A stretch of DNA of 64,000 nt from a virus. Taxonomy: Duplodnaviria; Caudoviricetes. Numbering within the stretch: position 1 is the stretch's first letter; each line of letters begins with the position of its first letter. Positions 1 through 64,000 of the stretch are shown piece by piece. The position numbers and the translations under genes were made by a program. Below the pieces are notes generated by a model. That model saw only the letters and a list, made by a program, of their open reading frames with translations, was not told the origin of the DNA and made no database searches. The DNA lies in the IMG/VR virus record IMGVR_UViG_3300050821_003608, positions 466 to 64,465 of that record; one strand, 5' to 3'.

Positions 1-2692
1 TGTACAGGTCATCTGGCGCGTCGTAGTGGAACTTGTTGAACATTGGAGTCCCGCCGTTGAAGGATTCCGGGATGTCCGTGCCGATGACAGTCCCGTAGGA
101 CTCAGCGACGCAAGTCACAGTATTGGAAAGTTTATTGACGTTCACGATATATACTGTGCCGCCAGATCCCGGCCAGCCAACTAGTTCTTGTCGCAGCGTG
201 TCGTAGGTCAACGCTGAGCCATTAATGGCGATAGGCGAGCAGGAAGCGTCGAGTGATGGATGGTTGATAGAGGTGCATCCGGTAGAGATGTCGCACCAGA
301 AGGAGCCGCCGGGGTTCGGGGCGTCGTTTGGCGTAGACATAACCACGACAGCTTGGTTGAGTGTGTCCACACCGAGAGAGCCGTAGAGCGTAGCGTTGGT
401 CGAGAGCGAGGCTGTCTTCGTCCAAGTGTTAGCCACGTCGTCGAACTTCGAGATAGAGGCGACGCCGTTTCCGTTGAAGCTCTCCCATACCCAGATGAGG
501 CCAGACGAAAGGTCGGGAGCCGCCGAAGACATAACGATGTTCTCGCTCGACGGCAAGCCAGCAGGAGTAATTTGTGCCCATGACGCCGAGCAGGTGGGAG
601 CACAAGACTGCGAGATAGTAGTGGTGTCGAGCGACCACATGTTAAACGATGCACAGCCATCGCCGAGCGTGTCCCCAGTGATACGCGCCCAGATGTAGAG
701 ACGATTTAGCCGGGGAGACTTGATGTTGAAGCCGTAGGTATGCCCGGACCCCGGAGCGGAAGCGTCGGGGGAGCCACAGGTCGCAGCAAAGGTCGTCGAG
801 GGGTTGTTCAGTCGCAGTGCATTGTTGGTACGCGGGTTCAGTTCATAGCACTCGTTGCCCAGGTAGTCGCTGTGCCCACCGTTCGAGCAACCGAGCATAC
901 GCGGACCATTCGGGCCGGCAGAATCGAAGGCCAGGCTCGTCCAGGCATTCCATGCTCCCGCGCACTTGCCGCCAAAGGAGTAGGAAGTCCCTCCGAAGTT
1001 ATTCGGAGGACATTGATCGCGTCCGTTTCCTTGTACGGTCGTAGCAGTCGAGAACTTCGTCCACCCGAGCGTGGTCGAGGACGACACAGTGCCATTGTCT
1101 TGCAGATAGAGAATAGCGTCCCGCGCCGATCCCCAAGGTGGAGTGAAGGACTGCGTGGACGAGCCACCTTGGATGGTTGTTCCAGCCGTGTAGGCGCCAT
1201 TCGCGGGGTCGAGCCATTGCACGAGGATGTTGTGGGCGGATTGGTTGGATAGGTTGACGGTGAAGGCTCCACCAGAGGGAGCGTAGACGATAAACTCAAA
1301 GCTAGCATTGGCATTGTTGGCTAGACAGTAGGTCGTGCTACATAGAGAAGTCGAGGCGGACATCGCCGCGAGGTTGAGCACGCGGGAGTTGACGAGATTG
1401 GCTGCGTAGCCGAAGTTGTCGCGGAAGTTGTCGTACCGTGTGTCCACTCCGCCCGTACAGACTCCGTTGACGGGAGTGATGCAGTTGTTGCGGTTCGTCC
1501 AGTTGGGATTGGAAGCGCCCGCGAAGATAGCGTATGGGTCCATGAACATGACCGACGCACCGCGAGTGACGTTCTCCCATAGGAAGTTGCGGTTCTGCTG
1601 GTTGGTTTCTTGCCACAGACCGAAGTAGGAATGGTCGGAGTCGTTCAGGATAGTCTTACAGGCGGGAGCGCCCGTTCCGCAGCCGCTTACCTGGACGACG
1701 TGATAGTTGCCAATGGAGGTCGCACCCAAGGGAGCGACCATGTTAGCGGCAGAGTTGTAGAGCGATGGGTCGTTCGGGGAGTTCACGTTCAGGGTCGGGT
1801 ATAGGACTTGGTGCTGGAAGGGTTTCGTAGCCTCGTAGGACTGGATGACACTGATAACGTGGTTCTGCCAGAAGGTCGATCCCGTCGGCGCTTCTTCGCT
1901 AATTTCCCAAATGACGTTAGGGACATCGTTGAGCGTGTCGATTATCTTGCGGATGTAGGCGTCTTGGAAGGTGTTGATGGAATTGAGCGAGGTCATGGTC
2001 ATCGAGCCTTCGCCCTGCGCACCCGAGGTGTAGCCATCATCAACGGAGTTGATATTGTTGACTCCAGTGAAAGGGAAGCCATCTCCGGTAGGGGAGGAGT
2101 TCCCGCAACGATTTACAGTGAGGCCGAGTCCGTCGAATAGCTCGACGACGGCGTATAGACCAGAGCCGTAGAGTTGCAGCGCACGAGCCCGAGTACGATC
2201 AAAGTAGGATTGGTTGAAGGTCGATAGATCCCACTTGTTGCCGCCGTCGGATGCTCCGGTCGTGGCCGAGCGCGCCCATGGGAAGCCGGAGTCGGCGATA
2301 CGCCACGTTCCGCCCGCCCCCCAGTTGCAGAATTGTGGAATGTCCTTGTGCCACAAGATTGTAGCGTTGTGGTTGTGCGACTTGAGGAAGGCGATATAGT
2401 TGGTGAAGTTGAACGCTGCGGGCGAGGCGGAGGTGTCTTGGTCTTGCAGGTCGTCCCATGTTTGCGAACCGAACAGAAGGATAGGGTGAGTTTGCGAAGG
2501 GACTGCTAGGAAGTTCGAGGCGGGCTGTGCGACTCCCGCCGAGGACAGTGCTCCTAGCGCACAGGTGGGATTACAGACCGCATTGACGGAAGCCTTTCCC
2601 GAGATGGTCGCGCCACCGGAGGCCGAGACGCTCTGTGCCCGAAGCAGGACAGGCCACAGTAAAAGTAGGAGCAGGAGAAGTCGTCGCGGCAT
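1..2692 (-). CDS. Signal-peptide-bearing glycoside hydrolase-like protein (clan GH-A-like barrel, beta-sandwich, propeller-like region); 3' end outside window
   Basis: Missing from the ORF track because it runs off the window. Manual translation from ATG 2692, which overlaps the upstream TGA: MPRRLLLLLLLLWPVLLRAQS...FPWARS..DGGNKWDLSTFNQSYFDR...DTLNDVPNVIWEISEEA...VQWLDPANG. The frame stays open to position 1. Confidence 0.75.
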   Translation of the reverse strand, partial: MPRRLLLLLLLLWPVLLRAQSVSASGGATISGKASVNAVCNPTCALGALSSAGVAQPASNFLAVPSQTHPILLFGSQTWDDLQDQDTSASPAAFNFTNYIAFLKSHNHNATILWHKDIPQFCNWGAGGTWRIADSGFPWARSATTGASDGGNKWDLSTFNQSYFDRTRARALQLYGSGLYAVVELFDGLGLTVNRCGNSSPTGDGFPFTGVNNINSVDDGYTSGAQGEGSMTMTSLNSINTFQDAYIRKIIDTLNDVPNVIWEISEEAPTGSTFWQNHVISVIQSYEATKPFQHQVLYPTLNVNSPNDPSLYNSAANMVAPLGATSIGNYHVVQVSGCGTGAPACKTILNDSDHSYFGLWQETNQQNRNFLWENVTRGASVMFMDPYAIFAGASNPNWTNRNNCITPVNGVCTGGVDTRYDNFRDNFGYAANLVNSRVLNLAAMSASTSLCSTTYCLANNANASFEFIVYAPSGGAFTVNLSNQSAHNILVQWLDPANGAYTAGTTIQGGSSTQSFTPPWGSARDAILYLQDNGTVSSSTTLGWTKFSTATTVQGNGRDQCPPNNFGGTSYSFGGKCAGAWNAWTSLAFDSAGPNGPRMLGCSNGGHSDYLGNECYELNPRTNNALRLNNPSTTFAATCGSPDASAPGSGHTYGFNIKSPRLNRLYIWARITGDTLGDGCASFNMWSLDTTTISQSCAPTCSASWAQITPAGLPSSENIVMSSAAPDLSSGLIWVWESFNGNGVASISKFDDVANTWTKTASLSTNATLYGSLGVDTLNQAVVVMSTPNDAPNPGGSFWCDISTGCTSINHPSLDASCSPIAINGSALTYDTLRQELVGWPGSGGTVYIVNVNKLSNTVTCVAESYGTVIGTDIPESFNGGTPMFNKFHYDAPDDLY

Positions 2693-3411
2693 CAGAGCAC
2701 CACCGGAGGTTTCGACGGAGTGGCAGCACCGCCAGACGGCTTGACCGCGAAAACCACCGCGCCCCATGAGTCTGAGCCGCTGAGAGTCATCGGGCCGTTC
2801 GTTGCAGTCGCAGTGGTTTGTACCCAGTCCTCCATTCCGAGCTTGGACGGAGCCGCTGGGACTACCTCAAACATGGTGAAGTTGGTCCCGGCCGTGAAAG
2901 TCTCGGCTGCGTCCACCGATCCAGCCGCGATAATGAGTTCGTTGTTTGCTGCTGGGGTGATGGAATTGGACTGCGGGGACGCACTGGAGCCGGTGTTGGA
3001 GTTAGACGAGTCGATTGGTGAGGTAGTTGCGACGCCACTGTACTCAGCGATAGCGATACGGAGGGTGGTTGAGAGCGTGGTCGATACTGTGAGAGTGTCC
3101 GCCCCTCCTGCCGTGTTGTGCGCCTCGAAGCACTGGAGAAGTTCGCCGTTGCCCGTACCAGTTACTTGCACCGAGACGACAGAGTTCCAAGTGTTCGACT
3201 GTCCATCGGTGATGGATAGAGTAGTAGATTTATTCCCGGCACGCACGCAGGCGGACAGAAAGTTAGTCGCCGCAGTATTGCTGGAGAACGAAATGGTCGT
3301 AGAAGAGACGTTGGAGGTTTGATTGGTGTTGGCGTGCTGGACGCGGGAGATAGCCCCCTGCGCGGGGAGAGCACAGAGGAACAGGATTAAGGTGAGTAGG
3401 AGTCGTCGCAT
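2692..3411 (-). CDS. Signal-peptide-bearing Ser/Thr-rich beta-strand protein, putative fibre-associated
   Basis: Likely start MRRLLLTLILFLCALPAQG-AISRVQ at 3411, overlapping the upstream stop (TGATG). Two repeated beta-rich units. Confidence 0.7.
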   Translation of the reverse strand: MRRLLLTLILFLCALPAQGAISRVQHANTNQTSNVSSTTISFSSNTAATNFLSACVRAGNKSTTLSITDGQSNTWNSVVSVQVTGTGNGELLQCFEAHNTAGGADTLTVSTTLSTTLRIAIAEYSGVATTSPIDSSNSNTGSSASPQSNSITPAANNELIIAAGSVDAAETFTAGTNFTMFEVVPAAPSKLGMEDWVQTTATATNGPMTLSGSDSWGAVVFAVKPSGGAATPSKPPVVL

Positions 3412-6400
3412 CAGTTCGCCTGCACCGTCAAGAGTCTCGGGATGGTGATGCCCAAGCCATAGATTTCCACGTTCGTCGCGGTGTCGGTCGTGCGAGAGAG
3501 TTGAAGACGCAGGACGCCGCCAGCGATGCAGCCCGTCATGGTGATGGTCGAGAGCGTGGCATCCCATTGGCGGTTTGCGTTACCGTTCAGAGTGATGGTT
3601 GAAAGAGATTGCGCGGTGTTGAAGGCCACGTCGTCGGTGGTCGAGCCGTCTCCCTTAGAGCAAGCCGTCGCGATCTGCATGATGACCGTGTGGCCGTTGG
3701 TCGCGTCGGTCGAGGCCAGACGGAGGCGGACGTTTGGATTGGTCGCGGTGTCCCAATCGGCAGGGAGGCCGATAGACATTTGCGCCGTGTCGGACGCGCC
3801 CCATGTGAGGAAGCCCTCTTTGTTGTTCGTTCCGGCGCGGCAGGTCGCAGCGGGAGTCGCAGCGGTAGACCAGCCCGAGGCCGCAACAGCGTTCACACAG
3901 TCCGCCGCCGGGAAGTAGTGGTAGTCCGGGAAGTCGATATAGGCGGGAGGAGAGCCAGCCGTCAATATCTGCTTGCTAGTACCTGCCGCGAGAGATGCAG
4001 CGCCTTGACCACCACCTGACCCAATCACGACTTGGTTGTTGGTCAGAGCCGAGCCCGAAGTCACACAGGTAGCACAAGCAAGAGTTAGATTGGACGTAAG
4101 GGCTGCGCCACCAGTGATGGGGGAGGTCGTATTGATAGTCAGCGTAGTCGAAGTTGCGACAATGGCACCTGTACCGATCGCAGCCAAGCTGCCCGTCGTG
4201 TCCATCTGGACGCCGTTTGCGGTCCCTACGGCAGTAGCCTTGAACGGTTTCAGTGTCGAGGACGCAGCGGTGTGCAAGAACATCAACGCGCCAGTCGAGG
4301 TGGACGCACCGTCCACGATCTCCCAAGCGTTGCGTGTCCCGGTCATCACGCCATGCGTGAAGAGAGAATTGTTCGTGCCCATCGAGAGCGAGAGGTCCGC
4401 GGCGGGATTTGAGAGCGACGACCACACGGTCGAGGCCGAGCCGGCACAGGAGCCCCATGAGGGGGTGCCACCCGATACGCTGATGGCACAGAGCGTACCC
4501 GCGCCGCCCGTGGCGGTCGAGACTAGCTTCGTGCCGTCGGAATAGATGAAGCCGTTCGTGTTGGCGAGGCCAGAGGATGCGTTCGTACCACCGTTCCCAA
4601 ATGGAAGAGTTCCGGTCACGTCCGCAGTGAGGGACACAGCGGACCACGAGGGCGTCGTGCCTGAGTGTAGGAGTTGCGTCGCGGTTCCCGCAGCTAGACG
4701 CGTCCCGGATCCGCTTGTGCCGCCGTAGAGAATGTCTCCGGCCATGGTCAGGGGGGATAGATTGTTGAAGCAGGCAAGGGCAGTCGATGCACCGCAGCCG
4801 CCGTTGGTCACAGGGAGCGTCCCAGTCACGCCGCCGTTGGTGTTGTTGGAGTTGAGATTGATGGGCAGGATGTCCGCCGCGACTATCAAGCGGAAGGTCG
4901 GAGCCGCAGCTGCGCCGGAGGTGGGACCGACGAGGAAGGAGTTGGCGTTCTGCGAGCCGAACATGCCCCCAGTGATATTGCTGCACGTTGGAGATGTGTT
5001 GTCGTTGGCCGCAGTGACGACAGTGGTCGGGGAGCAGCCTCCTACGCCCGAGGCCGGGAGGAAGGACAACGTGGCTACGCTGGAGACGTTGCTGGCCCGC
5101 AGGAAGCCTGTCGCCGCGGAACCAGGGAGGACTATGGCATAGGACGACGGGATGGATGTAGGAGAGTAGATTCGCGCCGAGTTCGTCCCCAGTGGAGGAG
5201 CGGAAGTCTGCGGCAGGTCGATGTAGGATGCGCCAGAACCGATGCCAGTGAAGGAAGTCCCGGTTACGTTGCCACTCACGTCTACCTTATAGACTGTGGT
5301 GCCGGAGGTATCCTTGTAGTTTTCAAAGTTCCCAGTCGGGCCGGAGTTGGTAAATCGCTGCTGGGTGAGAGTGTCAACTCCGTTCGATGGCTGAAGGATA
5401 GTGTGGCCGGACGTGGCCGAATAGGTCCAGTTCGCCGAGCCGGTGACGGCAGAGGAAGTGTTCCAGAAGGTTCCTTGTCCGGCAGAGCCAGTGCCGCCGA
5501 CCGCGCCGGCTGCGCAGGAGTTCCACGTCGCCGTGGAACCGTTCGATACGAGACAGAGGCCGTTCGTGCCGATGCCGAGGCGTCCGGCCGTGTTTACACC
5601 CGTTCCGAGGATTAGGTCGCCGGTGGAAGTGACGGGCGAGAGTGCGTTGAACGCAGCGGAGGCGGTGACTTGGCCCGTGCCGCCATTGGCGATAGCGGTC
5701 GTACCCGTCGTGTCCGTTCCAAGATTGACAGCAGCATAGGTCGGCGCTCCGGCGGCGTTGCCATGGAGCACGGTCGTCGTCGTGCCAGCGGGACCGATTT
5801 GCGTCGCCTGTCCGCCCGCGCCGAGGACGATTTGATTGTTGGTCAGAGCGGCGGCGTTGGTCGTACAGGTCGGACAAGTGAGGTTCCCTGTCGTGGCCGA
5901 GAGCACAAGCGGCGCCGACGCGCCATCGGCGAACGTGCCCGAAGTGTTCGGGAGGGTGAGAGTCGGCGTCCCCGCAATCGCCTGTGGAGTGATAGTCACT
6001 GTGCCCGAAGTAGCACCAGCCATAGCTAATTGACCAGTAGTCGATGCCGCGACGCCGATAGTCAGAGTAGGCGAAACCCACGTAAGGTTCGCCGAGCCGC
6101 CAAACGACCCAGAGTTATTGAACTGGACTTGGGTGTTCGCGCCGCCAGGCGTGCCCGTGCCAGCGGAGCAGGCCGACCATGAGAGTTGCAGCGAGCCGTT
6201 TGAGGACAGACATTGCGTGCCGGAGGAGTCCGTCGTGGGGAACAGCCACACGAGATTGACGGTGGACGCTCCGCCAGTGAAGCCTGCGTAGTTCGTGCCG
6301 TTGGTGCTGAACCAGCGGATCGCCTTCCCGTTGGCGATAGACTGGTGATCGGTCCACGTCTGGGCGAGATTCAGTTCGGCCAGTGTGCCTGTGTTGTTCG

Positions 6401-8009
6401 GCAACGTGGCTGTACGCGTTGCGCTGAAGCTACCACTCAGAGTCGCAGTGTTCCCTCCACCAGTGAGGTTGAACGCGGGAGACGTGAATCCCGTGCTGGA
6501 TGTGACTTGCCCACCGAACAAGCTGGGCGTAGTGCCGTCTGTGGTAATCGCGAAGGCATGAGCACTGGCAGTCTGCGCGTCGATTTGGAGGGCAGAGGTT
6601 CGCGTCGTGCCAAGGTTCCTCTGGTCCTGCACCTGAAGACCATAAAGGTTGGTAGCCGTTTCGGTGGACGAGACTCCGCCAACTCGATTAAACGGAGAAG
6701 TGACTTGGAGGCCCACGCCCAACAACGCGCTGGAAGAAGGCTTGGTGAGGCTAACTTGTGCCTGCATCGCAATTAGCTCTTGTCCGGCGTTGGTGTCTAG
6801 AGGGTCGTCGCTGGCCACTGCCAGTACGCCAGTCGCGATGGGATTACCGGAGCCTAGCACGTCAACGAGAGACTGGATGCCTTGGTTTCCCAAGCCTGGA
6901 TTGGTGCTGACCGCGGTCACGCTCAGGATGGAACCACCCGATGCTGCGCCTAAGCTGGCCAAGGCCACGCTGTTCGTGAAACTCACTCCGCTGTCAGTGG
7001 ATGAGAAGGAGAGAGCAGAATTGTTGCTCGTCGTAGACTGGAACAGAGTATCGCAGGTAGCTGTGCTGCCGAATCCGCATCCCGCCACGGCTGGAACAAA
7101 TCCAGTAGCGGTCAGGTTCAGGTTAGGCAGCGTGAAGGTACGGTTCGCCGTCAGAGTCGCCGTGGACAAGGTGGACGCGAACCCGCTGTTGGACAGCTTT
7201 AAGCCACTTGAGGGGATGGTGATAGCCGTGCCGTTGTCGACGGCGATAGATGCGGCGAGAGCACCGGAGCCGTTGTTCTTCTGGAGAGAGTTGGCCGGTG
7301 GCGCAGGGTTGCCTCCCCCACCCGAGCCCGAGTTCGAGATGAGATTCCAGTTGGTCCCGTCGAACTTCCATGTGAGCGCGTTGGTCGCAAGCGCAAGCTG
7401 ATTGAACGAGAAGCCTAGAGGGAGGATGAAGTTCGAGGGGAAGGCGAAGGGTCGAGAGCCGATCGCGTCTTCGATGAGCGTGAGCGAGAGGATGTTGCCG
7501 TTCGCTGGCGTGCCTGTGATAGTCGAGGAGGTCACGTTCCCGGTGAGGGTCATCGTGTACGACACGTTGTTGGTGGCGTTGAACGCAGGGGTGGACGAGA
7601 AGGACAGGTTGGTGTTGGGCAAGGCGGCTTGCTGGTTCGCGGGGTCAGCGATGGAGATGTCGGAGTAGGTGACGGGGGAGGGGAAGCCCGCGCCAGAGAG
7701 CTGCACGTCGTAACGTCCGTTCGCGGCGTAGAACAGCCAGCGGCCGTTCGAGGTAGCAGTGAAGGGGTTGGACAGGGGCGTGCCAGAATTGTCCGAGAAG
7801 ATGGTCGCCAGTCCCCCGCCATGGATGAAAATGGTCACGGTGCAAGCTGGGAAGGATTGCTGGACCTGCGTGGTCGAGGTCAGGCCCGAGGTCACGACGG
7901 GCTGCGCGCCGGACTCACACCAGCCTTGGATGTTCTGGTTCGCCTTCGCGAGAACGGGCGACAGCAGGAATAAAGTGAGAGGTAGAAGCAGTCGGAGTAG
8001 TTTTCTCAT
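3411..8009 (-). CDS. Long tail fibre-like protein (~1532 aa) with N-terminal signal peptide
   Basis: Start MRKLLRLLLPLTLFLLSPVLAKA at 8009 (ATGA overlap with upstream stop). Tailspike anchor-like segment ATIFSDNSGTPLSNPFTATSNGRWLFYAANGRYDV. Fibre repeats LPVTNGG/LPFGNGGT/IANGGTG and PGGANTQVQFNNSGSFGG. Confidence 0.8.
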   Translation of the reverse strand: MRKLLRLLLPLTLFLLSPVLAKANQNIQGWCESGAQPVVTSGLTSTTQVQQSFPACTVTIFIHGGGLATIFSDNSGTPLSNPFTATSNGRWLFYAANGRYDVQLSGAGFPSPVTYSDISIADPANQQAALPNTNLSFSSTPAFNATNNVSYTMTLTGNVTSSTITGTPANGNILSLTLIEDAIGSRPFAFPSNFILPLGFSFNQLALATNALTWKFDGTNWNLISNSGSGGGGNPAPPANSLQKNNGSGALAASIAVDNGTAITIPSSGLKLSNSGFASTLSTATLTANRTFTLPNLNLTATGFVPAVAGCGFGSTATCDTLFQSTTSNNSALSFSSTDSGVSFTNSVALASLGAASGGSILSVTAVSTNPGLGNQGIQSLVDVLGSGNPIATGVLAVASDDPLDTNAGQELIAMQAQVSLTKPSSSALLGVGLQVTSPFNRVGGVSSTETATNLYGLQVQDQRNLGTTRTSALQIDAQTASAHAFAITTDGTTPSLFGGQVTSSTGFTSPAFNLTGGGNTATLSGSFSATRTATLPNNTGTLAELNLAQTWTDHQSIANGKAIRWFSTNGTNYAGFTGGASTVNLVWLFPTTDSSGTQCLSSNGSLQLSWSACSAGTGTPGGANTQVQFNNSGSFGGSANLTWVSPTLTIGVAASTTGQLAMAGATSGTVTITPQAIAGTPTLTLPNTSGTFADGASAPLVLSATTGNLTCPTCTTNAAALTNNQIVLGAGGQATQIGPAGTTTTVLHGNAAGAPTYAAVNLGTDTTGTTAIANGGTGQVTASAAFNALSPVTSTGDLILGTGVNTAGRLGIGTNGLCLVSNGSTATWNSCAAGAVGGTGSAGQGTFWNTSSAVTGSANWTYSATSGHTILQPSNGVDTLTQQRFTNSGPTGNFENYKDTSGTTVYKVDVSGNVTGTSFTGIGSGASYIDLPQTSAPPLGTNSARIYSPTSIPSSYAIVLPGSAATGFLRASNVSSVATLSFLPASGVGGCSPTTVVTAANDNTSPTCSNITGGMFGSQNANSFLVGPTSGAAAAPTFRLIVAADILPINLNSNNTNGGVTGTLPVTNGGCGASTALACFNNLSPLTMAGDILYGGTSGSGTRLAAGTATQLLHSGTTPSWSAVSLTADVTGTLPFGNGGTNASSGLANTNGFIYSDGTKLVSTATGGAGTLCAISVSGGTPSWGSCAGSASTVWSSLSNPAADLSLSMGTNNSLFTHGVMTGTRNAWEIVDGASTSTGALMFLHTAASSTLKPFKATAVGTANGVQMDTTGSLAAIGTGAIVATSTTLTINTTSPITGGAALTSNLTLACATCVTSGSALTNNQVVIGSGGGQGAASLAAGTSKQILTAGSPPAYIDFPDYHYFPAADCVNAVAASGWSTAATPAATCRAGTNNKEGFLTWGASDTAQMSIGLPADWDTATNPNVRLRLASTDATNGHTVIMQIATACSKGDGSTTDDVAFNTAQSLSTITLNGNANRQWDATLSTITMTGCIAGGVLRLQLSRTTDTATNVEIYGLGITIPRLLTVQAN

Positions 8010-9001
8010 TGCGTCCCTATAGTGCTGGCCACGCCAGCGATGGTGTTGTAGAACGGATAGCCGAGGCCGCCGAATACGTTGTCGCGCACAGCAAACCAGT
8101 TGTCCACGAACTCGCGGTCCTGTTTGCGATAGAGCGAGAGGAGTTTGCCATAGCGCGTGGAGGTTTCGCCCATCAGGAACTTCCAGTCCGGGCCAGTCGA
8201 GCGCGGAGAGATGTCGCGGTTGGCCTCGGCCCACTCGTAAGCGTAGAACTTTGCTTTGGCGAGGAGAAGGTCTTCGTCGAGCGGTTGAGGGAGAGCATCG
8301 GATGGATTGATGAGGTCCGCTCCCATGCGAAGGCCATAGCACTGATAGGTGAATGGCGAGACAGGCTGGCCCCACAGTTCGTAGAGAGGGTAGCCGAGAG
8401 TGGCCGAACCGACGCGCGTGTCGCGGTACGCAGCGACGACACGAGTCGGGAACTGATATATAAGCCGCTGAGGGTCCTCGCGGTCGAGTTCCGAGCGTGT
8501 CTTGGTGAGGTCGAGGTTCAGGAACAGGAGAGGATTGCGCACGGACAGCCAAGTGCGGTGGTCCTTAAACGGAGGAGCGTAGTAGAGTTGGTAGACTTGG
8601 TAGGCCGCTCCGGCAGCGGTGGGGTCGCCGAAGATGCGGTCGAGAGTGACGATGCCGTTCGCCGCGAAACCGGGGTCTAGAGTTTGGATATTGTAGATGC
8701 CGCCCGAGCCGATGCGGAACTGGCGGAGCGTGAGCGGTGAGTAGATGTTGGCGATGACGGAAGCGAGGAGGGCCGCAATCGCGGTCGCGTCGAAAGTGAT
8801 GGTCGCGAGTCCCTGCGTCGCGGTCACGGTCCCGAGGGTACACACAGGAGGGGTAATCCACGACGACTCGAAGAGGTTGAACGACCACAGATTCGACTCG
8901 CGGATGTCCCTCCAAGAGCGGTTGATGAGTGTCTTGGTGAAGGCGAATGGCAGCTTGGGGACGGAACCGCGAAGTTCCGCCATCATGTCCTGGAGGGCCA
9001 C
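8006..9001 (-). CDS. Putative head-tail adaptor protein
   Basis: Lies downstream of the capsid genes. Helical N-terminus (LINRSWRDI..W.F), central beta insertion, C-terminal LPQPLDEDLLL helices. Confidence 0.55.
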   Translation of the reverse strand: MALQDMMAELRGSVPKLPFAFTKTLINRSWRDIRESNLWSFNLFESSWITPPVCTLGTVTATQGLATITFDATAIAALLASVIANIYSPLTLRQFRIGSGGIYNIQTLDPGFAANGIVTLDRIFGDPTAAGAAYQVYQLYYAPPFKDHRTWLSVRNPLLFLNLDLTKTRSELDREDPQRLIYQFPTRVVAAYRDTRVGSATLGYPLYELWGQPVSPFTYQCYGLRMGADLINPSDALPQPLDEDLLLAKAKFYAYEWAEANRDISPRSTGPDWKFLMGETSTRYGKLLSLYRKQDREFVDNWFAVRDNVFGGLGYPFYNTIAGVASTIGTQ

Positions 9002-9141
9002 TAGAGCCTCCCTGACTTTTTACCTTGCTTCTTGAGCGAACGTTTAGACTTGGGGCCAGCGAAGGTTATCGTGCGAGGATAGACTGGCGCTGCGGCGGCG
9101 CCGGGAGCCTTCGCGACAGGAGTGGATTTTCCGTAAGCCAC
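9001..9141 (-). CDS. Small basic protein (46 aa, MAYGKSTPVAK...KRSLKKQGKKSGRL)
   Basis: Manual translation. GTG start about 10 nt after AGGAGG; stop abuts the next start. Confidence 0.6.
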   Translation of the reverse strand: MAYGKSTPVAKAPGAAAAPVYPRTITFAGPKSKRSLKKQGKKSGRL

Positions 9142-9155
9142 ACGCGCAATGCCTC

Positions 9156-9329
9156 CTACGAAACGTGCTTGCGCCCGCGCTTGCCCGAGCTGGAAGTCTT
9201 GAGAGCACGCTTCGGGCGGGCGGAATGCGAGTGGACGAGCGGGCGGCCCGACTGTCTTGGGCCGTGGGGCTGGGGCGGTTCCTTCTCGTGCCCCATGTAC
9301 GCGCCTACTGCTCCATGTCCTTTTCTCAT
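9156..9329 (-). CDS. Small basic protein (57 aa, MRKGHG...SGKRGRKHVS)
   Basis: Manual translation. ATG lies 1 nt after the upstream stop and the ORF fills the gap in the operon. Confidence 0.55.
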   Translation of the reverse strand: MRKGHGAVGAYMGHEKEPPQPHGPRQSGRPLVHSHSARPKRALKTSSSGKRGRKHVS

Positions 9330-9330
9330 G

Positions 9331-9693
9331 TTAGACCCCTCGAATTTGAAGACGGATGGATTTGCCCGAAAGATTGATGGCGTTGGCCACTTCGACGTTG
9401 GTCAATAGCACATACCAGTGGATGACTGCCTGCACGCCGACGTTGCCCTTGTTGGCTCCGGTGATGGATTGCCCGGTGAGGATGACGTAGGCGTAGTTCA
9501 GGCCGTCGGAAGAAAGCGCATCCACCTGGACCAGCTCGAAGCCACCGAGGCCGAAGTCGGAAGCGTTGATGGTTTCGCCGGAGGTCGCGAAGGTTCCAGT
9601 GTTGTTGTACGAAGCCGGCCCGTCGTGATCGACGACGGTTTCAATCTTGTCGCAGTACGGAGCCGGATAGCCGTCGAGTGTTCGATTCGCCAT
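9331..9693 (-). CDS. Putative virion structural protein
   Basis: AAGGAG RBS; beta-rich 120 aa in the head operon. Confidence 0.6.
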   Translation of the reverse strand: MANRTLDGYPAPYCDKIETVVDHDGPASYNNTGTFATSGETINASDFGLGGFELVQVDALSSDGLNYAYVILTGQSITGANKGNVGVQAVIHWYVLLTNVEVANAINLSGKSIRLQIRGV

Positions 9694-9705
9694 TGAGAAC
9701 GCTCC

Positions 9706-10371
9706 TTAGATTCGGCTGAAGGGGTTGCGCTGGAGCAGCACAGCGGTAATCGTTGAGAGGACCGGGATGACGATGGCAGTGCCAGCGAAGGCTCCCGCGT
9801 AGGAGAACGGGATGGTCGCAGTGACCACGTTCACGCCTACGTCGAAGGTCGAGGCGACAGCGGCGGAGATTTTGACGCTGACAGGGTTGCCGACAGCAGC
9901 CGCAGTGATGGCCGAGTCGAACAGGCAGGAGGCCACGCCGCCAATTTGAATCCAGCCGAAGTTGCCCTTGGTGATGGCGTTGATGAATACGCCGGCGAAG
10001 AGAGTCGGGATGGCGGTGGTGGGCTGCGCGTCGGAGGTTACTTGGTACAGGTTCGACGCCGCGGGTGGAAGGTCGGCGGCACGGAAGAACGCAGCGGTGC
10101 CGCGAGCGGGCGCGGCGGCGGCCGAGGACAGAGTGCCGACGTACATGTAGATGCCGCCGAAGAGGGTGCCGGTGTTCACCGTGTCCGACAGCGCGAGCGC
10201 AGTAGCGTCGTCGAGGCAGATACGATCGCCCGCGATGGTCTGGCTGACCTGCGGGGACGGCGCGCCAGCCGGGACCGAGACGATGACCCCGCCCGCAGCG
10301 GCGTCGTTGACCGTGTTGAGGAACTTCGCGGTCTGGAACTCGGCTTGTTTCGTTAGCATTCCTGATGCCAT
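9706..10371 (-). CDS. Putative capsid decoration/cement protein
   Basis: Directly after the major capsid gene; AAGGAG RBS; motif ITKGNFGWIQIGG typical of decoration proteins. Confidence 0.65.
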   Translation of the reverse strand: MASGMLTKQAEFQTAKFLNTVNDAAAGGVIVSVPAGAPSPQVSQTIAGDRICLDDATALALSDTVNTGTLFGGIYMYVGTLSSAAAAPARGTAAFFRAADLPPAASNLYQVTSDAQPTTAIPTLFAGVFINAITKGNFGWIQIGGVASCLFDSAITAAAVGNPVSVKISAAVASTFDVGVNVVTATIPFSYAGAFAGTAIVIPVLSTITAVLLQRNPFSRI

Positions 10372-10383
10372 GGTCGATTCTCC

Positions 10384-11526
10384 TTAGAAGCCCGAGCCGT
10401 AGATTTGCGAGTTGTCGCGGGGCGACGTGGTGTAAGCGTTCAGCGCGGCCTTGAGGAACATGACCACGAGGTCCGGGTTGTTGGCCGAGCGGATCGGCGG
10501 GGTGAAGTTGAAGTTGTACTCGGGGTCCACGGACGGTCGGAGCTTCCAGCCCTTCGCGCGCAGCCAGAAGAACGGCTCGCCGGGGTTGATGGTCACAGCG
10601 GAGGGAAGGTTCGAGATTTTGCGCTGCGCGGCCGTTAGAGTCGCGGAGGTGAAGGTCGAGGGGAGGAGCGTCGTGGTTTGCGATAGACCAGACGGGAGGA
10701 TGGTCCCGTACTTGGTCGAGGGCGCCAGCTTGTCCTCGAAGATCATGGCGTCGAGTAGTTTCAGGCCGGACATGCCGATGGATACGTCGGTCTGAGTCTC
10801 GAAGCGTTGTTTGGGTTCCTGCCGTTCGAGCAGGTAGGCGTAGAGAGCCTTGTTGCACAGGCCGATGTCCGGGCGCTGCACGCAGTTGAGATAGGCTTCG
10901 ACCAAGATTTTGTAGGTGATTTGCCCGGTGTTCCCGGCTTGGTCGCCCGCCCAGATGGGCACGGAGTTGAGCACGTTGCCGACCACGCCGTTGCGGAGCT
11001 GCCCGCCGTAGGTAGTGAAGACGTTGCCGTCCCAAGAGTTGTTGATGCCGTCGTTCAGGGCCTCGCTGATGCCGTTGAGAAAGAGGATACGGTTGGATCC
11101 AGAGATGTTCTGGCCATGACGGTAGAAGTCGATGGCGAGGTCGGTGTTGAGCGCCTGGACCGCGTTGGTCATGTAGGCGTCAACCTCTTTGATTTTGACG
11201 GCCGGACCCGCCGCCTGGATGACGTTGGTGCGGAACAGGTTCAGAGGCACGTCTTCCTTGTACGCCTTGGGCACGAAGGCAGTCGAAGCGATGATTTGCT
11301 TCTGTTGCACCTGCACGTCCGAGCCCGGAGCGTAGGCGCCACCGTTCACGCGGTCGTACTGGAACGGAGTCTGCATGAGCGTCCCGCCGAGGAAGTCGTC
11401 GAGGGCACCGCTGACGCGGAGCTTGCGCAGCCATGCGGAGTCGACGAAGAAACAATCGTAGAGCACGTCGTCGCGGAGGTCAGCCAACGTGGTTGAGCTG
11501 AGTTGGTCAAATACTGGATCTGCCAT
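10384..11526 (-). CDS. Major capsid protein (HK97 fold)
   Basis: 380 aa, strong codon bias, RBS CAGGAG, follows the scaffold. Sequence pattern (D.LYD...WL.KL..GG....PF.Y; LNGISEAL..G..YGG.R) resembles podovirus-type capsids. Confidence 0.85.
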   Translation of the reverse strand: MADPVFDQLSSTTLADLRDDVLYDCFFVDSAWLRKLRVSGALDDFLGGTLMQTPFQYDRVNGGAYAPGSDVQVQQKQIIASTAFVPKAYKEDVPLNLFRTNVIQAAGPAVKIKEVDAYMTNAVQALNTDLAIDFYRHGQNISGSNRILFLNGISEALNDGINNSWDGNVFTTYGGQLRNGVVGNVLNSVPIWAGDQAGNTGQITYKILVEAYLNCVQRPDIGLCNKALYAYLLERQEPKQRFETQTDVSIGMSGLKLLDAMIFEDKLAPSTKYGTILPSGLSQTTTLLPSTFTSATLTAAQRKISNLPSAVTINPGEPFFWLRAKGWKLRPSVDPEYNFNFTPPIRSANNPDLVVMFLKAALNAYTTSPRDNSQIYGSGF

Positions 11527-11561
11527 CGCTGTTCTCCTGTCCTACCTCGAAAACGAAATCG

Positions 11562-12413
11562 TTAGTTCGCTCGCCCACCCGACTCGCGGGAGTAGTGCCG
11601 CTGGATCGCGCGCTGCACCCGGTCGTTCGAGCCGGACTCGCCGTCGAGCCCCACTTCCCACGGCTGCTTGTCGCGGCCGGTTTCCTTGCGGAAGGTGAAT
11701 GGGGAGGACGAGGGCTGAAGCGGACGGGTCTCGGGATTGCCATACTGCGAGGCCATCTCGGCGCGCACACGGTCGGCCTCTTCCTTGCGGATTTTGTTGT
11801 CGCGCTCGTCCTGGATGCGCTTGGCAGCGGAGTCGCGGGCTTCCTGGACCTTGAACTCGTCCATCCAGAGCTGCTTCACGGGGATCTTGCGCTCGACTGC
11901 GCGGGAATAGAGGGACTCGAAGTCGAGCGGACGGTCGGGGAAGAGTCGCGCGTGCTCGTTCAGGATAGAAGCGGTGACTGCGATGGCCTGACCTTCCGAT
12001 CGTGCGATGGCGTTGATTTCCTCGCGCGTGTAATACTTCGAGGCGTCCAGAGAGGGAGTCGGAGGAGGGGTGTTCTGTGGGGGATTGTTCGGAGGATTGT
12101 CGAAGTTGTAGCCGAGGTCCTTGGCCACGTCCACCATCCCGCGTTCGTGGGCGGTACGCAAGGCCGCGACCGCACGAGCCTCGTTCGCCTTGGCGGCGAT
12201 GATTTCGTTGTCAAGACGGGCGCGGCGTTCCTTCTCGGTCTCGTAATAGTTGTTCACCTGGTCTTGGAACGTAGCCGCGGTTTCCTTGAACTTGTTGAAG
12301 TCGGTCTCGACCGTCTGCATCCTCTCGAACGCCTTGCGTCCGACGGAAGTGTCGAGGATTTTGATGTCCTCGTCCGATGCGCCCTGAGACTTCAGCCACT
12401 CTGCGTAAGTCAT
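11562..12413 (-). CDS. Capsid scaffolding protein
   Basis: Charged coiled-coil protein immediately upstream of the capsid gene; AAGGAG RBS. Confidence 0.65.
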   Translation of the reverse strand: MTYAEWLKSQGASDEDIKILDTSVGRKAFERMQTVETDFNKFKETAATFQDQVNNYYETEKERRARLDNEIIAAKANEARAVAALRTAHERGMVDVAKDLGYNFDNPPNNPPQNTPPPTPSLDASKYYTREEINAIARSEGQAIAVTASILNEHARLFPDRPLDFESLYSRAVERKIPVKQLWMDEFKVQEARDSAAKRIQDERDNKIRKEEADRVRAEMASQYGNPETRPLQPSSSPFTFRKETGRDKQPWEVGLDGESGSNDRVQRAIQRHYSRESGGRAN

Positions 12414-12424
12414 CGTCTACTCCT

Positions 12425-12724
12425 TCACCCGCCCGTTGGCGGCGCTTGCGGTTCGCCGGGTGTCTGTGACTCCATCATTCCGGCGAGAACTTCCCGCATC
12501 AAATCGTTTATCTGTCCCACCTGCGGCGCGACCTTCGGATGCGCCTTGGCTATCCCTCGTAGCTTGTTCACGATCTCGATTACGTCCTGTGTCCCTTGCT
12601 GCATCGCGGGAGATGGCTGCGCGGGCGAGGGAGAGGCCGCCGTAGGGGATGAGGGAGTCTGCGGCGGTGGGGCAGAGTCGCCCATCTGAGGCGGAGGTGT
12701 GAGCGCGTTGGAAGGTGAGGCCAT
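12425..12724 (-). CDS. Pro/Gln-rich small head-module protein
   Basis: 99-aa ORF with a helical hairpin between portal and scaffold. Confidence 0.6.
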   Translation of the reverse strand: MASPSNALTPPPQMGDSAPPPQTPSSPTAASPSPAQPSPAMQQGTQDVIEIVNKLRGIAKAHPKVAPQVGQINDLMREVLAGMMESQTPGEPQAPPTGG

Positions 12725-12738
12725 TCATCTCTCAGAGG

Positions 12739-12900
12739 TCAAACTTTCTTATGCGCTTGCTTCGACGCTTTCTTGAAGGTCGAGTTGGTGAGATTCTCGG
12801 GGCGCATGTCGCCGGCGAGACGGAGCTTGCGATGCGAGCCGCCCAGCTTCGCGAGGTTGCCGACGAATCCACCGCGCTTGCCCTTCTTGCCGTACGCCAT
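12739..12900 (-). CDS. Small basic protein (53 aa, MAYGKKGKRGG...KKASKQAHKKV)
   Basis: Manual translation; AAGGAG 7 nt before ATG. Confidence 0.7.
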   Translation of the reverse strand: MAYGKKGKRGGFVGNLAKLGGSHRKLRLAGDMRPENLTNSTFKKASKQAHKKV

Positions 12901-13046
12901 CGTGGTTCTCCTTTGCTTCTACTTCTACTTGGGACTCGGGAATTGGTAGGGGTGGACTGCCTTCTCATGCCGCCACCCCCGCCTCGGTTTACCCTGCTCG
13001 GGGACCATCCTCGGACGAGGATGCTCGTTTCCGGGCGAGGGAGGGC

Positions 13047-13109
13047 TTAGCGTTTCTTGCCGCCCTTGTGCCGACGCTTGGAAGCGTTGAAGCGATCGTT
13101 GGTCAACAT
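13047..13109 (-). CDS. 20-aa basic peptide MLTNDRFNASKRRHKGGKKR
   Basis: Strong RBS AAAGGAG about 10 nt before ATG. Confidence 0.55.
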   Translation of the reverse strand: MLTNDRFNASKRRHKGGKKR

Positions 13110-13134
13110 TTCAGTAGGTCTCCTTTCTCAGAAT

Positions 13135-13191
13135 AAAAAAAAAGCCCGCGACTTGAGAGAGTGAGGGAAGTCACTCTGCTGAGTCACGGGC
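13135..13191 (-). terminator. Intrinsic terminator-like long hairpin with U9 tail
   Basis: Minus strand GCCCGTGACT...GAGTGA-CTTCCC-TCACTC...AGTCGCGGGC followed by TTTTTTTTT. Confidence 0.75.
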
Positions 13192-13271
13192 CTTGGGTTG
13201 TCCATCCACACAGGACGGAGACTTCAGGATGCCGTTACGGTTGATAGTAGGCTACACGCTCAAACAGCTTG

Positions 13272-13475
13272 TCAAGGGGAAACTTCAAGTTTTTGCTGTT
13301 CGATGATTCTGACGTTCCTGACGCCCCCTAGATTGCAGTCGAGGATGACCTGTCCCGAGAGGCGTTCTTCGAGGATTAGCTGCATCACGCGCGCAAAGTC
13401 GGACGGCAGGAAGGTACGCTCGCGCACGACAGTTGTGCCTTCGCGGGAGACCAAGATGTCCGACGTTGCGCTCAC
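13272..13475 (-). CDS. Hypothetical protein
   Basis: 67 aa, overlaps the portal stop. Confidence 0.55.
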   Translation of the reverse strand: MSATSDILVSREGTTVVRERTFLPSDFARVMQLILEERLSGQVILDCNLGGVRNVRIIEQQKLEVSP

Positions 13476-15547
13476 TTACTCTCACTCACCGTACTGCGCG
13501 CTCCGCCCTCTTTGGACTTGATGGACGGTGGCGCGTTGCCCGATGGAGGACGACCTTCGGGTGCGCCCCCTCCCGGCTTGGGTGCTCCCGGAGGCGCGCC
13601 GAGGCCGAGGCCCTCGCCGAGTTCCTTCATGCGGGCCATGAACTCTAGTTCTTGTTCCTTCTCCGCTTTGAATCGCTCGATGACCGTGTTGCCGGGGATC
13701 TTCCCATAGTCGGGAATGTTCCACGGCTCGGCCACGGTCTGAGAGTCCATCATCACTCCGGCCTTCTTGAGCTGGATGAGTCCGAGCTTATGCACGGTCT
13801 GAGTGATTTCGTGCAGCGAGTTGGGCATGATGAAGAAGCGCAGGTTGTCGGCGAAGATACGGGCGCGCTGGGCCGAAGTATGCGAGGACGGGCCGGAGTC
13901 GGGGGACTCACCGGGCAAGTGCGATGGAATGAGCGAGGACGGGTCGTAGTCGAAGACTTGCGGCACGATGCCGTCCGGGCCGACGTACTGCATTACGCGG
14001 GGCGTGGAGTAGTATTGGAGGATGAGATATTTCACCATGTTGCCGAGGTCGCGCATGGGCGGTTCCATCGAACGGGAGATGTCCTCGATGATGGGGCCGA
14101 CTTTCTCCATGATAGTTTCGATGTCGTCCATCGCGCCGGAGGAGCGGAGTTTGGCGAGTGCGGCCGCTTCTGAGACGCCGAGTTGATGGTCGAGCATGTT
14201 CTGGAGCGCATCGACGAAGGCCATGGACGACTTGTCGATTTCGAGTACCTTCGGGTCCACGCCGAGTTGGAAGGGATTGCCCTCGGTCGCCGAGCCGTCG
14301 AAGCCCACGCGGCCTTTCGGCAGGTACGGGTCGTAGCGGCGGGCTTCTGAGAGCGAGACGGCGTTGGTGTCGTAGGCGAGAGACGGGTCGAGTTGCGCGC
14401 GAACCTTGTCCATGTTGCCGCGGACGATGGTTTTGATGGCCTCGTTCAGTTCATAGCCGTCGTGGACGAGCGAGAAGCCCAGAGGCTCCCACGGCCACTC
14501 GTCGACCGAGAACGACACTCCTGGCATCATGCCGTGCCAGTCGAAGCCGGGGCCGTCGTAGGTGATGCAGTTGTCGGAGGAGATGATGAGCCGGCGGTAC
14601 GGGTACAGTCTGGCGTCGTTCTCGTCGGCCTTGCGGTAGGCCATTTGACCGGACTTGGTGTCGATGCCGACCGGGATGTCCATCCCGACGGAAGGAACGT
14701 CGTAGGCCCAAGACGAGCCGGGTTCGCCCATGGGGATTTTCCGCCCTGTTTTGTTGATGGTCAGGTCGATGATGTAAGAGTAGCGAATGGGCACGAGGAG
14801 ATCGGATAGAGGAGTGTCCTTGGTGGTGCGCGTCTTGCCGAAGGCGCGGGACAGCCAGTTTCCTTGCGCGGCTTTGCGGGTGAGTTCGGACGAGTACCAG
14901 TAGCGCGAGGAGGTTGGACGTAGGCGGGCTTGGAAAGTCGGGAACATTCCATGTGCCATCGCCACAGGCATCTCGTCGAGGAACGTGACGGTGTAGGCCG
15001 ACTGCCAATCGTTCGAGGACGGGAGTTGCACAGGGAGCACGGATGGAGAGCCGTAGGTGAGGAGCTTGATGTCCCCGCGTCCGGTACCGTACATGTCCCG
15101 GCGATAGACCGGACGAATCCAGCCGCGGCAGGTCGCAGCGGCCCACTGGAGAGCGGATTTCACCGCGCGATCCGCGAAGGATTCGAGGTACCACGCGCGA
15201 GTGACGTTGTTCATCATCTGTGCTTGGTCTTTGAACGCAGAGTTGTCGGAGTGATAGCCCCACATCGGGCGCAGCTTGGCGAGAGCGCCGATGACTTCGC
15301 GCATGTTGCGTTTCAGACGATTGGGCGAGAGTTTGGAACGGTAGTCCGCACCAGGGGAAGTGGCGGTGTCGGCGCCGGAGATCGTATCCAACGCTTTATG
15401 AAAGTCCCTCGCTCCTCGTTGCGACTTGACCCACGCTTGGCCTTCCTCGACGGCTTCGTTGAGCCAGCCAAGGCGCTTGGACTCTTCGGTGGCCTCTGCT
15501 GGGACCTGCCATTCACGATACGATGGAGTTGTCTGGTCGTCGGCCAT
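13472..15547 (-). CDS. Portal protein
   Basis: 691 aa between terminase and scaffold/capsid; NRLKRNMRE, helical and beta segments and Pro/Gly-rich tail like P22-type portals. Confidence 0.8.
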   Translation of the reverse strand: MADDQTTPSYREWQVPAEATEESKRLGWLNEAVEEGQAWVKSQRGARDFHKALDTISGADTATSPGADYRSKLSPNRLKRNMREVIGALAKLRPMWGYHSDNSAFKDQAQMMNNVTRAWYLESFADRAVKSALQWAAATCRGWIRPVYRRDMYGTGRGDIKLLTYGSPSVLPVQLPSSNDWQSAYTVTFLDEMPVAMAHGMFPTFQARLRPTSSRYWYSSELTRKAAQGNWLSRAFGKTRTTKDTPLSDLLVPIRYSYIIDLTINKTGRKIPMGEPGSSWAYDVPSVGMDIPVGIDTKSGQMAYRKADENDARLYPYRRLIISSDNCITYDGPGFDWHGMMPGVSFSVDEWPWEPLGFSLVHDGYELNEAIKTIVRGNMDKVRAQLDPSLAYDTNAVSLSEARRYDPYLPKGRVGFDGSATEGNPFQLGVDPKVLEIDKSSMAFVDALQNMLDHQLGVSEAAALAKLRSSGAMDDIETIMEKVGPIIEDISRSMEPPMRDLGNMVKYLILQYYSTPRVMQYVGPDGIVPQVFDYDPSSLIPSHLPGESPDSGPSSHTSAQRARIFADNLRFFIMPNSLHEITQTVHKLGLIQLKKAGVMMDSQTVAEPWNIPDYGKIPGNTVIERFKAEKEQELEFMARMKELGEGLGLGAPPGAPKPGGGAPEGRPPSGNAPPSIKSKEGGARSTVSESK

Positions 15548-15555
15548 CTAGTCTC

Positions 15556-15858
15556 CTACGTCTCGGGCGGAAAGTCTCCGCCAGTGTAGCCTATCAGCTT
15601 GAGATGAACGTGCCAGTTACATCCGTGTGGGTTGTGCACGGTCTGTCCCTTCCACTGGAAGGGTTGATTGGAGTCGAAGAACGAAGCGGTAACAGTTCCG
15701 TCCGCATGAACGAAGTGGTTCGCAAGTCCAATGTAGGCTCCACAGTTACAACGGATAATGGGACGGAGAGGTTTGCCGTCGATGTCGGATACGGCCAGCC
15801 ATCCCGGTTTCACCTTCTCCGCGTCATCGTGGTTGACTTGTGGGATTTCGGTCCACAT
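15556..15858 (-). CDS. Small Cys/His metal-binding protein (DUF6527-like)
   Basis: IRCNCG...H...GTVTASF...CNWHVHL. Confidence 0.5.
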   Translation of the reverse strand: MWTEIPQVNHDDAEKVKPGWLAVSDIDGKPLRPIIRCNCGAYIGLANHFVHADGTVTASFFDSNQPFQWKGQTVHNPHGCNWHVHLKLIGYTGGDFPPET

Positions 15859-15861
15859 GGT

Positions 15862-16314
15862 TTAGGTTTTCACATTGATGCGGTCAGGATGAAACTCTTC
15901 TGAATCGACAGGCCGGGAGCCGGAGTCGTTCTCCCGCGCCCAGAGGTAGGCGGTGCGCTCCAGCCAGCGTTGCTGGTAGACGGCTCGCTTGTCGTTGCGA
16001 AGCTGGAGGTAGAGCCGGATGAACTCGCGCTCGAACTCGGAGGTCGCCGAAGAGGTCATGCGCGCGTAGAGTCGGTCGCGCACCTCGTCCATTCGCGCCC
16101 CGAACGTCGCTGCATCGCGTTGGACTTCGCGTTCCCACTCGCGCTTCTCTTGCGCGACGAGAGTAGCCTGGAGTCGGTCCACGGCGGCGAGAGTGTCGGC
16201 GTACTCGCGGATAGCGCCCTCGGGGGTAGGGAAGTCCGAGTACGGGGCGAGAGTTAAATGGTCGTCCGGGTGGCGGAAGTAGATGACGGGTTCGATGCAG
16301 CCGGGCTTTCTCAT
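15862..16314 (-). CDS. Hypothetical protein
   Basis: 150 aa, ATGA overlap with the terminase stop. Confidence 0.65.
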   Translation of the reverse strand: MRKPGCIEPVIYFRHPDDHLTLAPYSDFPTPEGAIREYADTLAAVDRLQATLVAQEKREWEREVQRDAATFGARMDEVRDRLYARMTSSATSEFEREFIRLYLQLRNDKRAVYQQRWLERTAYLWARENDSGSRPVDSEEFHPDRINVKT

Positions 16315-19250
16315 CGCGACAACCTTTCTAGCATCCCCTCGTTGTAAAGTAAATCTTCAATTGACGACGTGGTGCGGTGCATCGGATGGTCCGGGTTGAC
16401 GAGGAGGCCGGACGGGGACGGGCCGAGGTTCAAGGGCGGGAGCGCGGAGGATTCGACGAAGCGTTTCTTCGAGCGATCCGCGAGTTGATCCATGTCGTGT
16501 GGGCAGAAGATGGCCATGGCGGAGGCGAAGATACGGTCGTCGTGGGAGTCGTCGGCGTGCTCCAGCTTCTCCTTGCCCGAGGAGGTGACGTGCACCTCGA
16601 ACTCCTTCATCTCGTTGATGAGCCAGGGACTATTTATCTCCGCCCAGCCGTTCTGCGCCGCATGCACGAAGTTGCCGGTCAGCATCGCGCGGGTGTAGGA
16701 GAAGGTGAACCAGCCTCGCTTGCCGCCGGTTTTTTTCTGGCGGATGATGCGCTTAACGGAAGAGTCGTAGCGGGCCATCTTGTGAAAGTTGGTGTAGCCC
16801 ATGCGCGCGAGCTGGAGCTGGCAGGTGTCGCCGACGGCCGCGACCTGCTCGATGCTGAGATAGGGCTCCTTCCAGCGGGTCTGGCCGATGGCCATGTGCG
16901 TTTTGTAGTAGGCGGAGATCGCGAGGACGAAGGCGAAGGCTTCGACGTGGTTCACGCGGGACGAGGAGAACTCGGCGACTTGGATGTCGGGGTCGCCCTT
17001 CTTGCCACAGGTCCATACCGAGATGACTGTGGAGTCTTGTCCCTTGCCCTCGGAAGTGTCGACACCGATAGAGTAGCTGACGCCGGGCTCGGGATGATGG
17101 AAGATGAGCAGGATACCATCCACGTCCTCGGCCTGGTCCTCGCGGAGCGATTCGTCGCGGAGCGGGATGAACTCCCAGCGGAAGGTCTCCTGCTTATTGG
17201 AAGTGAAGCGGACGGGGATGCGCTCGCGAGAGTAGTCGTAGAACTCGGCAGCCACCTCGTGAGATTCCTCGATAGATTGTCCAGTGATTGTATAGCACTC
17301 GAAAGTCTTCTTCCTTCGCACCCTAATCTGGTCGATGGTGTCATGTCCGAATACTGACTCTGAAGAACGCTGGAGAGCCTCTTCGTCGTCGCCAGCCATC
17401 TCTTGTAGGAATACACCTTCGATGTTCTTGGCCTTGGCTTGTTCGTGCTCGACCTCCCAGAACCACTGCTGCGCACGGGGCATCTTGTAGTCCACGCCGA
17501 GGTGCCTCGACAATAACTTATCGGAATGTACGTAGAGTTCCGCCTTGGCCACATGTGTCCGGGTGTTGCGGTTCGGGCGCCAGTCGGAAGGGATGGGCCG
17601 CATCCGCAACCATGTGGAGGTCGGGTAGATGTCGGTGCCACAGAACCAAGGAAGGAAGAGTGGGCAGAGACGCGAGCGACGATGGACCCAGTTGGCCTTG
17701 GCGTGGCGGTAGGTGTCTGGCCACCAGCCTTTGTCTCCCTCGCCCGTCGATTCGAGGATGCCGAAGACGGACGGGGATGCGTGGACCGCTTTGAAGAGAG
17801 AGGCTTCGATCTGATTCACGGGGTCGGTGAAGGATGCACATTCAGAGAGATGATAGATGGTCGGAGTCGTGCCGCGCGCGATGCCAGAAGTTTGCGCGCC
17901 GTGTTGGAAGCTGACCCCTGATGCGGTGTGGCCGAAGACTAGCATCCCGCGATCGGACTCGACGCGCCGGGTCCACGACGGACGGAGCCAGATGGGCATC
18001 ATGTCGTAGGCCAGGAACAGCATGTTGGCCATGAGGGAGGTCTTGGTCTGGTCCGCGGAACCGATGACCGCGTTGACGCCGTGGGCGAAGATGATGCGGA
18101 GAGCGATGAGGAGTTCGACGAGCGTGGACATGCCGAGCTGCCGCGCCTTGAGAATCATTATCTCGATAGAGGCCCGCATCTCTTCAAGGTCGCAGATGAT
18201 GTCGAACAGGAGACGCTGCGGGATGCGGAAGCGGAATCGTTGGATGATGTTCTCTTCGTTTTTGATAAAGCAGTTCTTGCTCGCGTAACCCCACGCCACA
18301 TAATTCCCCGTCTCGGTTTGCATGGAAACTACTTCACCCTCGCCATCTGGTTCCACTGAGACAATCGAATCCTTATCTCCCTTCAAGGTAGAATGCTGAC
18401 TGAAGATATAACGCTCCAAACTCTCAAAGCGTATGGGCCGACACCAAGCCAGAAATCTTGCCATTTCTGCGGCTCCACCGTTTATGGATATAACTTTTCC
18501 ATTCTTCATCACTCCCGCATGGAAGCCCAAAACACGTAGAGTTTCCGCAATATGAGCATGAACTTTAGGGTTATGTATCTTATCTTGTGCTATATAATGG
18601 CGACTACCTTCTCCATCGTAGAGTCCCCCCAACCATGCTGCTCGCTGTGGATGAGATGGCTCGTTGGAATAAACATTCACTAAGCGACGAAGATTCCACC
18701 CCACACGCGCACGAATCCATGGCCTCTTTGATCTATCGTAATTCCCAGAAGACCAGAGATGGTCAGGGGTGCAGCGAATCACTCGACCCGAAGCTAAAGT
18801 AACTCTTACAATCGGAGCAATGCGCCTAGAAATAGCTAAAACCTTAGACCGTTTCCAACTTTCCCTAAGTGTACCCCTCCATGCTCCTTGACTAGAGCGA
18901 AGAACGCGTTCCCACCCCATGACAATATCTCCGACTTGCACCTCTCCGATTGGCTTGAATGTGAAGTCTCCCATCCAAATAGGAGCTTCGGGAGGATTAC
19001 AGTAGCGGGTCAGCGCGTAGGCCGCGTCGCACATGCACAGAACTTGTTCGTTGAGCATCCATTGTTGGTTGGAAGGAGAGAGGTTCTGGGTCGAGGCGGG
19101 GCGACCGGTGTCGTCGAGGAGGTATTTCCCTTCGCGATGGAGACGGGACTCGAAGGCGTCGACTTCCTCGACGGATTTGTAATCGACAGTGAAGCCAAAC
19201 TCGTCGCGGGCGAGCTGGAGGCGTTCTTCGACGATGGAAGCTGCGTACAC
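16311..19250 (-). CDS. terL: Terminase large subunit with intein
   Basis: Walker A LKARQLGMST, Walker B YHLSE, coupling motif LESTG, nuclease motifs IGVDTSEG and HDDRIFA. Confidence 0.92.
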   Translation of the reverse strand: MYAASIVEERLQLARDEFGFTVDYKSVEEVDAFESRLHREGKYLLDDTGRPASTQNLSPSNQQWMLNEQVLCMCDAAYALTRYCNPPEAPIWMGDFTFKPIGEVQVGDIVMGWERVLRSSQGAWRGTLRESWKRSKVLAISRRIAPIVRVTLASGRVIRCTPDHLWSSGNYDRSKRPWIRARVGWNLRRLVNVYSNEPSHPQRAAWLGGLYDGEGSRHYIAQDKIHNPKVHAHIAETLRVLGFHAGVMKNGKVISINGGAAEMARFLAWCRPIRFESLERYIFSQHSTLKGDKDSIVSVEPDGEGEVVSMQTETGNYVAWGYASKNCFIKNEENIIQRFRFRIPQRLLFDIICDLEEMRASIEIMILKARQLGMSTLVELLIALRIIFAHGVNAVIGSADQTKTSLMANMLFLAYDMMPIWLRPSWTRRVESDRGMLVFGHTASGVSFQHGAQTSGIARGTTPTIYHLSECASFTDPVNQIEASLFKAVHASPSVFGILESTGEGDKGWWPDTYRHAKANWVHRRSRLCPLFLPWFCGTDIYPTSTWLRMRPIPSDWRPNRNTRTHVAKAELYVHSDKLLSRHLGVDYKMPRAQQWFWEVEHEQAKAKNIEGVFLQEMAGDDEEALQRSSESVFGHDTIDQIRVRRKKTFECYTITGQSIEESHEVAAEFYDYSRERIPVRFTSNKQETFRWEFIPLRDESLREDQAEDVDGILLIFHHPEPGVSYSIGVDTSEGKGQDSTVISVWTCGKKGDPDIQVAEFSSSRVNHVEAFAFVLAISAYYKTHMAIGQTRWKEPYLSIEQVAAVGDTCQLQLARMGYTNFHKMARYDSSVKRIIRQKKTGGKRGWFTFSYTRAMLTGNFVHAAQNGWAEINSPWLINEMKEFEVHVTSSGKEKLEHADDSHDDRIFASAMAIFCPHDMDQLADRSKKRFVESSALPPLNLGPSPSGLLVNPDHPMHRTTSSIEDLLYNEGMLERLSR
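18273..19001 (-). mobile_element. Intein (243 aa) with LAGLIDADG-like endonuclease region
   Basis: Starts C-NPPEAPI, block B IRCTPDHLW, WLGGLYDGEG, ends TETGNYVAWGYASKN followed by +1 Cys. Visibly lower GC than the flanks. Confidence 0.9.
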
Positions 19251-20066
19251 CTAGGGAGTCAACTCGGCTTCCTCTTCCCTTTCGTTGTCGTCTCGGTCTT
19301 CCACTACTTCCACCACTTCAAGGTCTTCGTGCGGCATCACTTCCGGCAGGACTGTTCCTTCGACGCTCGCGGGCAGTGCAGGCGTGCCGCGAGCGTCGTT
19401 GAAGCGGTTGACCATTCGCCGGATAGTCGCTTCCGGTGGCGGCGCCGTGACGGACGCGGCCTGCGCGTTCGCCTGCGCCGAGGCGTTCTGAGCGATGGTG
19501 ATGTTGGTCTGCGCTCCTCGGGGAGTGGGCAGGAATCCGGTGGCCTTGTGCAAGGTGGCGCGGTCCTCGGTGCCTTCGTCGGTCAGGGCCATCTCGACGG
19601 TCTTCTGCGTGACGCGCGGATGGCTCACGGCTGCGACGAGCATCGAGGCTTGCGCGCCGAGGCGGACGGCGGTGGCGGTCAGGATTTCGAGAATGCGCAG
19701 AGGCGACACAGCGACGGACAGACAGAATGCTTCGACAGGTAGAATGCGAGCGAGCGTCCGAGGCATCGCGTAGTACACGTCGAGCACCTTGCGCGCTTCA
19801 GGATCGGCGGAAGAGTCGAGATACCAGGGCCACGAGCGAGCGATGTCTGAGCCGGGGCCGTAGGGAGGGACGTGCTCGGTCACACGCTTGATGTCAACCG
19901 CATCGCCATGCTGGCTGACGAGTTTGTGCGTTACCCTCTGCTGTCCTGCACGACGAATCACGGCGGCAATGGCCTTGAGCTGCGGCGTAATCTGTGGCTG
20001 CTTGCGCACGTCTTCGACGCGGACGCCGAGTTTCTCGTAGGCTTCGGCGATGGGCCATGTGGGCAT
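19251..20066 (-). CDS. Possible terminase small subunit
   Basis: Abuts terL; helical with an acidic tail. Function inferred from position only. Confidence 0.45.
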   Translation of the reverse strand: MPTWPIAEAYEKLGVRVEDVRKQPQITPQLKAIAAVIRRAGQQRVTHKLVSQHGDAVDIKRVTEHVPPYGPGSDIARSWPWYLDSSADPEARKVLDVYYAMPRTLARILPVEAFCLSVAVSPLRILEILTATAVRLGAQASMLVAAVSHPRVTQKTVEMALTDEGTEDRATLHKATGFLPTPRGAQTNITIAQNASAQANAQAASVTAPPPEATIRRMVNRFNDARGTPALPASVEGTVLPEVMPHEDLEVVEVVEDRDDNEREEEAELTP

Positions 20067-20321
20067 TTAATCTTGATCCTCGGGGAAGTCCTCGGCGGTG
20101 GCAAGTCCCTGTTCGATGAGGTCGCGGTGGTAGGCGCGATTGGCCTCGCGCACGTCGAGGGAGGAGAAGTCCGTCGTGGACTTAGCGCGAGAACGATGCT
20201 TCTTGTCGTGGTCGGACTGAGCCAAGGACGCGAGGGTGCGCTGGGAATCCGCGATGGATTCGGCTGCGACGACGAGGCGGCGCAGGTAGACGACGACGCG
20301 GAGTTGGAAGATGACGTTCAT
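20067..20321 (-). CDS. Hypothetical protein
   Basis: Translationally coupled ORF in the operon. Confidence 0.6.
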   Translation of the reverse strand: MNVIFQLRVVVYLRRLVVAAESIADSQRTLASLAQSDHDKKHRSRAKSTTDFSSLDVREANRAYHRDLIEQGLATAEDFPEDQD

Positions 20322-20563
20322 GGGATGGGAGAGTATTTGCGCTCGAACACTTCCTTCGGGTTGAGGTAGATGTAGCCGTCGGATTGGATGACCCAGTAGT
20401 CTCCGGGAACGGGACGCATACGCGCAATCATACCGTCACTGGCTCTAACTTCACATCCGTCCTCCAAGGTCAGAGGAATGTAGCCGTGACGCGAATCGTA
20501 CACTCCCACCTCGGCTATTTTCAATGCCTCGACTTCAACTGGGTTGGCTCGGTACTTGGGCAT
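20318..20563 (-). CDS. Conserved small phage protein (KYR..PV.VEA...PGDY...PKEVFE..Y family)
   Basis: Recognisable motif; GAGGAGG RBS. Confidence 0.7.
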   Translation of the reverse strand: MPKYRANPVEVEALKIAEVGVYDSRHGYIPLTLEDGCEVRASDGMIARMRPVPGDYWVIQSDGYIYLNPKEVFERKYSPIP

Positions 20564-21119
20564 GACTCGCCTCCTCTTCTGCTCCTTCGATGACGATGTC
20601 CTGTACCTCGCTCAGAAGATTCCAGTCCACCTTGGCCTGCGCGGTCGTGTCGACGATGGACACGTCCCCCTCGCCCAGTTCAGGGTACGAGCCGGGCGGG
20701 TAGGTGATGGACTCCTGCGCGCGAGTGCCGTCGTTCTGAGGGACGAGGCACGGGATGGGCATGTCGTTGCGCAGGCGCTCGGCGTTGCCGGAATCGACCT
20801 TGCGCGTCAGGGTCGTGGCACCGACTTCGCCTCCACGCTCCGCGTTTAGCAGGGGCGGGGCTTCGATGGACAGACGCGAGGGTTGGGACGCGATTTCGGT
20901 CGGCGTCGCCGGCTTCGACGACAGGGATACGGACGACTCCGGGTAGAAGGGATTGTCCATGTGCAGCTTGAGGGAGATGGAGTAGGCCACGCGCGGGAAG
21001 GCTACGTTCGGTTGCAACATGCACTCGTTGTCGAGAAGCCGCTGGCAGTCGGCGAGGATGATCTTCTTGAGTTCGTCCCCGTTGAGCGGGAGGTTCAGGA
21101 TTTGTTCGTGTCCGGGCAT
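20535..21119 (-). CDS. Hypothetical protein
   Basis: Likely start MPGHEQ at 21119 after AGGAGG. Confidence 0.65.
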   Translation of the reverse strand: MPGHEQILNLPLNGDELKKIILADCQRLLDNECMLQPNVAFPRVAYSISLKLHMDNPFYPESSVSLSSKPATPTEIASQPSRLSIEAPPLLNAERGGEVGATTLTRKVDSGNAERLRNDMPIPCLVPQNDGTRAQESITYPPGSYPELGEGDVSIVDTTAQAKVDWNLLSEVQDIVIEGAEEEASHAQVPSQPS

Positions 21120-21328
21120 CACGCCTCCTGATTCTCTGACTTGTTGGCCATCGCTTTCTTTGCGAAGAAGCAAGCCTCTTCTAGTTTCGTCTTGACGATG
21201 GACAACTCACGTCCTGCTCCACACTCTCCTTCCAGAAAGGTGAGTAGGCCATCGAAGGCATTTGCGATAGCCTTCGCGCTGTTCTTTCCCTGCTCGTTCA
21301 ACATGTGCACTTGGAATAATGTATCCAT
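21119..21328 (-). CDS. Acb2/Tad1-like helical hairpin protein (putative anti-defence sponge)
   Basis: GRELSIVKTKLEEACFFAKKAMA motif. Confidence 0.65.
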   Translation of the reverse strand: MDTLFQVHMLNEQGKNSAKAIANAFDGLLTFLEGECGAGRELSIVKTKLEEACFFAKKAMANKSENQEA

Positions 21329-21702
21329 TAGGACCGCCCTCCTTGGGCGGGATACTTCTTCGATTTCGTTGTGGGCGTCTTCATTCTACATCGCCTGCGC
21401 TCGATCGCGGCACGCAGGAGAAAGTTGAACCTCGCGTCATCGATAGTCGGATCGTCGAGGCCATGCTCGCGGAGAACGTCCCACTGGATGCCTGCGAGAA
21501 GGATGTTGATTAGTCTGGAGCGGTGACGAGTGCGGAACAGGTACAGATGGTTCGCGGGGTCCGAGTGTCGTCGCGCCTCGACAGTGCAGTATGGGAGCCA
21601 CTCGCGCCAGCGACGCTCGATGTAGTTCTCGCGCTTCGGCGGGAGCATGGGCGGAGCGGGCTGGCTGACGAGGGACTGGATGTCGCTTCGGGTGGTGGCC
21701 AT
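21328..21702 (-). CDS. Hypothetical protein
   Basis: AAGGAG RBS; coupled to the next gene. Confidence 0.6.
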   Translation of the reverse strand: MATTRSDIQSLVSQPAPPMLPPKRENYIERRWREWLPYCTVEARRHSDPANHLYLFRTRHRSRLINILLAGIQWDVLREHGLDDPTIDDARFNFLLRAAIERRRCRMKTPTTKSKKYPAQGGRS

Positions 21703-21723
21703 GGAAGTTATTTCTCCTTCGAC

Positions 21724-22140
21724 TCAGCGATGGACGACCGCGACGTGCGACATGTCGACGTGGGTCGTCTTGTCCTTGCGCCATTCCACGATGCCGTGGC
21801 CTAGCTGGAGGCAGCTTCCACCGTAGCTGATGGCTGCGCCTGACTTGCCGCCAATCTTCTCCGAGATGGGAATCATCAGGAAGTTCGCGCCGGTGTAGAC
21901 GCCGAAGATGGCCCACGACTCGCCATACTTGCCGTCACAACGTTCGACTCCGCCTGTGCGGCAGTGGTGCAGGCCAGCGGCGCCGACGCCGGCGGACACG
22001 CCCGCGTAGAGCAGCTTGGTCGCGACGGGATGACGGAGGAACCAGTCGAGCGGATTCGCCAAGGTCGTGGTCGATAGGCCCATCAGGACTAGAGTCGCTA
22101 TCGTCACTCTAATTGTCGTTGCCACGTTCGGCCTCCTCAT
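21724..22140 (-). CDS. Exported/membrane protein
   Basis: Signal-like N-terminus, hydrophobic helices, one Cys pair. Confidence 0.6.
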   Translation of the reverse strand: MRRPNVATTIRVTIATLVLMGLSTTTLANPLDWFLRHPVATKLLYAGVSAGVGAAGLHHCRTGGVERCDGKYGESWAIFGVYTGANFLMIPISEKIGGKSGAAISYGGSCLQLGHGIVEWRKDKTTHVDMSHVAVVHR

Positions 22141-22972
22141 ACGCGGACTGCTCGTCCACCGTCGAAGTCGATTCCACTTTCACCTGGTCCGAGCGAACCC
22201 ATTCGTTGCCCACGCGCACGTAGTCCACGCTAGGGTCGGCGGTGTCGGGCTCGATGGGCGGATGGTCGCCGCGGAACGAGACGCCGACGGGGATGCGGTT
22301 GGCTTCCTCGACGACGGCCTCGACCTGTGCGAGCTGGTCGTCGGCCATCACAGGAAGTTCGGTGATGCTGCCGTCGTCGTTTATCTTCACGGGCACTCCA
22401 TCGTCGGGCTCGGCTATCGGCGGGGGCGAGGGCGGGGCCGACACTGTTCGTTCCGGCTGTGGCTCCTCCCTCGGTGCCGACGCAAACCGCACGCTCTCAG
22501 AGGGGACCATCCTCGTCGTCGTGGGGACTTCCAGCCTCGGTGGCGGCGCCATCGTCACTACGTCCTCCAGCCGCGGGGGCGGAGCGATAAGCGTCGAGGC
22601 TGCCTCGGTCTGCGGCGGACGCGCATGTAGTCGTGGCCTCCCGACCGGACGCTTGGGTATCCCCAGCCGCTTCCGCCTTCTCTCGGCTGAGGTGGCCCAG
22701 TTCGGATTCGGCGGATCCTCCGGCCGTCTCGCGTTCGAGTGCATCGGCAGCCGATTCCATCCCGCCGACCCGCAGCGCGGACAGGCGGTGGGCGGCCTCC
22801 CAACCGTCAATCCCTTCCACGTGTGTCCGCAGCGAGTGCACGGTCCCCACGTCGGGCGGTCGGACTTGTCCGACTGGAGCCGCGCGAGGAGGATGGAGAT
22901 TTCCGTGTCAATGTCGTGGCGCTGGCGGCGCAGGATGACGAGCCGCTGGATGTCCTCCTCGACCTGGGCCAT
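22109..22972 (-). CDS. Zinc-ribbon and AT-hook protein, putative regulator
   Basis: CTRCGHTW...CPRCGSAGWN and PVGRPR, then a Pro-rich/acidic tail. Start uncertain. Confidence 0.6.
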   Translation of the reverse strand: MAQVEEDIQRLVILRRQRHDIDTEISILLARLQSDKSDRPTWGPCTRCGHTWKGLTVGRPPTACPRCGSAGWNRLPMHSNARRPEDPPNPNWATSAERRRKRLGIPKRPVGRPRLHARPPQTEAASTLIAPPPRLEDVVTMAPPPRLEVPTTTRMVPSESVRFASAPREEPQPERTVSAPPSPPPIAEPDDGVPVKINDDGSITELPVMADDQLAQVEAVVEEANRIPVGVSFRGDHPPIEPDTADPSVDYVRVGNEWVRSDQVKVESTSTVDEQSAYEEAERGNDN

Positions 22973-23022
22973 GGTTGAGCCGGGTGGGGGAGGTGGGAGG
23001 GTTTCGGTTGTGGATTGGTCGA

Positions 23023-23337
23023 TCACAGGGCGCGGATGAACTCTCCCTGCTTGCCCCCGAGCTTGGCAATCCACGTGTCCCAGCGGCGGTCCCCTGTCGG
23101 CGAGGGACTGGCTGATGGGGAAGGCTCCGTCGTGTCTCCGCTGAGGACCGCGCGGAATCCCGAAAACAGAGAGCCCACTTTCTGCATGAAGGCTTCGTGT
23201 TCGCGTTGAAGCTGGCCCAAGTCCGCGCGCAACTCCCTTACTTCTTCGCGCAACTCCGCCAGTTCGTCCACGGACTCGGCCACATGAGCCGAGGAGGAGG
23301 AGGGAGAATCAGTGAGCAGATGCGGACGCGTAGTCAC
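23023..23337 (-). CDS. Coiled-coil hypothetical protein
   Basis: Heptad pattern; ORF in operon. Confidence 0.55.
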   Translation of the reverse strand: MTTRPHLLTDSPSSSSAHVAESVDELAELREEVRELRADLGQLQREHEAFMQKVGSLFSGFRAVLSGDTTEPSPSASPSPTGDRRWDTWIAKLGGKQGEFIRAL

Positions 23338-23983
23338 GCTCGCCCTTCCCTTCCGTCAGTGCCGCGACGAACCCTTCCATCGCGCGTTCGAGGATCATCG
23401 GCGCGCCGCAGTTCTCCAAGCCACGGAGATAGACCAAGGCCATCTGCACTGCGCGCATGTTCAGCCGAACCTCGTTGAAGGTGTCGATGGCGATGACGCA
23501 CTGATAGTTCGCGCCGGTCTTGCGGGCGATGAAGTCCAGAGCCCGCTTCCTGGCTTCGTCGTAGCGCATGTAGATGTTGATGTCCCCCGTGCGCGGGTTG
23601 TCCGGGTGGTACTGGGGGTGGTACTGGGCCGCGAGGCGCTTGAATGCGTCCCCGATGTCCCGCTCAGACGGCGACGGGGACGAGATGTGCAACGTCTCCT
23701 GCCACGAATAGTCGTCCGGCCGTTCCCGCGAGAACCACACCGCGACTCCAGTGTCGGCTGGCGAGGGCACGTCCGCGAACTTCTCCCCGCTCGGGGGGAT
23801 GTTGCAGGAGATGACGTAGCTCAGGACTTTCGAGCGCGTCAATTCCTTGCGCAGCTTCCCTACCGACTGGAGCAGGGTATCCTTCCACGCCTTCCGGTCC
23901 TTGAGATCGCGCAGGAGTGTCCGCGGCCAGCCATCCGGCCATGCCAAGGGGTAGGCTTCCTTCATCGTCGTTGTCGTAGTCAT
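23309..23983 (-). CDS. Phage J-domain (DnaJ-like) protein
   Basis: AYPLAWPDGWPRT N-terminus, DTGVAVWF, AFKRLAAQYHPQYHPD. Confidence 0.75.
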   Translation of the reverse strand: MTTTTTMKEAYPLAWPDGWPRTLLRDLKDRKAWKDTLLQSVGKLRKELTRSKVLSYVISCNIPPSGEKFADVPSPADTGVAVWFSRERPDDYSWQETLHISSPSPSERDIGDAFKRLAAQYHPQYHPDNPRTGDINIYMRYDEARKRALDFIARKTGANYQCVIAIDTFNEVRLNMRAVQMALVYLRGLENCGAPMILERAMEGFVAALTEGKGERDYASASAH

Positions 23984-24476
23984 AGTCGTGTGCTTCCCTC
24001 CACGCCCCAACCCTATCCTACTAGCGGAATGCTTGTCAAGGGAAATCTACACAGTGTTCGTAATGGTAGGTAAGTACATGAAAATAAAAATGATAAAAAT
24101 AGCCCTCGTAGTGTGGAAACACGGACCCGTTTCCCCTCTTCCCTATCCCGGACAACTCGGGCGACCGGGACTATGACAAGGCCGGCGTCGATCGGGACTG
24201 CCACGTCCAGGCGGCCGGCGAGGTCACAATGTTACGCGTCGAGGTAACGTGTGGGGAGTCGCGTCCCGTCCCACGTGGTAGGCGTCGACAGAGGCGGAGA
24301 CAAGGACAACGGACTAGACATGGCCATAGACGTGCTAGGCGCGCTGGGCAGGACATTAAATGGACACCATTCTCATCTCCCTCCCATAATACCGTATTAC
24401 GGTAATACCGTCATACCGTCATACGCTACAGAATACCATATCCTCAAACTATTTTGCCTTGCGTGTCGGATTTTAC

Positions 24477-24505
24477 TTGACAAGTGTTTGAGACTTTGCT
24501 AGAGT
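24477..24505 (+). promoter_or_regulatory. Sigma70-type early promoter
   Basis: TTGACA-17 nt-TAGAGT with extended -10 TG, upstream of the first rightward gene. Confidence 0.7.
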
Positions 24506-24535
24506 TTGAGTGTGGGACGGGAGACCACACTCGCC

Positions 24536-24976
24536 ATGCCCTACGTAGCAATGCAACGCCTCGCAGTTCAGGGAGTTTACGCGCTATTTGAGCAAGCTAT
24601 CGCGCACAAGCTCCAGTATCCCAAGATTAGACTCCAAACCGTCACGCAGACACCCGTTGTGCTGTCACGCGCTGGGAAGATGTCCAAGTACACTGGACAG
24701 ATTATGGTGACGGATGGCGGACCATTCGGCGCTAACCGTTATTTCGGACGCATTGACCTTGACGGAGTGTTCCACGCGACGGACTCCGCTGACGTGCCAG
24801 TGTTTCACTTGTTGCAACGCCTGAGCGAAAACCCGGCGGATGTTGCCAGCGAGTATGGCAAGCTGACGGGTAATTGCTGTTTCTGCCAGCTTGGATTGAA
24901 GGACGCAAGGTCAACGGCGGTTGGATACGGTCCAGTGTGCGCGGACCATTTCGGATTGCCTTGGGGAACACACTGA
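24536..24976 (+). CDS. DUF6011-like zinc-finger protein
   Basis: CCFCQLGLKDARSTAVGYGPVCA. Confidence 0.75.
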   Translation: MPYVAMQRLAVQGVYALFEQAIAHKLQYPKIRLQTVTQTPVVLSRAGKMSKYTGQIMVTDGGPFGANRYFGRIDLDGVFHATDSADVPVFHLLQRLSENPADVASEYGKLTGNCCFCQLGLKDARSTAVGYGPVCADHFGLPWGTH

Positions 24977-25048
24977 CATGACCAAACTCCAATTGCAACG
25001 AATCGCGCGGGAACGCGCCAAGTCAATCCGCGCGGCACGGTTAGGCCA

Positions 25049-25261
25049 ATGAAACTCAACGTCACCATTGGTGGAAGCCATCGCAAGTTTAACCGTCAGA
25101 TGGACGCGCTACAGCCATTCGCGGATGGACTGCCACTGCGCACGCGCTTGTACGGCAAGTTGTTCACCTTGACCATTACCGATTCGCCGGAAGCGCGGGA
25201 GACTATGAAGCGCGTTGGCGCTACGGTGTCGCGTTGGCAACCGGATTGGCTCAACGAGTAG
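25049..25261 (+). CDS. Hypothetical early protein
   Basis: ORF in the early cluster. Confidence 0.5.
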   Translation: MKLNVTIGGSHRKFNRQMDALQPFADGLPLRTRLYGKLFTLTITDSPEARETMKRVGATVSRWQPDWLNE

Positions 25262-25331
25262 CATGGCTCCAGTCTCGCGTCTCCCCTGGGGGACGCGGGG
25301 AAGTGGCCAGCACAGTGAGAGGGAGGACAAT

Positions 25332-25652
25332 ATGAACGCGTACATCTATCAAGCTGACATTTATTGCGTGGATTGTGGCGAGGCAATCAAGCGAAGGGTG
25401 GAGCGCGACACGCCCGCGAATGTACCAGCGAATCCCAACGATGAACGGACGTTCGACTCTGACGATTATCCCAAGGGACCGTACACGGACGGTGGAGGGG
25501 AAGCGGATTGTCCTCAACATTGCGGTATGTGCCGTGTTCACCTTGAGAATCCGCTAACACGCGACGGCGAACAGTACGTATTACGGGCAATCAATTCGGA
25601 ATGTTGCACCATTCCAGAATGGCGGGAGTATTACTCGTATTTGTTCGCCTAG
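25332..25652 (+). CDS. Early protein with two CxxC motifs
   Basis: GGAGG RBS; YCVDCG and HCGMC. Confidence 0.7.
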   Translation: MNAYIYQADIYCVDCGEAIKRRVERDTPANVPANPNDERTFDSDDYPKGPYTDGGGEADCPQHCGMCRVHLENPLTRDGEQYVLRAINSECCTIPEWREYYSYLFA

Positions 25653-25721
25653 CCACAGTCTCAAGCCCATTCAAACGCGCGTGGGCTTGGGGAAGTGACT
25701 AGGTTAGGGGAGGGTGACACC

Positions 25722-25982
25722 ATGAACTATATTGTGGGCAGTAACGCGGATCGTTTCTTCACGGAGTACCGCAAGCAATTGGAAAATGCCTTGCGTGATT
25801 ATCCTCAAGAGTACGCGTTTCCGGCCAGTGAATTGCCGAACGTGTTCGAGCGGATGCGCGTCGCGATCGAGAATGGCAGTGCGAACAAGGACAGCCGCGC
25901 GATCAAGGCGACATGCAAGATGTTGGGGATTAAGCACACCTACACGGCGATTCGCGAATACCTCGCGACGGTGCCAGCATGA
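25722..25982 (+). CDS. Hypothetical early protein
   Basis: GGAGG RBS; AIKATCKMLGIKHTY. Confidence 0.7.
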   Translation: MNYIVGSNADRFFTEYRKQLENALRDYPQEYAFPASELPNVFERMRVAIENGSANKDSRAIKATCKMLGIKHTYTAIREYLATVPA

Positions 25983-26182
25983 CCGCGCGTGGGGAGATCG
26001 TAACGCTCGGCGCAACGTCGCACGGTCCCGCGTGGGACGCCAACACGTTCCGGGTGGTCGTACTTGAAGACAGGCCGGACGCGCTGATTGCCGTGAGTGA
26101 ACGTAGGTACTTCGAGACTCACGGCGAAGCGGTCAAAACTCCGGGGATATTCCCCAAGTTTGCGTGGGAGGTCCGCCAATGA
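25979..26182 (+). CDS. Hypothetical early protein
   Basis: ATGA-coupled. Confidence 0.55.
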   Translation: MTARGEIVTLGATSHGPAWDANTFRVVVLEDRPDALIAVSERRYFETHGEAVKTPGIFPKFAWEVRQ

Positions 26183-26397
26183 CCCGCACCGTCACCATAC
26201 CCGCTATCAATCGCACCGTCAGTCTCGCGGCCTACGTCAAGGCGATCAAGCTGGCACTGGCGAATCCCGACATGGAGTTTACTCACGGGCTCACTACCTG
26301 GTGGCCGACCAAGGGGAGTGAGATTGTCGAGCAGTTCCGCGACGGCATGCACGACCGGATTAGTCAAGGGGTGCCGTACAGTCAACGAGGGTTGTAG
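26179..26397 (+). CDS. Hypothetical early protein
   Basis: GGAGG RBS, ATGA-coupled. Confidence 0.65.
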   Translation: MTRTVTIPAINRTVSLAAYVKAIKLALANPDMEFTHGLTTWWPTKGSEIVEQFRDGMHDRISQGVPYSQRGL

Positions 26398-26461
26398 TCG
26401 TAGTGGGAGGGACCGTACCACGCAACGGGGAATGCGCGCGCGCCAATGGAAAGGAATACAA

Positions 26462-27148
26462 ATGGGAACGGTATCAGATGAACAACGATTCCGAGACATC
26501 CTCGCTGTACTAGCTGTGGACTCTGAGAAGTTTTGGGCCAATGGCAAGGTCATGCAAGCCGAATATGAAGCCGAATTGGCTGCTGACTATCACACGCGAT
26601 TCCCACGACGTAAGTACGTGGCTTCTAAGTTTGACGAATGCCCAAACGGAGCAACGATAACGGCGAAGTGGAAAGCCGAAGTAGACAAGGTGTGTGCTGC
26701 CCACGACGATACAAAGAAAGAACGGAAAGCCGAATTGGATAAGATAGCTGAGGCATTGGAAGTTTGGATTACACCCGAACTGAACCTAGTCCACACAGTT
26801 CATGCTTCAACGTACGCTTCCCAAGGATTCGGGTGTGAGAAGTACACACGACAACGCGCTGAGAGTTACGCTGACACAGCACGATTCAACAATCTTACCG
26901 CCGAGGTCCGGCCTGTAGGTGAACGATGTTCCGGTTCCTATGGTATGTCGTTTCAGGATTACGGGGTTTTTGTCAACACCGATTCAGTAGGCTGGGAGTT
27001 GGTGCAGCGCAAACCAAGCCAAACTATAAAGGAATGGCTAAAGTCTTGTTGGAAGCGTGGAGTCAATCCGCGAGTCTACAATCCATTCCTACCATACGGC
27101 CTAGAGGAAAAGATGGGGCTGGATTATTTCGGAGGCGAGGCGGTGTAG
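26462..27148 (+). CDS. Hypothetical early protein
   Basis: AAGGA RBS before MGTVSDEQ; lower GC. Confidence 0.65.
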   Translation: MGTVSDEQRFRDILAVLAVDSEKFWANGKVMQAEYEAELAADYHTRFPRRKYVASKFDECPNGATITAKWKAEVDKVCAAHDDTKKERKAELDKIAEALEVWITPELNLVHTVHASTYASQGFGCEKYTRQRAESYADTARFNNLTAEVRPVGERCSGSYGMSFQDYGVFVNTDSVGWELVQRKPSQTIKEWLKSCWKRGVNPRVYNPFLPYGLEEKMGLDYFGGEAV

Positions 27149-27214
27149 GGAGCGTAACCCCGCACGCGGAAGCGGGGACAGTCCGGGCAGGACTATAAAC
27201 ACGGAGGCAAGGGT

Positions 27215-27538
27215 ATGGCAGTCACATCGAAAGAGAAAATGGAGTTCGCCTACGCAATGGCGAGGCACAGCACGGTCACACAGCACGAGTGCTTGCGATT
27301 GCTCAGGCTAGCCGCGACGGTACAACGGCTGGCCACGGAAGCGTGCAACCGAGAATTGACCGAGCGCGAGGTGCGGAAGGACGAGAAGGTCCAGATGGAC
27401 ATTATCGCTATTCTCGCGCCGCACGATTGCGAGGCCAAGTTCCAGGGCGATCCGCGAGGGTGCTGCGTCAAGGTCAAGGTTCCAGACGGCTACACAAACG
27501 ACTGGGGACGGGAGGGGATATGCGTGCCGACAAGCTAA
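27215..27538 (+). CDS. Conserved phage early protein (GDPRG motif)
   Basis: GGAGG RBS; ACN...QGDPRGCCVKV. Confidence 0.7.
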   Translation: MAVTSKEKMEFAYAMARHSTVTQHECLRLLRLAATVQRLATEACNRELTEREVRKDEKVQMDIIAILAPHDCEAKFQGDPRGCCVKVKVPDGYTNDWGREGICVPTS

Positions 27539-27650
27539 CGGAGGTGAACATGCACGAGGCCAGCAGCACAAAGCCTCGTTGACCATCAGGACACGTCCCC
27601 TCGATTGTTCTCCCAAGTATGAGGGGACGTGGCCGGAGGATCAAAGGGAC

Positions 27651-28127
27651 ATGCTGACACACTCTCAACAGGTCGCCGTGAACGCGGCGAAGTTTCTGGT
27701 CAAGGTCGCAGTCACGGCTATTGTGCTGTGGATTGTGATGGTGCTGTTTCTCAGTCTCCCGGCGAGGGGGCAGGAACTACCAAAGGCGCCCGTCGCCAAG
27801 GTCAAGGTCGGGATCGTCGAAAAAGTGGAACTGTTCACCTTGGCCGGGAGCGCAGCCGCCGACTATGGAAGCACCGAGGGGATGCTCGGCCGGGGCTGGA
27901 AGGAATTGAACCCGGCGTTCGGGCCGCATCCGAGCCACGCGAGGCTCTGGGGGGTGGGCGCGGCGATTACGAGCGCGCAGGGTGGGGTGCTGCACTACAC
28001 GGAACAGTCGAGGCATGCGTGGGTGCGGTGGCTGGGACGCGCGGGCTGGCTCTACGTCACGGAGGAGCATGTCCGGTTCACGATTCACAATCGAGGGCTA
28101 GGCAGGCCGAGGGGGAGGGTGCAATGA
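27651..28127 (+). CDS. Membrane/exported protein (AD..ST...ELNP motif)
   Basis: TM helix, then ADYGSTE..GWKELNPAFG. Confidence 0.6.
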   Translation: MLTHSQQVAVNAAKFLVKVAVTAIVLWIVMVLFLSLPARGQELPKAPVAKVKVGIVEKVELFTLAGSAAADYGSTEGMLGRGWKELNPAFGPHPSHARLWGVGAAITSAQGGVLHYTEQSRHAWVRWLGRAGWLYVTEEHVRFTIHNRGLGRPRGRVQ

Positions 28128-28249
28128 CACTCGCGGAAGCCTATTGGACAGGCATGATAGTCGGGGGGTGTGTGATGGCCACGCTCGGGTGGTTGGGGTG
28201 GTGGCTTGGGCAGCGACCGTGGCGACAGCCACAGAGGAGGGGATTATGA
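28124..28249 (+). CDS. Small membrane protein
   Basis: MTLAEAYWTGMIVGG...; ATGA-coupled on both sides. Confidence 0.5.
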   Translation: MTLAEAYWTGMIVGGCVMATLGWLGWWLGQRPWRQPQRRGL

Positions 28250-28743
28250 CGCGCGGGGAGGAGCTAGTTCAGGCGCAGGACTATGCGAAGTGGATGGTGC
28301 TGCGCATCGTCCGGGACGAGGAGGACGCCAGGGACGTGCTGCAAACGGCCACGGTCAAGGCACTGGTAGCCTTGCGCGAGGGGAGATTCCGCGGGGACTG
28401 CTCGCTCAAGACGTGGTTCTCGACGATCGCGCAGAACGAGGCCAAGATGGTGCTCAGGGGCAGGCTGGGTGCGAAGGGGACTAGACAGTTTTTGTCATTC
28501 GACGAGGGGGACGGGGCCGAGGTGGAGCAGCTTCGGTCTGAGGAAGTGTCGCCGCTGGAGCGGGTGGTGCAGGGCGAGGTGGTGGCGAGGGTGAGGCACG
28601 CGATAGCGAGGCTCTCCCCGCTGATGAGGGAGGAAGCCGGGAGATGGCTGGCCGGCGACAAGGTAGGCGCAGATGGAAGGCGGAAGGCCAGGCGGCATCA
28701 CGCCAGGGTCAGGCTGAGGGAACTATTGAGTGTGGTCCAATGA
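28246..28743 (+). CDS. ECF-type RNA polymerase sigma factor
   Basis: Region 2 DEEDARDVLQ...FRGDCSLKTWFSTIAQN; AIARLSP; region 4 degenerate. Confidence 0.8.
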   Translation: MTRGEELVQAQDYAKWMVLRIVRDEEDARDVLQTATVKALVALREGRFRGDCSLKTWFSTIAQNEAKMVLRGRLGAKGTRQFLSFDEGDGAEVEQLRSEEVSPLERVVQGEVVARVRHAIARLSPLMREEAGRWLAGDKVGADGRRKARRHHARVRLRELLSVVQ

Positions 28744-28955
28744 GGACGCGAGGGACGAGGCTCTATGTGGAAGGGAAGCACGCACGGGATGCGTGGTGGA
28801 CGAGGGTGTACTGGGTGCCCGTGTTCAGCATGAAGGCGGCCGAGAGGTGGATACCAGTGGCCGATGGGATGACCGTCCCAGGGGAGAGGACGAGGGAAGG
28901 TCTAGGGAGACTACTTCGCATCCGCACGATATGCCAGATGGAGCGGGTCCAGTGA
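28740..28955 (+). CDS. Hypothetical protein
   Basis: ATGA-coupled to the sigma gene. Confidence 0.5.
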   Translation: MRTRGTRLYVEGKHARDAWWTRVYWVPVFSMKAAERWIPVADGMTVPGERTREGLGRLLRIRTICQMERVQ

Positions 28956-29016
28956 CACGTCGGGCTTGGTGGTTCGTGGCGTTGGTGATTTTGGCTGTTT
29001 TGGAGTTGCTCTAAGG

Positions 29017-29865
29017 TCAACTAGGGGGCGACGGAACCGGTGGGACGGTCGAAATCCACACAAACTCACTCTCAGGTGTCTGTGGTCCGTGCGATTTAGT
29101 GTGCCGGAAGCACCCAGGAACCTTGCACAAGGGCTCAGGGGGAGGATCTTGGGTACTACCAACGGAAAAGTTATCCGGTAAGGTGTCTTTCTCTATACCG
29201 GATAACTTTATGTCCTTACGTCCTTGTTGTGAGAGTCCTTGGAAGAACAACACACGTTTGGATAGTTCCAATTCGGCCCGGAGAGAGTAGTTGGTAGGGA
29301 GGTCGGGAGCTAGGACGAGCCGGAGACGCTCGAAGAAGTCCACCTTGGGGTGGGATGAGACTTGGAGGGAGTAGTCGTGGGAGCGGAGCAGTTCGATGGT
29401 CGGAGTCGGGATGGAGTGGATCGAGGCGAGCAGGAGGACCTTGTGGACGAGCCGGCCACCCTCGGGACAGCCCAGCTTGGACAGGATGGGTCCGAGCGGC
29501 GCCAAGAGGGAGCGGATTAGCTTGCCGTCTCCTTCAAAGCGCAGGATCGTGAAGTTCTCCGGGCAGATGAGGTGAAGCTTGCGGTACTTTTCATACTCGG
29601 CCGTGGCGAGGAGCTGGGAACAGTGGATGCACCCGCGGCGCTTACAAGCGGAGATGTTCTGTTTGTACCTGCCTTTGGGGGTGTCGTGCGTCCGCCAGAT
29701 GGTCGAGCAGTTGTCGAGCTTGGCGGCGATCTTGAGGTGGCGCTCGCAGCCAGGGTCGAGGTCGTAGATAAACTGAGCGTAAGACTTGGTGAAGGTGGGG
29801 ACTTGGACGACGTTGCAGAGTTCGTGGAGTTGGGCCAACGTGGGAACGAACTGGTGTGTGGACAT
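29017..29865 (-). CDS. Zinc-binding Rep/IS91-like (HUH-related) protein, putative replication initiator
   Basis: AGGAGAGG RBS; KLDNC...ACKRRGCIHCS, FTILRF, GRLVHKVLLL. It is the only reversed gene in the region. Confidence 0.5.
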   Translation of the reverse strand: MSTHQFVPTLAQLHELCNVVQVPTFTKSYAQFIYDLDPGCERHLKIAAKLDNCSTIWRTHDTPKGRYKQNISACKRRGCIHCSQLLATAEYEKYRKLHLICPENFTILRFEGDGKLIRSLLAPLGPILSKLGCPEGGRLVHKVLLLASIHSIPTPTIELLRSHDYSLQVSSHPKVDFFERLRLVLAPDLPTNYSLRAELELSKRVLFFQGLSQQGRKDIKLSGIEKDTLPDNFSVGSTQDPPPEPLCKVPGCFRHTKSHGPQTPESEFVWISTVPPVPSPPS

Positions 29866-30138
29866 AGGTAGTAGTCCTCTCCTGTGGACACAAGATAGGA
29901 GAGGGGCCGGGGTGTCCACTCCCCGGCCCTTCTGAGAGGTCGAATCGCTCCCGAAGGAGTGCCCGCCCAGCCTCGGGTGGAGATTCGCATAGGTGGGCTG
30001 GTGGCTGTCAAGTAAAAAGTGAGGCTTAGTGAAAAATAATTTAGAGGCTCATCCTACGTAAATACTAGTCATAATTAGACTTGCAGGCGGAGTGCTCGGG
30101 AGATGCTGGCGGGAGGACGCAAGTAACAAAAATAATGC

Positions 30139-30167
30139 TTGACAAGCATTCGGACTTTTGCTAAAAA
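30139..30167 (+). promoter_or_regulatory. Sigma70-type promoter of the replication operon
   Basis: TTGACA-17 nt-TAAAAA with TG extension and A-rich upstream element. Confidence 0.55.
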
Positions 30168-30197
30168 CGAGCCGTTGGCTCGCAATGGAGGTGGACA

Positions 30198-31721
30198 GTG
30201 GAGTGGAGCGCATACCAGAGCGACATTTTCAGGTGGATCGAGGAGAGTCGGGACAGCCTCATCATCGAAGCCGTCGCCGGCTCAGGCAAGACCACGACCA
30301 TCGTCGAGGCCATCAAGCACGTCCCTCCCGAGCAGTCGGTCGTGTTCCTTGCGTTCAACAAGAGCATCGCCGAGGAGCTGAAGCGTAGGGTGACTCAGCC
30401 TAACGCTAAGTGTATGACTTTGCACAGCTTAGGGTTGAGCGCGTGGAAGCAGGCGCTCACTTGGGACGCCCAAGGACTGAACATCGACGGCAAGAAGATC
30501 AGGAACATCATCGACGAGATGGAACTGGAATGGGGGAAGTGGACCAAGGAGATGACCAAGTTGGTCGGGCTCGCCAAGGGCGGAGGGATAGTCCCGAAGG
30601 GATTGGAGGTCAAGTATTCCGGGCTAGTCGAGGACTCCGAGGACGTGTGGGAGGATCTGATGGAGCTGTACGACATCGACCCCGACCAAGTGGACCTTGG
30701 GCTTGTCAGGGAAGTGCTCACGCGCTCGATCGAGCAAGCGCGGGAGGTGATTGATTTTGATGACATGTTGTACATGCCGGTCATCGCGGGGGCGGAGTTT
30801 CAGAAGGCCGACGTGGTGTTTCTGGACGAGGCGCAGGACGTGAACGGGATTCAGGCCGAGATTGTGTCGAGGATGCTCCTACCGGAGTCGCGCGTAGTGG
30901 CCGTGGGCGATCCCAACCAAGCCATCTACGGCTTCCGCGGCGCACTGTCGGACTCCATGCACCAGATTGGAAGGAGATTCCACTGCACGTCCCTCCCGCT
31001 GAGTGTGAGCTATCGCTGCCCGAAGTCGGTGGTGGCGAAGGCGAGGGAGTGGGTCAGCCACATCCTGCCGCATGAGGATTCGATCGAGGGCATCGTGGAG
31101 GACGCGGGGGACTGGCGAGTGGGGGACTTCCGGCCGGGGGACGCCATCCTCTGTAGGAACGCTCGACCGGTGGTCGCCATTGCGTTCCTCCTGATAAGGA
31201 ACAAGGTCGCCGCGAGAGTGGTCGGAAGGGACATCGGACAAGGCTTGGTCAGCCTCATCAATAAGATGAAGGCCTCGACGATCCTCGACCTCGACGAACG
31301 ACTCAGCAAGTATCGGAAGCGCGAAGTCGAGCGCGCGAAGGGGAAGGAAGCCAAGATTGGCGCTCTGGACGACAAGCTCGACACCATCAGAGTGTTCATG
31401 GACGAGGCCGGGCCGCACGCGGGCATCGGGACGCTCATCCAAAGTATCGAGGGCTTGTTCGGCGACGGCGCGGACATGCGCGGCATGGTCACCTGCTCGA
31501 CGGTGCACAAAGCGAAAGGGATGGAGTGGGATCGGGTGTTCGTGCTGGACGCAGACACGCTGATGCCGTCGAGGTGGGCGCGGCAAGCGTGGGAGATGCA
31601 GCAGGAGGACAATCTCTGTTACGTCGCCGCGACGAGGGCCAAGAAGGAGTTACGGTACGTGTCGTCCGAGGGGCTAGGGATAGAGAGGAGGGAGCGTGCC
31701 GCATCGACCGAGAATGCCTAG
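30198..31721 (+). CDS. UvrD/Rep-like SF1A helicase
   Basis: AVAGSGKTT, LAFN, LDEAQD, VGDPNQAIYGFRGA, STVHKAKGMEWD, YVAATRAK. Confidence 0.93.
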   Translation: MEWSAYQSDIFRWIEESRDSLIIEAVAGSGKTTTIVEAIKHVPPEQSVVFLAFNKSIAEELKRRVTQPNAKCMTLHSLGLSAWKQALTWDAQGLNIDGKKIRNIIDEMELEWGKWTKEMTKLVGLAKGGGIVPKGLEVKYSGLVEDSEDVWEDLMELYDIDPDQVDLGLVREVLTRSIEQAREVIDFDDMLYMPVIAGAEFQKADVVFLDEAQDVNGIQAEIVSRMLLPESRVVAVGDPNQAIYGFRGALSDSMHQIGRRFHCTSLPLSVSYRCPKSVVAKAREWVSHILPHEDSIEGIVEDAGDWRVGDFRPGDAILCRNARPVVAIAFLLIRNKVAARVVGRDIGQGLVSLINKMKASTILDLDERLSKYRKREVERAKGKEAKIGALDDKLDTIRVFMDEAGPHAGIGTLIQSIEGLFGDGADMRGMVTCSTVHKAKGMEWDRVFVLDADTLMPSRWARQAWEMQQEDNLCYVAATRAKKELRYVSSEGLGIERRERAASTENA

Positions 31722-32079
31722 GCCACGGTGGCAGGGGAGCCGGCCGCTCAAGCTCATCACCGTGAGGATCGTGCCGAAGGAGGGCGAGGGGGTGGAGGAG
31801 AAACTCCCATTCCACGCGCCCGATGGGAGGTACTGGGCTGAGGAGAGCGTCGAGGAAGTCCTCGACCGGGTGATTGACTATCTCGATGGGAAGTATCCAG
31901 CTTGGGAGTTTCGGTTGGTGGCACTGAAGGGCGGAGGGCAGTTCAATTTTGTGTATGATGGGCCGCGGGCGCCCAGTGCGCTGGCGGAAGTCATGGCGAA
32001 GAGGGAAGGGAAGGTGGACAGTGAGAGCGAAGGTGATTCGAGTGGAGTCGGGGGAATCGTTCACGGACAAGGAACGTAG
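31696..32079 (+). CDS. Hypothetical protein
   Basis: GAGGAG RBS. Confidence 0.6.
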   Translation: MPHRPRMPRPRWQGSRPLKLITVRIVPKEGEGVEEKLPFHAPDGRYWAEESVEEVLDRVIDYLDGKYPAWEFRLVALKGGGQFNFVYDGPRAPSALAEVMAKREGKVDSESEGDSSGVGGIVHGQGT

Positions 32080-32224
32080 GTACACGTTCCAGTTTGCGAC
32101 AGCCGAGAGGTTCGGGCAGAACACGGTGACATTCTGCGAGAGCGCACTGCCGTCCGAGTTGCGCGGGTTGGAACTCGACTATGAGGTGGACGTGGTGATG
32201 GTTCCGGTGGGGGTCAGGACATGA
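32021..32224 (+). CDS. Small OB-fold-like hypothetical protein
   Basis: GTG start; beta-rich; coupled to the next gene. Confidence 0.5.
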   Translation: MRAKVIRVESGESFTDKERRYTFQFATAERFGQNTVTFCESALPSELRGLELDYEVDVVMVPVGVRT

Positions 32225-33768
32225 CGCAGAGAGTGTTCACCGATAGATCGCGCATCGAAACCCACCAGCGATGCCCGAGGCTAAGATGGCTGGAGTATCA
32301 CTCCGGCGAGGCGAGGATGGGCGTCGTCAGCGCGAGGAAGCCACTCCCTCTCGCGGTGGGAGGCTCGGTCCACGCTGGGCTGGCCGTCCTGCTCCAATGC
32401 ACGATGGGCATCCCCCTCGGCGAGCTGTCGTTTGAGTTAGCCGAGTTGAAGGCAGTCCGAGCGGCGCTCGCGGACTTCTCTACCTTCGCCAACGCGCTCG
32501 ACATCGACACCTCCGAGCAGGCCGCGTTCTTGGCCACGACCACGGACCCTTCGTTGAAGGAGATGCACGAGGGGATAGTGAGGCGAGCGAAGTCGGACTT
32601 TGACCTCTATCTGTACACGGAGCAGGCGGCGTTGGTCGAGGGGATGGTTCGCGCGTATGCGAGGCGGCGCCTGCGGCCACTGTTGGAGCAGTATGAGGTG
32701 CTGGAGGTGGAGCGGGAGGGGCAGTGGGAACTGCACGAAAGCGAACAGGATTTCAGTTACCCTGGTGGTCGTCGTCCCGCCGTGTGGTTCATGTCCCGCC
32801 CCGACGCGCTCCTGCTCGAACGGGACTCGCGCCAGCTCTACATCCTGAGCTTCAAGACCGCCGGCGGGTGGGACATCCGCAAGGCGAGGGACGCCGAGCA
32901 TGACATGCAGGGGCTCGGTGAGGGCGTGGAGGTCGAGAAGCGGCTCGCTCGACACTGGGAGGTCATCCAGCAAGTCAAGAAGCGACTCCCGGAGGGACAG
33001 GACGTTCTGGAAGTGGCGGTCGGGAAGGAAGTCCTCTCGGGAGCAATGCTCGACTTCCTGAAGCGGTCCCCGGCGCCGCCGCGTATCCTCGGCATCCGAT
33101 ACGAGTACATGTTGAAGGGTGATCGGTGGGTAGACAAGGACTTGAGCGCGAAGCTGGGCGTCGAGGTCCGCTCCCAGCGCAGTCCGCTCGTCCGCGGCTA
33201 TCTCAATCAGGGAATGACCTCGGGGGACGAGCAGTGGAATGTGTCTTGGGACTACGTGAAGGAGGACGGCACCTCGTCGAAGCTGTACTGGAAGAACTGG
33301 AAGTCCTCGCCCGTGTGGGAGCATCAGACCATGAGGGAATGGATTGACAAGCTCGACGCAACGGTGATGACCGTCGGGGAAGAGAATCACGAGCTAGGAT
33401 TCTCCTGCCCAGCGCAATCGACCGGGTTCCTAGCGACGCATCCTCTCGATGACATCTTCATCCCTCCGATCGTGGTGTACCGGAACGACGACGACCTACG
33501 GGACTGGGTGGAGCAGATCGAGGCGCAGGAACGTAGGGTGGCTGAGGGGGTCCAAGCTGTACGGGCCGCGGGCAGTGCGGACGAGGAGCGGTCCATGCTG
33601 AACGTACACTTCCCGATGACGAGACGAGCCTGTGAATATCCAACTACTTGTTCCATGTCGAGATTATGCTATGGAGGAGAGGACATCCGGCGGGATCCGC
33701 TCGGGTCGGGGCTGTACTCGATTCGCAAGGCCAATCATCCGCAGGAGGTGGCTAGTGATAAGTCTTAG
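32221..33768 (+). CDS. PD-(D/E)XK nuclease, Cas4/AddB-like
   Basis: SRIETHQRCPR, GGSVH, SRPDALL, ILSFKT, C-terminal C-x5-C-x5-C. Confidence 0.8.
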   Translation: MTQRVFTDRSRIETHQRCPRLRWLEYHSGEARMGVVSARKPLPLAVGGSVHAGLAVLLQCTMGIPLGELSFELAELKAVRAALADFSTFANALDIDTSEQAAFLATTTDPSLKEMHEGIVRRAKSDFDLYLYTEQAALVEGMVRAYARRRLRPLLEQYEVLEVEREGQWELHESEQDFSYPGGRRPAVWFMSRPDALLLERDSRQLYILSFKTAGGWDIRKARDAEHDMQGLGEGVEVEKRLARHWEVIQQVKKRLPEGQDVLEVAVGKEVLSGAMLDFLKRSPAPPRILGIRYEYMLKGDRWVDKDLSAKLGVEVRSQRSPLVRGYLNQGMTSGDEQWNVSWDYVKEDGTSSKLYWKNWKSSPVWEHQTMREWIDKLDATVMTVGEENHELGFSCPAQSTGFLATHPLDDIFIPPIVVYRNDDDLRDWVEQIEAQERRVAEGVQAVRAAGSADEERSMLNVHFPMTRRACEYPTTCSMSRLCYGGEDIRRDPLGSGLYSIRKANHPQEVASDKS

Positions 33769-33973
33769 TGGTGCGTTCATCACGCGGTTCGAGGAAGAGG
33801 AAGAAATCGCCCGGCGCATGTCGCATGGTGGCCGTCGCGAACGCGTGGAGTTGTTCGTCGAGGCCATGAAGTACGAGTTGGCGAAAGTGCTGATGCCGGA
33901 GGTGGTGCCCAATGCCACGATCTCGCTCCCCCAAAGTGGGGCATCCTCCGCACAGCAACCGAAGGAACAGTAG
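33755..33973 (+). CDS. Hypothetical protein
   Basis: GGAGG RBS, GTG start. Confidence 0.5.
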   Translation: MISLSGAFITRFEEEEEIARRMSHGGRRERVELFVEAMKYELAKVLMPEVVPNATISLPQSGASSAQQPKEQ

Positions 33974-34208
33974 GAACGAGGCTATCTCGCTCCGGGCCTT
34001 GCTGGTGTCGGCTTGTCGCGTCTTGGAGGAGTATTACCCGGAGATGATGCCTCTGCACGTCAAGGAGTGGTGGGCGGCACACAAGAGCATGACGACGAGG
34101 AAGAGAGAGATGAAGCAGGACGCGGAGGCCGCGAGACTTACCTCGGTACTGTCCGAGATGAAGGAGATGGACGAGGATTTCGACAAAATAGTTGAAGATT
34201 TCTCTTGA
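33912..34208 (+). CDS. Hypothetical protein
   Basis: EWWAAHK motif and coiled-coil end. Confidence 0.55.
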   Translation: MPRSRSPKVGHPPHSNRRNSRNEAISLRALLVSACRVLEEYYPEMMPLHVKEWWAAHKSMTTRKREMKQDAEAARLTSVLSEMKEMDEDFDKIVEDFS

Positions 34209-34233
34209 CAGGATTTCGACTTGGACGTAAAGT
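34205..34233 (+). promoter_or_regulatory. Sigma70-type promoter
   Basis: TTGACA-17 nt-TAAAGT. Confidence 0.65.
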
Positions 34234-34271
34234 TCGCAGGCTGACCAACGGTTGATAAACGGATTACGACA

Positions 34272-34448
34272 ATGAAAAAGCGCAAATGCGCCGAATGCAA
34301 ACGTGTCTTCAAGCCGGTTCGCGAGTATCAACTGTACTGCTCGCGGCGGTGCAAGAACCGCGCCGGATCACGTAGGCTGCGGGAACGGGCCAAGAATTAC
34401 GTGGAGATGGTGGCGGAGCACGGAGGGGTGATGGGAGGGAATGACTGA
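34272..34448 (+). CDS. Small zinc-finger protein (CGNR-like, 58 aa)
   Basis: Manual translation MKKRKCAECKRVF...YCSRRCKNRA; TGATG overlap with the next gene. Confidence 0.7.
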   Translation: MKKRKCAECKRVFKPVREYQLYCSRRCKNRAGSRRLRERAKNYVEMVAEHGGVMGGND

Positions 34449-35491
34449 TGGCACGCTCAGGCTGTATCTACTGTCCAACTGGAGCACGCAAGACCTCGCA
34501 GGTGAAGGATTTCGCGCACTACATTGCGAGGAAGACCGGGAAGGCCACGCTCCTGTTATCGACCGACGGCGGGGGATGGGATCCCTGCACTCCCGAGGTC
34601 AACGCGGGGATGATAAAGCCGTATCGCTGCGAAGTGGCCAATATGCCGCTCGTGCTCTTACGAAAAATCAGCCAAGGGTATTGGCCGGTCAATCCCTTGG
34701 AAACCAATCCCGAGCGCATCGACCTCGAACCTATGAACTACGACGAGATTGGAGGCATCGCCGTCGAGGGCTGGTCGTCCATCTCGCAGGTGGTGATGCG
34801 CTACCTGCCCGACCAAGGGATTAGCGTCGGCGGCGAAGACCGCAAGAAGGCCAACTCGAACATGTCCTTCGTCCAGTCCGTGCAGGTGATGGGCCAGTGG
34901 CGGCCCGAGAGCTTCGGGAGCAACACCCGCGGGGACTATGGCTTCGTACAGAATTATCTCTACGGACTAGTGATGAACCTGAACTCACTGCCAGTCGAGT
35001 ACGTTCTCTATACCGCGCTGGAGTCGAAGACCGAGGACGACGACCGCTCGACGACGTTCGGCCCGGCGATCGCGGGGAAGAAGGGAACGCGGGACTGTGG
35101 CGCGTGGGTCGGGGACCTCATTCACGGGCAGGATTACCCTATCGCCAAGAAGATTCAGATGCCTGACCCGGCGGACGCGACCAAGACGATTGAGCTGGAC
35201 CAGATCGACGTGACGGTGCGCTTCCACTTCAGGAAGCATCTCGACCCAGCGACGGGGATTCCATTCCCGGCCAAGCCCAGAGTGACGCCCGAGAAGACCG
35301 AGGCGCTGGAGAAGAGGTTCCCAGGGGGATACTTCGAGCCGTATGTGAAGGATGAGGTCGTGTACGAGGGGTTCGGCACGTACCTCGACGTGGTGGATTC
35401 GCTGGGAGCGATGCAAGCGGATACGCTCAAGGATTGGCGCACGAGGATGGACGCCAAGCTCGGGAGAGTTTCAGCAGGTCAGGGGAAGTAG
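34448..35491 (+). CDS. Sak4/AAA_24-like ATPase (single-strand annealing)
   Basis: N-terminal degenerate P-loop YCPTGARKTS, IAVEG, DYG..Q, GPAIAGKK; lies between a nuclease and an SSB-like gene. Confidence 0.7.
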   Translation: MARSGCIYCPTGARKTSQVKDFAHYIARKTGKATLLLSTDGGGWDPCTPEVNAGMIKPYRCEVANMPLVLLRKISQGYWPVNPLETNPERIDLEPMNYDEIGGIAVEGWSSISQVVMRYLPDQGISVGGEDRKKANSNMSFVQSVQVMGQWRPESFGSNTRGDYGFVQNYLYGLVMNLNSLPVEYVLYTALESKTEDDDRSTTFGPAIAGKKGTRDCGAWVGDLIHGQDYPIAKKIQMPDPADATKTIELDQIDVTVRFHFRKHLDPATGIPFPAKPRVTPEKTEALEKRFPGGYFEPYVKDEVVYEGFGTYLDVVDSLGAMQADTLKDWRTRMDAKLGRVSAGQGK

Positions 35492-35522
35492 AATTTCAAT
35501 CTAATCGAAAAGAGGAAACGAA

Positions 35523-36353
35523 ATGGCAACACCATCGAAACCATGGGAAGTCAGTCAGGGCAGTCAGGGCGGTGCTCCGTCGCAGCCAGGACAGCCAGGG
35601 GAGGCTCCGGTCAACGGCGCCGCACCAGTCTCGTCCGACGTACAGGATGTCATCGACCCGAACGACCCTCGCCTGGTATCAGAAGCCGTGGACGTGAACG
35701 TCGAAGGCGACGCTTACGCGCAGCCCAGTCCGCCGCCGGACGGGAAGTACCGTATCAAACTGAAGCTGGAGGGGATCGAGAAGGCCGACAAGTCGCATCT
35801 CGACTATGAACACACCGCGACGAAGAAGGCGCCCGTGATGCCGTACTTTCACACGCGCATCTCGGCCACCATCATCGACCCGACTGGAAAGTACGACGGC
35901 ATCAAGGTCTACCCGGAGTTCGGCGGCTACGTCGGCACGCTCCAGAACAAGGACCGCTCGACCAAGGTCGCGACGATCCTCGCGCGGCTGAAGCGGCCGG
36001 ACGGCCAGCCATGGGTCAACTCGACGATGAAGATGGACCAGAAGGGCTGGATGGACCTCTTCGTGAAAGCTCTGGCGGGCGAGCCGGAAATCGGCGGCGA
36101 GCTGCAATGGCAAGCGAGCTGCGAACAGTGCGGCAAGGAAGCCAAGGCCGCCAGGGAGCAGGGAAAGGACGCTGCGTACCCCGCGAACGTGAATGGGATG
36201 CATCGGTTCCCGCAGGAGCAGTCGGCAGACAAGCGGAAGTCGGCCGGCCACGGATACTCGTCCGAGGTGAAGTGTCAGAAGGACGCCTCACACGGGTACT
36301 CCAGAGCGCAGGCCCGCATCGTGCGGTTCCTGCACACGCATGAGTTGAAGTAA
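35523..36353 (+). CDS. Putative single-stranded DNA-binding protein
   Basis: PPPDGKYRIKL motif typical of Sak4-associated SSBs; CxxC insert. Confidence 0.55.
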   Translation: MATPSKPWEVSQGSQGGAPSQPGQPGEAPVNGAAPVSSDVQDVIDPNDPRLVSEAVDVNVEGDAYAQPSPPPDGKYRIKLKLEGIEKADKSHLDYEHTATKKAPVMPYFHTRISATIIDPTGKYDGIKVYPEFGGYVGTLQNKDRSTKVATILARLKRPDGQPWVNSTMKMDQKGWMDLFVKALAGEPEIGGELQWQASCEQCGKEAKAAREQGKDAAYPANVNGMHRFPQEQSADKRKSAGHGYSSEVKCQKDASHGYSRAQARIVRFLHTHELK

Positions 36354-36569
36354 GTCGAGTTGGGTGGTGGGAAGGTCGGCTACTTGGCTGACGAGGCTCC
36401 TGGACCAACATCGCAGGAAAGGACGCCACCCTTTTGAGGTTCACGAGAGAGCCCGTATGAAAACTCTACCCCTCCACGGGGAGAGGCTCATGGGCTGGGA
36501 TACGATGGCTCTCTCGTGGGCATGTCTCATCCTCACCATCGAGCCCCACATTTGAAAAAGGAGAACGAT

Positions 36570-36842
36570 ATGGCAGCACGAGGTTCGGCATTGCAACGCG
36601 CGCTCACGTATTTTCGTGAGGCGCAGATCGACGAAGCAAGGGTCGCGTACCAGCTGGCCGAGGAGATTATGACCAAGCGGCTGGATGATGCGGAGAAGGA
36701 CTTCGCTCCATTCAAAGCGAAGGCATCGACACCGAGAAAGCAGCGGAAGACACGGACGCCCAAGACAGGCGCAACCACCGACCACCAGGACGTTCAGGCT
36801 CCTCCAGCACAGGAGCACCGGGAGTCCCTGGCCGACGCATGA
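36570..36842 (+). CDS. Small basic protein
   Basis: AAGGAG RBS. Confidence 0.65.
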   Translation: MAARGSALQRALTYFREAQIDEARVAYQLAEEIMTKRLDDAEKDFAPFKAKASTPRKQRKTRTPKTGATTDHQDVQAPPAQEHRESLADA

Positions 36843-38179
36843 ACGAAGAGGTCCAACTCGGCCAAGTCGACTCCGAGATCCAGCTCGTCGGGGAGGAACT
36901 CCCAGTTCCATGTGAGTTCCTCACCGGCAAAGCTGGGAGCGGCAAGACGTATGAGGTGCTCCGCCGCGTGGGGGCGGACCCATCCTACGGGCTGGTCTGC
37001 GCGACCACGGGCATCGCGGCCGTGAACCTAGGCGCCGTGACCATCAACTCGGTGCTCAAGTATTTCGACACTGCGTCGATGCGAGACTCCTACCTCGCCG
37101 GCCACCTCACCCGCGTCCTGCACAAGATCGCCAAGGAGAAGCGTCGCATCATCATCGACGAGGGGTCCATGCTTGAAGCGGAACAGCTTGGCTACCTCTA
37201 TCGTGCGACACAGGAGGCCAATCGCTTCGCCGACGTGAAAGTGCCCCTCGGTATCGTAGTGGTCGGGGACTTCGCCCAGCTCCCTCCGGTGAAGGGCGCC
37301 TGGGCGTTCACCTCCCCGTACTGGGCGGAGTTCGCATCGAACACCACGAGACTCGACAAGGTATGGCGGCAGGGAGAGGGACAGTTCCTCGACGCACTGA
37401 ACTTCGCTCGTGTCGGGGACGGACTGTCCTGCGCCAAGACATTATCTGAGGCCGGGGCGGGATGGAACTCCTCTCGCGACATGGACTTTGAAGGCACGAC
37501 CATCTTGTGCAAGAACGACATGGTGTCGCGGCACAACGACGTGGTGCTCGACCGCGTTCCTGGACCACGCTTCAAAGTAACCTCCGAGCGATGGGGCAAG
37601 CAACGCTCGGAGTGGGGCGAGAATAAACGTACCCACGAGTGGGGCATCCCTCCGTCGTCGGAGTTCAAGCTGGGCGCGTATGTGATGGTGCTGTCCAACA
37701 CGCGCGACTTCAGCATGGTCAACGGGGATTGCGGCTGGGTCCGATCCTACGATCCCGACCTGGAAGTGTTCACGGTCGAACTCATCCGCACCAAGAAGGA
37801 AGTCGTGGTTGGTAGGATCGTGCGTGAGGTCGCCGCGACGGACGAGCCCGAGGGATGGGTGGGAGACGAGTTGGACCGCGACGACGAGGCTGGGTGGCTG
37901 CCACGGCAGCACTATAGACCAAAGGACAAGAAGTACGTGCTGGGGCAGATTCGATATTTCCCGCTGAGGCTGGCCTACGCGTCGACGGTGCACAAGTCGC
38001 AAGGACTCACGCTCGACCGCGTGCAGGTGGACTACCGCGACCGATTCTTCGAGAGTGCGGCCATGGTATACGTCGCGCTCTCGCGGTGCCGGACACTCGA
38101 AGGGTTGCGACTGGTCGGTGGGCCGGACGTGCTGGCGCAAAAGTGTAGGGCGGATGTGAGGGTGATGGCATGGCTCTAG
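36839..38179 (+). CDS. PIF1/RecD-like SF1B helicase
   Basis: TGKAGSGKT, ATTGIAA, IIDEGSM, GDFAQLPPV, LAYASTVHKSQGLTLD, YVALSR. Confidence 0.93.
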   Translation: MNEEVQLGQVDSEIQLVGEELPVPCEFLTGKAGSGKTYEVLRRVGADPSYGLVCATTGIAAVNLGAVTINSVLKYFDTASMRDSYLAGHLTRVLHKIAKEKRRIIIDEGSMLEAEQLGYLYRATQEANRFADVKVPLGIVVVGDFAQLPPVKGAWAFTSPYWAEFASNTTRLDKVWRQGEGQFLDALNFARVGDGLSCAKTLSEAGAGWNSSRDMDFEGTTILCKNDMVSRHNDVVLDRVPGPRFKVTSERWGKQRSEWGENKRTHEWGIPPSSEFKLGAYVMVLSNTRDFSMVNGDCGWVRSYDPDLEVFTVELIRTKKEVVVGRIVREVAATDEPEGWVGDELDRDDEAGWLPRQHYRPKDKKYVLGQIRYFPLRLAYASTVHKSQGLTLDRVQVDYRDRFFESAAMVYVALSRCRTLEGLRLVGGPDVLAQKCRADVRVMAWL

Positions 38180-38355
38180 TGCTGCTCAGGAGACAACTAC
38201 CGGGGAAGCAAGTGGACGTGGCGGTCAACCCGGCCAACGTGGAGTGGGTCCAGCCTTCCGACGAGGGCATGACCGACGTGCGGATGCTGGACGGGATGAA
38301 TCTGTACATCGTCGGCCCGTTCAACGAGGTGTGGAGGGCACTCAATGTCTCTTAA
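38170..38355 (+). CDS. Small hypothetical protein
   Basis: VAVNPANVEWV motif. Confidence 0.6.
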   Translation: MALVLLRRQLPGKQVDVAVNPANVEWVQPSDEGMTDVRMLDGMNLYIVGPFNEVWRALNVS

Positions 38356-38587
38356 TGGATTCCGTTCGCGGGTCCGCTCCTTCTTCCTCGGAACGAAGCA
38401 GGACAAGCCCGTCATTATGACCGAGCACGGCCAAGTCACCGAGTCCATGCGCTTCCAAGCGGCGATGAACATGCGGCTCAAACCGGAGATCAAGGCCGCA
38501 GTCGAGGGACAGCTCGCGAAGGAGCTGGGCAGCTTGGCGAAGGGGATTATGGAGGCGCGGAGGCGCTATCCCGAGGCGTATGACTGA
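38345..38587 (+). CDS. Hypothetical protein
   Basis: Coupled ORF. Confidence 0.6.
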   Translation: MSLNGFRSRVRSFFLGTKQDKPVIMTEHGQVTESMRFQAAMNMRLKPEIKAAVEGQLAKELGSLAKGIMEARRRYPEAYD

Positions 38588-38868
38588 TGAGAGATCAAAT
38601 TGGCAATAGAATTACTGAAAAAGACCTCGTGCGCTGGAACATCCCCGAGGACCTGCTGCACAAGTTGGTCTTCAACGTAGTCCGCGTGAGCGATGGAGGC
38701 ATAGCGACTCCACAGGGGAACACCCCTCCGCTAATCCAGTTGAGCATCACGATTCCCATACACTCGGACACCCCCGAGCCGGTGCTGACGGACTTTGTAT
38801 GTGTGCGCAATCCCGAGAGTGAAGCGTTGCTCGATGCTCTGGCGGGAGTGGGAGGTCGGAAGCAGTGA
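38587..38868 (+). CDS. Hypothetical protein
   Basis: Coupled ORF. Confidence 0.6.
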   Translation: MRDQIGNRITEKDLVRWNIPEDLLHKLVFNVVRVSDGGIATPQGNTPPLIQLSITIPIHSDTPEPVLTDFVCVRNPESEALLDALAGVGGRKQ

Positions 38869-38907
38869 CTCCGAGGTGCAAACCGAATAGTTGTGTTGGA
38901 GCCTTTC

Positions 38908-39312
38908 ATGCCTAGAAAGGGAACGAATCCGTATCGTTCCTCGACTTTTAGACGAAGCTGTCACAGAAAGTCTAGAAGGTTGTATGAGAGAACGTACAAT
39001 ATAAAACTCCCTTACTGGGTTGATGTTCATCATAAGAACGGCGACTACGCTGACATCAGAATAGAAAACCTCGTTGCTCTGGATGAGGCTACTCACAACC
39101 GAGTTCACTTCACCAAGCACTCCGAGCCTATACGATGGAAGCGCCCTGAGCACAAGAAGTATCAAAGAGAATATAAAAAGAGGATTCGGGTTGTGAGGAT
39201 TTGCGCTAGGTGTGGTGCGTCTTTTACGTGCGACAAGTATCACAAGGGTCTATGTTGCTCAGTTGGATGCTATCTGAGAGGAATGTCTCGTGGCAGCTCG
39301 TTCAAAGCCTAA
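38908..39312 (+). CDS. HNH homing endonuclease
   Basis: DVHHKNGDYADIRIENL...HNRVH plus C-terminal CxxC..C; lower GC. Confidence 0.8.
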   Translation: MPRKGTNPYRSSTFRRSCHRKSRRLYERTYNIKLPYWVDVHHKNGDYADIRIENLVALDEATHNRVHFTKHSEPIRWKRPEHKKYQREYKKRIRVVRICARCGASFTCDKYHKGLCCSVGCYLRGMSRGSSFKA

Positions 39313-42300
39313 CTCGTGTATTGGTTGTGTCTGTCACGACATGGGAACGGACTTCTCTGCGATCGAGGGCACGGGCAGCTCGGGGATTATGTTGGTGGGG
39401 GAGGCGTCAGGTGAGCATGAACAACGCGATGGGCTACCGTTTCGACCTCACGCCCCTGCTGGCGGAGTTCTGGAGCGCACTCTTCGGCGCATGGGCCTTG
39501 ATCGTCAGCAATTCTCCATTACTAACGTTGTGCGCTGTCGTCCTCGCAAAAATTGGCTGGAAGGCTCTCCGTGGGAATTTTCGGCTATCAATCATTGTCG
39601 TCCCAACTTGGACGCCGCCATTGCCGAGCGCCGTCCGCGTGTCATCGTCGCGCTCGGAGGGACCGCGCTCAGGGAATTGACGGGAATGGCCGGGGAGGCG
39701 CAGGGGATTTCTCACTTGGCTGGCTATGTGTTGCCCCTCGCGATTCCTACGATGATTCCCTGTTCGGAGCCAGCAGAGTTGGATGGGAAGCACCATCCTA
39801 ATTGTTTCATCTGTGGGGGGTCGGGATTCATCGGAGGGCGTGGAGCTGGGACCATCCCAGTGATTGGAGACTTCCACCCCTCCTTCCTGCGCCACGGGAA
39901 GATGGCCCTCGGCGGGGTGTTCGCCCGCATCCTCCAGCGCGCCACCAATATCGCGAAGGGATTGGATAGGGAGTGGCTGTGGGGAGTGGACCCACGAGAC
40001 CATTCCACTTGGGGGAAAAAGCAGTACGTAATTCATCCGTCCGTGGATGACGCACGAGCCCTACGGAACCGCGTCTACGACAATCAGAATATTCCCGTGG
40101 CAGAGGACATCGAGACTCCCGAGTCTGCCTCTATGGACGAAGACGCCCGAGACGGATACAAAGACACGGAGATCCGCCAGATTCAATTCAGCATGGGCAA
40201 GGGCGAGGGGATGGCCTTTCCGTGGGAGGAGCCGTTCCGGTCCATCGCTTCGGAGATTATGCACTCTCCTAACCCGAAGTATGGGCACAACTGGGACAAC
40301 TACGACCACAAAGTTCTGCGAGCGGCGGCAGCCCGTGAGGGGTGGAGTTATGCCCCCACAGTTCGGGTTCTGGACACTCTGGACTTATTCCATCATTGGC
40401 AGCCCGACCTTCCGGCGCATCTCCAGTTTGCCTGTAACTTTATCTCGTTCCCCTTTCCTTGGAAGCACCTGCATACGCTAGAGAACGAGCCTTTCTATGG
40501 CTGTGTGGACGTAGACTCGGACTGGCAGCTCGGGGAGATGCTCATTAGGACGTTGAAGCGCGACGACATGTACGGGTTCGCTCAGTCGTCGATTGGGTAC
40601 ATAGGGCAGGTCTATGAGGTCCGCCCGGTCCTCGCCGCGATGGAGGACCGCGGGATGCCCATCGACGACGCTGCGAGGCTGGCGCTCGACGTGGAGTTTG
40701 AGATTGCCCAGCGCGAGTTGGGCACAGAGCTGGCGAAGCTGGCGCCCAGACAGTGCGGAAGACTCCAGCCCAAGGAGGGATACAAAGGGGTTCCTCCAGA
40801 GATGAAGCCGTGGATTAACACTCCACAGTTACAGGAGGAGATGGACCGCCCGAGGCTTGACGACAGGGAATACTACCACTACGCGATTTACGACTTCCCC
40901 GTGGCAATCAGAGGAGCCAACGATGAGCTAGCTATCGAGAAGGTGGACCGCTGGGTCCGCGTCTACGACTTCAACCCGAACTCTCGGCCGCAAATCATCA
41001 ACTACATGAAGGCCAAGGGCCACCCGGTCCCCAAGTCGAAGGAAGAAGACTCCGAGGGCAATGCGAAGGAGACCACTGCGGCGAAGGAGCTGATGCGCCT
41101 CGCCGCGAAGACGGGGGACGACTTCTATCTCAAGTGCAATCAGTACAAGGGATATACGAAGATGCGCGGCACCTACGTCGCGGGATTCATCCCCGGCGAG
41201 GACGGCTGCGTACACACGACCTTCACCTTCGACACCGGAATTGGGCAGCTATCTTCCAGAAATCCTAATATCCAGAACTTCCCCAAGCTGAAGCCTACCC
41301 CCGCGATCGCCAAGTCCATGCGCAAGATGGTCGCGGCCAAGCCGGGGCACGTACTGACGGAGTGGGACTTCAAATCCTGCCACGTCATCACGCTCGGCTT
41401 CCTGGCCGAAGACCTGAACTACATGAGACTGGGGAGATTGGACATCCACTCGTTCGTCGCCGGCCACTTTCTCGGCCACTGGGATGGACTGAAGATATTC
41501 GGCGAGACCGACGAGGAGTTGCTGGCCCGATTCAAATGGCTGAAATCGGACGAAGTAAGAAGGACGGTGCGCGATGACCAAGCCAAGCATGGGATACTTG
41601 GTATTGGTAACGGGCTCAAAGCGAAGGGTCTTTACGAACGCTACATGGAATCGTTTCCTCCAACGCCATGCCAGGTCTGCGCTGGAACGGGCAAGGTTGC
41701 AGGCGTCCGTGGGCCTAAGAAGTGCGCGTCGTGTCAAGGAATAGGGAAGGTCCCCGGCCAGCGAGTCGCCGAGCGCGTCCTCGAAGTGTGCGAATCCCTC
41801 TTCCCGAACGTCTTCGCCTACCAGAAGCGGGAAGTGAAACAAGCACACGAGCAGCAATTCCTCAAGACCGACTTCGGGCATATTCGCCGCTTCTACGAGG
41901 TGTTCCGCTGGGACCATCGCCGTGGCGACTGGGGGCCGGGTGACCAGCATGAGGAGGCAGTGGCGTTCCGCCTTGCGAACATCGCGTTCGGGCATATACG
42001 GGAGAAGCTCAAACAGTTGCACTACTCGGGGCTGGCCGAGCGATGGGGACTTTTCAACAACGTACATGATAGCTTCCTCTTTAATTTCCCCGAGAGTCAG
42101 TTAGAGGAGCATGTCGCCGAGGTCTACCCTGTCCTCGTCGAACCATCGAAGGTGCTGCGTCATCCAACGATATGCCCTGACGGACTGGTGATCGGTGTCG
42201 AAGGCGCGTGGGGCAGGACGTGGGCCGACATGCAGGAGATCAAGGTCGGGGTCAGTGCGGCATCCTCCAGCCATGAGCCGGAGGTATCTCGTGACGCGCA

Positions 42301-42361
42301 CACGTCTCAAAGCGCGGATCTGGCAACTGCGCGAATGGGAACCGATAGGGGAACGCTGTGA
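39290..42361 (+). CDS. Family A DNA polymerase with N-terminal family-4 uracil-DNA glycosylase-like domain (SPO1-type architecture)
   Basis: UDG motifs GEASG..E..GLPF, TNVVRCRP, HPSF; exonuclease DIET, GHN..YD, Y...D; LSSRNPNIQNFP; motif C VHDS. Confidence 0.92.
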   Translation: MAARSKPNSCIGCVCHDMGTDFSAIEGTGSSGIMLVGEASGEHEQRDGLPFRPHAPAGGVLERTLRRMGLDRQQFSITNVVRCRPRKNWLEGSPWEFSAINHCRPNLDAAIAERRPRVIVALGGTALRELTGMAGEAQGISHLAGYVLPLAIPTMIPCSEPAELDGKHHPNCFICGGSGFIGGRGAGTIPVIGDFHPSFLRHGKMALGGVFARILQRATNIAKGLDREWLWGVDPRDHSTWGKKQYVIHPSVDDARALRNRVYDNQNIPVAEDIETPESASMDEDARDGYKDTEIRQIQFSMGKGEGMAFPWEEPFRSIASEIMHSPNPKYGHNWDNYDHKVLRAAAAREGWSYAPTVRVLDTLDLFHHWQPDLPAHLQFACNFISFPFPWKHLHTLENEPFYGCVDVDSDWQLGEMLIRTLKRDDMYGFAQSSIGYIGQVYEVRPVLAAMEDRGMPIDDAARLALDVEFEIAQRELGTELAKLAPRQCGRLQPKEGYKGVPPEMKPWINTPQLQEEMDRPRLDDREYYHYAIYDFPVAIRGANDELAIEKVDRWVRVYDFNPNSRPQIINYMKAKGHPVPKSKEEDSEGNAKETTAAKELMRLAAKTGDDFYLKCNQYKGYTKMRGTYVAGFIPGEDGCVHTTFTFDTGIGQLSSRNPNIQNFPKLKPTPAIAKSMRKMVAAKPGHVLTEWDFKSCHVITLGFLAEDLNYMRLGRLDIHSFVAGHFLGHWDGLKIFGETDEELLARFKWLKSDEVRRTVRDDQAKHGILGIGNGLKAKGLYERYMESFPPTPCQVCAGTGKVAGVRGPKKCASCQGIGKVPGQRVAERVLEVCESLFPNVFAYQKREVKQAHEQQFLKTDFGHIRRFYEVFRWDHRRGDWGPGDQHEEAVAFRLANIAFGHIREKLKQLHYSGLAERWGLFNNVHDSFLFNFPESQLEEHVAEVYPVLVEPSKVLRHPTICPDGLVIGVEGAWGRTWADMQEIKVGVSAASSSHEPEVSRDAHTSQSADLATARMGTDRGTL

Positions 42362-42445
42362 GGGCGAAGTCCGGTCGGTTCCTCGCTCTGGTGAGACTGA
42401 GTGAGAGCGCACCCCTGACCGGGCGCGGAGAGGACAGGAGGAGGA

Positions 42446-43459
42446 GTGATGAACCTGAACACTAAATTCACGCGCGGACAACTCGGCGGGTTCGCTGCGG
42501 AATTGCAGGCCATCAGTGCCAAGATTGGCTTTAAGGTTTCCGCTCGCGGTTGGTGCTATCTCTTAGAGCAATCTCGGTTAATCAACAAGGACCAGTTCGA
42601 CAAAGTGGAAGGCGTTATTAATCGTTGCCGTCGCCTAGGGATTCTGCCGGTTGATTTTATCGCTGAGGAAGATGCGCGGGCATTTCATGGCGTTGAAACT
42701 AAGAGCGATGGGACAGTGGAAGATACGCTGAAATGGATGCTGAAAGACGTTCTTGACGGCCATCGGTACTACACTCCCGATTGGTGGGACGGCGAGAAGT
42801 TCTACATTCAGATGCTAGTCGAAAAGATTGACCTCAAGACCCTCTTCGAGCCTGTGTGCTCGCAGTATCATATTCCCATCGCCAACTCGAAGGGATGGTC
42901 CTCGATTCTCCAGCGAGCGGAGTATGCAAGGAGATTCAGCGAGGCTGAAGACCGTGGCTTGCGGTGCGCGCTGTTGTATTGCGGGGACCACGACCCGGAC
43001 GGACTGCGAATATCGAGCACGCTGCGAGCTAACTTAGAGCAAATCACCGACATCGAATGGGACGATGGAACGCGCGGTTACGACCCAGTGAACCTTGAGA
43101 TTCGACGCTTCGGGTTGAACTACGATTTCATTGCCGAGCGTGGCTACGCTTGGATTGATAACCTCATCACAGGTTCTGGCAAGAATCTGGCCAGTCCGTC
43201 GCACCCTAATTTCCGCCTGCCCTACCTTCAACAATATCTGAAAACGATAGGCGCTCGTAAGTGCGAGGCCAACGCGATTGTTACGACCCCCGATGCCGCG
43301 CGAACGTTGTGTAGGCAAGCGATAGAGTCGCTGATTGGTACGGGAGCGAGAAACCGTTTTGCCGTGAAGCGCGAATTGGTAAAGCAAGATTACGCGGCAG
43401 TGCTGGCAAAGTCGGGACTGTCTAAGGCTATATCGAAGGCGCTGAAAAATGGAGCGTAA
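42446..43459 (+). CDS. Topoisomerase VI-A/Spo11-like WHD plus TOPRIM protein
   Basis: SARGWCYLL, LVEKIDL, SKGWSS, GDHDPDG, EANAI. Confidence 0.75.
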   Translation: MMNLNTKFTRGQLGGFAAELQAISAKIGFKVSARGWCYLLEQSRLINKDQFDKVEGVINRCRRLGILPVDFIAEEDARAFHGVETKSDGTVEDTLKWMLKDVLDGHRYYTPDWWDGEKFYIQMLVEKIDLKTLFEPVCSQYHIPIANSKGWSSILQRAEYARRFSEAEDRGLRCALLYCGDHDPDGLRISSTLRANLEQITDIEWDDGTRGYDPVNLEIRRFGLNYDFIAERGYAWIDNLITGSGKNLASPSHPNFRLPYLQQYLKTIGARKCEANAIVTTPDAARTLCRQAIESLIGTGARNRFAVKRELVKQDYAAVLAKSGLSKAISKALKNGA

Positions 43460-43751
43460 ACGCATGACCCCCTCGAAACGGCAGCGGCGGAGCGGGGGCC
43501 AGGTGCAGCTAGTGGATACGTTGTACGGTTGCGTTTGCGGCCACTCTTGGTGGTCGATGCGTAATCCCCGGCGTTGCCCCAGGTGTAGGAGGATGCGCCA
43601 AACGAAGCTACAGAAGGCGGTCCTCCAAGCAGTGCAAGTCGAGAGCGATTGGTGGCACAAGGAATGGCACAACGCTACGGGAATTCCTTGCGATGGCGTT
43701 TCCGAGTACTGCCCGCTGGTGCGCCGCGAAAGGTCGGCCAAGCATGGGTGA
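43449..43751 (+). CDS. Zinc-ribbon protein
   Basis: CVCGHSW....PRRCPRC. Confidence 0.6.
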   Translation: MERKRMTPSKRQRRSGGQVQLVDTLYGCVCGHSWWSMRNPRRCPRCRRMRQTKLQKAVLQAVQVESDWWHKEWHNATGIPCDGVSEYCPLVRRERSAKHG

Positions 43752-44316
43752 GCGAGTGACGACGTTGAGCGATTGCCGAAAGTACCGCTACACGCTTTGG
43801 CGCGACTGGCCGATGTCAGATGGTGAGGAGCGTCAAGGGTTCGACCGCGAGCGCGCTTACGCGATGTTTATTGGCCTGAATCCGTCTACCGCCGACGAAG
43901 TGGAGGACGACCCAACGATACGTCGCTGCATAGGTTTCGCAAAGTCTTGGGGCTACGGAGCGTTGTGCATGACGAATCTGTTTGCTTTCCGTGCGACGAA
44001 TCCCAAGGAACTGTACCGCAACAGCAACGTTGTGGGCGCAGAAAACGATGAGTGGATTAAGCGATGCGCCAAAGGCGCGTGCGTTGTCGTGGCCGCATGG
44101 GGTAAGGATGGAGACCACCTATACCGAGACCAAGACGTGCCTTACATGCTGGCGCAGTTAGAAGGATTTCCGAGCGAGCGGTTCAAATGTTTCGGACGTA
44201 ACAAGGATGGGTCACCGAAGCATCCGCTTTACTTGGCGAAGACCACGCCACTGATTCCATTTTGGCAGATGTGCGGCCCGCGCCGCAGGCGGAGAAGGGA
44301 ACGAAATGAGGACTAA
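43744..44316 (+). CDS. DUF1643 family protein
   Basis: YRYTLWR, FIGLNPSTADE..DDPTIRRC, NLFAFRATNP, PKHPLY. Confidence 0.9.
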   Translation: MGERVTTLSDCRKYRYTLWRDWPMSDGEERQGFDRERAYAMFIGLNPSTADEVEDDPTIRRCIGFAKSWGYGALCMTNLFAFRATNPKELYRNSNVVGAENDEWIKRCAKGACVVVAAWGKDGDHLYRDQDVPYMLAQLEGFPSERFKCFGRNKDGSPKHPLYLAKTTPLIPFWQMCGPRRRRRRERNED

Positions 44317-44506
44317 AAAGGTAAGCCGAGTATTCTGCCCGCAACTTCCGTGTCAAGGGGCTGCGCATTTCAATGTAAGCGTTCGGGTCGGTGTAAATGA
44401 GTTCGATGGCTGGAAGCCGGAGCAAATTGCCGCCTTTTTCGCTGGTATTGCTGAAGTGCTCAAGGCTAAAGAGCGGGCGGAGAAGGGAACAGGCGATGGC
44501 AAGTAG
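44306..44506 (+). CDS. Hypothetical protein
   Basis: WKPEQIAAFFAGIAEVL. Confidence 0.55.
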   Translation: MRTKKVSRVFCPQLPCQGAAHFNVSVRVGVNEFDGWKPEQIAAFFAGIAEVLKAKERAEKGTGDGK

Positions 44507-44966
44507 TATCATGATCCGTTTCGTCAGCGGCAAGGGCCTAGACTCCAAGCTCATCGAATGGTACTCCCGTTGTCGTTGGTCCCACGTCGAGTTCGTCAGC
44601 GACGGCTGTACCTTCGGCGCACAGCTACGTGGTGGGTTGAAGTGGCGGACGCTCGACGATCCTTGCTACCGCCACGCCAGCGCGTTCGAGACTTGGACTA
44701 TCCCAGTTACCGACGACCAGTACATCGATTTCATCCGCATGATCGACGCCGCTATCGACGCTCGCTACGACTGGAAGGCCATCGTCTCCTTCGTGCTGGG
44801 ACCGTGGCGCTGGCACACCAAGGGGGCGTGGATTTGTTCTAGCTTCGTCGCCGGAATGCTTCAATCGCTTCAATTATTGCCGAGGGTTATGTGGGCCGAG
44901 ATGTACGACCCACGAGACATCTACCTCGTCGTCCAGCAGATTCCCAGTGTATCCAAGGTCGGCTAA
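44496..44966 (+). CDS. Permuted papain-like amidase (NlpC/P60, YiiX-like)
   Basis: WSHVEF...YDW...WICS (His before Cys). Confidence 0.8.
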   Translation: MASSIMIRFVSGKGLDSKLIEWYSRCRWSHVEFVSDGCTFGAQLRGGLKWRTLDDPCYRHASAFETWTIPVTDDQYIDFIRMIDAAIDARYDWKAIVSFVLGPWRWHTKGAWICSSFVAGMLQSLQLLPRVMWAEMYDPRDIYLVVQQIPSVSKVG

Positions 44967-45005
44967 GTAGTAGTATCATTCGCACGTCAAAGGAGAATCG
45001 ACTCA

Positions 45006-45635
45006 ATGAAACAAGTAACTCGCTACGTATCTCGGGGCCTTCTCGCAATCACTCTCTCGCTTGCTCTCATCGTCGCTGGCTGCCCACCGTTTGCTACGGT
45101 GATGCAGAAGTTAAAACAGTACGTCCCCATCGGCCTGCAAGCCTTCGCCGGCGTCGTCGCCATCATCAATCCTCCCGTCGGATCGGCCCTCGCGCTCGCG
45201 GCTCCCTTGGTCAACAAGGCATGGTCGGACCTCAGCTCCACTATCGACGCCTACAACGCGGCCCCGGCCGCCGACAAGTCCTCCGCGCTGGGAGCGACCC
45301 TGACCGCGCTCGACGCGCTCGAAGCCAATCTAAAACAGTCGGTGACTGACCTTGGAGGGAATCCCTCGTCGCCCGAAGTGCAGGCAGCTCAGGCCGCCTT
45401 GCTACTTCTCACGACTACCCTGACGGCGATTGAGTCACAGCTCGTGCCTCCGCAAGCACCTCCGGCCTTGGTCATCGCCCATGCTCATGCGCGCATCGCT
45501 ATGGCACAGGGGCCACGCACAGTGATGGTCGCCCACGACTCCATCGTCCTCGTCCCGGCGAAGTCTCCGTCCGACTTCTGCGCCCAATACAACCGCATCA
45601 TGGCTTCGGCGGGACATCCCGACCGCAGACTCTAA
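45006..45635 (+). CDS. Lipoprotein, possibly spanin-like
   Basis: Lipobox-like LIVAG-C; amphipathic helices; AAGGAG RBS. Confidence 0.65.
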   Translation: MKQVTRYVSRGLLAITLSLALIVAGCPPFATVMQKLKQYVPIGLQAFAGVVAIINPPVGSALALAAPLVNKAWSDLSSTIDAYNAAPAADKSSALGATLTALDALEANLKQSVTDLGGNPSSPEVQAAQAALLLLTTTLTAIESQLVPPQAPPALVIAHAHARIAMAQGPRTVMVAHDSIVLVPAKSPSDFCAQYNRIMASAGHPDRRL

Positions 45636-45644
45636 GGAGTAAGG

Positions 45645-46094
45645 ATGTTCGACCTACACCTGTCCGATCGTGATCGCGAGGAACTCCACGACATCGTGGA
45701 GTCCTTGCGAGAAATCACTTCCCTTTTACGCCGAGCCGTGTTAGGTATATCTGCGACGACAGGGACCATCACACAGATTGGGATTGGAGAACCTATGATT
45801 ATCGGAGTTAAAGTAGGACTGTCAGGTACGTTCCAAGTCACTTGGAACGGCGCAATCAAGCAAGGATCGACCACATGGAAGACTGGCGACCCGAGCGTAA
45901 CTCTCACTGCCAGTCCAGACGGGGACACCACGAAGGTCATTGCTACTGTAGCAACGGGAGAGACGCTGCCCTCCTTCGGACTTACGGCCTCGGCGGTTTC
46001 GTCCGACGGTAGCACCATTACTTCGGATGCGAGCATCCCGGTGCTTGCCAATGTTCCTCCGGCAACTGGCGGGACTATCGACCAGCTCGCCTAG
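45645..46094 (+). CDS. Ig-like protein with N-terminal helix; possible internal start at 45795
   Basis: Beta-sandwich pattern; GGAG 6 nt before an in-frame ATG. Confidence 0.6.
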   Translation: MFDLHLSDRDREELHDIVESLREITSLLRRAVLGISATTGTITQIGIGEPMIIGVKVGLSGTFQVTWNGAIKQGSTTWKTGDPSVTLTASPDGDTTKVIATVATGETLPSFGLTASAVSSDGSTITSDASIPVLANVPPATGGTIDQLA

Positions 46095-46097
46095 ACA

Positions 46098-46544
46098 ATG
46101 AGGCTCCTCGTCCTCCGCGACGTGCTGGCTCCGACCGACTCGCTCGGTCGGCTGGCTGTCGATGGAGTGCAATTCGGCTACACGCTTGAACTCCCCGTCC
46201 GGGATGGCCTTCCAGGTTCGGCTATCCCGGATGGAACCTACGACATCCACATTGTCGACTCGCCGCACTTCGGGCGACCGATGCCGCTCATTGTGGGTAT
46301 TCCCAACCGCTCGGAGATTGAGATCCACTGGGGCAACGACGTGAAGGACACCCGTGGGTGCATCCTCGTGGGCGACAGCCGGGACTTCTCGTCTATGCAG
46401 ATTTACAACACCCGCGCGACCTTTGCGAAGCTGTTCCCGCTTATCGAGGCTGCGGTGGCGTCGCCGGATGGATGCCAGATAACGATTGAGACGGTCCAGA
46501 ACAACTCCGAGGACGTACAAGCGGCGACGGCTGGCGAGGTCTGA
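46098..46544 (+). CDS. DUF5675-family protein, putative endolysin
   Basis: YTLELP..SAIPDGTY..SPHFG..VP/IPNRSEIEIHWGN..DTRGCILVG. Confidence 0.8.
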   Translation: MRLLVLRDVLAPTDSLGRLAVDGVQFGYTLELPVRDGLPGSAIPDGTYDIHIVDSPHFGRPMPLIVGIPNRSEIEIHWGNDVKDTRGCILVGDSRDFSSMQIYNTRATFAKLFPLIEAAVASPDGCQITIETVQNNSEDVQAATAGEV

Positions 46545-47475
46545 AGCCGAGCGAGGCCACGTCCACCACGTCGCCATAGCACACAGTCTGGAAGGGACAG
46601 GGCACCCACTCGTCACAGGCATTCCTCGACATCGGCTGCATCGTCCAGTGGTCCCCGGACGCTTCCTGCATCGCCAATGACTCGACTAGAATGTCGCTCA
46701 ACACCCGCGAGCACTGATGCTCGGTCGGCACCTTCACCTCGATCGTGTGCATGACTTCCTGCGCGGCCCCTTCCTTCCATAGCTGCTCGACCCAGGACTC
46801 GACCGACACCCGCTCGTCGGACAGGTAGGTCGGCTTCCACCCTTGGAAGTCTCGTCCGTCCTTGCGCTTGAATCGCAGAGGGAGGGACGACATGGCCGGA
46901 TGACGCCAGGCACGGGTCCATGGCGACGCTCGTCGGCCGGAGCGGACCTGCCCGATCTCGATGACGTGCAACGTGAGAGGGAGCTTGGTCGTGGCGATGT
47001 CACCGATGACCCACCAGGAGTGCAGTTCGCGCATGAGAGCGGACTCGTCCCAGCGGTCGAGGGTGACCCAGCGGTGCAGGGATTGGCCCGAAACGTGCGC
47101 AAGGGGCTGCCATTCGACGCTGGAGTTGAGCCGGACTGGGGGATGCTCGACTAGCCCCTTGGGCACGCCTGCTCGTGCGACGGATCGGACCACCGTGTCG
47201 AGCAGGGCGCACCACTCCTTCGCTAAGGAGTAAGTGTCCCCAGAAGCGTCCAGTCCGGGGTTGGCGGCAGTCTGTAGGAACCTCGCCGTCGCTTCGCCCG
47301 CTGTGGCTGCCGCGTCCATTCCGCCCGATAGGGCTAGAATGGCCTGCCGGAGCGTCCCGTCCGCCAGCGCCTTCCCGCGCCATTTGTGGGGCCTCCAGTC
47401 GCGATCGAGGATGCCTCGGCGGCGACAGGACTGCCACGACGAGATAGAGGAGGCGTCTAGGACTAGTACCGACAC
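46441..47475 (-). CDS. Degenerate Cas4-like (PD-(D/E)XK fold) protein
   Basis: SSISSWQSCRRR at the N-terminus, SRNACDEWVPCPFQTVCYG at the C-terminus; no clear PD..EXK. Confidence 0.6.
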   Translation of the reverse strand: MSVLVLDASSISSWQSCRRRGILDRDWRPHKWRGKALADGTLRQAILALSGGMDAAATAGEATARFLQTAANPGLDASGDTYSLAKEWCALLDTVVRSVARAGVPKGLVEHPPVRLNSSVEWQPLAHVSGQSLHRWVTLDRWDESALMRELHSWWVIGDIATTKLPLTLHVIEIGQVRSGRRASPWTRAWRHPAMSSLPLRFKRKDGRDFQGWKPTYLSDERVSVESWVEQLWKEGAAQEVMHTIEVKVPTEHQCSRVLSDILVESLAMQEASGDHWTMQPMSRNACDEWVPCPFQTVCYGDVVDVASLGFRPRQPSPLVRPRSCSGPSQSLSGIHPATPPQPR

Positions 47476-48957
47476 TTATTGTTCCATCTGCGGCGGGGGC
47501 TCGGGTGCCGAGCGGGACTTGCGGGCGTCTTCGCCGGCGGTGGTCAGATGGGACAGAGGGAGGGACAGTATGGCTCCCTTGGCGACTTTCTTCCCGCGAT
47601 TCGGCCCGCCTCGCTGGAACGCCGACTTCACCTTCGAGTCGGCCAGCTCGCCTACGTCCTCCGGGACCGCCTCGCCCATCGGGACGTGCACTCGGGGGCC
47701 ACCCGCAGACATGTAGGCATGAGGCTTCACTCGTTCGCGGACACTCTGCCCCGCCTTGGCCGCTTGTTTGTTCCGCAGCTTCTCCACTTGGTCGGCCATG
47801 TGGTCCTGAAGGTCGATGAACGCCTCCTGCTTCTGGCGCAGGATGTCGTAGTAGAAGCGGGGCTTCCCCGTCGTGTGCGCGAGGTGGTCGTTGACCGTCT
47901 CAGACATCACGTTGGCGACGATGCTCTTAGCTTCCATCTCGGAGTCGCGGGCGAGCGCTGCGCGAGCATCAGACGGGGCCATGTTTCTGAGCGAGCGGAT
48001 GTCCTTGCGCAGCGAGGACCGCTCCTTGTTGAACTCGTCCAAGGTCCACCCAGTCACGTCGTACTCGGCCTTCACCTTGTTGATGGCCGCGATCCGCGCG
48101 CGTCCAGCCTCGGTCTTCGTCCATTGAGGATTCTCGCGGATGATGCGGTCGAGATGATTGCGGATTAGCGGAGTATAGACCTTGTTCCCTTTGATGGGGG
48201 AGAAGTCGCGCTGGAACTCGGCCTCCTGCTGGAGCGACCCTTGGTCGATGATGTCCTTCAACCCACCGATGGTGGTGGGGCGCCCGCTCCGCTTGGCGGC
48301 CTCGGCGATGTCGGGCATCACGCGCTCCAAGTTCTTTACGTCAGCTCCGGTTGCAGAAACGACCTTGTTTATCCGAGTAGTCTCAGTAGGCTCACTCCCA
48401 ATCTTCTTCCCAGCCCAGAGAGTTAGAATATCGAACGCTCCCTGTCCAATAGCTTCGTGAAGCCTGCCCTCGTCTGTGGCTTGATTGGCACTAACTACAC
48501 TTCCGGTCGCAAATGGGTCAGCTAGGGATAGAGCCGTAGCTGCTCCATGAAGTCCCTTGGCAAACCGTGTCGTCGGGTCGGGATCTCGTGCGGCTTCTTG
48601 GAACTGTTCCTTGGTCTGACGGGCACCCTGTTTATAAGTTTCAATAGTTTGCTTGCCAACGTCGCGTGCGCCGCCAGCTTCGCCTTCAGGAATGAAAAGG
48701 TCATGGATGTTCTGGAATGCTCCTTTTGCTCCTTTGACAAAGCCCGCGAGCATCCCCTCGTCTTCCTTCTGTGGTGTCTGCTCCTTCGGCTGGGTCGTCT
48801 TCAGCGCCCGCACCCCCAACAGTAGCCAGTTCTTCGCCTCCGGGGTCATCTTCGACAACGCGCGAGTCTGCCCGCCTTCGTCGAGAGCCATGAACGCTTT
48901 GACGGAATCTTCGCTGGCTTGTGCTGGATTAGTCTGTGTCTGAGGCTCTTGTGGCAT
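47476..48957 (-). CDS. Putative internal virion/ejection protein
   Basis: Helical, Ala/Gly/Lys-rich; third of three genes after the GNAT-like gene. Confidence 0.55.
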   Translation of the reverse strand: MPQEPQTQTNPAQASEDSVKAFMALDEGGQTRALSKMTPEAKNWLLLGVRALKTTQPKEQTPQKEDEGMLAGFVKGAKGAFQNIHDLFIPEGEAGGARDVGKQTIETYKQGARQTKEQFQEAARDPDPTTRFAKGLHGAATALSLADPFATGSVVSANQATDEGRLHEAIGQGAFDILTLWAGKKIGSEPTETTRINKVVSATGADVKNLERVMPDIAEAAKRSGRPTTIGGLKDIIDQGSLQQEAEFQRDFSPIKGNKVYTPLIRNHLDRIIRENPQWTKTEAGRARIAAINKVKAEYDVTGWTLDEFNKERSSLRKDIRSLRNMAPSDARAALARDSEMEAKSIVANVMSETVNDHLAHTTGKPRFYYDILRQKQEAFIDLQDHMADQVEKLRNKQAAKAGQSVRERVKPHAYMSAGGPRVHVPMGEAVPEDVGELADSKVKSAFQRGGPNRGKKVAKGAILSLPLSHLTTAGEDARKSRSAPEPPPQMEQ

Positions 48958-48963
48958 GGGGCC

Positions 48964-50799
48964 TCACGCAGCGGGGCGTTGCGCTTCGCGGACGGCCTTC
49001 TTGATTTCGTCGTCGAGTGGGTGTCCGCCCTCGCCCAGTTTTGGCGGTGTGTTCGGTGCGGACTTGGACTTCGACTTCGGCTGGGCCTTGTCGCGGAACT
49101 TCCCAGGCAGGGCCTCGATGTACTTGCGCTCCTCCTGCGGGAGCGGGACTGTGCGCGAGCCCGTGTAGACCTCTTCGGCGAGCCGAGCCATCTTGTCGTT
49201 GAACGCGGCCGCAGACATGGCGTTTAGTCCGGGCACAGGGACATCGCGTTCGAGTGCAGCGACGCTGAACTTCGCCGCGCTGGCCTTGGTGAGCGAGCGG
49301 AGGCCCATGACGGTTGAGAGCGACGACACCACCGAGTTGAACGCTCTGGTCTCTTCAGGTGAGAGCTTGCCGATGATGTCCTTATTGATAGACAGTTGCG
49401 AGGCGATGAGAGCTTGCGGCACGCCACCGTAATTCTTGAGCAGGGTGAATAGCGACCCGGAACGTTTCTCCTCCTGCTCCATGCCATCGAGCACGAGTCG
49501 CACGGCGGAAGCGACCTTCTTGCTGGCCTTGGGGTCGTCGGCTAACTTGTCGAAGTCGGATAGCGAAGTCGCGGACGGTTGCGTCGGATCGCCGAACAGT
49601 TGCGTGTAGGCTTCGCGCACGGGGGCGATGCGCTGGGAGGTGGCGTTAGATGGGAGCATTCCGCTAGACGAAGGGGTCGCAGCACCGCCTCGACTTCCGC
49701 CACTCGCGCTCGGTGCGGCGGCTCCACCCGGCTTTGCTGTCGGACCCTGTGGTGGTGCGGATGGAGCGGACTTACTGCCTCGACCCTTCACTCCCGTCGT
49801 CGCCGGCGCGCTCGTTCCCTTCGTGACATCGACCCCCGTCTTCTCGTCAAGGCCCCGGACGCTCGTGTGTGCCGTGCCAACGCGATGCTCGCCGAGGTCG
49901 GTCCCGGCGCCCTGTCCCAACGCTTCCACGTCCATCGGGCTGACCGCGAAGGTTTCATTCCCGACCGTGACCACTTTCGAGTTGGGCGAGAACGGCTCGT
50001 AGAACGACTTCCCGCCCCACACGATATTCTTCAACCCCATCGTATCCGGGAGCGTAGTGAGATCGATGGGCTGGCCGTCCTTGTCGATGAAGGACTTCCC
50101 TTGCTTGGCGAGATCCCGCGCGTTCGACACGGAGATGGCTGGACCCATGACGGGGCGACCGGAAGGATTCGCAGCTTTGGCCTTCGCTACGGCCTCGGCC
50201 TCCTCCATCTTGAACTTGTGCTTCAGTTCCTCCTCGCGCTTGAACTTGGCGAACTCGCGGTCGTCCTGTGCTTGTGGCGAGGGATGCGCCGCCGACAGGA
50301 TACTGGCCATCGTAGGAGGAGGAGCGGGAGCGGACTTAGGGGCAGCGCCCCCGCTCTGGGGAGCCGTTGCTGAAGCGGCTTGGGGGGACCGTGGGGGCAT
50401 GGAGGGAGCGTTCGGGCCGGTGCTGGATGCATTCGCGCCGGGGATTTGTTCGGACATCGCGGGAGGCTGGGCCGGAGCAGACGACTGGGGCTGGCCCTGA
50501 CTCCCGTCCTGACCTCCACCTTGGCCCTGCTGTCCATGTGGACTCTTGTGAAACATATCCGCGATGTGGCCGAATTTCTCGAACGCTCCCTTGATCCCTT
50601 TGGACTTCGGATACAACTTCTGCAACTCTTCGAGCGTCTGAGTCATCTGCTCGGGCGAGAGGTTCCCCGAGTTGATAGCATCGTGGAGAGCCTGCACCTT
50701 GATGTCGCGCAGTTTGTCGTCATCGGCTTTATGCTTCTCGGCCACGTCCTGCAACTTCTGCCCGACGGCGCCAAAGAAGCCTGATGCGAAGTTTCCCAT
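48964..50799 (-). CDS. Putative internal virion/ejection protein
   Basis: MGNFASGFFGAVG N-terminus, low-complexity linkers. Confidence 0.6.
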   Translation of the reverse strand: MGNFASGFFGAVGQKLQDVAEKHKADDDKLRDIKVQALHDAINSGNLSPEQMTQTLEELQKLYPKSKGIKGAFEKFGHIADMFHKSPHGQQGQGGGQDGSQGQPQSSAPAQPPAMSEQIPGANASSTGPNAPSMPPRSPQAASATAPQSGGAAPKSAPAPPPTMASILSAAHPSPQAQDDREFAKFKREEELKHKFKMEEAEAVAKAKAANPSGRPVMGPAISVSNARDLAKQGKSFIDKDGQPIDLTTLPDTMGLKNIVWGGKSFYEPFSPNSKVVTVGNETFAVSPMDVEALGQGAGTDLGEHRVGTAHTSVRGLDEKTGVDVTKGTSAPATTGVKGRGSKSAPSAPPQGPTAKPGGAAAPSASGGSRGGAATPSSSGMLPSNATSQRIAPVREAYTQLFGDPTQPSATSLSDFDKLADDPKASKKVASAVRLVLDGMEQEEKRSGSLFTLLKNYGGVPQALIASQLSINKDIIGKLSPEETRAFNSVVSSLSTVMGLRSLTKASAAKFSVAALERDVPVPGLNAMSAAAFNDKMARLAEEVYTGSRTVPLPQEERKYIEALPGKFRDKAQPKSKSKSAPNTPPKLGEGGHPLDDEIKKAVREAQRPAA

Positions 50800-50812
50800 C
50801 TCTCATCCTTCA

Positions 50813-51376
50813 CTAAGCGAACATCAAAGCAGCCATGGCGATCTGTCCTGCGGCCTGCCCCATGGCAGCACCGTTGGCGTCGGACTGCTTCTTAGAGTCT
50901 GTAGCTATTTTGCCTAGATCATTGGCGGAAGTCTCGCCCAGCCCAAGTGCGTTCAGCGCCGCCGACAACTCAGTGCTGCCAATCGCCGCAGTCTGCTTGG
51001 CCGCTTCTGGCCTCGCCCCGAATATGGCGTTGTCCGTTTTCGCGCGAGTGGAATCATCGAGCGTGCGCGAGGCTGCGTTGACTCCGCCCCCGCGGGCGGT
51101 CCCTGACGTGGCCAACTGTCGTTTGCTGGCGTCTGCTCCAGCACGGACAGCGTTAGTTTCGGGCGCAACCGCCGCACTGACCGACGCACGATTCCCCGTG
51201 AGGATATTCTTCCAGTAACTCGCGGCGTCGCCGACCATCGACTGTCCCGTTTTGAACGCCTGCTCCCCAGCGGGGAGAGCGAAGTTGAATACGTTGTGCA
51301 GGTCTTGGAACGAAGTCAGTTGCTCCTTCCTGTCCGTCTTGGACGACGAGCCGCCGATCCCGAACAGTCCGCCCAT
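50813..51376 (-). CDS. Putative DNA pilot/ejection protein (P22 gp7-like)
   Basis: Start MGGLFGIGGSSSKT; ATSGTARGGG; hydrophobic C-terminus. Confidence 0.65.
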   Translation of the reverse strand: MGGLFGIGGSSSKTDRKEQLTSFQDLHNVFNFALPAGEQAFKTGQSMVGDAASYWKNILTGNRASVSAAVAPETNAVRAGADASKRQLATSGTARGGGVNAASRTLDDSTRAKTDNAIFGARPEAAKQTAAIGSTELSAALNALGLGETSANDLGKIATDSKKQSDANGAAMGQAAGQIAMAALMFA

Positions 51377-51768
51377 CACTTCGCTCCTGAGACAGTCACG
51401 TACACGGGATGGTGAACCTTCACCATTCCTCGTGCCTCGCACAGCCTCACTGCCGCGGGGTGTTCGCACACCGCCATGTATCCACGGACATGGCACTCGA
51501 CGAGGAAGGCTTGCATCTCGTCGGCCAGTTCCTCGGCTAGTCCAGTGGCGTATTCAGAGCGGTCCACGAGGAGGGGTTCGGTGTGTGGGACGAGCTGGAG
51601 GCAGGTCAGTCCGACGATGCGTCCATCCTTCTCGGCCAGCAACACGCGCGAGGTCTGGCGGTTCAATGACATCCATCCTCTCGCCGCCAACTTTTGATCG
51701 ATGGCATCCCAGTCCCGCTCCGAGCAGGTCGCCCCGTCCACCCAGCGTTTTGTAATTCCGTCGCTCAT
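51376..51768 (-). CDS. GNAT-fold tail assembly protein
   Basis: LAEKDGRIVG, EPLLVD..Y..GLAEEL, LCEARGM; typical podovirus position. Confidence 0.6.
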   Translation of the reverse strand: MSDGITKRWVDGATCSERDWDAIDQKLAARGWMSLNRQTSRVLLAEKDGRIVGLTCLQLVPHTEPLLVDRSEYATGLAEELADEMQAFLVECHVRGYMAVCEHPAAVRLCEARGMVKVHHPVYVTVSGAK

Positions 51769-52223
51769 TGGATGATGGCCGTCACCTGACAGGCATCCCC
51801 CGTAGTGTCCGCGTCGATGAAGAACTCGTACAAACTGTAGACGTTGCGATTGAGAGCCGCGCTCCCGAGGATGAACGTCTCTCCGGGGACCAGTGCTTTG
51901 ATGATGGTCCCTTTGTCGGTGGCGTTCCCAGTGCCTCCCGCCGCCCCACGCTTCAGGATGTAGACAATCCCCGTGTTGTTGGCGAGCGAAGGCGGACCCG
52001 CTCCGGCCTTGAGTGCCTGGAAGATGATTTGCTGCGCACGAGTCGTGTACTCGTCGGCCGCGGGAGGAGTGCCGGACACGCCAGGGTTGGGCGTTTCAGG
52101 TGCATTCACGGCCGTAGAATCTACCAAAGAAGTGATGCGAACCGGAGTCCCCGCCGCAGCGACGACGATATTCCCCAAGGGCCAGACCGGGCCTTGTTTG
52201 TCCTGATGAACTGAGTTCGCCAT
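51765..52223 (-). CDS. Putative virion protein
   Basis: Beta-rich; NTGIVYI...LVPGE motif. Confidence 0.6.
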   Translation of the reverse strand: MANSVHQDKQGPVWPLGNIVVAAAGTPVRITSLVDSTAVNAPETPNPGVSGTPPAADEYTTRAQQIIFQALKAGAGPPSLANNTGIVYILKRGAAGGTGNATDKGTIIKALVPGETFILGSAALNRNVYSLYEFFIDADTTGDACQVTAIIQ

Positions 52224-52238
52224 TGCTCTCTCCCTCTC

Positions 52239-52706
52239 CTACGGATAGACCCGGACGTTGTACGTTTTCGCTGGCGGAGTCAAAGCCACGAACGCGACTG
52301 CGTTCACCGTCACTGTGTTCGAGGCCGTGACTGTGCACTCAATGCTCATCCCTAGCGCGGAGATGTTCGTGCCGTCGCTCGGGGAAGCGATGCAAGGCTG
52401 TCCTGCGACTGCGCCCGTGACCGTCGCGGTGCCCGAAGCACTTCCTCCGAGTGCGAGCAGTCCTCCGCCGATGCTCCCGGTTGTTCCGGTCAGATAGGCG
52501 GCAGGAGAAGAAGTCCCGCAGGACATCGCTCCGCCCGACATGTTCAGGTGGTTCCCAGCGGAGTCGGGACAGTTCGGGATGGAAGGAGACGGAGAGTTGG
52601 CGGTTGATTGCGACTGGACCCGATGCCGAGTCGCGACGAGGTAGGAGCCGCTCAGGATCAAGCAGAGCAGCACCCACGCGAGGGGCTTCTTGAAGTCTCG
52701 CAACAT
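52239..52706 (-). CDS. Signal-peptide-bearing fibre-tip-like protein
   Basis: KKPLAWVLLCLILSGSYLVA; two Cys pairs; ATVTGAVAG..C..SP C-terminal domain. Confidence 0.65.
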   Translation of the reverse strand: MLRDFKKPLAWVLLCLILSGSYLVATRHRVQSQSTANSPSPSIPNCPDSAGNHLNMSGGAMSCGTSSPAAYLTGTTGSIGGGLLALGGSASGTATVTGAVAGQPCIASPSDGTNISALGMSIECTVTASNTVTVNAVAFVALTPPAKTYNVRVYP

Positions 52707-52732
52707 GACTGGACTATACCCCCTTTTTGGCT

Positions 52733-53026
52733 CTATACGAAGTGGAAATTACCACTCTTCTTGTCCCACTTGAGAATGGCTCCGTCTGCGAGTGTCTGAA
52801 CGTCCACGGGCGCGACTCGCAATCCTAGAATCTGCGTGTCAGTCGGCCCCGAGCCCGGAGGTGGCCCTGACGACTTAGTTGTTATGGGCTTGGACATCTC
52901 CTCGCGCATCGACGCCACGCTATCTTGCAGGTTGTAGTGTTGGGTGAGGAGCTGGCGGAACGCTCGCTCGGTCGCGGCGGGATCTTTCAACTGGTCAACT
53001 GAGGGGAACCATCGTTGCTGGCTCAT
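52733..53026 (-). CDS. Small tail protein with coiled coil
   Basis: ATGA overlap with the upstream stop; LADGAILKWD. Confidence 0.6.
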   Translation of the reverse strand: MSQQRWFPSVDQLKDPAATERAFRQLLTQHYNLQDSVASMREEMSKPITTKSSGPPPGSGPTDTQILGLRVAPVDVQTLADGAILKWDKKSGNFHFV

Positions 53027-56000
53027 ATCTTGGCTTCGTCGCCCGACCTTTCTCCAACCAGAGGCTTGTTCGTGTATCCGTCCTGTCGACCCCACGCACC
53101 CACGAGGACTTCGCACTTGTCTTGGTGTACTGCGAATGGCGCGGTGGAAGTCATCGAGTACGTGTAGAGCTGCCCTTTGTTGAAGGTCGGGACGAAAACC
53201 AGCTTCTTCACCAGTCCTCCTGTGGATGGCATGATGATCGGAGCAGGCGCGGTGCCGTCAAACACTCCAATCGTGAGCGTCACAGGCGTCGTGGACGAGT
53301 ACGTGATAGACACCTGCCGGACGTACATGAATCCTTGCATCCCGTGCGAAGTGGGCTGGGTCGTCCACGTCTCGGCCGACTCGGGAGTCTCCTCCGCGAT
53401 CCAGCGGACTTTCCAGATACGCATCGGGAGTCCGTCGGGCTGTGGCTCCAACCGGACCATGTGCGCGATGAACGGCTGGTTGAAGGAGTAGGCGATTTCT
53501 TTCTCCCCGTTGTGGTTGACGACGGGAGTGAAAGCGTGCGCTGCAAGTGCATCTGCATCCCGCACGATTATTCCCTTAGCCGCCGCGAAGGTGTCGGCGT
53601 GCAAGATAAATCCCTGAATCCACTTCGCTCCCTCAATCCCAGCATCGTCCCAGTCCATCTGGCGGTCGATGATGTTCTCGGGTTTGGGGATGAGCGCGGG
53701 CTGCCATACGTAAAGTGTGGTCGGGACAGACTGCTGGGAAAAGTCGTCGGCCCACTGGTAGAAGGTGCCGAGGAAGTTCGACAACACCCCGCCGACGAGC
53801 GAGACAGGTTGCTGGACACGCACGAGTCTCTGTGGGATAGTCTGCGTCACGCTGATAGACACACCAAGATTCATTGGTGTCATAGTCAGAGGGGAACCCT
53901 TCGCCGCAGGGAGAGAGTCGAGGTAGAGGTCACCCCACTGCTCGCCCGCGCGCACGTCGCCGCCGTCGAACTCGAACGTCGCGAGGGAACAGGCGATGGG
54001 ATTGCCTACTCCATTCGTGCCGTCGTCGTTGAACAAGTCGTTCTGTTGGTAGATTGCTCCGCGATTCGGAGCACCGACCGTTCGTCCAGCGAGAACTGTT
54101 ACCGCGTTGGACGCACTAGAACTTTCCTTCTGTTGCTCAACGTGATAGACCGCCGACACTTGGAAGGGATAAAGGTCCACGCTCCACGCGCCCGTGCGGA
54201 GGTTGCACACCAGAACGCGGAACACGAACGCGCTGTCCTGATACGTAGCGTACAGCCAGCCGTTTGAGTGTGCCAGCCGGAACGTCGGAGCATTCTGATA
54301 GGCCGGCGCGTGGATGGTCACGCCGTTGTAAGTCACATCTTGTCCAGGAATGCCCTCGTGTGGGAAGAGATTGAAGAGGTCGGCGTCCGTGAGCGAGCCA
54401 CGACTGGTCCCGTAGATACCGTCCTTCCCCCAGAAGAACACTTCCTTGCCGTCATTGCAGTGCCCAAACGGAGCGCCCAGCCCGCGGGTGATGGGCTGCT
54501 GGACGAAGTTGTATCGTTGCAGAGGGTTGTCCGGCTGTGGGTACAAGGCCCACCAGCGTTCGGTCGAGCCGACGAAGGACAATCCATCCACGACTTCGCC
54601 ACCGAGCAAGGGTTCAGTCGGCGGGGAGATTTCGATGTTGTACGAATCGGGTGCCGAGTCTGGCTGATTATTCTTGGCGAAGTAGAGCGTACCCGGACGA
54701 AGTGGATCCCCGACCGCGAAGACCGTTCCGTTCACGTCCGGTCCCCACATATAGGGAAGGAACTGTCTGGCGGTAAGTGGTTCGTAGATGGAGAAGACCG
54801 CAGGGACGGTGGGCGAATTGGCATTCTCCTCGAACTCAAACAGGTAGGTCGTGCCTCCGACCAGCACGGGCCGCTTGCGCAAGGTGTAGACGTTGCCGAG
54901 TGCTATTTGCACGAGGTTGCCGGGGAGATAGCGAAGCACGTTGGTCGGCGAAGGGATAGTCACGAGCGCAACAGTCCCGGTGACTTGCGTCGCAGTCGCG
55001 TTCAGTGGAACGTCGATAGTTGGCCACGGTTCGTGATTGTCGAAGTCGAGGGCCTCGCCTGCGCCAGCAGCGTCGTCGCTGAAGATGTCGATGAACTGGG
55101 AAACCAGAGGCATCGAGGCAATGCGTCTCCACTCCGTTACCGACCCTCCATACCGTTCGATGTCCCAAGTGTCTATCTGAGGGTCGTATGCTCCGCTTGG
55201 GAGGATGACCAGCACAGCCTGACGACGCGGACTGATTCCATACCGCGTGGCTGGCGAAGGGTTCCCGACCGCTCCCGTCACGCTCGATCGCGGACGCACT
55301 CGATAACGATACGGCGCTCCGACATCGCCCACGTCCGGTGCGCTCCCGCCCGATACGCCGAACGACCCGGTGGCGACGTTGATAGTCCCGGAAGCGTTCC
55401 ACAGGATTTGCATCTTCGTGGCGTTCTGGAGGTTCTTGGTGAGGTCACCGCCCACTCGGGTCAAGTTGGTCAAAGGGAAGATGAGTTGAATCCAAGTGTT
55501 ATTGCCGGGAGTGAGTTGCTGGCTGGAGGAAGTCTGGACGGAGTTCCCCTTGCCAATGGAAGACTCATCGTCGATGGTAGCTCGTTGGTCTACGGTCTGC
55601 GCCGAGGCGATTTGCGTCACAGAGTTGGCGATGGCCGCAGTGATGTCGCTTGGACGGAAGGTGACGTAGAAGAAGTCCCGCGTGAAGGTGCCGTCCCCGA
55701 CATCGAAGAGAATTTTCATCTCATTAAGGTTGGCGAGGTTGTCTACCTTGATTCCGATGTAGAAATAGTCGTCCGGCTGCGCGGACGGAAACCCGAATGG
55801 ATTGAGCGCCCCAGGGGAGGCGGGATTGAGCGTGGCGGTCTGTGTCCCAATCCCTACCGTGACGACGTAGGTGGCGGATGTCGCGGAGATAGCCTGCCCA
55901 GCTATAGGGAGTGTCGTAGTGAAGATTTGCACGGCGGGGATAGCCGTGATGCTATCCGCCACGCTGTGCGCCAACGTGGTGGAAGTTTCGATAGAGACGG

Positions 56001-56970
56001 TTCCGTCCGGCCCCTCGGTGACGCTCCAGACGTAGCAGGTTTCGGTCCCGACCTTGATGAGCGCCCCGCGACGCAGAGCGAATAGGAGAGAGGTAAGGTA
56101 GATGGAAGTCTCGCCTCCCGCGCCCGACTGTGCTTGGAGAACACTAGGCACGATGATGCAGCGTCCGGTCACGCCCGAGAAGTAGAAGATGCTGGAGATG
56201 CTCAGAGTGGAAGTGAATCCCGCGAACACGTCCAGCACGAAGGCCGAGTTCTGGACTCCGTTGATACTGAGTGGGAGCATCCTCTGGTACTGCGCGGCTG
56301 CGGTGACTCCGATGGACACTGTGAAGGGATTGATGATGGCAGGATCCGGGAGGACTGGCCCCACAGTGTCGGTGATTCGATTCCCTGCTGCGCTGGCTCC
56401 CGCAGTAGCCACATTGGTCCAGAAACTCCCGCCGCCGCTATCGGTGAAGGTTCTATTCGCACTACTCATCAGCATGTCTGGTGCGACCTGCGGCTCGGCA
56501 ATCCCGACCTTCTGTTGCGTCACCACCCCCGCGAGTGTCGGCGCCGAGAACTTTTGATAGTCGCTCCCGTTGGCGATGTACATGTACGGGTTGGGGGACT
56601 GGTTCGGGCGGAACGGAATGAGGGACGCGCCTTGAATGGCGATGGGCGAGCCACCAGCGAGCGAGCCAACCTGCGTGCCCAGCCCGGCGTCAATCCACAC
56701 GGAATTGTCGAGGTTGAACCCCAGCAGTCGAGGTTGATCGTCGGTCCCGAGCGTCGCATAGGCGCGAACGTCGGTAAAGTAGGCGCTCGCGGGACCAGCT
56801 TGGAATAGTTTCGTAGTGCCTGGCCGGGTCCGCACGGAGGAGTCCGAGTACGACCGGATGTTCACTGCAATGGGATACTTGTCGGGTGGCATGGAATCCG
56901 GCGCGGAGTTGGTCTTCATCCCGCCGAACTTGAAGCGGAACCCCTCCTTCGGCCTGGAGTAGTCGCTCAT
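53023..56970 (-). CDS. Tail nozzle/DNA stabilisation protein (tail tubular B-like)
   Basis: FGGMKT..APD..AVN...VRTRPG N-terminus; beta-propeller pattern; 1315 aa. Confidence 0.75.
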   Translation of the reverse strand: MSDYSRPKEGFRFKFGGMKTNSAPDSMPPDKYPIAVNIRSYSDSSVRTRPGTTKLFQAGPASAYFTDVRAYATLGTDDQPRLLGFNLDNSVWIDAGLGTQVGSLAGGSPIAIQGASLIPFRPNQSPNPYMYIANGSDYQKFSAPTLAGVVTQQKVGIAEPQVAPDMLMSSANRTFTDSGGGSFWTNVATAGASAAGNRITDTVGPVLPDPAIINPFTVSIGVTAAAQYQRMLPLSINGVQNSAFVLDVFAGFTSTLSISSIFYFSGVTGRCIIVPSVLQAQSGAGGETSIYLTSLLFALRRGALIKVGTETCYVWSVTEGPDGTVSIETSTTLAHSVADSITAIPAVQIFTTTLPIAGQAISATSATYVVTVGIGTQTATLNPASPGALNPFGFPSAQPDDYFYIGIKVDNLANLNEMKILFDVGDGTFTRDFFYVTFRPSDITAAIANSVTQIASAQTVDQRATIDDESSIGKGNSVQTSSSQQLTPGNNTWIQLIFPLTNLTRVGGDLTKNLQNATKMQILWNASGTINVATGSFGVSGGSAPDVGDVGAPYRYRVRPRSSVTGAVGNPSPATRYGISPRRQAVLVILPSGAYDPQIDTWDIERYGGSVTEWRRIASMPLVSQFIDIFSDDAAGAGEALDFDNHEPWPTIDVPLNATATQVTGTVALVTIPSPTNVLRYLPGNLVQIALGNVYTLRKRPVLVGGTTYLFEFEENANSPTVPAVFSIYEPLTARQFLPYMWGPDVNGTVFAVGDPLRPGTLYFAKNNQPDSAPDSYNIEISPPTEPLLGGEVVDGLSFVGSTERWWALYPQPDNPLQRYNFVQQPITRGLGAPFGHCNDGKEVFFWGKDGIYGTSRGSLTDADLFNLFPHEGIPGQDVTYNGVTIHAPAYQNAPTFRLAHSNGWLYATYQDSAFVFRVLVCNLRTGAWSVDLYPFQVSAVYHVEQQKESSSASNAVTVLAGRTVGAPNRGAIYQQNDLFNDDGTNGVGNPIACSLATFEFDGGDVRAGEQWGDLYLDSLPAAKGSPLTMTPMNLGVSISVTQTIPQRLVRVQQPVSLVGGVLSNFLGTFYQWADDFSQQSVPTTLYVWQPALIPKPENIIDRQMDWDDAGIEGAKWIQGFILHADTFAAAKGIIVRDADALAAHAFTPVVNHNGEKEIAYSFNQPFIAHMVRLEPQPDGLPMRIWKVRWIAEETPESAETWTTQPTSHGMQGFMYVRQVSITYSSTTPVTLTIGVFDGTAPAPIIMPSTGGLVKKLVFVPTFNKGQLYTYSMTSTAPFAVHQDKCEVLVGAWGRQDGYTNKPLVGERSGDEAKI

Positions 56971-58913
56971 GTCGCGGACTCCAAGGTCATCCGCGGATTG
57001 CGAGCCTCTTCGTGGCTCGACAGGCCGTAGAGGATGGAAGTGTACTCGCCGAGCTGGGACAGTTTCACGTTGTAGGACTGGGCCACGCCGAAGAAGTGTT
57101 GGAGCAGGGGCATGGTGGAAAGGAACTCGGCCCCGCCGAGCTTGAAGGCCGCGAGATGCTGCGCGTAGTCGAGCATGGCGTCGTAGTCGTCGCGGGCGAT
57201 TTCAACAGGATCATTGTCTGCGACCGGGATGGGAGCGTTCTCGACGACAGTCGCAGTCAGCGAGTACAGTCCCGCGTCGGGCGCAGCCGCGAGGGCTAGG
57301 AGGTTAAGTCCCGACTGATAGACATTCGATGGCTTCCCCTGCGCAAGTGCCTGCCAGCTAGTCTGATAGTGGTCGGCGTCTTTCACAGCGTCGATTTGTA
57401 AGGGCACGTTCCCTATTCGCATCGCCAGCAACGCAGCGGATTCCTTCAGCGCAGCGATACCCATTTTGTATCGTTGCTCGCAGTAGGTCGCGCGCAGGAC
57501 ATCCTTGGCGTTCGACTCGCGGCCGAGCAGGTCGGCCAGTGCTCCCCACTTTATGATGTGTATCCAATCGTCGGGGACGAACAGAAATGAGCCTATGTTT
57601 CCGCTCCCGACCCAATCCTTCCAAGCCAAGTCGCCGGGAGTGGACAACGCCGCAGAGGATTCCAAGAGAAGCCCTGGGCTTCCGACTGGTATCGGGGACG
57701 GGTCGGTGAAGGAGCCTCTAAATACGCCGTTTTGGAACACCGAGATGGTAGCACCCGAAACTTGGGCCGTGAAGATGTCGCCGATCTGTGGCGTGACCGC
57801 AGGGAATTGGGATAGGAGGCTCTGGACTCCTCCTGCGACCTTTTGCAAATTAAGCGGAGTGGGAATGCCAATCCCACCCACTCCACCAGCAATACCGGAA
57901 GCGTCGAGGTCGATGTAGTAGAAATTCTGAGCAGTTGCGTCGCAACGCAGGACCAAGGCCAAGTATCCCTTGCCAGCTACGAGCTGCACTATCGTCGCTT
58001 GACTAGACTGGTTCGGGGACCACGAAATGCCACCGTACAGCATCAGCCATGTGGTCGCAGCGGCCATGCTCGCGGGCGAGACTGCATTGTTCAGGATTTG
58101 CGGAAGAGGGAACGCTCCTGCTGCTATCCATGGCACTCCAATGGGATTCTGATTGGGCAAGGTAAAGCTGAAAGGTATGGTGCCGCCAGCACCAACGAGA
58201 ATGCTAGCGAGTGATTGTCCAGCTTCGACCGTCAGGAGTTCGTACACTCCCGCCGATCCCGGTGGACGGTCGGTGTCGAACGAGATGGGCGGCTGGGTGG
58301 ACATCAGATAGGTGAGAGGAGTCCCCGGAGTGTTCTGAAGGTAGGAGGTGGCGAAGGACTGCTCCGCCCAAGTGTCTTCAGGCCACATGGTCGAAGGCGA
58401 GCCGACCGCCGGAAGGTAGGCCATACGTCGTACATCGATAACTGTGTCGGGGAGAGGGATTCTACCCAGCACCGCCCCAAGGGTACGTCGCGTGATAGTG
58501 CATCCTGCTAGACTGAGAAGTTCGTCACGGCGTCTCTGTACAGCATTCACGAGATCGTCGGGAGTGAACTGGGAGGACACTCCGGTCCAAGGATTGATGG
58601 ATCCGGCAGGCTCTAGCAGGTGATACTGAATGGCCGTGTAGATGTCCACGTCCGTCAGAGTGTAAGGACGCAACGTGTTGGGCATAGCCACGCGGTCGGT
58701 GAGGTCGTACCACGACACTCCTTGCTGGGACTGGAAGGTGAAGTCTCCTCGCCAGTAGGAGGTCAGCGCATTCCAAGTGCGCAGGGCTTCGACTATATAC
58801 TTTCCGAGTTCGAGGTCGGACCAGAATTGTTTGCTGGAATCAAATAGACGATTGGCAAGCTGCTGTCGGGCTTGGACGAAGGGAAGGTAGGAATAGGGAA
58901 GTGGGTTCGGCAT
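56967..58913 (-). CDS. Tail adaptor (tubular A-like) with inserted beta-sandwich domain
   Basis: FWSDLEL..YI.EAL; two adaptor-like C-terminal motifs (VPDDWIHIIKWGAL, DYDAMLDYA). Confidence 0.65.
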   Translation of the reverse strand: MPNPLPYSYLPFVQARQQLANRLFDSSKQFWSDLELGKYIVEALRTWNALTSYWRGDFTFQSQQGVSWYDLTDRVAMPNTLRPYTLTDVDIYTAIQYHLLEPAGSINPWTGVSSQFTPDDLVNAVQRRRDELLSLAGCTITRRTLGAVLGRIPLPDTVIDVRRMAYLPAVGSPSTMWPEDTWAEQSFATSYLQNTPGTPLTYLMSTQPPISFDTDRPPGSAGVYELLTVEAGQSLASILVGAGGTIPFSFTLPNQNPIGVPWIAAGAFPLPQILNNAVSPASMAAATTWLMLYGGISWSPNQSSQATIVQLVAGKGYLALVLRCDATAQNFYYIDLDASGIAGGVGGIGIPTPLNLQKVAGGVQSLLSQFPAVTPQIGDIFTAQVSGATISVFQNGVFRGSFTDPSPIPVGSPGLLLESSAALSTPGDLAWKDWVGSGNIGSFLFVPDDWIHIIKWGALADLLGRESNAKDVLRATYCEQRYKMGIAALKESAALLAMRIGNVPLQIDAVKDADHYQTSWQALAQGKPSNVYQSGLNLLALAAAPDAGLYSLTATVVENAPIPVADNDPVEIARDDYDAMLDYAQHLAAFKLGGAEFLSTMPLLQHFFGVAQSYNVKLSQLGEYTSILYGLSSHEEARNPRMTLESAT

Positions 58914-58916
58914 GGG

Positions 58917-59078
58917 TCATCGTTTGGAGCCACGCTTGTGGGATTTCTTCTTCTCGTTCTTCCGCTTGTTCTCCGTCGCGTAGAAGACTCGTTTCGTCGT
59001 CTCGGTGTCCCCATAGGTCTTCTTCATGGAACGATAGACCTTCTCGCCGTGACCGTCGTAGTGAGCGGAGCGAGGCAC
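58917..59078 (-). CDS. Small basic protein (53 aa, ..GEKVYRSMKKTYG...VFYATENKRK..)
   Basis: Manual translation; resembles a recurrent small phage family (SMKK.YG...VFYA). Confidence 0.65.
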   Translation of the reverse strand: MPRSAHYDGHGEKVYRSMKKTYGDTETTKRVFYATENKRKNEKKKSHKRGSKR

Positions 59079-59084
59079 GAGGGA

Positions 59085-59381
59085 CTACTCGTCGCCTTCG
59101 TTTCTGAAGCCAGGCCCCGCACGTAATGCACGATTGAACTCGGCGCAGCGGTTCTCCGTGATTTCCCCATGACGCGGACCCGGCGATGGCGGAGCAGAAC
59201 TGGGATAGGCGTCGAATCCCCTATCGCCTCGAATCGTCCCTTCGCGCATCTCACGTTCCTCTTCCCAAGGAATTTCACAATGGATGCGCGTGGCAAGCAA
59301 AGGCCGTTGCGCTGCGATTTCGCTGGGATAAGTCTTGTCCCGAATCAAACCACTCGGATTAATTTTGTAGGCCATGTCCAT
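59085..59381 (-). CDS. Hypothetical protein
   Basis: AAGGAGG RBS. Confidence 0.6.
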   Translation of the reverse strand: MDMAYKINPSGLIRDKTYPSEIAAQRPLLATRIHCEIPWEEEREMREGTIRGDRGFDAYPSSAPPSPGPRHGEITENRCAEFNRALRAGPGFRNEGDE

Positions 59382-59387
59382 CCTCCT

Positions 59388-59579
59388 TCAAGCTGCGAGA
59401 ACTTCTCCGTTCGCTCCCAACGCTGAAACCTGAAACAGTTCTACGTTGTAGTCATTCCCGCCCGCACCGGACGAGCCTCCTTGCGAAGCGTTCATCACGT
59501 AACTATCCGCGTCCGCTTTCGTGGAGAACACCTGCTGGGCCTTGCCGTCGTATGTCACTACGTATACCATCGTCGCCAT
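59388..59579 (-). CDS. Small hypothetical protein
   Basis: CAGGAG RBS; QVFSTKADAD. Confidence 0.65.
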   Translation of the reverse strand: MATMVYVVTYDGKAQQVFSTKADADSYVMNASQGGSSGAGGNDYNVELFQVSALGANGEVLAA

Positions 59580-60204
59580 ATACGATTCTCCTGGGTCGAA
59601 TCATACGCCGCTGCCGCCAGCCCGTCCAGCCAATCCAGCCGAACACGACCAGACCAAGAGTATAGGTCAGCCAGTAGGAAAGTGAGTCCCAGCGATGAGC
59701 CTCGACCGCGAAGCCGAATAGAGCGACGGCCAAGGTCACCCACAGGACCGCTAGAGGGATGAGGGAGGAGCGGTACTTTGAGAATCGGCACCGCAGGGTA
59801 AGCGCGGTGCCGAAGAACATGGTGAGCGTCCCGGCGACGAGCAGGATGGCGTTGTCGGGAGTCCAGTGCTGGATGGTCGACATGGTGACGGAACAGGCGA
59901 AGCAGGCGCTCATGGCCGAGAGGAGGAGAGCGACGATTTCGGCTCCGACTGCACGGACCAGCCGCCATGAAGCATAGGTGACCGCGAGCGTCGCGATACC
60001 ATAGGCGACACGGTAGGGGTCGGACTGCCGAGTGTAGAACAATCCGACCCCAACAAGGCCAAGGAACGTCCCAAGCTGAACCCCTAGATAGATCCTAAGA
60101 GTCGCTGGGGCCTTCGCTGCCAGTGCCCACAGGAGGCTGAGGGCTGTTAGGCCAGAAAGCCAAAGCTCCAGTAGTTTTGGATTTGAAATAGGCCACGTCC
60201 TCAT
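59503..60204 (-). CDS. Polytopic membrane protein (about 7 TM)
   Basis: Series of hydrophobic helices; start uncertain. Confidence 0.65.
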   Translation of the reverse strand: MRTWPISNPKLLELWLSGLTALSLLWALAAKAPATLRIYLGVQLGTFLGLVGVGLFYTRQSDPYRVAYGIATLAVTYASWRLVRAVGAEIVALLLSAMSACFACSVTMSTIQHWTPDNAILLVAGTLTMFFGTALTLRCRFSKYRSSLIPLAVLWVTLAVALFGFAVEAHRWDSLSYWLTYTLGLVVFGWIGWTGWRQRRMIRPRRIVYGDDGIRSDIRRQGPAGVLHESGRG

Positions 60205-60289
60205 CTTTCATTTTGAATGTAACCTTGTCGTCCTTGACCGAAAAGACTTCCACTTCGGCTGTGATGCCTGGGGGTCCGCCGACGCTCAT
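60095..60289 (-). CDS. Small hypothetical protein overlapping the membrane gene
   Basis: AGGAGG RBS, ATGA-coupled. Confidence 0.45.
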   Translation of the reverse strand: MSVGGPPGITAEVEVFSVKDDKVTFKMKDEDVAYFKSKTTGALAFWPNSPQPPVGTGSEGPSDS

Positions 60290-60534
60290 TGTGCCCTCCT
60301 CTGTAATTCAAGAAGCCGATCGTAAAGATTCCGCAGCTCCCGGTAGTCATTCTCCTGCATCTTCCGATTAGTCGCAATAGCCACGCGCAACTCCTCGTCG
60401 TCTTCCTTTAGATGCTGGAGTTCCGACTCAAAGGTGCCAGAGCCTTTCGCTCCACGCAGAAGATACCAGACCAGCCCGCCGAGAAGACTGAGGGCTTGGA
60501 GGACGACGGCGGTGAGGGCTAGGATGTGGTCCAT
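60286..60534 (-). CDS. Single-TM coiled-coil protein (holin/antiholin-like)
   Basis: N-terminal TM, then coiled coil. Confidence 0.55.
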   Translation of the reverse strand: MDHILALTAVVLQALSLLGGLVWYLLRGAKGSGTFESELQHLKEDDEELRVAIATNRKMQENDYRELRNLYDRLLELQRRAQ

Positions 60535-60540
60535 CTCTTT

Positions 60541-60870
60541 TTATCTCTGACGATTCCTCAACAACGCTTCACGGATAAGCTCTCGCAATTTTTCATCACG
60601 TTTCCTGAACTCCCGCTCGATTACTTTCTCCATCAACTTCTCCAAGTCTTCGTGTCGTTGTGGGGCATTCTCAGTAAGTACCTCTTTGACGGCTTCGCGG
60701 AACTCTATACGCCAGAATGAAATAGGCTGCTGCCCGCTGCTTGGCTCCTCTCCTGTGCGATGCCCGTTCTTGCCGTTCTTGATGGACCGGATGATTAGCA
60801 ACACTATCCACAGTCCACCAAGGAATGCAGCCAACCCGACGCTGAACTGTGCCAGTTTGGAGAAGTCCAT
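60541..60870 (-). CDS. Single-TM coiled-coil protein (holin/antiholin-like)
   Basis: N-terminal TM, then charged helix. Confidence 0.55.
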   Translation of the reverse strand: MDFSKLAQFSVGLAAFLGGLWIVLLIIRSIKNGKNGHRTGEEPSSGQQPISFWRIEFREAVKEVLTENAPQRHEDLEKLMEKVIEREFRKRDEKLRELIREALLRNRQR

Positions 60871-60871
60871 A

Positions 60872-61207
60872 TCACTTAGGTTGCTCCCCAGCTCCGGTCG
60901 TGACTATGGTAGTCGTGGTCTGTGGAGTCTTGCTTGGCCCGACTGTGGTTTCTACGACTGTTGTGGTGGGTTCCTTAGCAGGCAGGGGATTCTGATGTAG
61001 GTAAGCCATCATGGTTATGAAGCCGTTGATGAGGAATGAGAATGCTGCCAGCCTCATGGTATTGCCAAATTGTGTGTTGAGGTTGTAGGAATTAGGAGTA
61101 ATTCCAATGGCACCGAGCGCGGTGATGACCGAGCCCGCACCACCGCCCACGAATCCAGCGATCAATCCGTACAGCCAGTTGCCCCAATCGAGTCGCAACG
61201 CTGCCAT
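60872..61207 (-). CDS. Putative holin
   Basis: WLYGLIAGFVGGGA, two TM segments, YLHQNPLP. Confidence 0.6.
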   Translation of the reverse strand: MAALRLDWGNWLYGLIAGFVGGGAGSVITALGAIGITPNSYNLNTQFGNTMRLAAFSFLINGFITMMAYLHQNPLPAKEPTTTVVETTVGPSKTPQTTTTIVTTGAGEQPK

Positions 61208-61317
61208 CGTCGATCTCCAGTCCCTTTATACTACAGTTCTAACTCTCCACAACCGATAATATACCGTCTCCCTGCATCACTCCCGACGCCGCACAGCCAA
61301 CCATCCCATTGTCTATG

Positions 61318-61968
61318 TCAACTAGACAATCGGGCGGGAGCGTTCCCGGCGCGAAAGGAGAGAAAATCGAACACTCGCGGGTTGAAGTTCATCGCCAAGC
61401 CGCTCGAATCAGTCACAGTGAATCCAAAAGTGGAAGATCCGCTCGAAGAAGGAACACCCGCGACGATGCCGGACGATGACAATGTAAGTCCGGGCGGCAA
61501 GGAGCCTAGACTGACTGTCCATTTGTAAGGTGGGACTCCCCCCGTTAGTCCAGTCACTGATTGTAGCGACACGGAATAGCTGAGTCCCACGGTTGCGTTT
61601 GGGAGCACGACCGGAGTTTGCATCGTTAGGGGGGTCACTGTACAAGTGAGAGTAATAGTCACGGTAGAGTTAACCGCTCCCGAGGTCATTGCTGCCGTGA
61701 GGTTGCCCGTCAACGCCTGCGTCGTCGCGCTGTAAGTCACTGGCAACGCCGTCGAGCCGACGGTCACGGTGCAGGAGGAGTTGAATCCGTTGGTCGAGCT
61801 GGCGAAGGAAATCGGAGCCGCGGTGTTTTGATAGAAGTGAGTCGGAGTGGGAGTGACCGTCCCAAGTGAAGCTGGAGCGACGATAGTGATAGTCGTCGTC
61901 TGTGTCTGCGATCGAGAGGGCACACAGAAGGCTAGGATTAGAAGCGGGGCCGATAGCAGTCGTTTCAT
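61318..61968 (-). CDS. Signal-peptide-bearing Ig-like protein (He_PIG-type domain)
   Basis: MKRLLSAPLLILAFCVPSRSQ; LPNATVG..Y...GGVPPYKW...GSLPPGLTL...G.P...FTVTDS. Confidence 0.8.
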   Translation of the reverse strand: MKRLLSAPLLILAFCVPSRSQTQTTTITIVAPASLGTVTPTPTHFYQNTAAPISFASSTNGFNSSCTVTVGSTALPVTYSATTQALTGNLTAAMTSGAVNSTVTITLTCTVTPLTMQTPVVLPNATVGLSYSVSLQSVTGLTGGVPPYKWTVSLGSLPPGLTLSSSGIVAGVPSSSGSSTFGFTVTDSSGLAMNFNPRVFDFLSFRAGNAPARLSS

Positions 61969-61990
61969 TGTTTCGTCTCCTCAGTATGAC

Positions 61991-64000
61991 TTATCTTCTC
62001 GGGACTATATCCCATTTTGGACTAGGATTGGTGAATATCGCAGGGTTGTTGAACATACCCGGCATACATCCGGCGGCGCCGTAGAGCGAAGCGCGAGCAG
62101 TGTCGTAGGCCACCCGACCGGACAGTCCATCCACTGTATAAGGATAAAACAGTCCCAACTCGGCCAGTGGCGCCGCGTGCCCATGGTCGTCCTCGGCGGA
62201 AAAGTCGCAGGGTTTTTGTGAGTGAACTTGGTCGGTCCATGTTGTCGCCAGACCACTGCCATTCCCTTGAGTGAATCCGGCAAGATAGTCGGCGGCAGTC
62301 TGAATCCACGTCCCGGACGAAACCAGCTTGGACGCCATCCGGTAAGTGCCAATCATAAAAATCCCGCCCCAGTTTGAGTCCAGCGCGAGATGAAGCATCC
62401 GCTTCGCTTGGTAGTTCAGGACGGAGTCGTAGTTGGTGAATCCCATGTCGCGGGCCTGCGCCTCGACTACGACGGTGTACTGTTCCTCCCACGGGGAAGT
62501 GCCGGTGAGCAGATGTCCAGCGGTGGTGTCGAGCGGAGCCTCGACGAAGCTGCCGTACCAGCCGTCGAGGTAGATGTGCAGGGGATTGTGCGTAGGATCG
62601 TCCTGTTGAGTGACGCCAAAGTTATAGGCGGCGAGACGAGACGAATCAGTGTTGGTCGTCCCGTACTTCCCCTGGTGGTAGGCTCCATTGTTTTGTAACT
62701 TGTCGAAGTAATAGACTTGCTCAGGCGAGCCATCGGGCGACACGGCCCAAGCCCATAGTGCCGCGCGCGTCATCCACGCGGTCCCGCGGCCTTCTTGCGT
62801 TGACCAGATGATGCCCATACTACCGTTGCGATGGCCGCTGGGACATCCGCGGTCGAGTCCGACCATGTAGGCGCCGGACATCTGGGCTTCTTCCACATAC
62901 CAGAACTTCCCGGTGATGAGCGCGGCCGTGTAGCCGAACTCAGGCCAGTGAGAGCCGTCCATACCTCCAGAGCCTCCGCCGCTAATCCAGCCATCGTCGG
63001 TCAGAGGCGAGCCCATGTTGAGGGTGAGCGTATTCGCGCCGCCGCAGGTGTCGTTGAACTGGCTGACCTGAGTGCCGATGCCCCAGTTCTCCATGGGCCG
63101 GGCGTTCACGGAGATAGTGCGTCCGCCGGCGGGGACGGTTCCTCCGGCATCGTAGAAGAGATTCGTTGCACTCACCGTATTGTCGCCCTCGCGGTAGTGG
63201 AACGGGATACGCCCACCGACCTGCGAGTTCCCGAGTACTTGGTTGAGCATTCCGGTAGAGCCATGGCTGAACCAGTACATCGCCTCCCAAGTATTCAGGA
63301 TGCCGAACCATTGTGAGGTGCCACCCGTGTTCATGTCCTTGCCATACTGGCCCACGCCGCCGGAACCATCAGGCGGTCCCGAAGATGTACCAGGGATGGA
63401 CTGGTCGCCCGTGACCCACGCGTTGCCGGTGGTCATGGATGCGGGGATATTGATGGCCGGGTCGAAGTTCGGGATGGCCTTTGCGTAGGCTTCGTAGGCG
63501 GCGTTGTGGTCGACGATGATGGACGAGCAACCGTTGAGCTGCCCCTTGTTGGGTCCGTTGATGCAGTAGTTCTTGACCCAGCGGGAGCGGCCGATGTGGG
63601 TGAAGTTGGGCTGCGTGAATAGAGTGATGGGCGAAGTGTTCCCGCCCGTGAGCGTAAAATTATAAAGTTGATCGTGCATCGAGTTCGCCGTGATCGTGCT
63701 GGCCCAAGTGTTTTCCACTCCGCCGAGACAGTCCACGGACTTGTCTTGAGGGTAGAACCAGCATTCAAAGGATGGATGGAGGACCGCTCCAGCAGTGCCA
63801 TCCTGCTGGAAGTCAAAGCTACGCGAAGCAACATTGCGGTCGTCGCAGATAACGGAGGTGACGACAGGCCCCTTGAGCCAGTAGCGACAGATGCCGTTAG
63901 AGGCGCCAGAGGGGTCCGAGCCAGGGTCCGCGATAGTGGAGGTGGCGTTCAGCATAGAGAGGGCACTGGATGTGTGATTCGGCCCCGCCCCAGTGGACTG
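61991..64000 (-). CDS. Large glycan-active-like protein (beta domains plus alpha/alpha toroid, polysaccharide lyase-like); 5' end outside window
   Basis: Frame open to 64000; DGSHWPEFGY..LITG..WY.EE, GRGTAW..R, SPWEEQY; many Cys pairs. Confidence 0.6.
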   Translation of the reverse strand, partial: QSTGAGPNHTSSALSMLNATSTIADPGSDPSGASNGICRYWLKGPVVTSVICDDRNVASRSFDFQQDGTAGAVLHPSFECWFYPQDKSVDCLGGVENTWASTITANSMHDQLYNFTLTGGNTSPITLFTQPNFTHIGRSRWVKNYCINGPNKGQLNGCSSIIVDHNAAYEAYAKAIPNFDPAINIPASMTTGNAWVTGDQSIPGTSSGPPDGSGGVGQYGKDMNTGGTSQWFGILNTWEAMYWFSHGSTGMLNQVLGNSQVGGRIPFHYREGDNTVSATNLFYDAGGTVPAGGRTISVNARPMENWGIGTQVSQFNDTCGGANTLTLNMGSPLTDDGWISGGGSGGMDGSHWPEFGYTAALITGKFWYVEEAQMSGAYMVGLDRGCPSGHRNGSMGIIWSTQEGRGTAWMTRAALWAWAVSPDGSPEQVYYFDKLQNNGAYHQGKYGTTNTDSSRLAAYNFGVTQQDDPTHNPLHIYLDGWYGSFVEAPLDTTAGHLLTGTSPWEEQYTVVVEAQARDMGFTNYDSVLNYQAKRMLHLALDSNWGGIFMIGTYRMASKLVSSGTWIQTAADYLAGFTQGNGSGLATTWTDQVHSQKPCDFSAEDDHGHAAPLAELGLFYPYTVDGLSGRVAYDTARASLYGAAGCMPGMFNNPAIFTNPSPKWDIVPRR

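Follow-up and report, generated by a model that had tools for sequence, protein, structure and literature searches.

The window analysed here, 64,000 nucleotides of a viral contig of 64,465 bp, covers nearly the whole of a 64,368-bp genome that the contig's 97-bp terminal repeat indicates to be circular. The source is an uncultured short-tailed soil phage, its host probably among the Acidobacteriota. Among cultured phages the nearest to it are Tunturi 1 and 2 (PP887698, PP885685), podoviruses that infect Tunturiibacter, a member of the Acidobacteriota. They have the same gene order, in which terminase, portal and capsid are followed by the 331-aa tail protein, the leader-bearing block and the tail-body genes, but their core proteins are only 33–37% identical to those of this phage and their blocks show no relationship in the distal parts. 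In the present genome the head genes are followed by a 331-aa tail protein and then by genes A (1532 aa), B (239 aa), C (1689 aa) and D (216 aa), whose products begin with predicted signal peptides, hereafter leaders (Table 1). Gene C spans the contig junction, where a small piece of it falls outside the window; the left edge of the window shows just its first 897 aa, and the full protein ends at position 61991. Since C crosses the junction and ends there, D, first listed separately, is the next gene, making four leader-bearing genes in a row.

Table 1 Features of the leader-bearing block and the tail region, in window coordinates.
Feature	Position	Strand	Remarks
331-aa "tail protein", leaderless	8006..9001	-	Directly upstream of A; homologue of Tunturi_1 gp11
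Gene A, candidate tail fibre, 1532 aa	3411..8009	-	ATG overlaps stop of the 331-aa gene (ATGA)
Leader of A, MRKLLRLLLPLTLFLLSPVLAKA then NQ, 23 aa	7941..8009	-	Predicted; heuristic score 5.45
Mature N-domain of A, residues 24-130, beta-sandwich with conserved Cys31-Cys56 pair	7620..7940	-	Model pLDDT 93.3
Gene B, 239 aa	2692..3411	-	TGATG overlap with upstream gene
Leader of B, MRRLLLTLILFLCALPAQG then A	within 2692..3411	-	Predicted; heuristic score 4.77
Gene C, first 897 of 1689 aa	1..2692	-	Start at 2692, TGATG overlap
Leader of C, MPRRLLLLLLLLWPVLLRA then Q	within 1..2692	-	Predicted; heuristic score 5.97
Gene C, last 669 aa	61991..64000	-	Read across the 97-bp repeat
Gene D, 216 aa	61318..61968	-	22-base gap after C
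Leader of D, MKRLLSAPLLILAFCVPSRS then Q	within 61318..61968	-	Predicted; heuristic score 4.42
155-aa protein in tail-body block, N-terminal leader or signal anchor	52239..52706	-	Predicted; heuristic score 4.58
Tail-body genes, 648 aa and 1315 aa, leaderless	53023..58913	-	Homologues of Tunturi_1 gp30 and gp31

The 331-aa protein is 34.9% identical to its Tunturi_1 homologue and is conserved at 50–64% in the IMG/VR relatives L004–L009, while Pfam, PHROG and PDB sequence searches with it gave no match. Among the tail-body proteins, the 1315-aa product is 36.7% identical to its Tunturi homologue over the full length and returned nothing usable from a PDB sequence search; the 648-, 1315-, 611-, 493- and 344-aa proteins have no match in PHROGs or Pfam. 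Two small membrane proteins (60541–60870 and 59503–60204) could be assigned to no family. No endolysin, holin or spanin was found in this genome, and the Tunturi endolysin has no homologue here.

Leaders were scored with an in-house heuristic for n-, h- and c-regions at all candidate starts of the 73 called ORFs, with a score of at least 4 counted as a pass. The earlier note had proposed three translationally coupled leader-bearing genes and further leaders on 61318–61968 (D) and 52239–52706, with none on capsid or portal. The starts of A, B and C were confirmed, each overlapping the upstream stop codon, and all five ORFs pass; capsid, portal, terminase and the 648- and 1315-aa tail proteins have no leader at their starts by the same heuristic. 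Also passing are a lipobox protein at 45006–45635 (IVAG|C), which scores 4.43, and, with a score of 5.81, an internal start at 27678. The ORF at 21724–22140 fell under the threshold at 3.62. With seven positives among 60 genes, runs of at least four were obtained in 777 of 200,000 random draws.

Retention of the leader in homologues, a point raised for checking in the earlier note, was found in each set compared. All of gp12, gp13, gp14, gp16 and gp17 in the syntenic block of Tunturi_1 begin with leaders. Among the top 150 representatives of the family to which the N-domain of A belongs, 131 pass the leader test, with most of the remaining 19 appearing to be cut at the 5′ end. Every readable homologue of A, B or C in three IMG/VR relatives (L004–L006) keeps its leader; these leaders differ in sequence, and the mature start NQxxQGWCExGAxPVVTSGL is conserved. 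Homologues aligned in a fixed register (n = 135) carry Ala at −1 in 107 cases and Ala or Gly in 114, with Ala at −3 in 82 and a median leader length of 22. These comparisons support the leaders as a genuine conserved feature with a predicted AXA-type cleavage site, kept as a property and not as a sequence. Lipoprotein (SPase II) signals were rejected for A–D, which have no Cys at +1, the lipobox occurring only in the 45006–45635 protein. Tat signals were likewise rejected: RR directly follows Met in B and C, but the n-region is not of Tat type. The terms "signal peptide" and "mass spectrometry" are absent from the main text of the Tunturi paper (PMC11924767).

The mature parts of A, B, C and D contain 22, 2, 34 and 2 Cys, and the 52239–52706 protein has four after its hydrophobic stretch. 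Counts in leaderless proteins are two for the portal, none for the 611- and 493-aa proteins, three for the 648-aa protein and six for the 1315-aa protein. The Cys of A form 11 consecutive close pairs and those of C form 17; random placements matched the sum of within-pair spacings in 3 of 200,000 trials for A and 78 of 200,000 for C. Across ten homologues, 24 of 28 aligned pairs are Cys–Cys, three have lost both partners and one has lost a single partner, and of 116 homologues with leaders (after removal of 16 rows in which the motif was not matched) 98 have an even Cys count. The claim of paired cysteines is borne out both by the spacing test and by the joint retention or loss of partners, which is good support for predicted disulfides in A and C. 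A few leaderless-looking gene calls among the 150 closest homologues do retain both Cys, which speaks against a strict link between leader and disulfide. More distant leaderless homologues have the domain at the extreme N-terminus and lack the first Cys pair; these occur in Pseudomonas phage KT1 and in loci whose bin or label reads Planctomycetaceae, Ramlibacter, Nitrosomonadales, Comamonas and Gemmatimonadales. One or both Cys are missing in leaderless acidobacterial forms. Leader and first Cys pair thus appear to co-occur at larger evolutionary distance. Bins labelled Acidobacteriota that hold family members carry DsbA-family genes in three of three cases and VKOR in one of three.

Gene A is laid out as a leader, a docking N-domain, a second beta domain, a long shaft rich in Ser, Thr, Gly and Asn, and a globular C-terminal domain, and includes three NGGTG-type fibre-like motifs. 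Its modules are shared with homologues as a mosaic in which the N-domain is conserved and the distal parts vary. Neither A nor B falls into a Pfam or PHROG family, and PDB sequence searches with A and with the N-domain profile gave nothing usable. Complex prediction for the 331-aa protein with the N-domain scored 0.00 in two runs in which the controls were not folded, an outcome that carries no weight in either direction. The N-domain search returned 4048 representative clusters at E ≤ 1e-3; the corresponding domain of Tunturi gp12 is 45% identical to that of A.

An earlier structural model (A residues 24–300, 18 rows) gave a poor N-domain (pLDDT 63.8) and only weak PDB matches, the strongest of them to the N-terminus of CBA120 TSP4 (E 8.8e-3), whereas the N-domain refolded alone with 96 rows reached the confidence listed in Table 1. 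The 17 BFVD matches at E ≤ 1e-3 have TM scores of 0.55–0.77, and every named one is a phage tailspike, depolymerase or pectate lyase. The best four PDB matches are short tail/neck complex chains of Pan3, XM1 and Pam1 (probability 0.99–1.00, E 0.013–0.072), with no PDB structure matched at E ≤ 1e-3 by either model. The segment had been likened to the anchor domain of podovirus tailspikes. Its nature as a fibre or tailspike N-domain stands, but the comparison with P22 fails: Pam1/Pan3-type chains fit better, and the P22 gp9-type head-binding domain (2vnl) was rejected, since the low-confidence model matched it at no better than E 0.84 and the list for the confident one lacks it. Alignments and models together support the segment after the leader as a putative fibre or tailspike N-terminal domain of docking type. 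It occurs in no other gene of this genome, no other long fibre is recognisable, and gene A is sited in or beside the tail module.

Leaderless homologues of this domain run on into Phage_fiber_rpt and Phage_tail_C, or into Beta_helix. The copy in phage KT1 adjoins, downstream, a Phage-tail_3 (gpJ-like) gene, and two sister phages carry leaderless copies, one (L013) between genes like the 648- and 1315-aa tail genes and the other (L012) about 1 kb downstream of a 1315-like gene; neither of the two has another leader-bearing ORF of at least 150 aa on the strand examined. Like A, these three fibres lie in or next to the tail module, but they lack both the leader and the Cys pair of the domain. They and the chains of the cyanophage Pam1 (7EEQ) and Pan3 (9VYG) share with A a homologous or like-folded N-terminal beta-sandwich, and presumably all fold in the cytoplasm. 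Since the two sister phages manage with leaderless fibres, export would be unnecessary for the fold itself. A different setting was found for a leader-bearing N-domain joined to a pectate-lyase-like part on a 1.18-Mb acidobacterial contig (L010), with rpiA, a glycosyltransferase and methyltransferases as neighbours and no phage genes in 20 kb, which suggests that such proteins can exist apart from virions.

Past its leader, the gene B product is modelled as a beta-sandwich (Atlas model pTM 0.86); its nearest clusters are proteins of ~250 aa that are 91–100% viral, and the fold recurs as a domain in secreted multidomain proteins. Gene C is a predicted two-enzyme glycanase. Its first part holds a glycoside-hydrolase-like module and Collagen_bind_2 (E 3.1e-9, 37 bits, above the Pfam cut-off of 22), followed by a Cys-rich middle, and a DUF6298 match lies below its cut-off (E 3.2e-5, 23.4 bits against 28.1). 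Most of its 503 homologues at E ≤ 1e-5 carry DUF6298 and Collagen_bind_2, a few with DUF4038. The first, glycanase-like module (residues about 60–530) is 50–55% identical to secreted-type enzymes with both domains, some of which sit on contigs of up to 494 kb that are probably cellular. The last 669 aa have no Pfam match, and an Atlas feature search leads from them to PcRGLX-like (rhamnogalacturonan lyase type) clusters with scores of 0.91–0.93, a label borne by 15–29% of the members of those clusters. The product of gene D is rich in Thr and Ser, with weak PHROG matches to families of unassigned function and a putative Ig-like repeat recognised by eye.

Phage proteins that use Sec include pIII and pVIII of filamentous virions and secreted or SAR endolysins. 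Filamentous phages differ from this phage in assembling at the membrane with no cytoplasmic capsid, and endolysins are not virion fibres. A parallel in arrangement comes from the Cellulophaga phages phi18:3 (gp085–087) and phi46:3 (gp079–083), cultured podoviruses (Pachyviridae) of Bacteroidota with consecutive large, late, leader-bearing proteins. The phi18:3 record annotates gp085–087 as "structural protein; experimental MS/MS proteomics", indicating that proteins with leaders can be virion proteins in another phage. Unlike A, these proteins belong to a phage of another host phylum and have few Cys (0, 1 and 3), and the Cellulophaga phages are not among the four records matched by A. The MAT fibres of Bdellovibrio bacteriovorus (PMC10769870), a possible parallel to A, show that fibres of this kind can undergo export and reach their folded state beyond the cytoplasm; these are cellular proteins on the surface of a predator, not parts of a virus. 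Searches of the open literature found no paper on leader-bearing tail fibres or tailspikes.

Assembly of tailed phages is normally cytoplasmic, and their fibres fold in that reducing compartment without signal peptides. The leaders and strictly paired Cys suggest that the periplasm is the probable folding site of the outer gear of this phage, away from the particle built in the cytoplasm. We hypothesize that A–D are late genes whose products would be carried across the inner membrane by host Sec, cleaved by signal peptidase I at the AXA-type site and locked by local disulfides in the periplasm. Export and disulfide formation are well supported as predictions from sequence. A would be the docking tail fibre, its mature N-terminus being the beta-sandwich of leaderless sister-phage fibres. 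Heads and tails would be assembled in the cytoplasm, away from A, so that A could reach the particle only upon rupture of the inner membrane at lysis, or later in the lysate. We infer attachment at lysis; the search for lysis genes that might underpin this step found none here, and a fibre released in the lysate would be diluted, both of which weigh against the explanation. B and D would be small beta-sandwich or Ig-like proteins and C a two-enzyme glycanase, and the three would either ride on the fibre or act free on the host polysaccharide coat. Taken as a whole, from export and cleavage through disulfide bonding to A as a docking fibre that joins the particle at or after lysis, we regard this explanation as having an even chance of being correct.

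A rather unlikely alternative, though one to be taken seriously, is that A–D are exported but stay off the particle, working as lectins and glycanases free in the periplasm or after release. They might strip away the polysaccharide coat so that progeny can leave, destroy the receptors that the dying cell and its debris carry, or block superinfection. The glycanase type of C, the absence of a docking domain in it and its closeness to a family on long, probably cellular contigs fit such a role, as do the recurrence of the B fold in secreted proteins and the chromosomal, non-phage setting of the leader-bearing L010 protein. What speaks against it concerns A, which has the genome's sole copy of a domain that heads tail-module genes in sister phages and tail fibres and tailspikes elsewhere, is built like a fibre with a conserved N-domain and mosaic distal parts, and would otherwise leave the phage with no recognisable long fibre; leader-bearing proteins are, moreover, recorded in Cellulophaga phage virions. 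Action on the host envelope or matrix is possible above all for C, where the missing docking domain and the probably cellular kin enzymes make it most plausible.

It is improbable that the hydrophobic N-termini go unused for export, with cytoplasmic folding and ordinary assembly, the helix perhaps tethering the protein to a membrane, helping assembly or acting on membranes during infection. Standard tailed-phage assembly and the leaderless sister-phage fibres with the same domain would agree with this, but an AXA-type site held in fixed register ahead of a conserved mature start, behind a leader sequence that drifts freely, would not; nor would Cys that are paired, lost in pairs and denser than in leaderless virion proteins, since disulfides would be useless in a reducing cytoplasm. 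That translation really begins after the hydrophobic stretches, or that these arose by chance, is hardly credible given the overlap of the A, B and C starts with upstream stop codons, the in-frame leaders in the checked Tunturi and IMG/VR relatives and in the family representatives, and the improbable clustering. Lysogenic-conversion morons were also considered and rejected, no integrase being present among the 10 early-region proteins scanned.

If periplasmic maturation with joining at or after lysis is correct, infectivity would be gained only then: particles still inside the cell would lack fibres and could not infect, and lysis would complete their assembly. Receptor-binding parts in a large group of soil phages would mature in the periplasm, contrary to the textbook, and fibres could draw on disulfide bonds for stability in acid soil. 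Annotation tools that take a leader as a sign of a non-virion protein would give these genes wrong labels, and laboratory production of such fibres or depolymerases would require periplasmic or oxidising conditions. With Tunturi 1 and 2 and their host in culture, the question is directly testable.

A broader generalisation, which we hold tentatively and somewhat short of an even chance, is that tailed phages of Acidobacteriota, and by the Cellulophaga example of Bacteroidota, assemble in two compartments, with head and tail body made in the cytoplasm and Sec-exported, disulfide-locked recognition gear added at lysis. The trait would then follow host phylum and not phage lineage, as suggested by leaders on fibre-region proteins of both podoviruses and a siphovirus (Tunturi 4, gp113 and gp114) and by their absence from the fibres of sister phages.

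The leader proposed for the 155-aa protein at 52239–52706 is upheld by its score, but TRHRVQS follows the h-region, so the stretch may be an uncleaved anchor. The same protein has a Big_7 match below the Pfam cut-off.

The earlier note had placed three signal-peptide-like gene starts at one end of the window, and these starts proved exact, each overlapping the stop of the preceding gene. The third gene, C, passes the window edge and continues across the terminal repeat. Because it ends at window position 61991, the gene for the 216-aa protein D is its immediate neighbour, so genes A to D form a run of four consecutive leader-bearing genes. The block is flanked by the leaderless 331-aa tail protein on one side and by small membrane-protein genes on the other, beyond which lie the leaderless 648-aa and 1315-aa tail-body genes. 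Leaders were called with our own n/h/c-region test rather than SignalP. Besides A–D, the test was positive for the 155-aa gene that the note had also listed, for a lipobox protein and for one internal start; no head or tail-body protein gave a positive. Chance would give a run of four among 7 positives in 60 genes with a probability of 0.4%.

Positions of the principal features in the window
Feature	Position	Strand	Length (aa)
Gene B	2692–3411	-	239
Gene A, candidate tail fibre	3411–8009	-	1532
Second domain of A (residues about 130–300)	7110–7620	-	
331-aa tail protein, leaderless	8006–9001		331
Terminase	16311–19250	-	979
Sigma70_r2-domain protein	28144–28743	+	
Lipobox protein	45006–45635	+	209
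DUF5675 protein	46098–46544	+	
Leader-bearing gene outside the block	52239–52706		155
648-aa and 1315-aa tail-body proteins, leaderless	53023–58913		648; 1315
Gene D	61318–61968	-	216
Gene C, candidate two-enzyme glycanase	crosses the contig junction	-	1689

The contig is 64,465 bp long and carries a 97-bp repeat at both ends, so that the circular unit measures 64,368 bp; the window corresponds to bases 466–64465. Terminase, portal and major head protein genes are on the minus strand, a PolA-type polymerase and helicases are on the plus strand, and no tRNAs were found in the genome. Among 50,697 phage records the best terminase match was to Tunturiibacter phages Tunturi 1 and 2 (33% identity, E 7e-89), cultured podoviruses of Acidobacteriota (PMC11924767), and Tunturi 1 shares with this phage its gene order from terminase through the tail-body genes. 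Closer relatives are six IMG/VR contigs, whose versions of the 331-aa protein are 50–64% identical to that of this phage and whose capsid proteins reach 88% identity.

Leaders recur across these relatives. In Tunturi 1, gp12, gp13, gp14, gp16 and gp17 of the same block have leader-type starts. The note had suggested checking whether homologues keep the leader, and it was kept in every readable homologue of A, B or C from three of the IMG/VR contigs (L004, L005 and L006), where the leader letters vary and the mature start is nearly fixed. A HMMER search with the mature N-domain of A against 1.84 billion representatives returned 4048 clusters at E ≤ 1e-3. Among the 150 best, the start of the domain falls almost always at residue 19–33, and 131 pass the n/h/c test; most of the 19 failing homologues begin inside the leader and therefore look like cut gene calls. 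At a fixed register before the first conserved cysteine, Ala occupies position -1 in 107 of 135 homologues and position -3 in 82, with a median leader length of 22 in the same set. Judged from these sequences, the A-family leaders look like substrates of signal peptidase I rather than uncleaved anchors or chance hydrophobic stretches.

Cysteines in the mature parts number 22 in A, 2 in B, 34 in C, 2 in D and 4 in the 155-aa protein; among leaderless proteins used for comparison, the portal has 2 over its 691 residues, and none occurs in the 611-aa or the 493-aa protein. The cysteines of A fall into 11 consecutive close pairs, the gaps being 3–44 residues inside a pair and 56–281 from one pair to the next, and those of C form 17 pairs. 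Random placement equalled the observed pairing in 3 of 200,000 trials for A and 78 of 200,000 for C. Aligned pairs in 10 homologues were Cys–Cys in 24 of 28 cases, both residues being lost in three and a single one in one. An even cysteine count was found in 98 of 116 leader-bearing family members, though many are probably truncated, in a tally that left out 16 rows without a motif match. DsbA-family genes were present in all three acidobacterial bins holding family members, which serves as a plausibility check only.

Residues 24–130 of A are predicted to form a beta-sandwich (pLDDT 93.3), a domain carried by A alone in this genome. It matches 17 viral proteins in BFVD at E ≤ 1e-3, those with names being pectate-lyase-type proteins, an EPS depolymerase and a tailspike. 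None of 350,542 PDB chains matched at that threshold; the top four were short chains, from podophage tail complexes (Pan3, Pam1) and from the neck of XM1 (probability 0.99–1.00, TM up to 0.58). At the sequence level, the domain also stands at the front of leaderless proteins whose next part is tail-fibre repeats or a beta-helix. One such protein, in Pseudomonas phage KT1, is encoded directly after a gpJ-type gene. Sister phages L012, L013 and L014 have homologues of the capsid, 331-aa, 648-aa and 1315-aa proteins; in L013 a gene headed by a leaderless copy is flanked by the 648-like and the 1315-like gene, and in L012 such a gene begins about 1 kb past the 1315-like gene. Unlike A, the leaderless copies do not have the Cys31–Cys56 pair. 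Past the N-domain, modules of A are shared with relatives in a mosaic pattern, as in receptor-binding proteins. The second domain of A (pLDDT 85–95) is common to a subset of the family and also has a match in the Arthrobacter phage Jinkies, in the C-terminal part of gp36, whose gene lies in the tail region, the third after the one for baseplate J. In L014, a contig binned as Gemmatimonadales, the docking domain stands alone in a leaderless 94-aa ORF (9950–10234), directly followed by a 629-aa ORF (10235–12124) with the leader MRKLFLTSVALVALGVFLSA followed by Q; the pair is either a split anchor and exported body or a frameshift.

The family of B comprises mostly viral proteins of about 250 aa; their fold, a beta-sandwich, is seen again in secreted enzymes of several domains. 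Right behind its leader, C has a glycoside-hydrolase-like module and Collagen_bind_2, and the docking domain is absent from it. The first module is 50–55% identical to 120 listed proteins in a family of at least 503, and some relatives sit on contigs of hundreds of kilobases. The last 669 residues resemble a PcRGLX-type lyase by language-model features only. D is Thr/Ser-rich and, read by eye, may contain an Ig-like repeat.

Evidence on whether such proteins belong to the virion points both ways. Cellulophaga phage phi18:3 gp085–087 have leader starts in the GenBank record, which labels them 'structural protein; annotation based on experimental MS/MS proteomics analysis'. In phi46:3, gp079–083 have leader starts and gp079–082 are annotated as structural by similarity. 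The siphovirus Tunturi 4 has leaders on 'tail protein' gp113 and 'virion structural protein' gp114 and none on gp111 and gp112. On the other side, a 1.18-Mb acidobacterial MAG contig (L010) encodes at 9923–12388 a leader, the A N-domain and a pectate-lyase-like body; its neighbours include rpiA, methyltransferases and a GT1 glycosyltransferase, and phage genes are absent within 20 kb. The protein may be a tailspike that was domesticated or left stranded. The fibres of L012 and L013 are leaderless, and scanning of one strand revealed no other large leader-bearing ORFs; no lysis genes were found in the present genome. These three observations count against a purely virion role.

Literature searches turned up no paper describing Sec-leader fibres of tailed phages, and the term 'signal peptide' is absent from the main text of the Tunturi paper (PMC11924767). 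In Pseudomonas podophage A1002, fibre protein gp41 shows no density over roughly its first 30 residues; the authors suggest proteolytic removal (PMC13730344), and the stretch could be a leader. The nearest described analogue is cellular: Bdellovibrio MAT fibres, where a signal peptide and a conserved domain (about 130 aa) go together with a fibre like those of phages (PMC10769870). The earlier note's observation of leaders is thus confirmed, and its interpretation, export with disulfide bonding and joining to virions or action on the host envelope, stands in part. The best reading is that the leader-bearing proteins would be exported by Sec, cleaved at an AXA site and given local disulfides in the periplasm, after which A would dock onto cytoplasm-built particles when the inner membrane is breached at lysis. 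C may be carried on the fibre or work as a free enzyme, and the same perhaps holds for B and D. The sequence features are observed and each cellular step is inferred; on this reading, tail fibres and phage glycanases would take the secretion pathway of the host.

Elsewhere in the genome, the lipobox protein has a lipoprotein-type leader (LIVAG followed by C) and lies two genes upstream of the DUF5675 protein (E 1.8e-24), with which it closes the plus-strand block. The two may be lysis-related, but no family match indicates such a role. The Sigma70_r2-domain phage protein (E 2.4e-7) may be a late-gene sigma factor. The terminase has an insert of ~240 aa (residues about 85–323) missing from the relatives L004, L005 and L009, which match only at residues 1–84 and 324–979. 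With a LAGLIDADG-like motif (LGGLYDGEGS) and an end in ASKN followed by C, the insert resembles an intein that carries a homing endonuclease.

Follow-up and report, generated by a model that had tools for sequence, protein, structure and literature searches.

Rolling-circle replication is classically initiated by HUH Rep proteins, and a tailed phage can use an HUH nickase, as protein A of phage P2 (a Phage_GPA-type HUH initiator) illustrates. An origin-binding protein of the lambda O type, together with the host helicase and primase, also suffices for a phage. In eukaryotic dsDNA viruses, nuclease-dead Rep descendants occur as origin binders or captured genes. The Rep_1 family (PF01446) comprises the pC194/pUB110-type rolling-circle initiators, which are HUH endonucleases, and the HUH Rep class is defined by two metal-binding histidines in motif II and by a motif III tyrosine (YxxK/H) on the helix that follows motif II (PMC5714925, in excerpt). 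Avipoxvirus apvRep and HHV-6 U94 are described as inactivated Reps under selection in large dsDNA viruses (PMC10193959, in excerpt). Together with polyomavirus large T and papillomavirus E1, these proteins trace back to Reps of eukaryotic ssDNA viruses and in most cases have kept a helicase domain, whereas the Rep-like protein analyzed here is assigned to the plasmid Rep_1 lineage, has a predicted zinc ribbon, lacks a helicase domain, and is encoded by a tailed phage. Searches of open-access papers and preprints did not turn up any tailed-phage relative of Rep_1 described as lacking HUH.

The window is the whole stretch of 64,000 nucleotides that was analyzed (positions 466 to 64,465 of IMG/VR virus record IMGVR_UViG_3300050821_003608). 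The phage is uncultured. Three soil-metagenome DNA runs contain parts of this stretch in short contigs that show no differences, joints, or ends, and no RNA run is listed as containing it. A minus-strand ORF at 29017-29919 encodes 300 aa from a GTG, and its ATG-started form at 29017-29865 encodes 282 aa; the ATG start is favored because the Shine-Dalgarno sequence AGGAGAGG lies 10 nt upstream of it and because the N-termini in the 14-member family alignment all start M-[S/C/L/P]-T-like. The GC fractions at codon positions 1, 2, and 3 (0.57, 0.43, and 0.73) fall within the values spanned by 22 long ORFs that were treated as genes in this genome. The ORF is a genuine gene, entered in the feature list as follows.

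29017..29865, minus strand: Rep_1-like protein gene, 282 aa, ATG start (ORF list, codon-position GC, phmmer relatives, hhalign)

It is the lone minus-strand gene within a 22-kb plus-strand block and is divergent from a UvrD-type helicase. The neighboring genes assigned to replication or recombination are listed here.

30198..31721, plus strand: UvrD-type SF1A helicase, divergent, first gene of the replication/recombination block (PF00580, E 1.4e-24; phrog_1967, E 2.5e-104)
32221-33768: PD-(D/E)XK-like protein (a lead from the ESM Atlas)
34448-35491: Sak4-like protein, weak match (E 2.5e-6)
36839-38179: PIF1/Dda-type SF1B helicase
38893-39312: HNH nuclease
39290-42361: UDG-PolA fusion

An earlier note, made from the sequence alone, had named SF1A and SF1B helicases, PolA, a Sak4-like ATPase, and a nuclease in this block, and all of these were found, the Sak4-like ATPase by its weak match; the 'SSB-like protein' of the same note is a 276-aa ORF at 35523-36353 without any match. 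Further ORFs of the replication block, at 42446-43459 and 26318-27148, likewise have no assigned function. The stated absence of a DnaG/AEP primase and of an SF4 helicase was borne out, as DnaG, Prim-Pol, and DnaB went undetected when 59 ORFs were scanned with Pfam or PHROG, and six-frame searches with PF01807, PF09250, and PF03796 across the entire record found nothing. The record (64,465 bp) carries an exact 97-bp terminal repeat and is rated 100% complete by CheckV, and the window leaves out only 465 bases of it. The note had named a primase/helicase gene in the missing part of the genome as one of two findings that would refute it; the genome is complete, and neither a primase nor a DnaB-type helicase was detected in it.

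In the two nearest IMG/VR relatives, L001 and L002, a homologue of the Rep-like gene is likewise located divergently upstream of UvrD, which is 71% and 67% identical to the query UvrD, respectively. The co-occurrence with UvrD that the earlier note proposed to check is seen in these two relatives, but the gene is present in only 3 of 23 UvrD-related phage records and is therefore no general requirement of such replication modules. A six-frame search with PF01446 matched none of the 23 records at E≤1, and among the ORFs that diverge from UvrD on its upstream side in remoter relatives, none matches the Rep-like family (best E 0.09). The ORF giving this best value, which has a GPTNTGKS P-loop and a C-terminal CPLC and by eye is SbcC-like, was rejected as a relative. 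Complex prediction for the UvrD-like helicase with the Rep-like protein returned a score of 0.00 in two runs without controls, which speaks neither for nor against an interaction.

Searching 1.84 billion representative proteins with phmmer gave 17 matches at E≤1e-3, and the family alignment comprises 14 full-length proteins of ∼280 aa, the query and 13 credible relatives. The ORFs are intact (275-324 aa) and fall into 14 clusters less than 50% identical to each other, in a small and rare family whose clusters are mostly singletons. A word-indexed homologue search retrieved nothing beyond the protein itself and, with the alignment as query, added P0015 only; tblastn against cultured phages gave zero matches, Pfam, PHROG, and NCBIfam models gave 0 families at E≤10 or E≤1, and the family profile gave 0 matches to PDB sequences at E≤10. 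Members P0003, P0005, and P0004 are encoded on contigs of 61.6 kb, 63.2 kb, and 26 kb, respectively. The alignment has 13 invariant columns, start Met counted, and the elements of the protein are listed in order from the N-terminus.

29620..29709, minus strand: predicted Cys4 zinc ribbon, residues 53-82, with C53, C74, C79, and C82 (invariant Cys, aligned to pC194 Rep)
29584..29586, minus strand: invariant Tyr94, in the helix linking zinc ribbon and motif I (14/14)
29536..29553, minus strand: motif I strand FTILRF, residues 105-110 (hhalign to Rep_1 FLTLT; model strand E104-110)
29428..29451, minus strand: strand at the former HUH position, LVHKVLLL, residues 139-146 (extended hhalign; model strand E140-145)
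29314..29346, minus strand: helix at the former motif III position, KVDFFERLRLV, residues 174-184 (hhalign; model helix H174-184)
29236..29259, minus strand: KRVLFFQG, residues 203-210, matching the Rep_1 motif G(K/R)R.i.ygG (low-confidence hhalign extension)
29101..29127, minus strand: C-terminal Cys/His knuckle CKVPGCFRH, residues 247-255 (family alignment)

The motifs L..C...C..R.C..C, FTILRF, and LVHKVLL quoted in the earlier note are present, as L50..C53, C74-KRRG-C79-IH-C82, FTILRF (105-110), and LVHKVLL (139-145), and they exceed chance in that the four Cys are invariant in all 14 members and align to Rep_1. The family consensus of motif I is FTYLE. Toward the C-terminus R204 and G210 are invariant and F208 is conserved in 13/14; in the knuckle C252 is found in 14/14, C247 in 8/14 (the rest have CPxC), and H255 in 9/14. 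A TP.E..W...PP tail directly follows the knuckle, and residues 250-270 are modeled with pLDDT of about 91-93. Conserved basic columns (R49, R118, K130, K142, R161, K203, R204, R216, and K220) make DNA binding by the protein plausible.

Homology to Rep_1 was assessed by comparing the family profile with a Rep_1 profile of 13 proteins, pC194 Rep and 12 annotated plasmid 'protein rep' CDSs, which was built from plasmid records because the at least 120 pC194 Rep matches listed were all near-identical copies. The hhalign comparison with this pC194-type profile gave Prob 86.9%, P 4.1e-6, and a score of 50.4, against 13.5 for the reversed template and 9.1-15.7 for each of 20 templates with shuffled columns. 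With confidence, the alignment covers residues 46-126 (zinc ribbon, motif I, and helix 1); in this part the family Cys fall on the Rep_1 ribbon C...CKxRxCPxC and FTILRF falls on FLTLT. The four Cys correspond to C37/C60/C65/C68 of pC194 Rep (pattern C...CKNRFCPVC) and to those of the 13-sequence set. A greedy extension (25-241) adds, in order, a strand at the HUH position, a helix at the Tyr position, and the KR..G motif, an order that agrees with the secondary structure of the AlphaFold2 model; the placement of motifs II and III depends on this low-confidence extension. The Pfam model PF01446 itself matches 0/14 family members.

The AlphaFold2 model made with the 14-row alignment has pLDDT 84.4 and pTM 0.73, from 14 sequences only (a single-sequence model, at pLDDT 32.9, is unusable), and its fold came out HUH-like, with an antiparallel sheet containing the motif I and II strands and helices packed on it. 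A structure search of BFVD gave 24 matches at E≤1e-3, and the five that are named are four 'Microvirus replication initiator protein' entries and one uncharacterized protein of Halorubrum pleomorphic virus 1. Foldseek against the PDB gave no match at E≤1e-3, the best structural neighbor being SIRV1 ORF119 (PDB 2x3g, 11% identity), which we take to be an active Rep-type nuclease and which, unlike the phage protein, has no zinc ribbon. The ESM Atlas search found clusters carrying Rep_1, Zn_Tnp_IS91, or Y2_Tnp at TM of about 0.6, a lead only because the Atlas model has a pLDDT of 0.49. Profile and model together indicate that the Rep-like protein is homologous to Rep_1 and retains the beta-alpha core of the HUH fold.

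Both the phage protein and Rep_1 have zinc-ribbon cysteines spaced as C-x(20-22)-C-x4-C-x2-C, with 'C(K)xRxC' including a basic residue; they also share the strand of motif I, a common succession of strands and helices, and a C-terminal (K/R)R...[F/Y].G motif. Unlike Rep_1, the phage protein has the additional C-terminal knuckle, without counterpart in the Rep_1 alignment, and the Pro-rich tail, and it is encoded in a 64-kb tailed-phage genome whereas Rep_1 proteins are found on small plasmids. The label 'IS91-like' of the earlier note holds at most for the zinc ribbon. The IS91 transposase (PF14319 plus PF04986) has the same layout of a zinc ribbon ahead of an HUH-type domain; Zn_Tnp_IS91 (PF14319) weakly matches 2/14 family members (best E 0.0073, short of significance for assigning the family), and the Atlas list contains a Y2_Tnp/Zn_Tnp_IS91 cluster at TM 0.59 and clusters that carry PF14319 with Rep_1. 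However, Y2_Tnp (PF04986) matches 0/14 members at E≤10 and the conserved Tyr pair is absent.

The motif II His pair and the motif III Tyr of Rep_1 are absent from all 14 members of the phage family, whereas in the Rep_1 comparison set HxH and KY are present in 13/13. At the two HUH histidine columns the query has V140 and K142; the first column has His in 0/14 members, with V, T, or A instead, and the second has His in 0/14 and K or R in 13/14. The His of LVHKVLL is in the middle 'U' column and is present in the query alone (1/14). At the Rep_1 'E.aKY' segment, hhalign places E179 on the Glu and R182 on the Lys, with a gap opposite the catalytic Tyr; F177 and L181 are invariant in this helix. 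The catalytic Tyr sought in the earlier note did not appear, as no Tyr column in residues 165-205 exceeds 4/14 and 4/14 members have no Tyr there at all. By these alignments, the Rep-like protein has lost the two His that bind metal in motif II as well as the nucleophilic Tyr of motif III, and it would therefore not nick DNA by the canonical HUH mechanism. Of the two possibilities raised in the earlier note, nick-primed rolling-circle replication is thus unlikely, and a catalytically dead Rep is supported by the Rep_1 profile-profile homology and the fold; the protein may have been reused as an origin-binding protein, but no binding site was identified.

A non-canonical active nickase, using Tyr94 as nucleophile and other metal ligands such as His60 for rolling-circle replication, with the phage UvrD-type helicase unwinding from the nick and PolA extending the 3'-OH, would account for the missing primase; the position of the gene divergent from an SF1A helicase is in line with it. 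Tyr94 is conserved in 14/14 members and His60 in 12/14, and Tyr94 comes before the sheet in the chain, an arrangement shared with relaxases, whose Tyr stands ahead of HUH; HUH enzymes with reversed motif order exist (PMC5714925, in excerpt). Plus-strand GC skew is positive over 1-44 kb, whichever strand codes, and could stem from asymmetric replication. Tyr94 is the sole candidate nucleophile for any non-canonical site, but it does not coincide with motif III, and hhalign shows nothing conserved opposite it in the Rep_1 profile. There is no conserved acidic or His cluster for a metal, the common His columns being H60 and H255 only, both outside the sheet, and the strand on which every Rep_1 protein has its HUH motif has V/T/A and K/R in this family. 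Moreover, the syntenic homologues of L001 and L002 lack the aligned Tyr94 and some or all of the Cys, and CTTGATA, which we take to be the pC194-type nick consensus, occurs twice in the window against 3.0 copies expected, neither copy near the gene. We consider an active nickase very unlikely.

Comparison with L001 and L002 shows the Rep-like gene to be the fastest-evolving of the locus: its identity to the nearest relative is 25%, compared with 71% for UvrD and with 49-82% for five neighbors across L001 and L002. The L001 homologue has lost all four Cys, R204, and G210, and the L002 homologue lacks the fourth Cys; therefore, residues that are invariant in the family alignment are not universally needed, and these losses fit only awkwardly with one conserved biochemical role. 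Such divergence, together with the loss of the catalytic motifs and the small, rare, mostly singleton family, might be expected if the gene were what is left of a captured plasmid or IS91-like element, in decay and with no present function. Against this stand the intact ORFs in all 14 clusters with their 13 invariant columns, the confident and compact model, the gene-like codon statistics, and the promoter-like and Shine-Dalgarno elements retained in the three phages, and we give a remnant only a very slim chance.

Alternatively, the protein might be a host- or competitor-directed early protein acting outside the phage's own replication: it might be a decoy or inhibitor, for example one that titrates an SF1 helicase of the host (PcrA/UvrD/Rep) or blocks Rep_1-type plasmids or satellites, or it might be an anti-defense factor. 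Rapid divergence, the restriction of this lone minus-strand gene to three related records, and its position at the border of an early region that is unconserved in relatives are in line with such a role, and an inhibitory or regulatory role is discussed for captured Reps (PMC10193959, in excerpt). The basic residues and the zinc ribbon, however, fit nucleic-acid binding at least equally, and a connection with the replication operon is suggested by the fact that in three phages the gene keeps its place and its divergent promoter arrangement beside it. We regard this alternative as unlikely.

The region between the two divergent genes contains the following elements.

29876..29933, minus strand: 5' leader of the Rep-like gene (inverted repeats I1 and I7, RNA fold)
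29876-29883, minus strand: Shine-Dalgarno sequence AGGAGAGG in the leader, upstream of the ATG
29897-29904, minus strand: CCUCUCCU, complementary to AGGAGAGG (inverted repeat)
29900-29933, minus strand: GC-rich hairpin in the leader (inverted repeat, RNA fold)
30003..30012, minus strand: promoter-like -35 element CTTGACAGCC of the Rep-like gene (motif conservation)
30015..30135, no strand: AT-rich spacer separating the two divergent promoters (GC 0.455 over 30000-30199)
30138..30182, plus strand: promoter-like CTTGACAAG and -10-like TAAAAA of the replication operon, then a leader palindrome (kept in L001 and L002)

From the complementarity of AGGAGAGG and CCUCUCCU we infer that translation of the Rep-like gene may be controlled by a leader hiding the ribosome-binding site. 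The fold of the entire leader has a z of only -1.3, and at the same place the L001 leader has a different complementary pair, CUCCUUCU/AGAAGGAG. TGTCAAG is invariant across the three aligned intergenic regions (query, L001, and L002); the -35 element CTTGACAGCC is proposed from this motif, and a consensus promoter scan found no promoter. On the other strand, the leader palindrome of the replication operon, CGAGCC-GTT-GGCTCG, shows compensatory changes in L001. The 17-bp palindrome AATGCTTGaCAAGCATT (30134-30150) was considered as a Rep or nick site and rejected, because its core CTTGNCAAG occurs at four inter-ORF places, each time pointing the way the genes downstream of it are read, and L001 and L002 conserve it as a -35-like box; the core has 4 copies against 0.75 expected, every copy between ORFs. 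The two palindromic or promoter motifs near the gene are explained as promoters or leader hairpins. The AT-rich spacer, weakly conserved in L001 and L002, is a candidate unwinding or binding region by position only. No iterons, binding site, or conserved operator specific to the Rep-like protein was found beside the gene, and Rfam gave no family in the window; an array of 4.8 copies of an 8-bp unit lies at 24387-24424, 5 kb from the gene.

The reading we prefer, at a probability of roughly 60%, is that the protein is a Rep_1 derivative that is catalytically dead and has been retained to bind DNA, for origin recognition or regulation. This divergent, inactivated Rep_1 descendant still has the predicted Cys4 zinc ribbon, the strand of motif I, the beta-alpha core of the HUH fold, and the (K/R)R...F.G motif, and it would act as a zinc-dependent, sequence-specific DNA binder. 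It would be expressed early from a promoter of its own, behind a leader able to mask its ribosome-binding site, and would act on phage replication or the early region in one of two ways. It could mark the origin and assist in loading the SF1 helicases of the phage, while transcripts, recombination intermediates, or the host primase provide the priming; alternatively, it could regulate the divergent replication operon. The rapid divergence of the gene fits the role of a specificity determinant. By analogy the protein may work in the manner of a lambda O-type origin binder; no search in this analysis revealed a sequence relation to P2 protein A or lambda O, and the protein has neither the catalytic residues of the former nor the iteron-in-gene arrangement of the latter. 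A fuller version for this clade of ∼64-kb soil phages, which we hold to be doubtful, is that the nuclease-dead Rep_1 descendant is the origin-recognition protein, binding near the divergent promoter/AT-rich region and loading the SF1A UvrD-like and SF1B Dda-like helicases, with PolA starting from a transcript or recombination intermediate and neither a primase nor a hexameric helicase taking part.

If the protein is only a regulator or decoy, the result would be a modest annotation gain for a rare family. If a dead copy derived from Rep_1 is indeed maintained in a tailed phage, it would be a bacterial-virus case of the path taken in eukaryotic dsDNA viruses, and origin recognition, if true, would parallel the reuse of the HUH domain for origin binding in polyoma- and papillomaviruses. 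The Rep-like protein would thereby offer a concrete candidate for origin choice in primase-less phages that have two SF1 helicases and PolA.

The Rep-like gene lies in a minus-strand open reading frame that runs from a GTG at 29919 to 29017, and 29017–29865 is its ATG-started form, which encodes 282 residues. This ORF had been pointed out in the earlier note and is confirmed here, and the motifs cited for its product are all found at residues 50–82, 105–110, and 139–145. We take the ATG as the start codon because AGGAGAGG lies 10 nt upstream, because every relative opens with the same short N-terminus, and because the GTG extension would cross a strong GC hairpin, located on the minus strand in the leader of the gene by RNA and inverted-repeat analysis. 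The GC content at codon positions 1, 2, and 3 (0.57, 0.43, and 0.73) falls within the values seen in 22 long ORFs treated as genes in this genome. In the leader, CCUCUCCU is able to pair with the SD sequence AGGAGAGG, and a different complementary pair occupies the same place in the leader of L001, one of the two nearest IMG/VR relatives; these pairs hint at translational control.

The Rep-like protein has no match in Pfam, PHROGs, or NCBIfam. Searching 1.84 billion representatives exhaustively with phmmer yielded 17 proteins at E ≤ 1e-3, of which 14 are full-length (275–324 residues), namely the query and 13 relatives. These were aligned, leaving out P0013, matched over 56 residues only, and P0016 and P0017, which differ in length and match as short stretches in several pieces. 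The 14-row alignment has 13 invariant columns: M1, C53, C74, C79, C82, Y94, F177, L181, P190, R204, G210, R216, and C252. The family is rare, with one to three members per cluster in the 10 clusters looked up, and three members are on contigs of 61.6, 63.2, and 26.0 kb, which fit the same kind of phage.

A first lead to the origin of the family came from ESM Atlas clusters with Rep_1, Zn_Tnp_IS91, and Y2_Tnp at a TM of about 0.6, in a structure search resting on a model of pLDDT 0.49. The phage protein and pC194 Rep share a Cys pattern, C-x20-C-x4-C-x2-C in the former and C-x22-C-x4-C-x2-C in the latter. When the family profile was compared by hhalign with a Rep_1 profile built from full-length pC194 Rep and 12 annotated "protein rep" CDSs (25–63% identity), a probability of 86.9%, a P of 4.1e-6, and a score of 50.4 were obtained, against 13.5 for the reversed template and 9.1–15.7 for all 20 column-shuffled templates. 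Default settings align residues 46–126, comprising the zinc ribbon, motif I, and the first helix; a greedier setting extends the aligned part to 25–241, less certainly, keeping the element order of the structure model and pairing the invariant R204...G210 with the Rep_1 motif G(K/R)R.i.ygG. AlphaFold2 with the 14-row alignment gave a model of pLDDT 84.4 and pTM 0.73, for which Foldseek found nothing in the PDB at E ≤ 1e-3. Among predicted viral structures it found 24 matches at E ≤ 1e-3 (TM 0.23–0.46); five are named, four being Microvirus replication initiator proteins and the fifth an uncharacterized protein of Halorubrum pleomorphic virus 1.

HUH endonucleases are described as being defined by motif I, a motif II with two metal-binding His residues, and a motif III with a helix-borne catalytic Tyr, in the order I-II-III in plasmid Reps (PMC5714925). 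HxH and KY are present in 13/13 sequences of the Rep_1 set. Neither HUH His position is occupied by His in the phage family (0/14 each): the residues aligned to the first are V, T, A, E, I, or L, and those aligned to the second are K or R in 13/14. The middle column has His in the protein of this phage alone, so the "degenerate HUH-like LVHKVLL" of the earlier note was correctly placed but its His is not conserved (1/14). No conserved His pair exists anywhere in the family, even if the extended alignment shifts by a few columns; H60 (12/14) belongs to the zinc ribbon and H255 (9/14) to a C-terminal knuckle. In the hhalign alignment of motif III, the Glu and Lys of "E.aKY" are paired with E179 and R182 while the Tyr faces a gap, and within residues 165–205 no Tyr column exceeds 4/14 and four of the 14 sequences have no Tyr at all. 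With His absent from both HUH columns, no conserved His pair, and the motif III Tyr missing, canonical nicking is excluded on sequence grounds. A non-canonical active site may nevertheless exist around Y94, the sole conserved Tyr of the family, on the helix before motif I. The evidence shows that the protein is a nuclease-dead Rep_1 descendant that keeps the zinc ribbon, the fold, and many basic residues. The suggestion of a catalytically dead Rep is supported by profile homology and by the fold, and that of nick-primed rolling-circle replication is left unsupported by the absence of the HUH His residues and the motif III Tyr across the family.

The gene lies within a plus-strand block (24.5 to 46.5 kb) with the following features, annotated by Pfam or PHROGs unless stated otherwise.

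28144–28743, plus: ECF-type sigma-like protein
30198–31721, plus: UvrD-type SF1A helicase
after UvrD, the pair spanning 30198–33768, plus: 515-aa protein, PD-(D/E)XK nuclease-like (ESM Atlas lead)
34448–35491, plus: weak Sak4-like ATPase
36839–38179, plus: PIF1/Dda-type SF1B helicase
38893–39312, plus: HNH endonuclease
39290–42361, plus: UDG-PolA fusion
42446–43459, plus: 337-aa phrog_6247 protein, named "DNA topoisomerase" there (E 1.3e-69)
within 24.5–46.5 kb, plus: DUF1643 protein

The SF1A and SF1B helicases and PolA named in the earlier note are present; the Sak4-like ATPase stands, though weakly, the nuclease is represented by HNH and as a lead by the PD-(D/E)XK-like protein, and the "SSB-like" protein was not confirmed. 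The 515-aa protein, missed by Pfam and PHROGs, was grouped with phage PD-(D/E)XK nucleases in ESM Atlas (feature score 0.98, TM 0.67) and would form an AddAB/RecB-like helicase-nuclease pair with the UvrD-type helicase. The only Pfam match of the phrog_6247 protein is a faint one to JetD_C (Toprim-like; E 0.16).

The whole record is a single 64,465 bp sequence with an exact 97-bp direct terminal repeat, classed in IMG/VR as "direct terminal repeats" with a CheckV completeness of 100%. Since the window covers 466–64465, the concern about a missing part of the genome reduces to 465 bases, which fall inside a long ORF running off the start of the window. Among public sequencing runs, only soil metagenomes contain the sequence. 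Pfam and PHROGs scans found no primase or DnaB-type helicase among 59 ORFs, and a six-frame search of the record at E ≤ 1 found no Zn_ribbon_DnaG, Prim-Pol, or DnaB_C, all matched in control genomes. The reported lack of both is thus borne out in the complete genome, in the sense of none detectable by HMMs, because many virion-side ORFs are unannotated. In the large terminase ORF (16311–19250, 979 aa) the terminase match starts only around residue 330, so that about 330 aa at the N-terminus are left unexplained.

The GC skew of the plus strand is positive over 1–44000 of the window (about 0.07–0.29 in most 2-kb windows), whether virion genes on the minus strand or early genes on the plus strand are encoded there, and stays close to zero between 44 and 64 kb. 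Because it tracks strand and not coding direction, it hints at a mode of replication, or of single-strand exposure, that is asymmetric.

With the UvrD-like protein as query, 22 IMG/VR loci were found, and counting this genome, a Rep-like homologue is present in 3/23 records and a canonical Rep_1 in none. A 734-aa Prim-Pol ORF (E 2e-15; contig 1, 39005–39493) occurs in G004 (locus L036), a complete, more distant relative of 64.2 kb with a 41% identical UvrD; neither this genome nor any of the other 21 related records has Prim-Pol. The remaining complete relatives have neither dead Rep nor primase, so the two show no clean either/or pattern. In L008, a relative whose UvrD is 42% identical, two minus-strand ORFs (3623–5580) that are not Rep-like stand divergently upstream of UvrD; by-eye reading of a GPTNTGKS P-loop with C-terminal CPLC and of phosphoesterase-like motifs suggests a putative SbcC-like ATPase and a putative SbcD-like phosphoesterase.

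The homologues in L001 and L002 (UvrD identity 71% and 67%) both lie divergently upstream of UvrD. The Rep-like gene is by far the fastest-evolving of the locus, with 25% identity to L001 over 216 residues, whereas the nuclease is 60/59% identical (L001/L002), the Sak4-like protein 82/80%, and the next ORF 56/49%. In the L001 homologue none of the four Cys remains, and R204 and G210 are gone as well; that of L002 lacks the fourth Cys. Because it diverges so fast, is patchily distributed, and lacks some "invariant" residues even in L001 and L002, the gene may instead have a host- or competitor-directed role or be in partial decay. The early region to its left (24506–29014), including a DUF6011 protein (24506–24976) and the ECF sigma-like gene, is almost wholly unconserved in L001 and L002 (≤6 kb from UvrD), the sole match being a 37-residue stretch of 27579–28127.

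The 332-bp spacer between the Rep-like gene and UvrD contains the following elements.

30003–30012, minus: CTTGACAGCC box, conserved in L001 and L002
within the spacer: AT-rich stretch, GC 0.455
30138–30146, plus: CTTGACAAG box with -10-like TAAAAA
30168–30182: palindrome CGAGCC-GTT-GGCTCG in the UvrD operon leader

The 9-bp palindromic CTTGNCAAG occurs four times in the window (13268–13276, 24032–24040, 24476–24484, and 30138–30146) against 0.75 expected, a count reached in 0/100 shuffles. All four copies are intergenic and face downstream genes; it was accordingly rejected as a Rep site and is probably a phage promoter -35 box, read probably by host sigma-70 or the phage's own ECF-like sigma factor (28144–28743). 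A simple sigma-70 scan called no promoter. The leader palindrome is identical in L002 and has both arms changed in L001 (CGACTC-GGT-GAGTCG, about 5967–5981); compensatory change would have preserved it, either as an RNA hairpin or as an operator. No iterons were found beside the Rep-like gene. A second candidate origin lies 5 kb from the Rep-like gene, in the intergenic region 24010–24506 between the divergent leftward virion genes and rightward early genes; it contains an AT-rich block (about 24060–24100) and an iteron-like array, TAATACCG x 4.8, at 24387–24424.

Position and divergent promoters link the Rep-like gene to the replication operon, and because a Rep without catalysis retains specific DNA binding, this is its most economical function. 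No description of such a protein was found in open-access papers and preprints. For these endonucleases, "inactivated derivatives" are already recognised as a category (PMC13595969), and inactivated Reps under purifying selection are reported in avipoxviruses and HHV-6 (PMC10193959); the event here is of the same kind, in a tailed phage and from the plasmid Rep_1 lineage. The protein may merely regulate transcription. Alternatively it would mark an origin and help to load the SF1 helicases of the phage, and it is a reasonable inference that the Rep-like protein is a candidate origin-binding protein.

Follow-up and report, generated by a model that had tools for sequence, protein, structure and literature searches.

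The stretch of phage DNA analysed here (the window; 64,000 nt with 60% G+C) carries on its minus strand a gene for a Rep-like protein, P0001, and directly upstream of this gene lie two adjoining hairpins, the second of which holds the ribosome-binding site. The question raised by this locus is whether the hairpins act as an RNA switch on translation, as an earlier note on the DNA had proposed, or whether they are better understood as an element of the duplex DNA, as part of a plasmid-like copy control or as an ordinary structured leader. Judged from its letters, the region looks like a small RNA switch on translation of the Rep-like gene, a reading that rests on just two related sequences. The features are collected in Table 1.

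Table 1. Features of the leader and the adjoining gene (coordinates of the 64-kb window; leader read on the minus strand; SD, Shine-Dalgarno)
Feature	Position	Strand	Detail
TTGACA, putative -35 box of a promoter reading leftward into the Rep-like gene	30006..30011	(-)	conservation only
Putative -10 region, GCGAATCT	29981..29988	(-)	follows TTGACA; overlaps the CGAATC arm
Upstream leader hairpin	29950..29977	(-)	CCCGAGG (29977-29971), 13-nt loop, CCTTCGGG (29957-29950); predicted fold
CCTCTC, second anti-SD copy 5' of hairpin 1	29934..29939	(-)	complementary to GAGAGG of the SD arm
Hairpin 1 (S1)	29929-29904	(-)	GGGCCGGGG (29929-29921), loop AGTGGACA (29920-29913), CCCCGGCCC (29912-29904)
Loop-1 word GUGGACA (S2 5' strand)	29913..29919	(-)	exact complement of 29890-29884 and of 29864-29858
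Hairpin 2	29904-29876	(-)	CCTCTCCT (29904-29897), loop ATCTTGTGTCCAC (29896-29884), AGGAGAGG (29883-29876)
Anti-SD arm CCUCUCCU (5' arm of hairpin 2)	29897..29904	(-)	read and folded sequence
UGUCCAC (S2 3' strand)	29884..29890	(-)	last 7 nt of the hairpin-2 loop; abuts the SD arm
SD arm AGGAGAGG (3' arm of hairpin 2)	29876..29883	(-)	read and folded sequence
Start codon ATG (29865-29863) and overlapping second UGUCCAC (29864-29858)	29858..29865	(-)	sequence
P0001 gene, 282-aa Cys-rich protein	29017..29865	(-)	zinc ribbon and predicted Rep_1-like alpha/beta fold

Architecture and transcription of the leader

Both hairpins were found on the minus strand where the earlier note had placed them, and every element was confirmed by reading. 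The stem of hairpin 1 consists of 9 bp, all G/C, closed by the 8-nt loop AGUGGACA (29920-29913), and can be extended to 29932-29901 with one A.C mismatch, while the 8-bp stem of hairpin 2 starts directly after it, leaving a linker of 0 nt. The SD sequence AGGAGAGG, a strong one, lies 10 nt 5' of the ATG start codon. Loop 1 carries GTGGACA, which is, as had been claimed, exactly complementary to the TGTCCAC next to the ribosome-binding site (29890-29884), and the complement grows from 7 to 8 nt if hairpin 1 cedes its first stem base. A second TGTCCAC, absent from the earlier note, is found on the start codon (29864-29858). Loop 1 could pair at the AUG too, and the best duplex in an energy search was the one at that site (-11.5 kcal/mol).

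The leader of the window was compared with those of three relatives, L025, L002 and L003 (n = 4 leaders). CTTGACA is invariant in 4/4 aligned leaders, and downstream of its TTGACA L025 has the identical 8-mer GCGAATCT, with GGCATT and AGCAAT at the place matching the -10 region in L002 and L003, respectively. This bears on the three-way junction that had been proposed upstream of the two hairpins, where the fold is actually one hairpin (CCCGAGG/CCTTCGGG), its sequence not kept in the relatives, inside a 6-bp helix CGAATC/GATTCG. The 5' arm of that helix (CGAATC, 29987-29982) overlaps the -10-like GCGAATCT, and L025 is without the GATTCG partner. Since the box follows the invariant CTTGACA and is kept letter for letter in L025, the CGAATC arm is more likely a -10 box than RNA, and this outer arm is probably not transcribed.

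From the conserved TTGACA we infer that the leader is transcribed from this promoter. The minus-strand stretch from 29866 to about 29978 is best explained as a 5' untranslated leader, belonging to a phage gene that is monocistronic. A consensus scan of 28500-30500 scored 0 promoter-like and 0 terminator-like sites on either strand. An intrinsic terminator was rejected on this count and for want of a U-tract after the hairpin, the tails being CUCUCCUAUCUU in the window, ACUCUAUCUUUG in L025 and UCUCCUUCUCGG in L002.

Folding energies and chance expectation

Hairpin 1 was computed at -22.2 kcal/mol, hairpin 2 alone at -12.7 and the duplex between loop 1 and the pre-SD 7-mer (S2) at -9.7. In the nested ensemble the predicted probability of being unpaired was 0.00-0.19 for the SD arm, in agreement with the claim that the ribosome-binding site is held in a hairpin, and 0.83-1.0 for loop 1 and 0.61-0.93 for the 3' strand of S2, so that both of the latter are mostly unpaired and displayed. 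The 66-nt stretch of the two hairpins gave z = -3.25, with 1 of 200 shuffles as good. The 146-nt stretch named by the earlier note is not exceptional (z = -0.78; 49/200 shuffles as good), nor did the full leader fold better than its shuffles (z = -0.78 and -1.10). Among the 22 short-range repeats of the 64-kb window, hairpin 1 is the longest inverted repeat with non-overlapping arms (16-nt arms) and the second-longest overall. A 7-nt complementarity between the loop and the downstream part also arose in 49 of 5000 shuffles of the loop and in 158 of 5000 dinucleotide shuffles of the downstream sequence, and by duplex energy the fraction of shuffles was 0.007; these chance statistics of the window itself are post hoc. 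Opening of the initiation region from -18 to +6 costs 10.1 kcal/mol, and since this cost ranks 24 of 54 ORFs in a genome of 60% G+C, the occlusion of the SD is not exceptional. The antisense strand of the window folds equally well (-36.1 kcal/mol, z = -3.24).

No covariance model of Rfam 15 came near its threshold; the best match, to the terminator part of ar35, scored 18.4 bits where the gathering score is 45. The rest of the phage was also searched for a partner that could pair with loop 1 in trans, and the 15 matches at <=3 mismatches (9 expected) included none that was convincing. A scan for GTGGACA with one mismatch and a scan of the loci for CTATCTT were uninformative.

Conservation in related leaders

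The closest relative retrieved, L025, is a metagenome contig of 1683 bp encoding P0002, which is 39% identical to P0001 (phmmer E 2.7e-36). Its leader has the same layout, with a 10-bp hairpin 1 containing two G.U pairs and an 8-nt loop, ACCCAAAG, at the same place. Loop positions 2-8 (CCCAAAG) are exactly complementary to the 7 nt that directly precede the SD arm (CUUUGGG), and the contig holds exactly two matches to CCCAAAG, namely the loop 1 and pre-SD sites. A 7-nt match arose in just 11 of 5000 dinucleotide shuffles and, when the loop was shuffled, in 58 of 5000; by energy the fraction was 0.017. MAFFT aligned the two leaders by sequence and not by structure, and the S2 pairs were hence compared position by position, by eye: 6 of the 7 pairs are changed on both sides and 1 is unchanged. 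The alignment also placed in the window, relative to L025, an 8-nt indel (TGTCCACA) between TATCTTG and GGAGAG, next to the SD arm, and loop 1 therefore tracks whatever adjoins that arm. At the level of the letters compared, L025 is shown to keep the position of hairpin 1, the loop length and the complementarity between the loop and the pre-SD bases through compensatory changes.

The other two leaders are less alike. L002 keeps the tandem hairpins in other letters, a 16-bp hairpin being followed by CUCCUUCU-CGGCC-AGAAGGAG, which holds the SD (z = -5.81, 0/200 shuffles), and its loop pairing is missing, the only match being a 4-nt GGAG:CUCC that 3094 of 5000 shuffles reach as well (energy fraction 0.62). 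L003 has neither tandem hairpins nor loop pairing, and its short leader is weakly folded (z = -0.98). The complementarity to which the earlier note had drawn attention is conserved with different letters in L025 and is missing in L002 and L003; it is present in 2 sequences only, and hairpin 1 in 3 leaders. The SD is masked by a local stem-loop in L025 and L002 too, and in the MFE fold of L025 a far-upstream ACUCUCCC pairs with its own SD. No natural variants came from three soil-metagenome DNA runs, whose contigs match the window exactly across the leader.

The pattern across the four leaders could be taken to mean that the SD hairpin simply damps translation constitutively, with hairpin 1 as a stabiliser, a pause or a processing site and a loop complementarity that has no function of its own. 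L002, with both hairpins but no loop pairing, and L003, with neither, would fit such an arrangement, as would the occlusion energy, ordinary for this genome, and the hairpin form of the window, which by our own rough sum is more stable than the pseudoknot. It is made unlikely by L025, where the same loop positions and a 7-nt complementarity recur with six of seven pairs changed on both sides; because P0001 and P0002 are so far apart in sequence, complementarity free of selection should have decayed.

In L025 and L002 the fold also prefers one strand. Sense and antisense MFE values were -23.1 and -12.7 in L025 and -39.8 and -31.9 in L002, and L025 gave z = -2.31 for the sense strand (6/200 shuffles) and +0.60 for the antisense strand (142/200). 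In both leaders the much greater stability of the mRNA-sense fold is due to G.U pairs, and such pairs would fit an RNA of the coding strand, not a palindrome of duplex DNA nor an antisense RNA. The differing distance between the two S2 7-mers, 22 nt in the window and 17 nt in L025, is more in keeping with flexible loops of an RNA than with a dimeric operator, which would be rigid.

The Rep-like protein and a possible role of the repeats as DNA

P0001 matched no Pfam or PHROG family, and none of the 14 family members hit Rep_1 (PF01446), even with the E limit raised to 10. With the predicted structure (model pLDDT 84.4), ESM Atlas rows gave TM values of 0.53-0.64, 6 of the 10 rows being clusters in which 63-97% of the members carry Rep_1, and VIA-align gave Z 4.2-5.9 to SIRV1 ORF119, to circovirus, nanovirus and pMV158 Rep domains and to a Helitron, all below the Z 8 line under which the tool cautions of common arrangements. 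Foldseek against the PDB returned nothing at E <= 0.001. The term 'Rep-like' used in the earlier note is thus backed by the model at fold level only (TM ~0.6 to Rep_1 clusters, and the HUH Rep domains just named), and the family searches in Pfam and PHROG did not bear it out. In the family alignment C53, C74, C79, C82, Y94 and C252 are invariant, E90 stands four residues before Y94 in 9 of 14 members, and no His pair for an HUH motif is conserved. The N-terminus, MST..., agrees with those of the family; an N-terminal extension from GUG 29919 was rejected, as the homologues start at ATG.

The family, so far unannotated, has about 15 members, all metagenomic and mostly from Logan assemblies. Relatives of P0001 were found neither by tblastn against phage records, nor among IMG/VR loci, nor in a word-index protein search, and a profile word-index search returned only P0001 itself; P0002 and P0003 were not found in IMG/VR, nor P0005 in genome contigs. 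A helicase-profile scan of IMG/VR yielded 80 loci, and over 105 loci the family profile detected the gene only in the window locus, L025, L002 (= L026) and L003 (= L027). A UvrD-like helicase gene adjoins the P0001 gene in divergent orientation.

A zinc-ribbon protein with a predicted Rep_1-like fold and TM ~0.6 to PF01446 clusters invites the idea that the repeats work as DNA: the Rep-like protein would bind them, or a cruciform formed by them, at an origin, at a nick site in a hairpin loop or at an operator for auto-repression, much as happens at the dso of rolling-circle plasmids, with TGTCCAC as an iteron-like word. Such plasmids usually have their dso in a palindrome upstream of rep, RepU extends from there to the promoter of rep, and replication of pC194 in E. 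coli needs UvrD (PMC5703833). The phage locus is similar to the Rep_1 (pC194/pUB110) dso in having a palindrome just upstream of a gene whose product has a predicted Rep_1-like fold and a UvrD-type helicase as its divergent neighbour. Of the 13 copies of GTGGACA/TGTCCAC in 64 kb, moreover, 4 fall within 29858-30197; the divergent promoters are separated by an AT-rich spacer that contains a shared 11-mer, and both strands of the window fold equally well.

We nevertheless consider a DNA-level element improbable. The nick word of the Rep_1 dso, CTTGATA (PMC10378824), occurs in the window only at 4884 and 25347 and is absent from the leader region, which also speaks against the structured single-stranded origin suggested in the earlier note. 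The family has neither a conserved HUH His pair nor a Rep_1 match, and the fold scores of P0001 are within the tool's range of common arrangements. The half-sites lie 5 bp further apart in the window than in L025, L025 has just two copies of its own word, and the helicase-side GTGGACA copy looks inherited, with ATGGACA at the same place in L003. The G.U pairs leave the repeats of L025 and L002 imperfect as duplex palindromes and, being strand-asymmetric, point to RNA. Finally, a protein site gives no reason for half-sites that fall exactly in two RNA hairpin loops.

Proposed mechanism of the switch

The reading preferred here, to which we give about an even chance, is a cis-acting translational operator on the P0001 gene that is bistable between tandem hairpins and an H-type pseudoknot. 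In the ground state the SD would be paired with the anti-SD CCUCUCCU in hairpin 2, right behind the very stable hairpin 1. In the alternative state, 7 of the 8 loop nucleotides of hairpin 1 would pair with the heptamer that directly precedes the SD arm, giving a pseudoknot (S1 9 bp, L1 1 nt, S2 7 bp, L2 0 nt, L3 13 nt) in which the anti-SD is displaced, its arm (29897..29904) becoming part of loop L3. A kissing complex of two intact hairpins was rejected on steric grounds, since with 0 nt between the hairpins the loop pairing and hairpin 2 could not coexist. We infer that the pseudoknot forms; by our own rough sum of stem energies from nested folding and a Dirks-Pierce penalty, it would be less stable than the hairpin form by 4-6 kcal/mol in the window and roughly equal to it in L025.

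Candidates for flipping the switch are the order of co-transcriptional folding, in which the 3' strand of S2 would emerge before the SD arm, a pseudoknot-binding protein, possibly the gene's own product, or a trans RNA. The sign of the effect may differ between the two phages: the pairing only abuts the SD in the window, where the pseudoknot would free it, and covers 3 nt of the SD in L025, so that no single on/off logic fits both. Loop 1 of the window could alternatively pair over the AUG.

A more far-reaching version would see the element as an autogenous operator or a co-transcriptional timer, with a loop word co-evolving with its SD neighbour and a catalytically degenerate zinc-ribbon protein of Rep_1 fold encoded beside a helicase, where the phage would control its replication; it would then be a virulent-phage counterpart of the translational control of plasmid rep genes, working without leader peptide or antisense RNA, and an undescribed phage cis-regulatory RNA. 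This version is speculative, and we doubt that it holds in full.

Comparison with known regulatory systems

In its logic the leader resembles the IncI/IncB rep pseudoknot and the rpsO operator. Hairpin-versus-pseudoknot control of translation is established for ColIb-P9 repZ (PMC4705826). The leader would share with ColIb-P9 (IncI-alpha) repZ and IncB/IncL-M repA the masking of a replication-type gene's SD in a stem-loop, an upstream loop complementary to the bases immediately 5' of the SD (found in the window and L025, not in L002 or L003) and a loop pairing that competes with the inhibitory structure. The pairing of ColIb-P9 is given there as 4 nt (GGCG/CGCC) and is 7 nt in the phage; ColIb-P9 is described with a leader peptide, a weak GUG signal and a weak SD, whereas the phage lacks a leader peptide and a detectable antisense gene and starts at an AUG behind a strong SD. 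ColIb-P9 is a plasmid, and the leader described here belongs to a 64-kb phage with terminal repeats; the proteins are unrelated by sequence, and the L025 pairing overlaps the SD, unlike that of ColIb-P9/IncB. As to a leader peptide, the window leader is without an AUG downstream of the -10 box, GUG 29919 shares the frame of the P0001 gene with no stop in between, the TTG-initiated frame that is listed from 29893 has a length of 83 codons, and the leader AUG of L025 meets no stop in 89 codons. Because it lacks a leader peptide and any sign of an antisense RNA, the phage leader is not a member of the plasmid system.

The same observations make it highly improbable that the locus is under a full copy control of the IncI/IncB or pT181 type, in which a plus-strand antisense RNA binds hairpin 1 and blocks the pseudoknot or induces termination. 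The topology is admittedly that of ColIb-P9, an upstream loop pairing just 5' of a masked SD (PMC4705826), and the plus strand of the window also forms stable hairpins. Yet neither strand of 28500-30500 scored a promoter- or terminator-like site, and hairpin 1 is followed by no U-tract on either strand, its G+C hairpin without an immediate U-tract differing from a pT181-like attenuator. In L025 the hairpins of the antisense strand are weak (z = +0.60), in L002 they are weaker than the sense ones, no leader peptide stops near the SD, the in-leader starts running on into long frames, and an AUG with a strong SD stands against the weak GUG signal reported for ColIb-P9 (PMC4705826). The IncI/IncB system as such, which the earlier note had invoked, is therefore not supported, and its idea of plasmid-like copy control was not borne out by the gene content either: among the 57 ORFs scanned against Pfam there were no plasmid maintenance or integrase genes, with 0/57 matching an integrase, recombinase or partition family, and the genome encodes its own polymerase, helicases, terminase and portal.

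The leader of E. coli rpsO (S15) folds as a double hairpin or a pseudoknot, and the choice governs translation (PMC3985624). In the phage leader two alternative pairings are possible, and the 0-nt linker would make them mutually exclusive; in the rpsO case the gene product binds the pseudoknot, and the phage leader has no sequence or Rfam similarity to it. Nor has the phage leader any homology to the autogenous operator of T4 gene 32. In T4 the element nucleates the cooperative binding of an ssDNA-binding protein and is not known to act as an SD-occluding switch. The likeness is that a phage replication-module gene there has a leader pseudoknot for translational control (PMC535899).

Implications

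Without a real switch, what remains is a structured 5' leader of the ordinary kind. If the switch is real, it would be a new RNA motif, absent from Rfam and among the few cases in which translation is gated by a hairpin-to-pseudoknot transition, and it would extend the hairpin/pseudoknot logic beyond plasmids and ribosomal-protein operons to an uncultivated soil phage. It would further imply tight dosage control of an unannotated family of Rep-fold zinc-finger proteins encoded next to a phage helicase, and would thereby offer a first handle on the role of the P0001 family.

Architecture of the leader

The leader is part of the 332 bp that separate the gene for the Rep-like protein P0001 from a divergently oriented helicase gene. 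All the elements listed in the earlier note were recovered at their positions, and the complementarity it claimed between loop 1 and the bases preceding the SD proved exact over 7 nt: hairpin 2 has a 13-nt loop that ends in UGUCCAC, to which the loop-1 word GUGGACA is complementary at every position. Among the 22 inverted repeats in the window, hairpin 1 is the longest with non-overlapping arms and the second-longest overall, and the 66-nt two-hairpin unit folds with z = -3.25. Longer stretches are unexceptional (146 nt, z = -0.78; 124 nt, z = -1.10), and opening of the initiation region costs 10.1 kcal/mol, rank 24 among 54 ORFs of this G+C-rich genome. What is unusual is thus local, namely the hairpins and the complementarity of the loop; neither the general degree of folding nor the masking of the SD in itself is remarkable. 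The three-way junction proposed further upstream (29941-29987) was instead one hairpin within a 6-bp helix, CGAAUC/GAUUCG.

A second CCUCUC copy lies 5' of hairpin 1. The 7-mer GTGGACA/TGTCCAC occurs 13 times in the window, with four copies within 340 bp; the helicase-side copy may be inherited, since the related locus L003 carries ATGGACA at the matching position.

Features of the intergenic region and neighbouring genes (window coordinates unless stated)
Feature	Position	Strand	Description
Sigma-70 region 2 protein	28144-28743		Pfam E 2.4e-07
P0001 gene	29865-29017	minus	ATG start; 282 aa
7-mer copy	29858-29864		overlaps ATG of the Rep-like gene
Hairpin 2	29904-29876	minus	directly after hairpin 1; 8-bp stem CCUCUCCU/AGGAGAGG; SD forms the 3' arm, 10 nt 5' of AUG
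Hairpin 1	29929-29904	minus	9-bp stem, all G/C; 8-nt loop AGUGGACA
11-mer TTATGACTAGT	30064-30074; 499-509 in L025		identical in both; in AT-rich spacer between putative divergent promoters
Palindrome GCTTGTCAAGC	30137-30147		has plus-strand TTGACA; TAAAAC 17 nt further on
Small hairpin GAGCC-AAC-GGCTC	30169-30181		immediately 5' of the RBS belonging to the rightward (helicase-side) gene
7-mer copy	30191-30197		between SD and GTG of the helicase gene
UvrD-like helicase gene	30198 (GTG)	plus	Pfam E 1.4e-24; PHROG 1967 E 2.5e-104
UDG-PolA gene	39290-42361		uracil-DNA-glycosylase-superfamily domain fused to family A DNA polymerase (Pfam/PHROG scans)

The loop pairing in related loci

A P0001-family gene divergent from the helicase module was found in three further loci and was absent from the rest of the 105 loci searched with the profile of the family alignment. 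These are L025, a 1683-bp metagenome contig carrying the homologue P0002 (E 1e-110), and the IMG/VR loci L002 (E 3.3e-17) and L003 (E 2.1e-08), for which a profile run on fewer loci gave E 8e-18 and 5.5e-9, respectively. In L025, hairpin 1 follows the putative promoter and consists of a 10-bp stem, GGGGUCGAUG/CGUCGGCCCC, in which two pairs are G.U, capped by the 8-nt loop ACCCAAAG; after it come 7 nt, CUUUGGG, AGAGU and AUG, in that order. Loop positions 2-8 can again pair without a mismatch with the 7 nt abutting the SD arm, in words unlike those of the window, and a position-by-position comparison of this pairing (S2) showed six of the seven pairs to be changed on both sides. The contig represents one independent test of the complementarity, in which dinucleotide shuffling of the downstream part gave a 7-nt match in only 11 of 5000 trials and loop shuffling in 58 of 5000, with a duplex-energy fraction of 0.017; the word occurs at both S2 sites and nowhere else in the contig. 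The sequence alignment places an 8-nt insertion, TGTCCACA, in the window precisely at the pre-SD side of S2, so the loop has followed the sequence adjoining the SD. In the MFE fold of L025, a far-upstream anti-SD, ACUCUCCC, pairs with the SD.

Conservation of the pairing did not extend to the other two loci. L002 has tandem hairpins in other letters, a 16-bp stem and then CUCCUUCU-CGGCC-AGAAGGAG with the SD (z = -5.81), and its loop match spans only 4 nt, while the leader of L003 is short and without strong structure.

Strand asymmetry was used to weigh RNA against DNA as the acting form. For the L025 unit the folding energy is -23.1 kcal/mol in the sense direction (z = -2.31) versus -12.7 in the antisense direction (z = +0.60), and for the L002 unit -39.8 versus -31.9, a gap that in both loci is due to G.U pairs. 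This fits a coding-strand RNA and speaks against an antisense RNA or a palindrome in duplex DNA. The window unit, on the other hand, is symmetric (-33.7 versus -36.1). The two 7-mers are spaced by 22 nt in the window and 17 nt in L025, a difference more easily accommodated by RNA loops than by a rigid dimeric operator, and CTTGATA, described as the Rep_1 nick word in PMC10378824, is absent from the leader region. Taken together, strand asymmetry, 7-mer spacing and the missing nick word favour RNA, and a DNA-level role of the leader element is improbable.

The P0001 family and its genomic setting

No Pfam or PHROG family matched P0001, and phage records held no homologue. A full HMMER search returned 17 proteins at E <= 0.001, P0001 counted (10 at <= 1e-10), with homologues from metagenome assemblies (origin looked up for 10). 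The family, of about 15 metagenomic proteins, was previously without annotation. A zinc ribbon, C-x20-C-x4-C-x2-C, lies at the N-terminus and a cluster of Cys residues at the C-terminus; residues C53, C74, C79, C82, Y94 and C252 are invariant in the alignment, E90 stands before Y94 in 9 of 14 members, and a conserved His pair is lacking. The AlphaFold model built on this alignment was confident (pLDDT 84.4, pTM 0.73). Foldseek gave no PDB match at E <= 0.001; the best VIA-align matches to residues ~100-215 were HUH Rep domains (SIRV1 ORF119, circovirus, nanovirus, Vientovirus, pMV158 RepB and Helitron) with Z 4.2-5.9, a range that may reflect just a common arrangement. A separate model, from the ESM Atlas itself, reached TM ~0.6 to clusters in which Rep_1 (PF01446) and the IS91 zinc-binding domain predominate. 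By sequence, Rep_1 matched none of the 14 members and Zn_Tnp_IS91 matched two, weakly. The catalytic HUH and Tyr motifs by which Rep_1 is defined, according to PMC5703833, were not found in the family. The models predict a Rep_1/HUH-like core fold, in which conserved histidines are missing, and since the fold matches come without a sequence match, the label Rep-like is a fold-level lead.

The virus record is an uncultivated genome of 64,465 bp with direct terminal repeats, nearly all of it covered by the window, whose sequence was found in DNA runs labelled soil metagenome. DNA likeness to known phages is confined to a helicase segment, where 17 records, mostly of Pseudomonas NP1/PaMx25-like phages, matched 11% of a 2.1-kb query at 74-79% identity. 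Pfam/PHROG scans placed a Dda/PIF1-like helicase, terminase and portal nearby, and the 57 ORFs scanned against Pfam gave no match to any integrase, recombinase or partition family. In Pseudomonas phage NP1 (NC_031058.1), same-strand genes precede the homologous helicase gene and the annotation there has no divergent Rep-like gene, which points to a divergent module specific to the clade of the window. Read by eye, L025 also has, in the interval from the shared control region to the start of the helicase, a small Cys-containing ORF of ~105 aa (51-400, minus), with no counterpart in the window.

Putative promoters and flanking elements

CTTGACA is invariant across the four homologous leaders and is followed by an identical word, GCGAATCT, in the window and L025, with GGCATT in L002 and AGCAAT in L003 at the matching place. 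We infer a putative promoter of the P0001 gene; a consensus scan scored no promoter here, so conservation is what this reading is built on. On this reading, the -10 box would coincide with the outer helix's 5' arm, which would then be untranscribed; a matching 3' arm is absent in L025. On the helicase side, TTGACA within the palindrome and TAAAAC likely form the promoter of the helicase operon, in a layout resembled in L002, L003 and L025, though not scored as a promoter in the consensus scan. The small hairpin is kept in all four loci with compensatory changes (stems GAGTC/GACTC in L025 and GACTC/GAGTC in L002), and may be a palindromic site for a protein or form a stem-loop at the 5' end of the rightward mRNA. 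The 11-mer is a candidate operator or origin element, and ATGAC-like words recur in L002 and L003.

A possible pseudoknot switch

Since the hairpins are contiguous, a loop-loop helix would be incompatible with both stems intact, and S2 pairing would replace hairpin 2 to give an H-type pseudoknot (S1 9-10 bp, L1 1 nt, S2 7 bp, L2 0 nt, L3 13 nt in the window and 7 nt in L025). A pseudoknot carries a penalty of ~9.6 kcal/mol. With this value, rough sums that are not pseudoknot-aware put the pseudoknot of the window at approximately -28 kcal/mol and its tandem hairpins at -32 to -34, and gave -23 versus -22 in L025, by which estimate the two forms may be near enough in energy for a switch. Because the pre-SD side of S2 emerges ahead of the SD arm during transcription, the pseudoknot could form first and later yield to the hairpin; it would free the SD in the window and cover 3 nt of it in L025. 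Loop 1 of the window can also pair with the second UGUCCAC over the AUG, its best duplex (-11.5 kcal/mol). Confidence in an RNA switch is moderate, mainly because only two sequences have the pairing.

The IncI/IncB-type control proposed in the earlier note is matched in topology. As PMC4705826 describes for ColIb-P9 repZ, the SD is masked and an upstream loop complements the bases directly preceding it, a topology like that of the phage leader; the ColIb-P9 leader peptide ending near the SD and weak GUG initiation signal were, however, not found in the phage, nor did the site scan or antisense-strand folds show signs of an antisense gene. The proposed alternation likewise resembles that between double hairpin and pseudoknot reported for the rpsO operator in PMC3985624, and no Rfam family matches the leader. 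With topology and alternation as in these systems, and the defining ColIb-P9 parts and an Rfam match missing, the phage leader would be a variant rather than a member, following the pseudoknot-control logic of ColIb-P9 repZ and rpsO by analogy.
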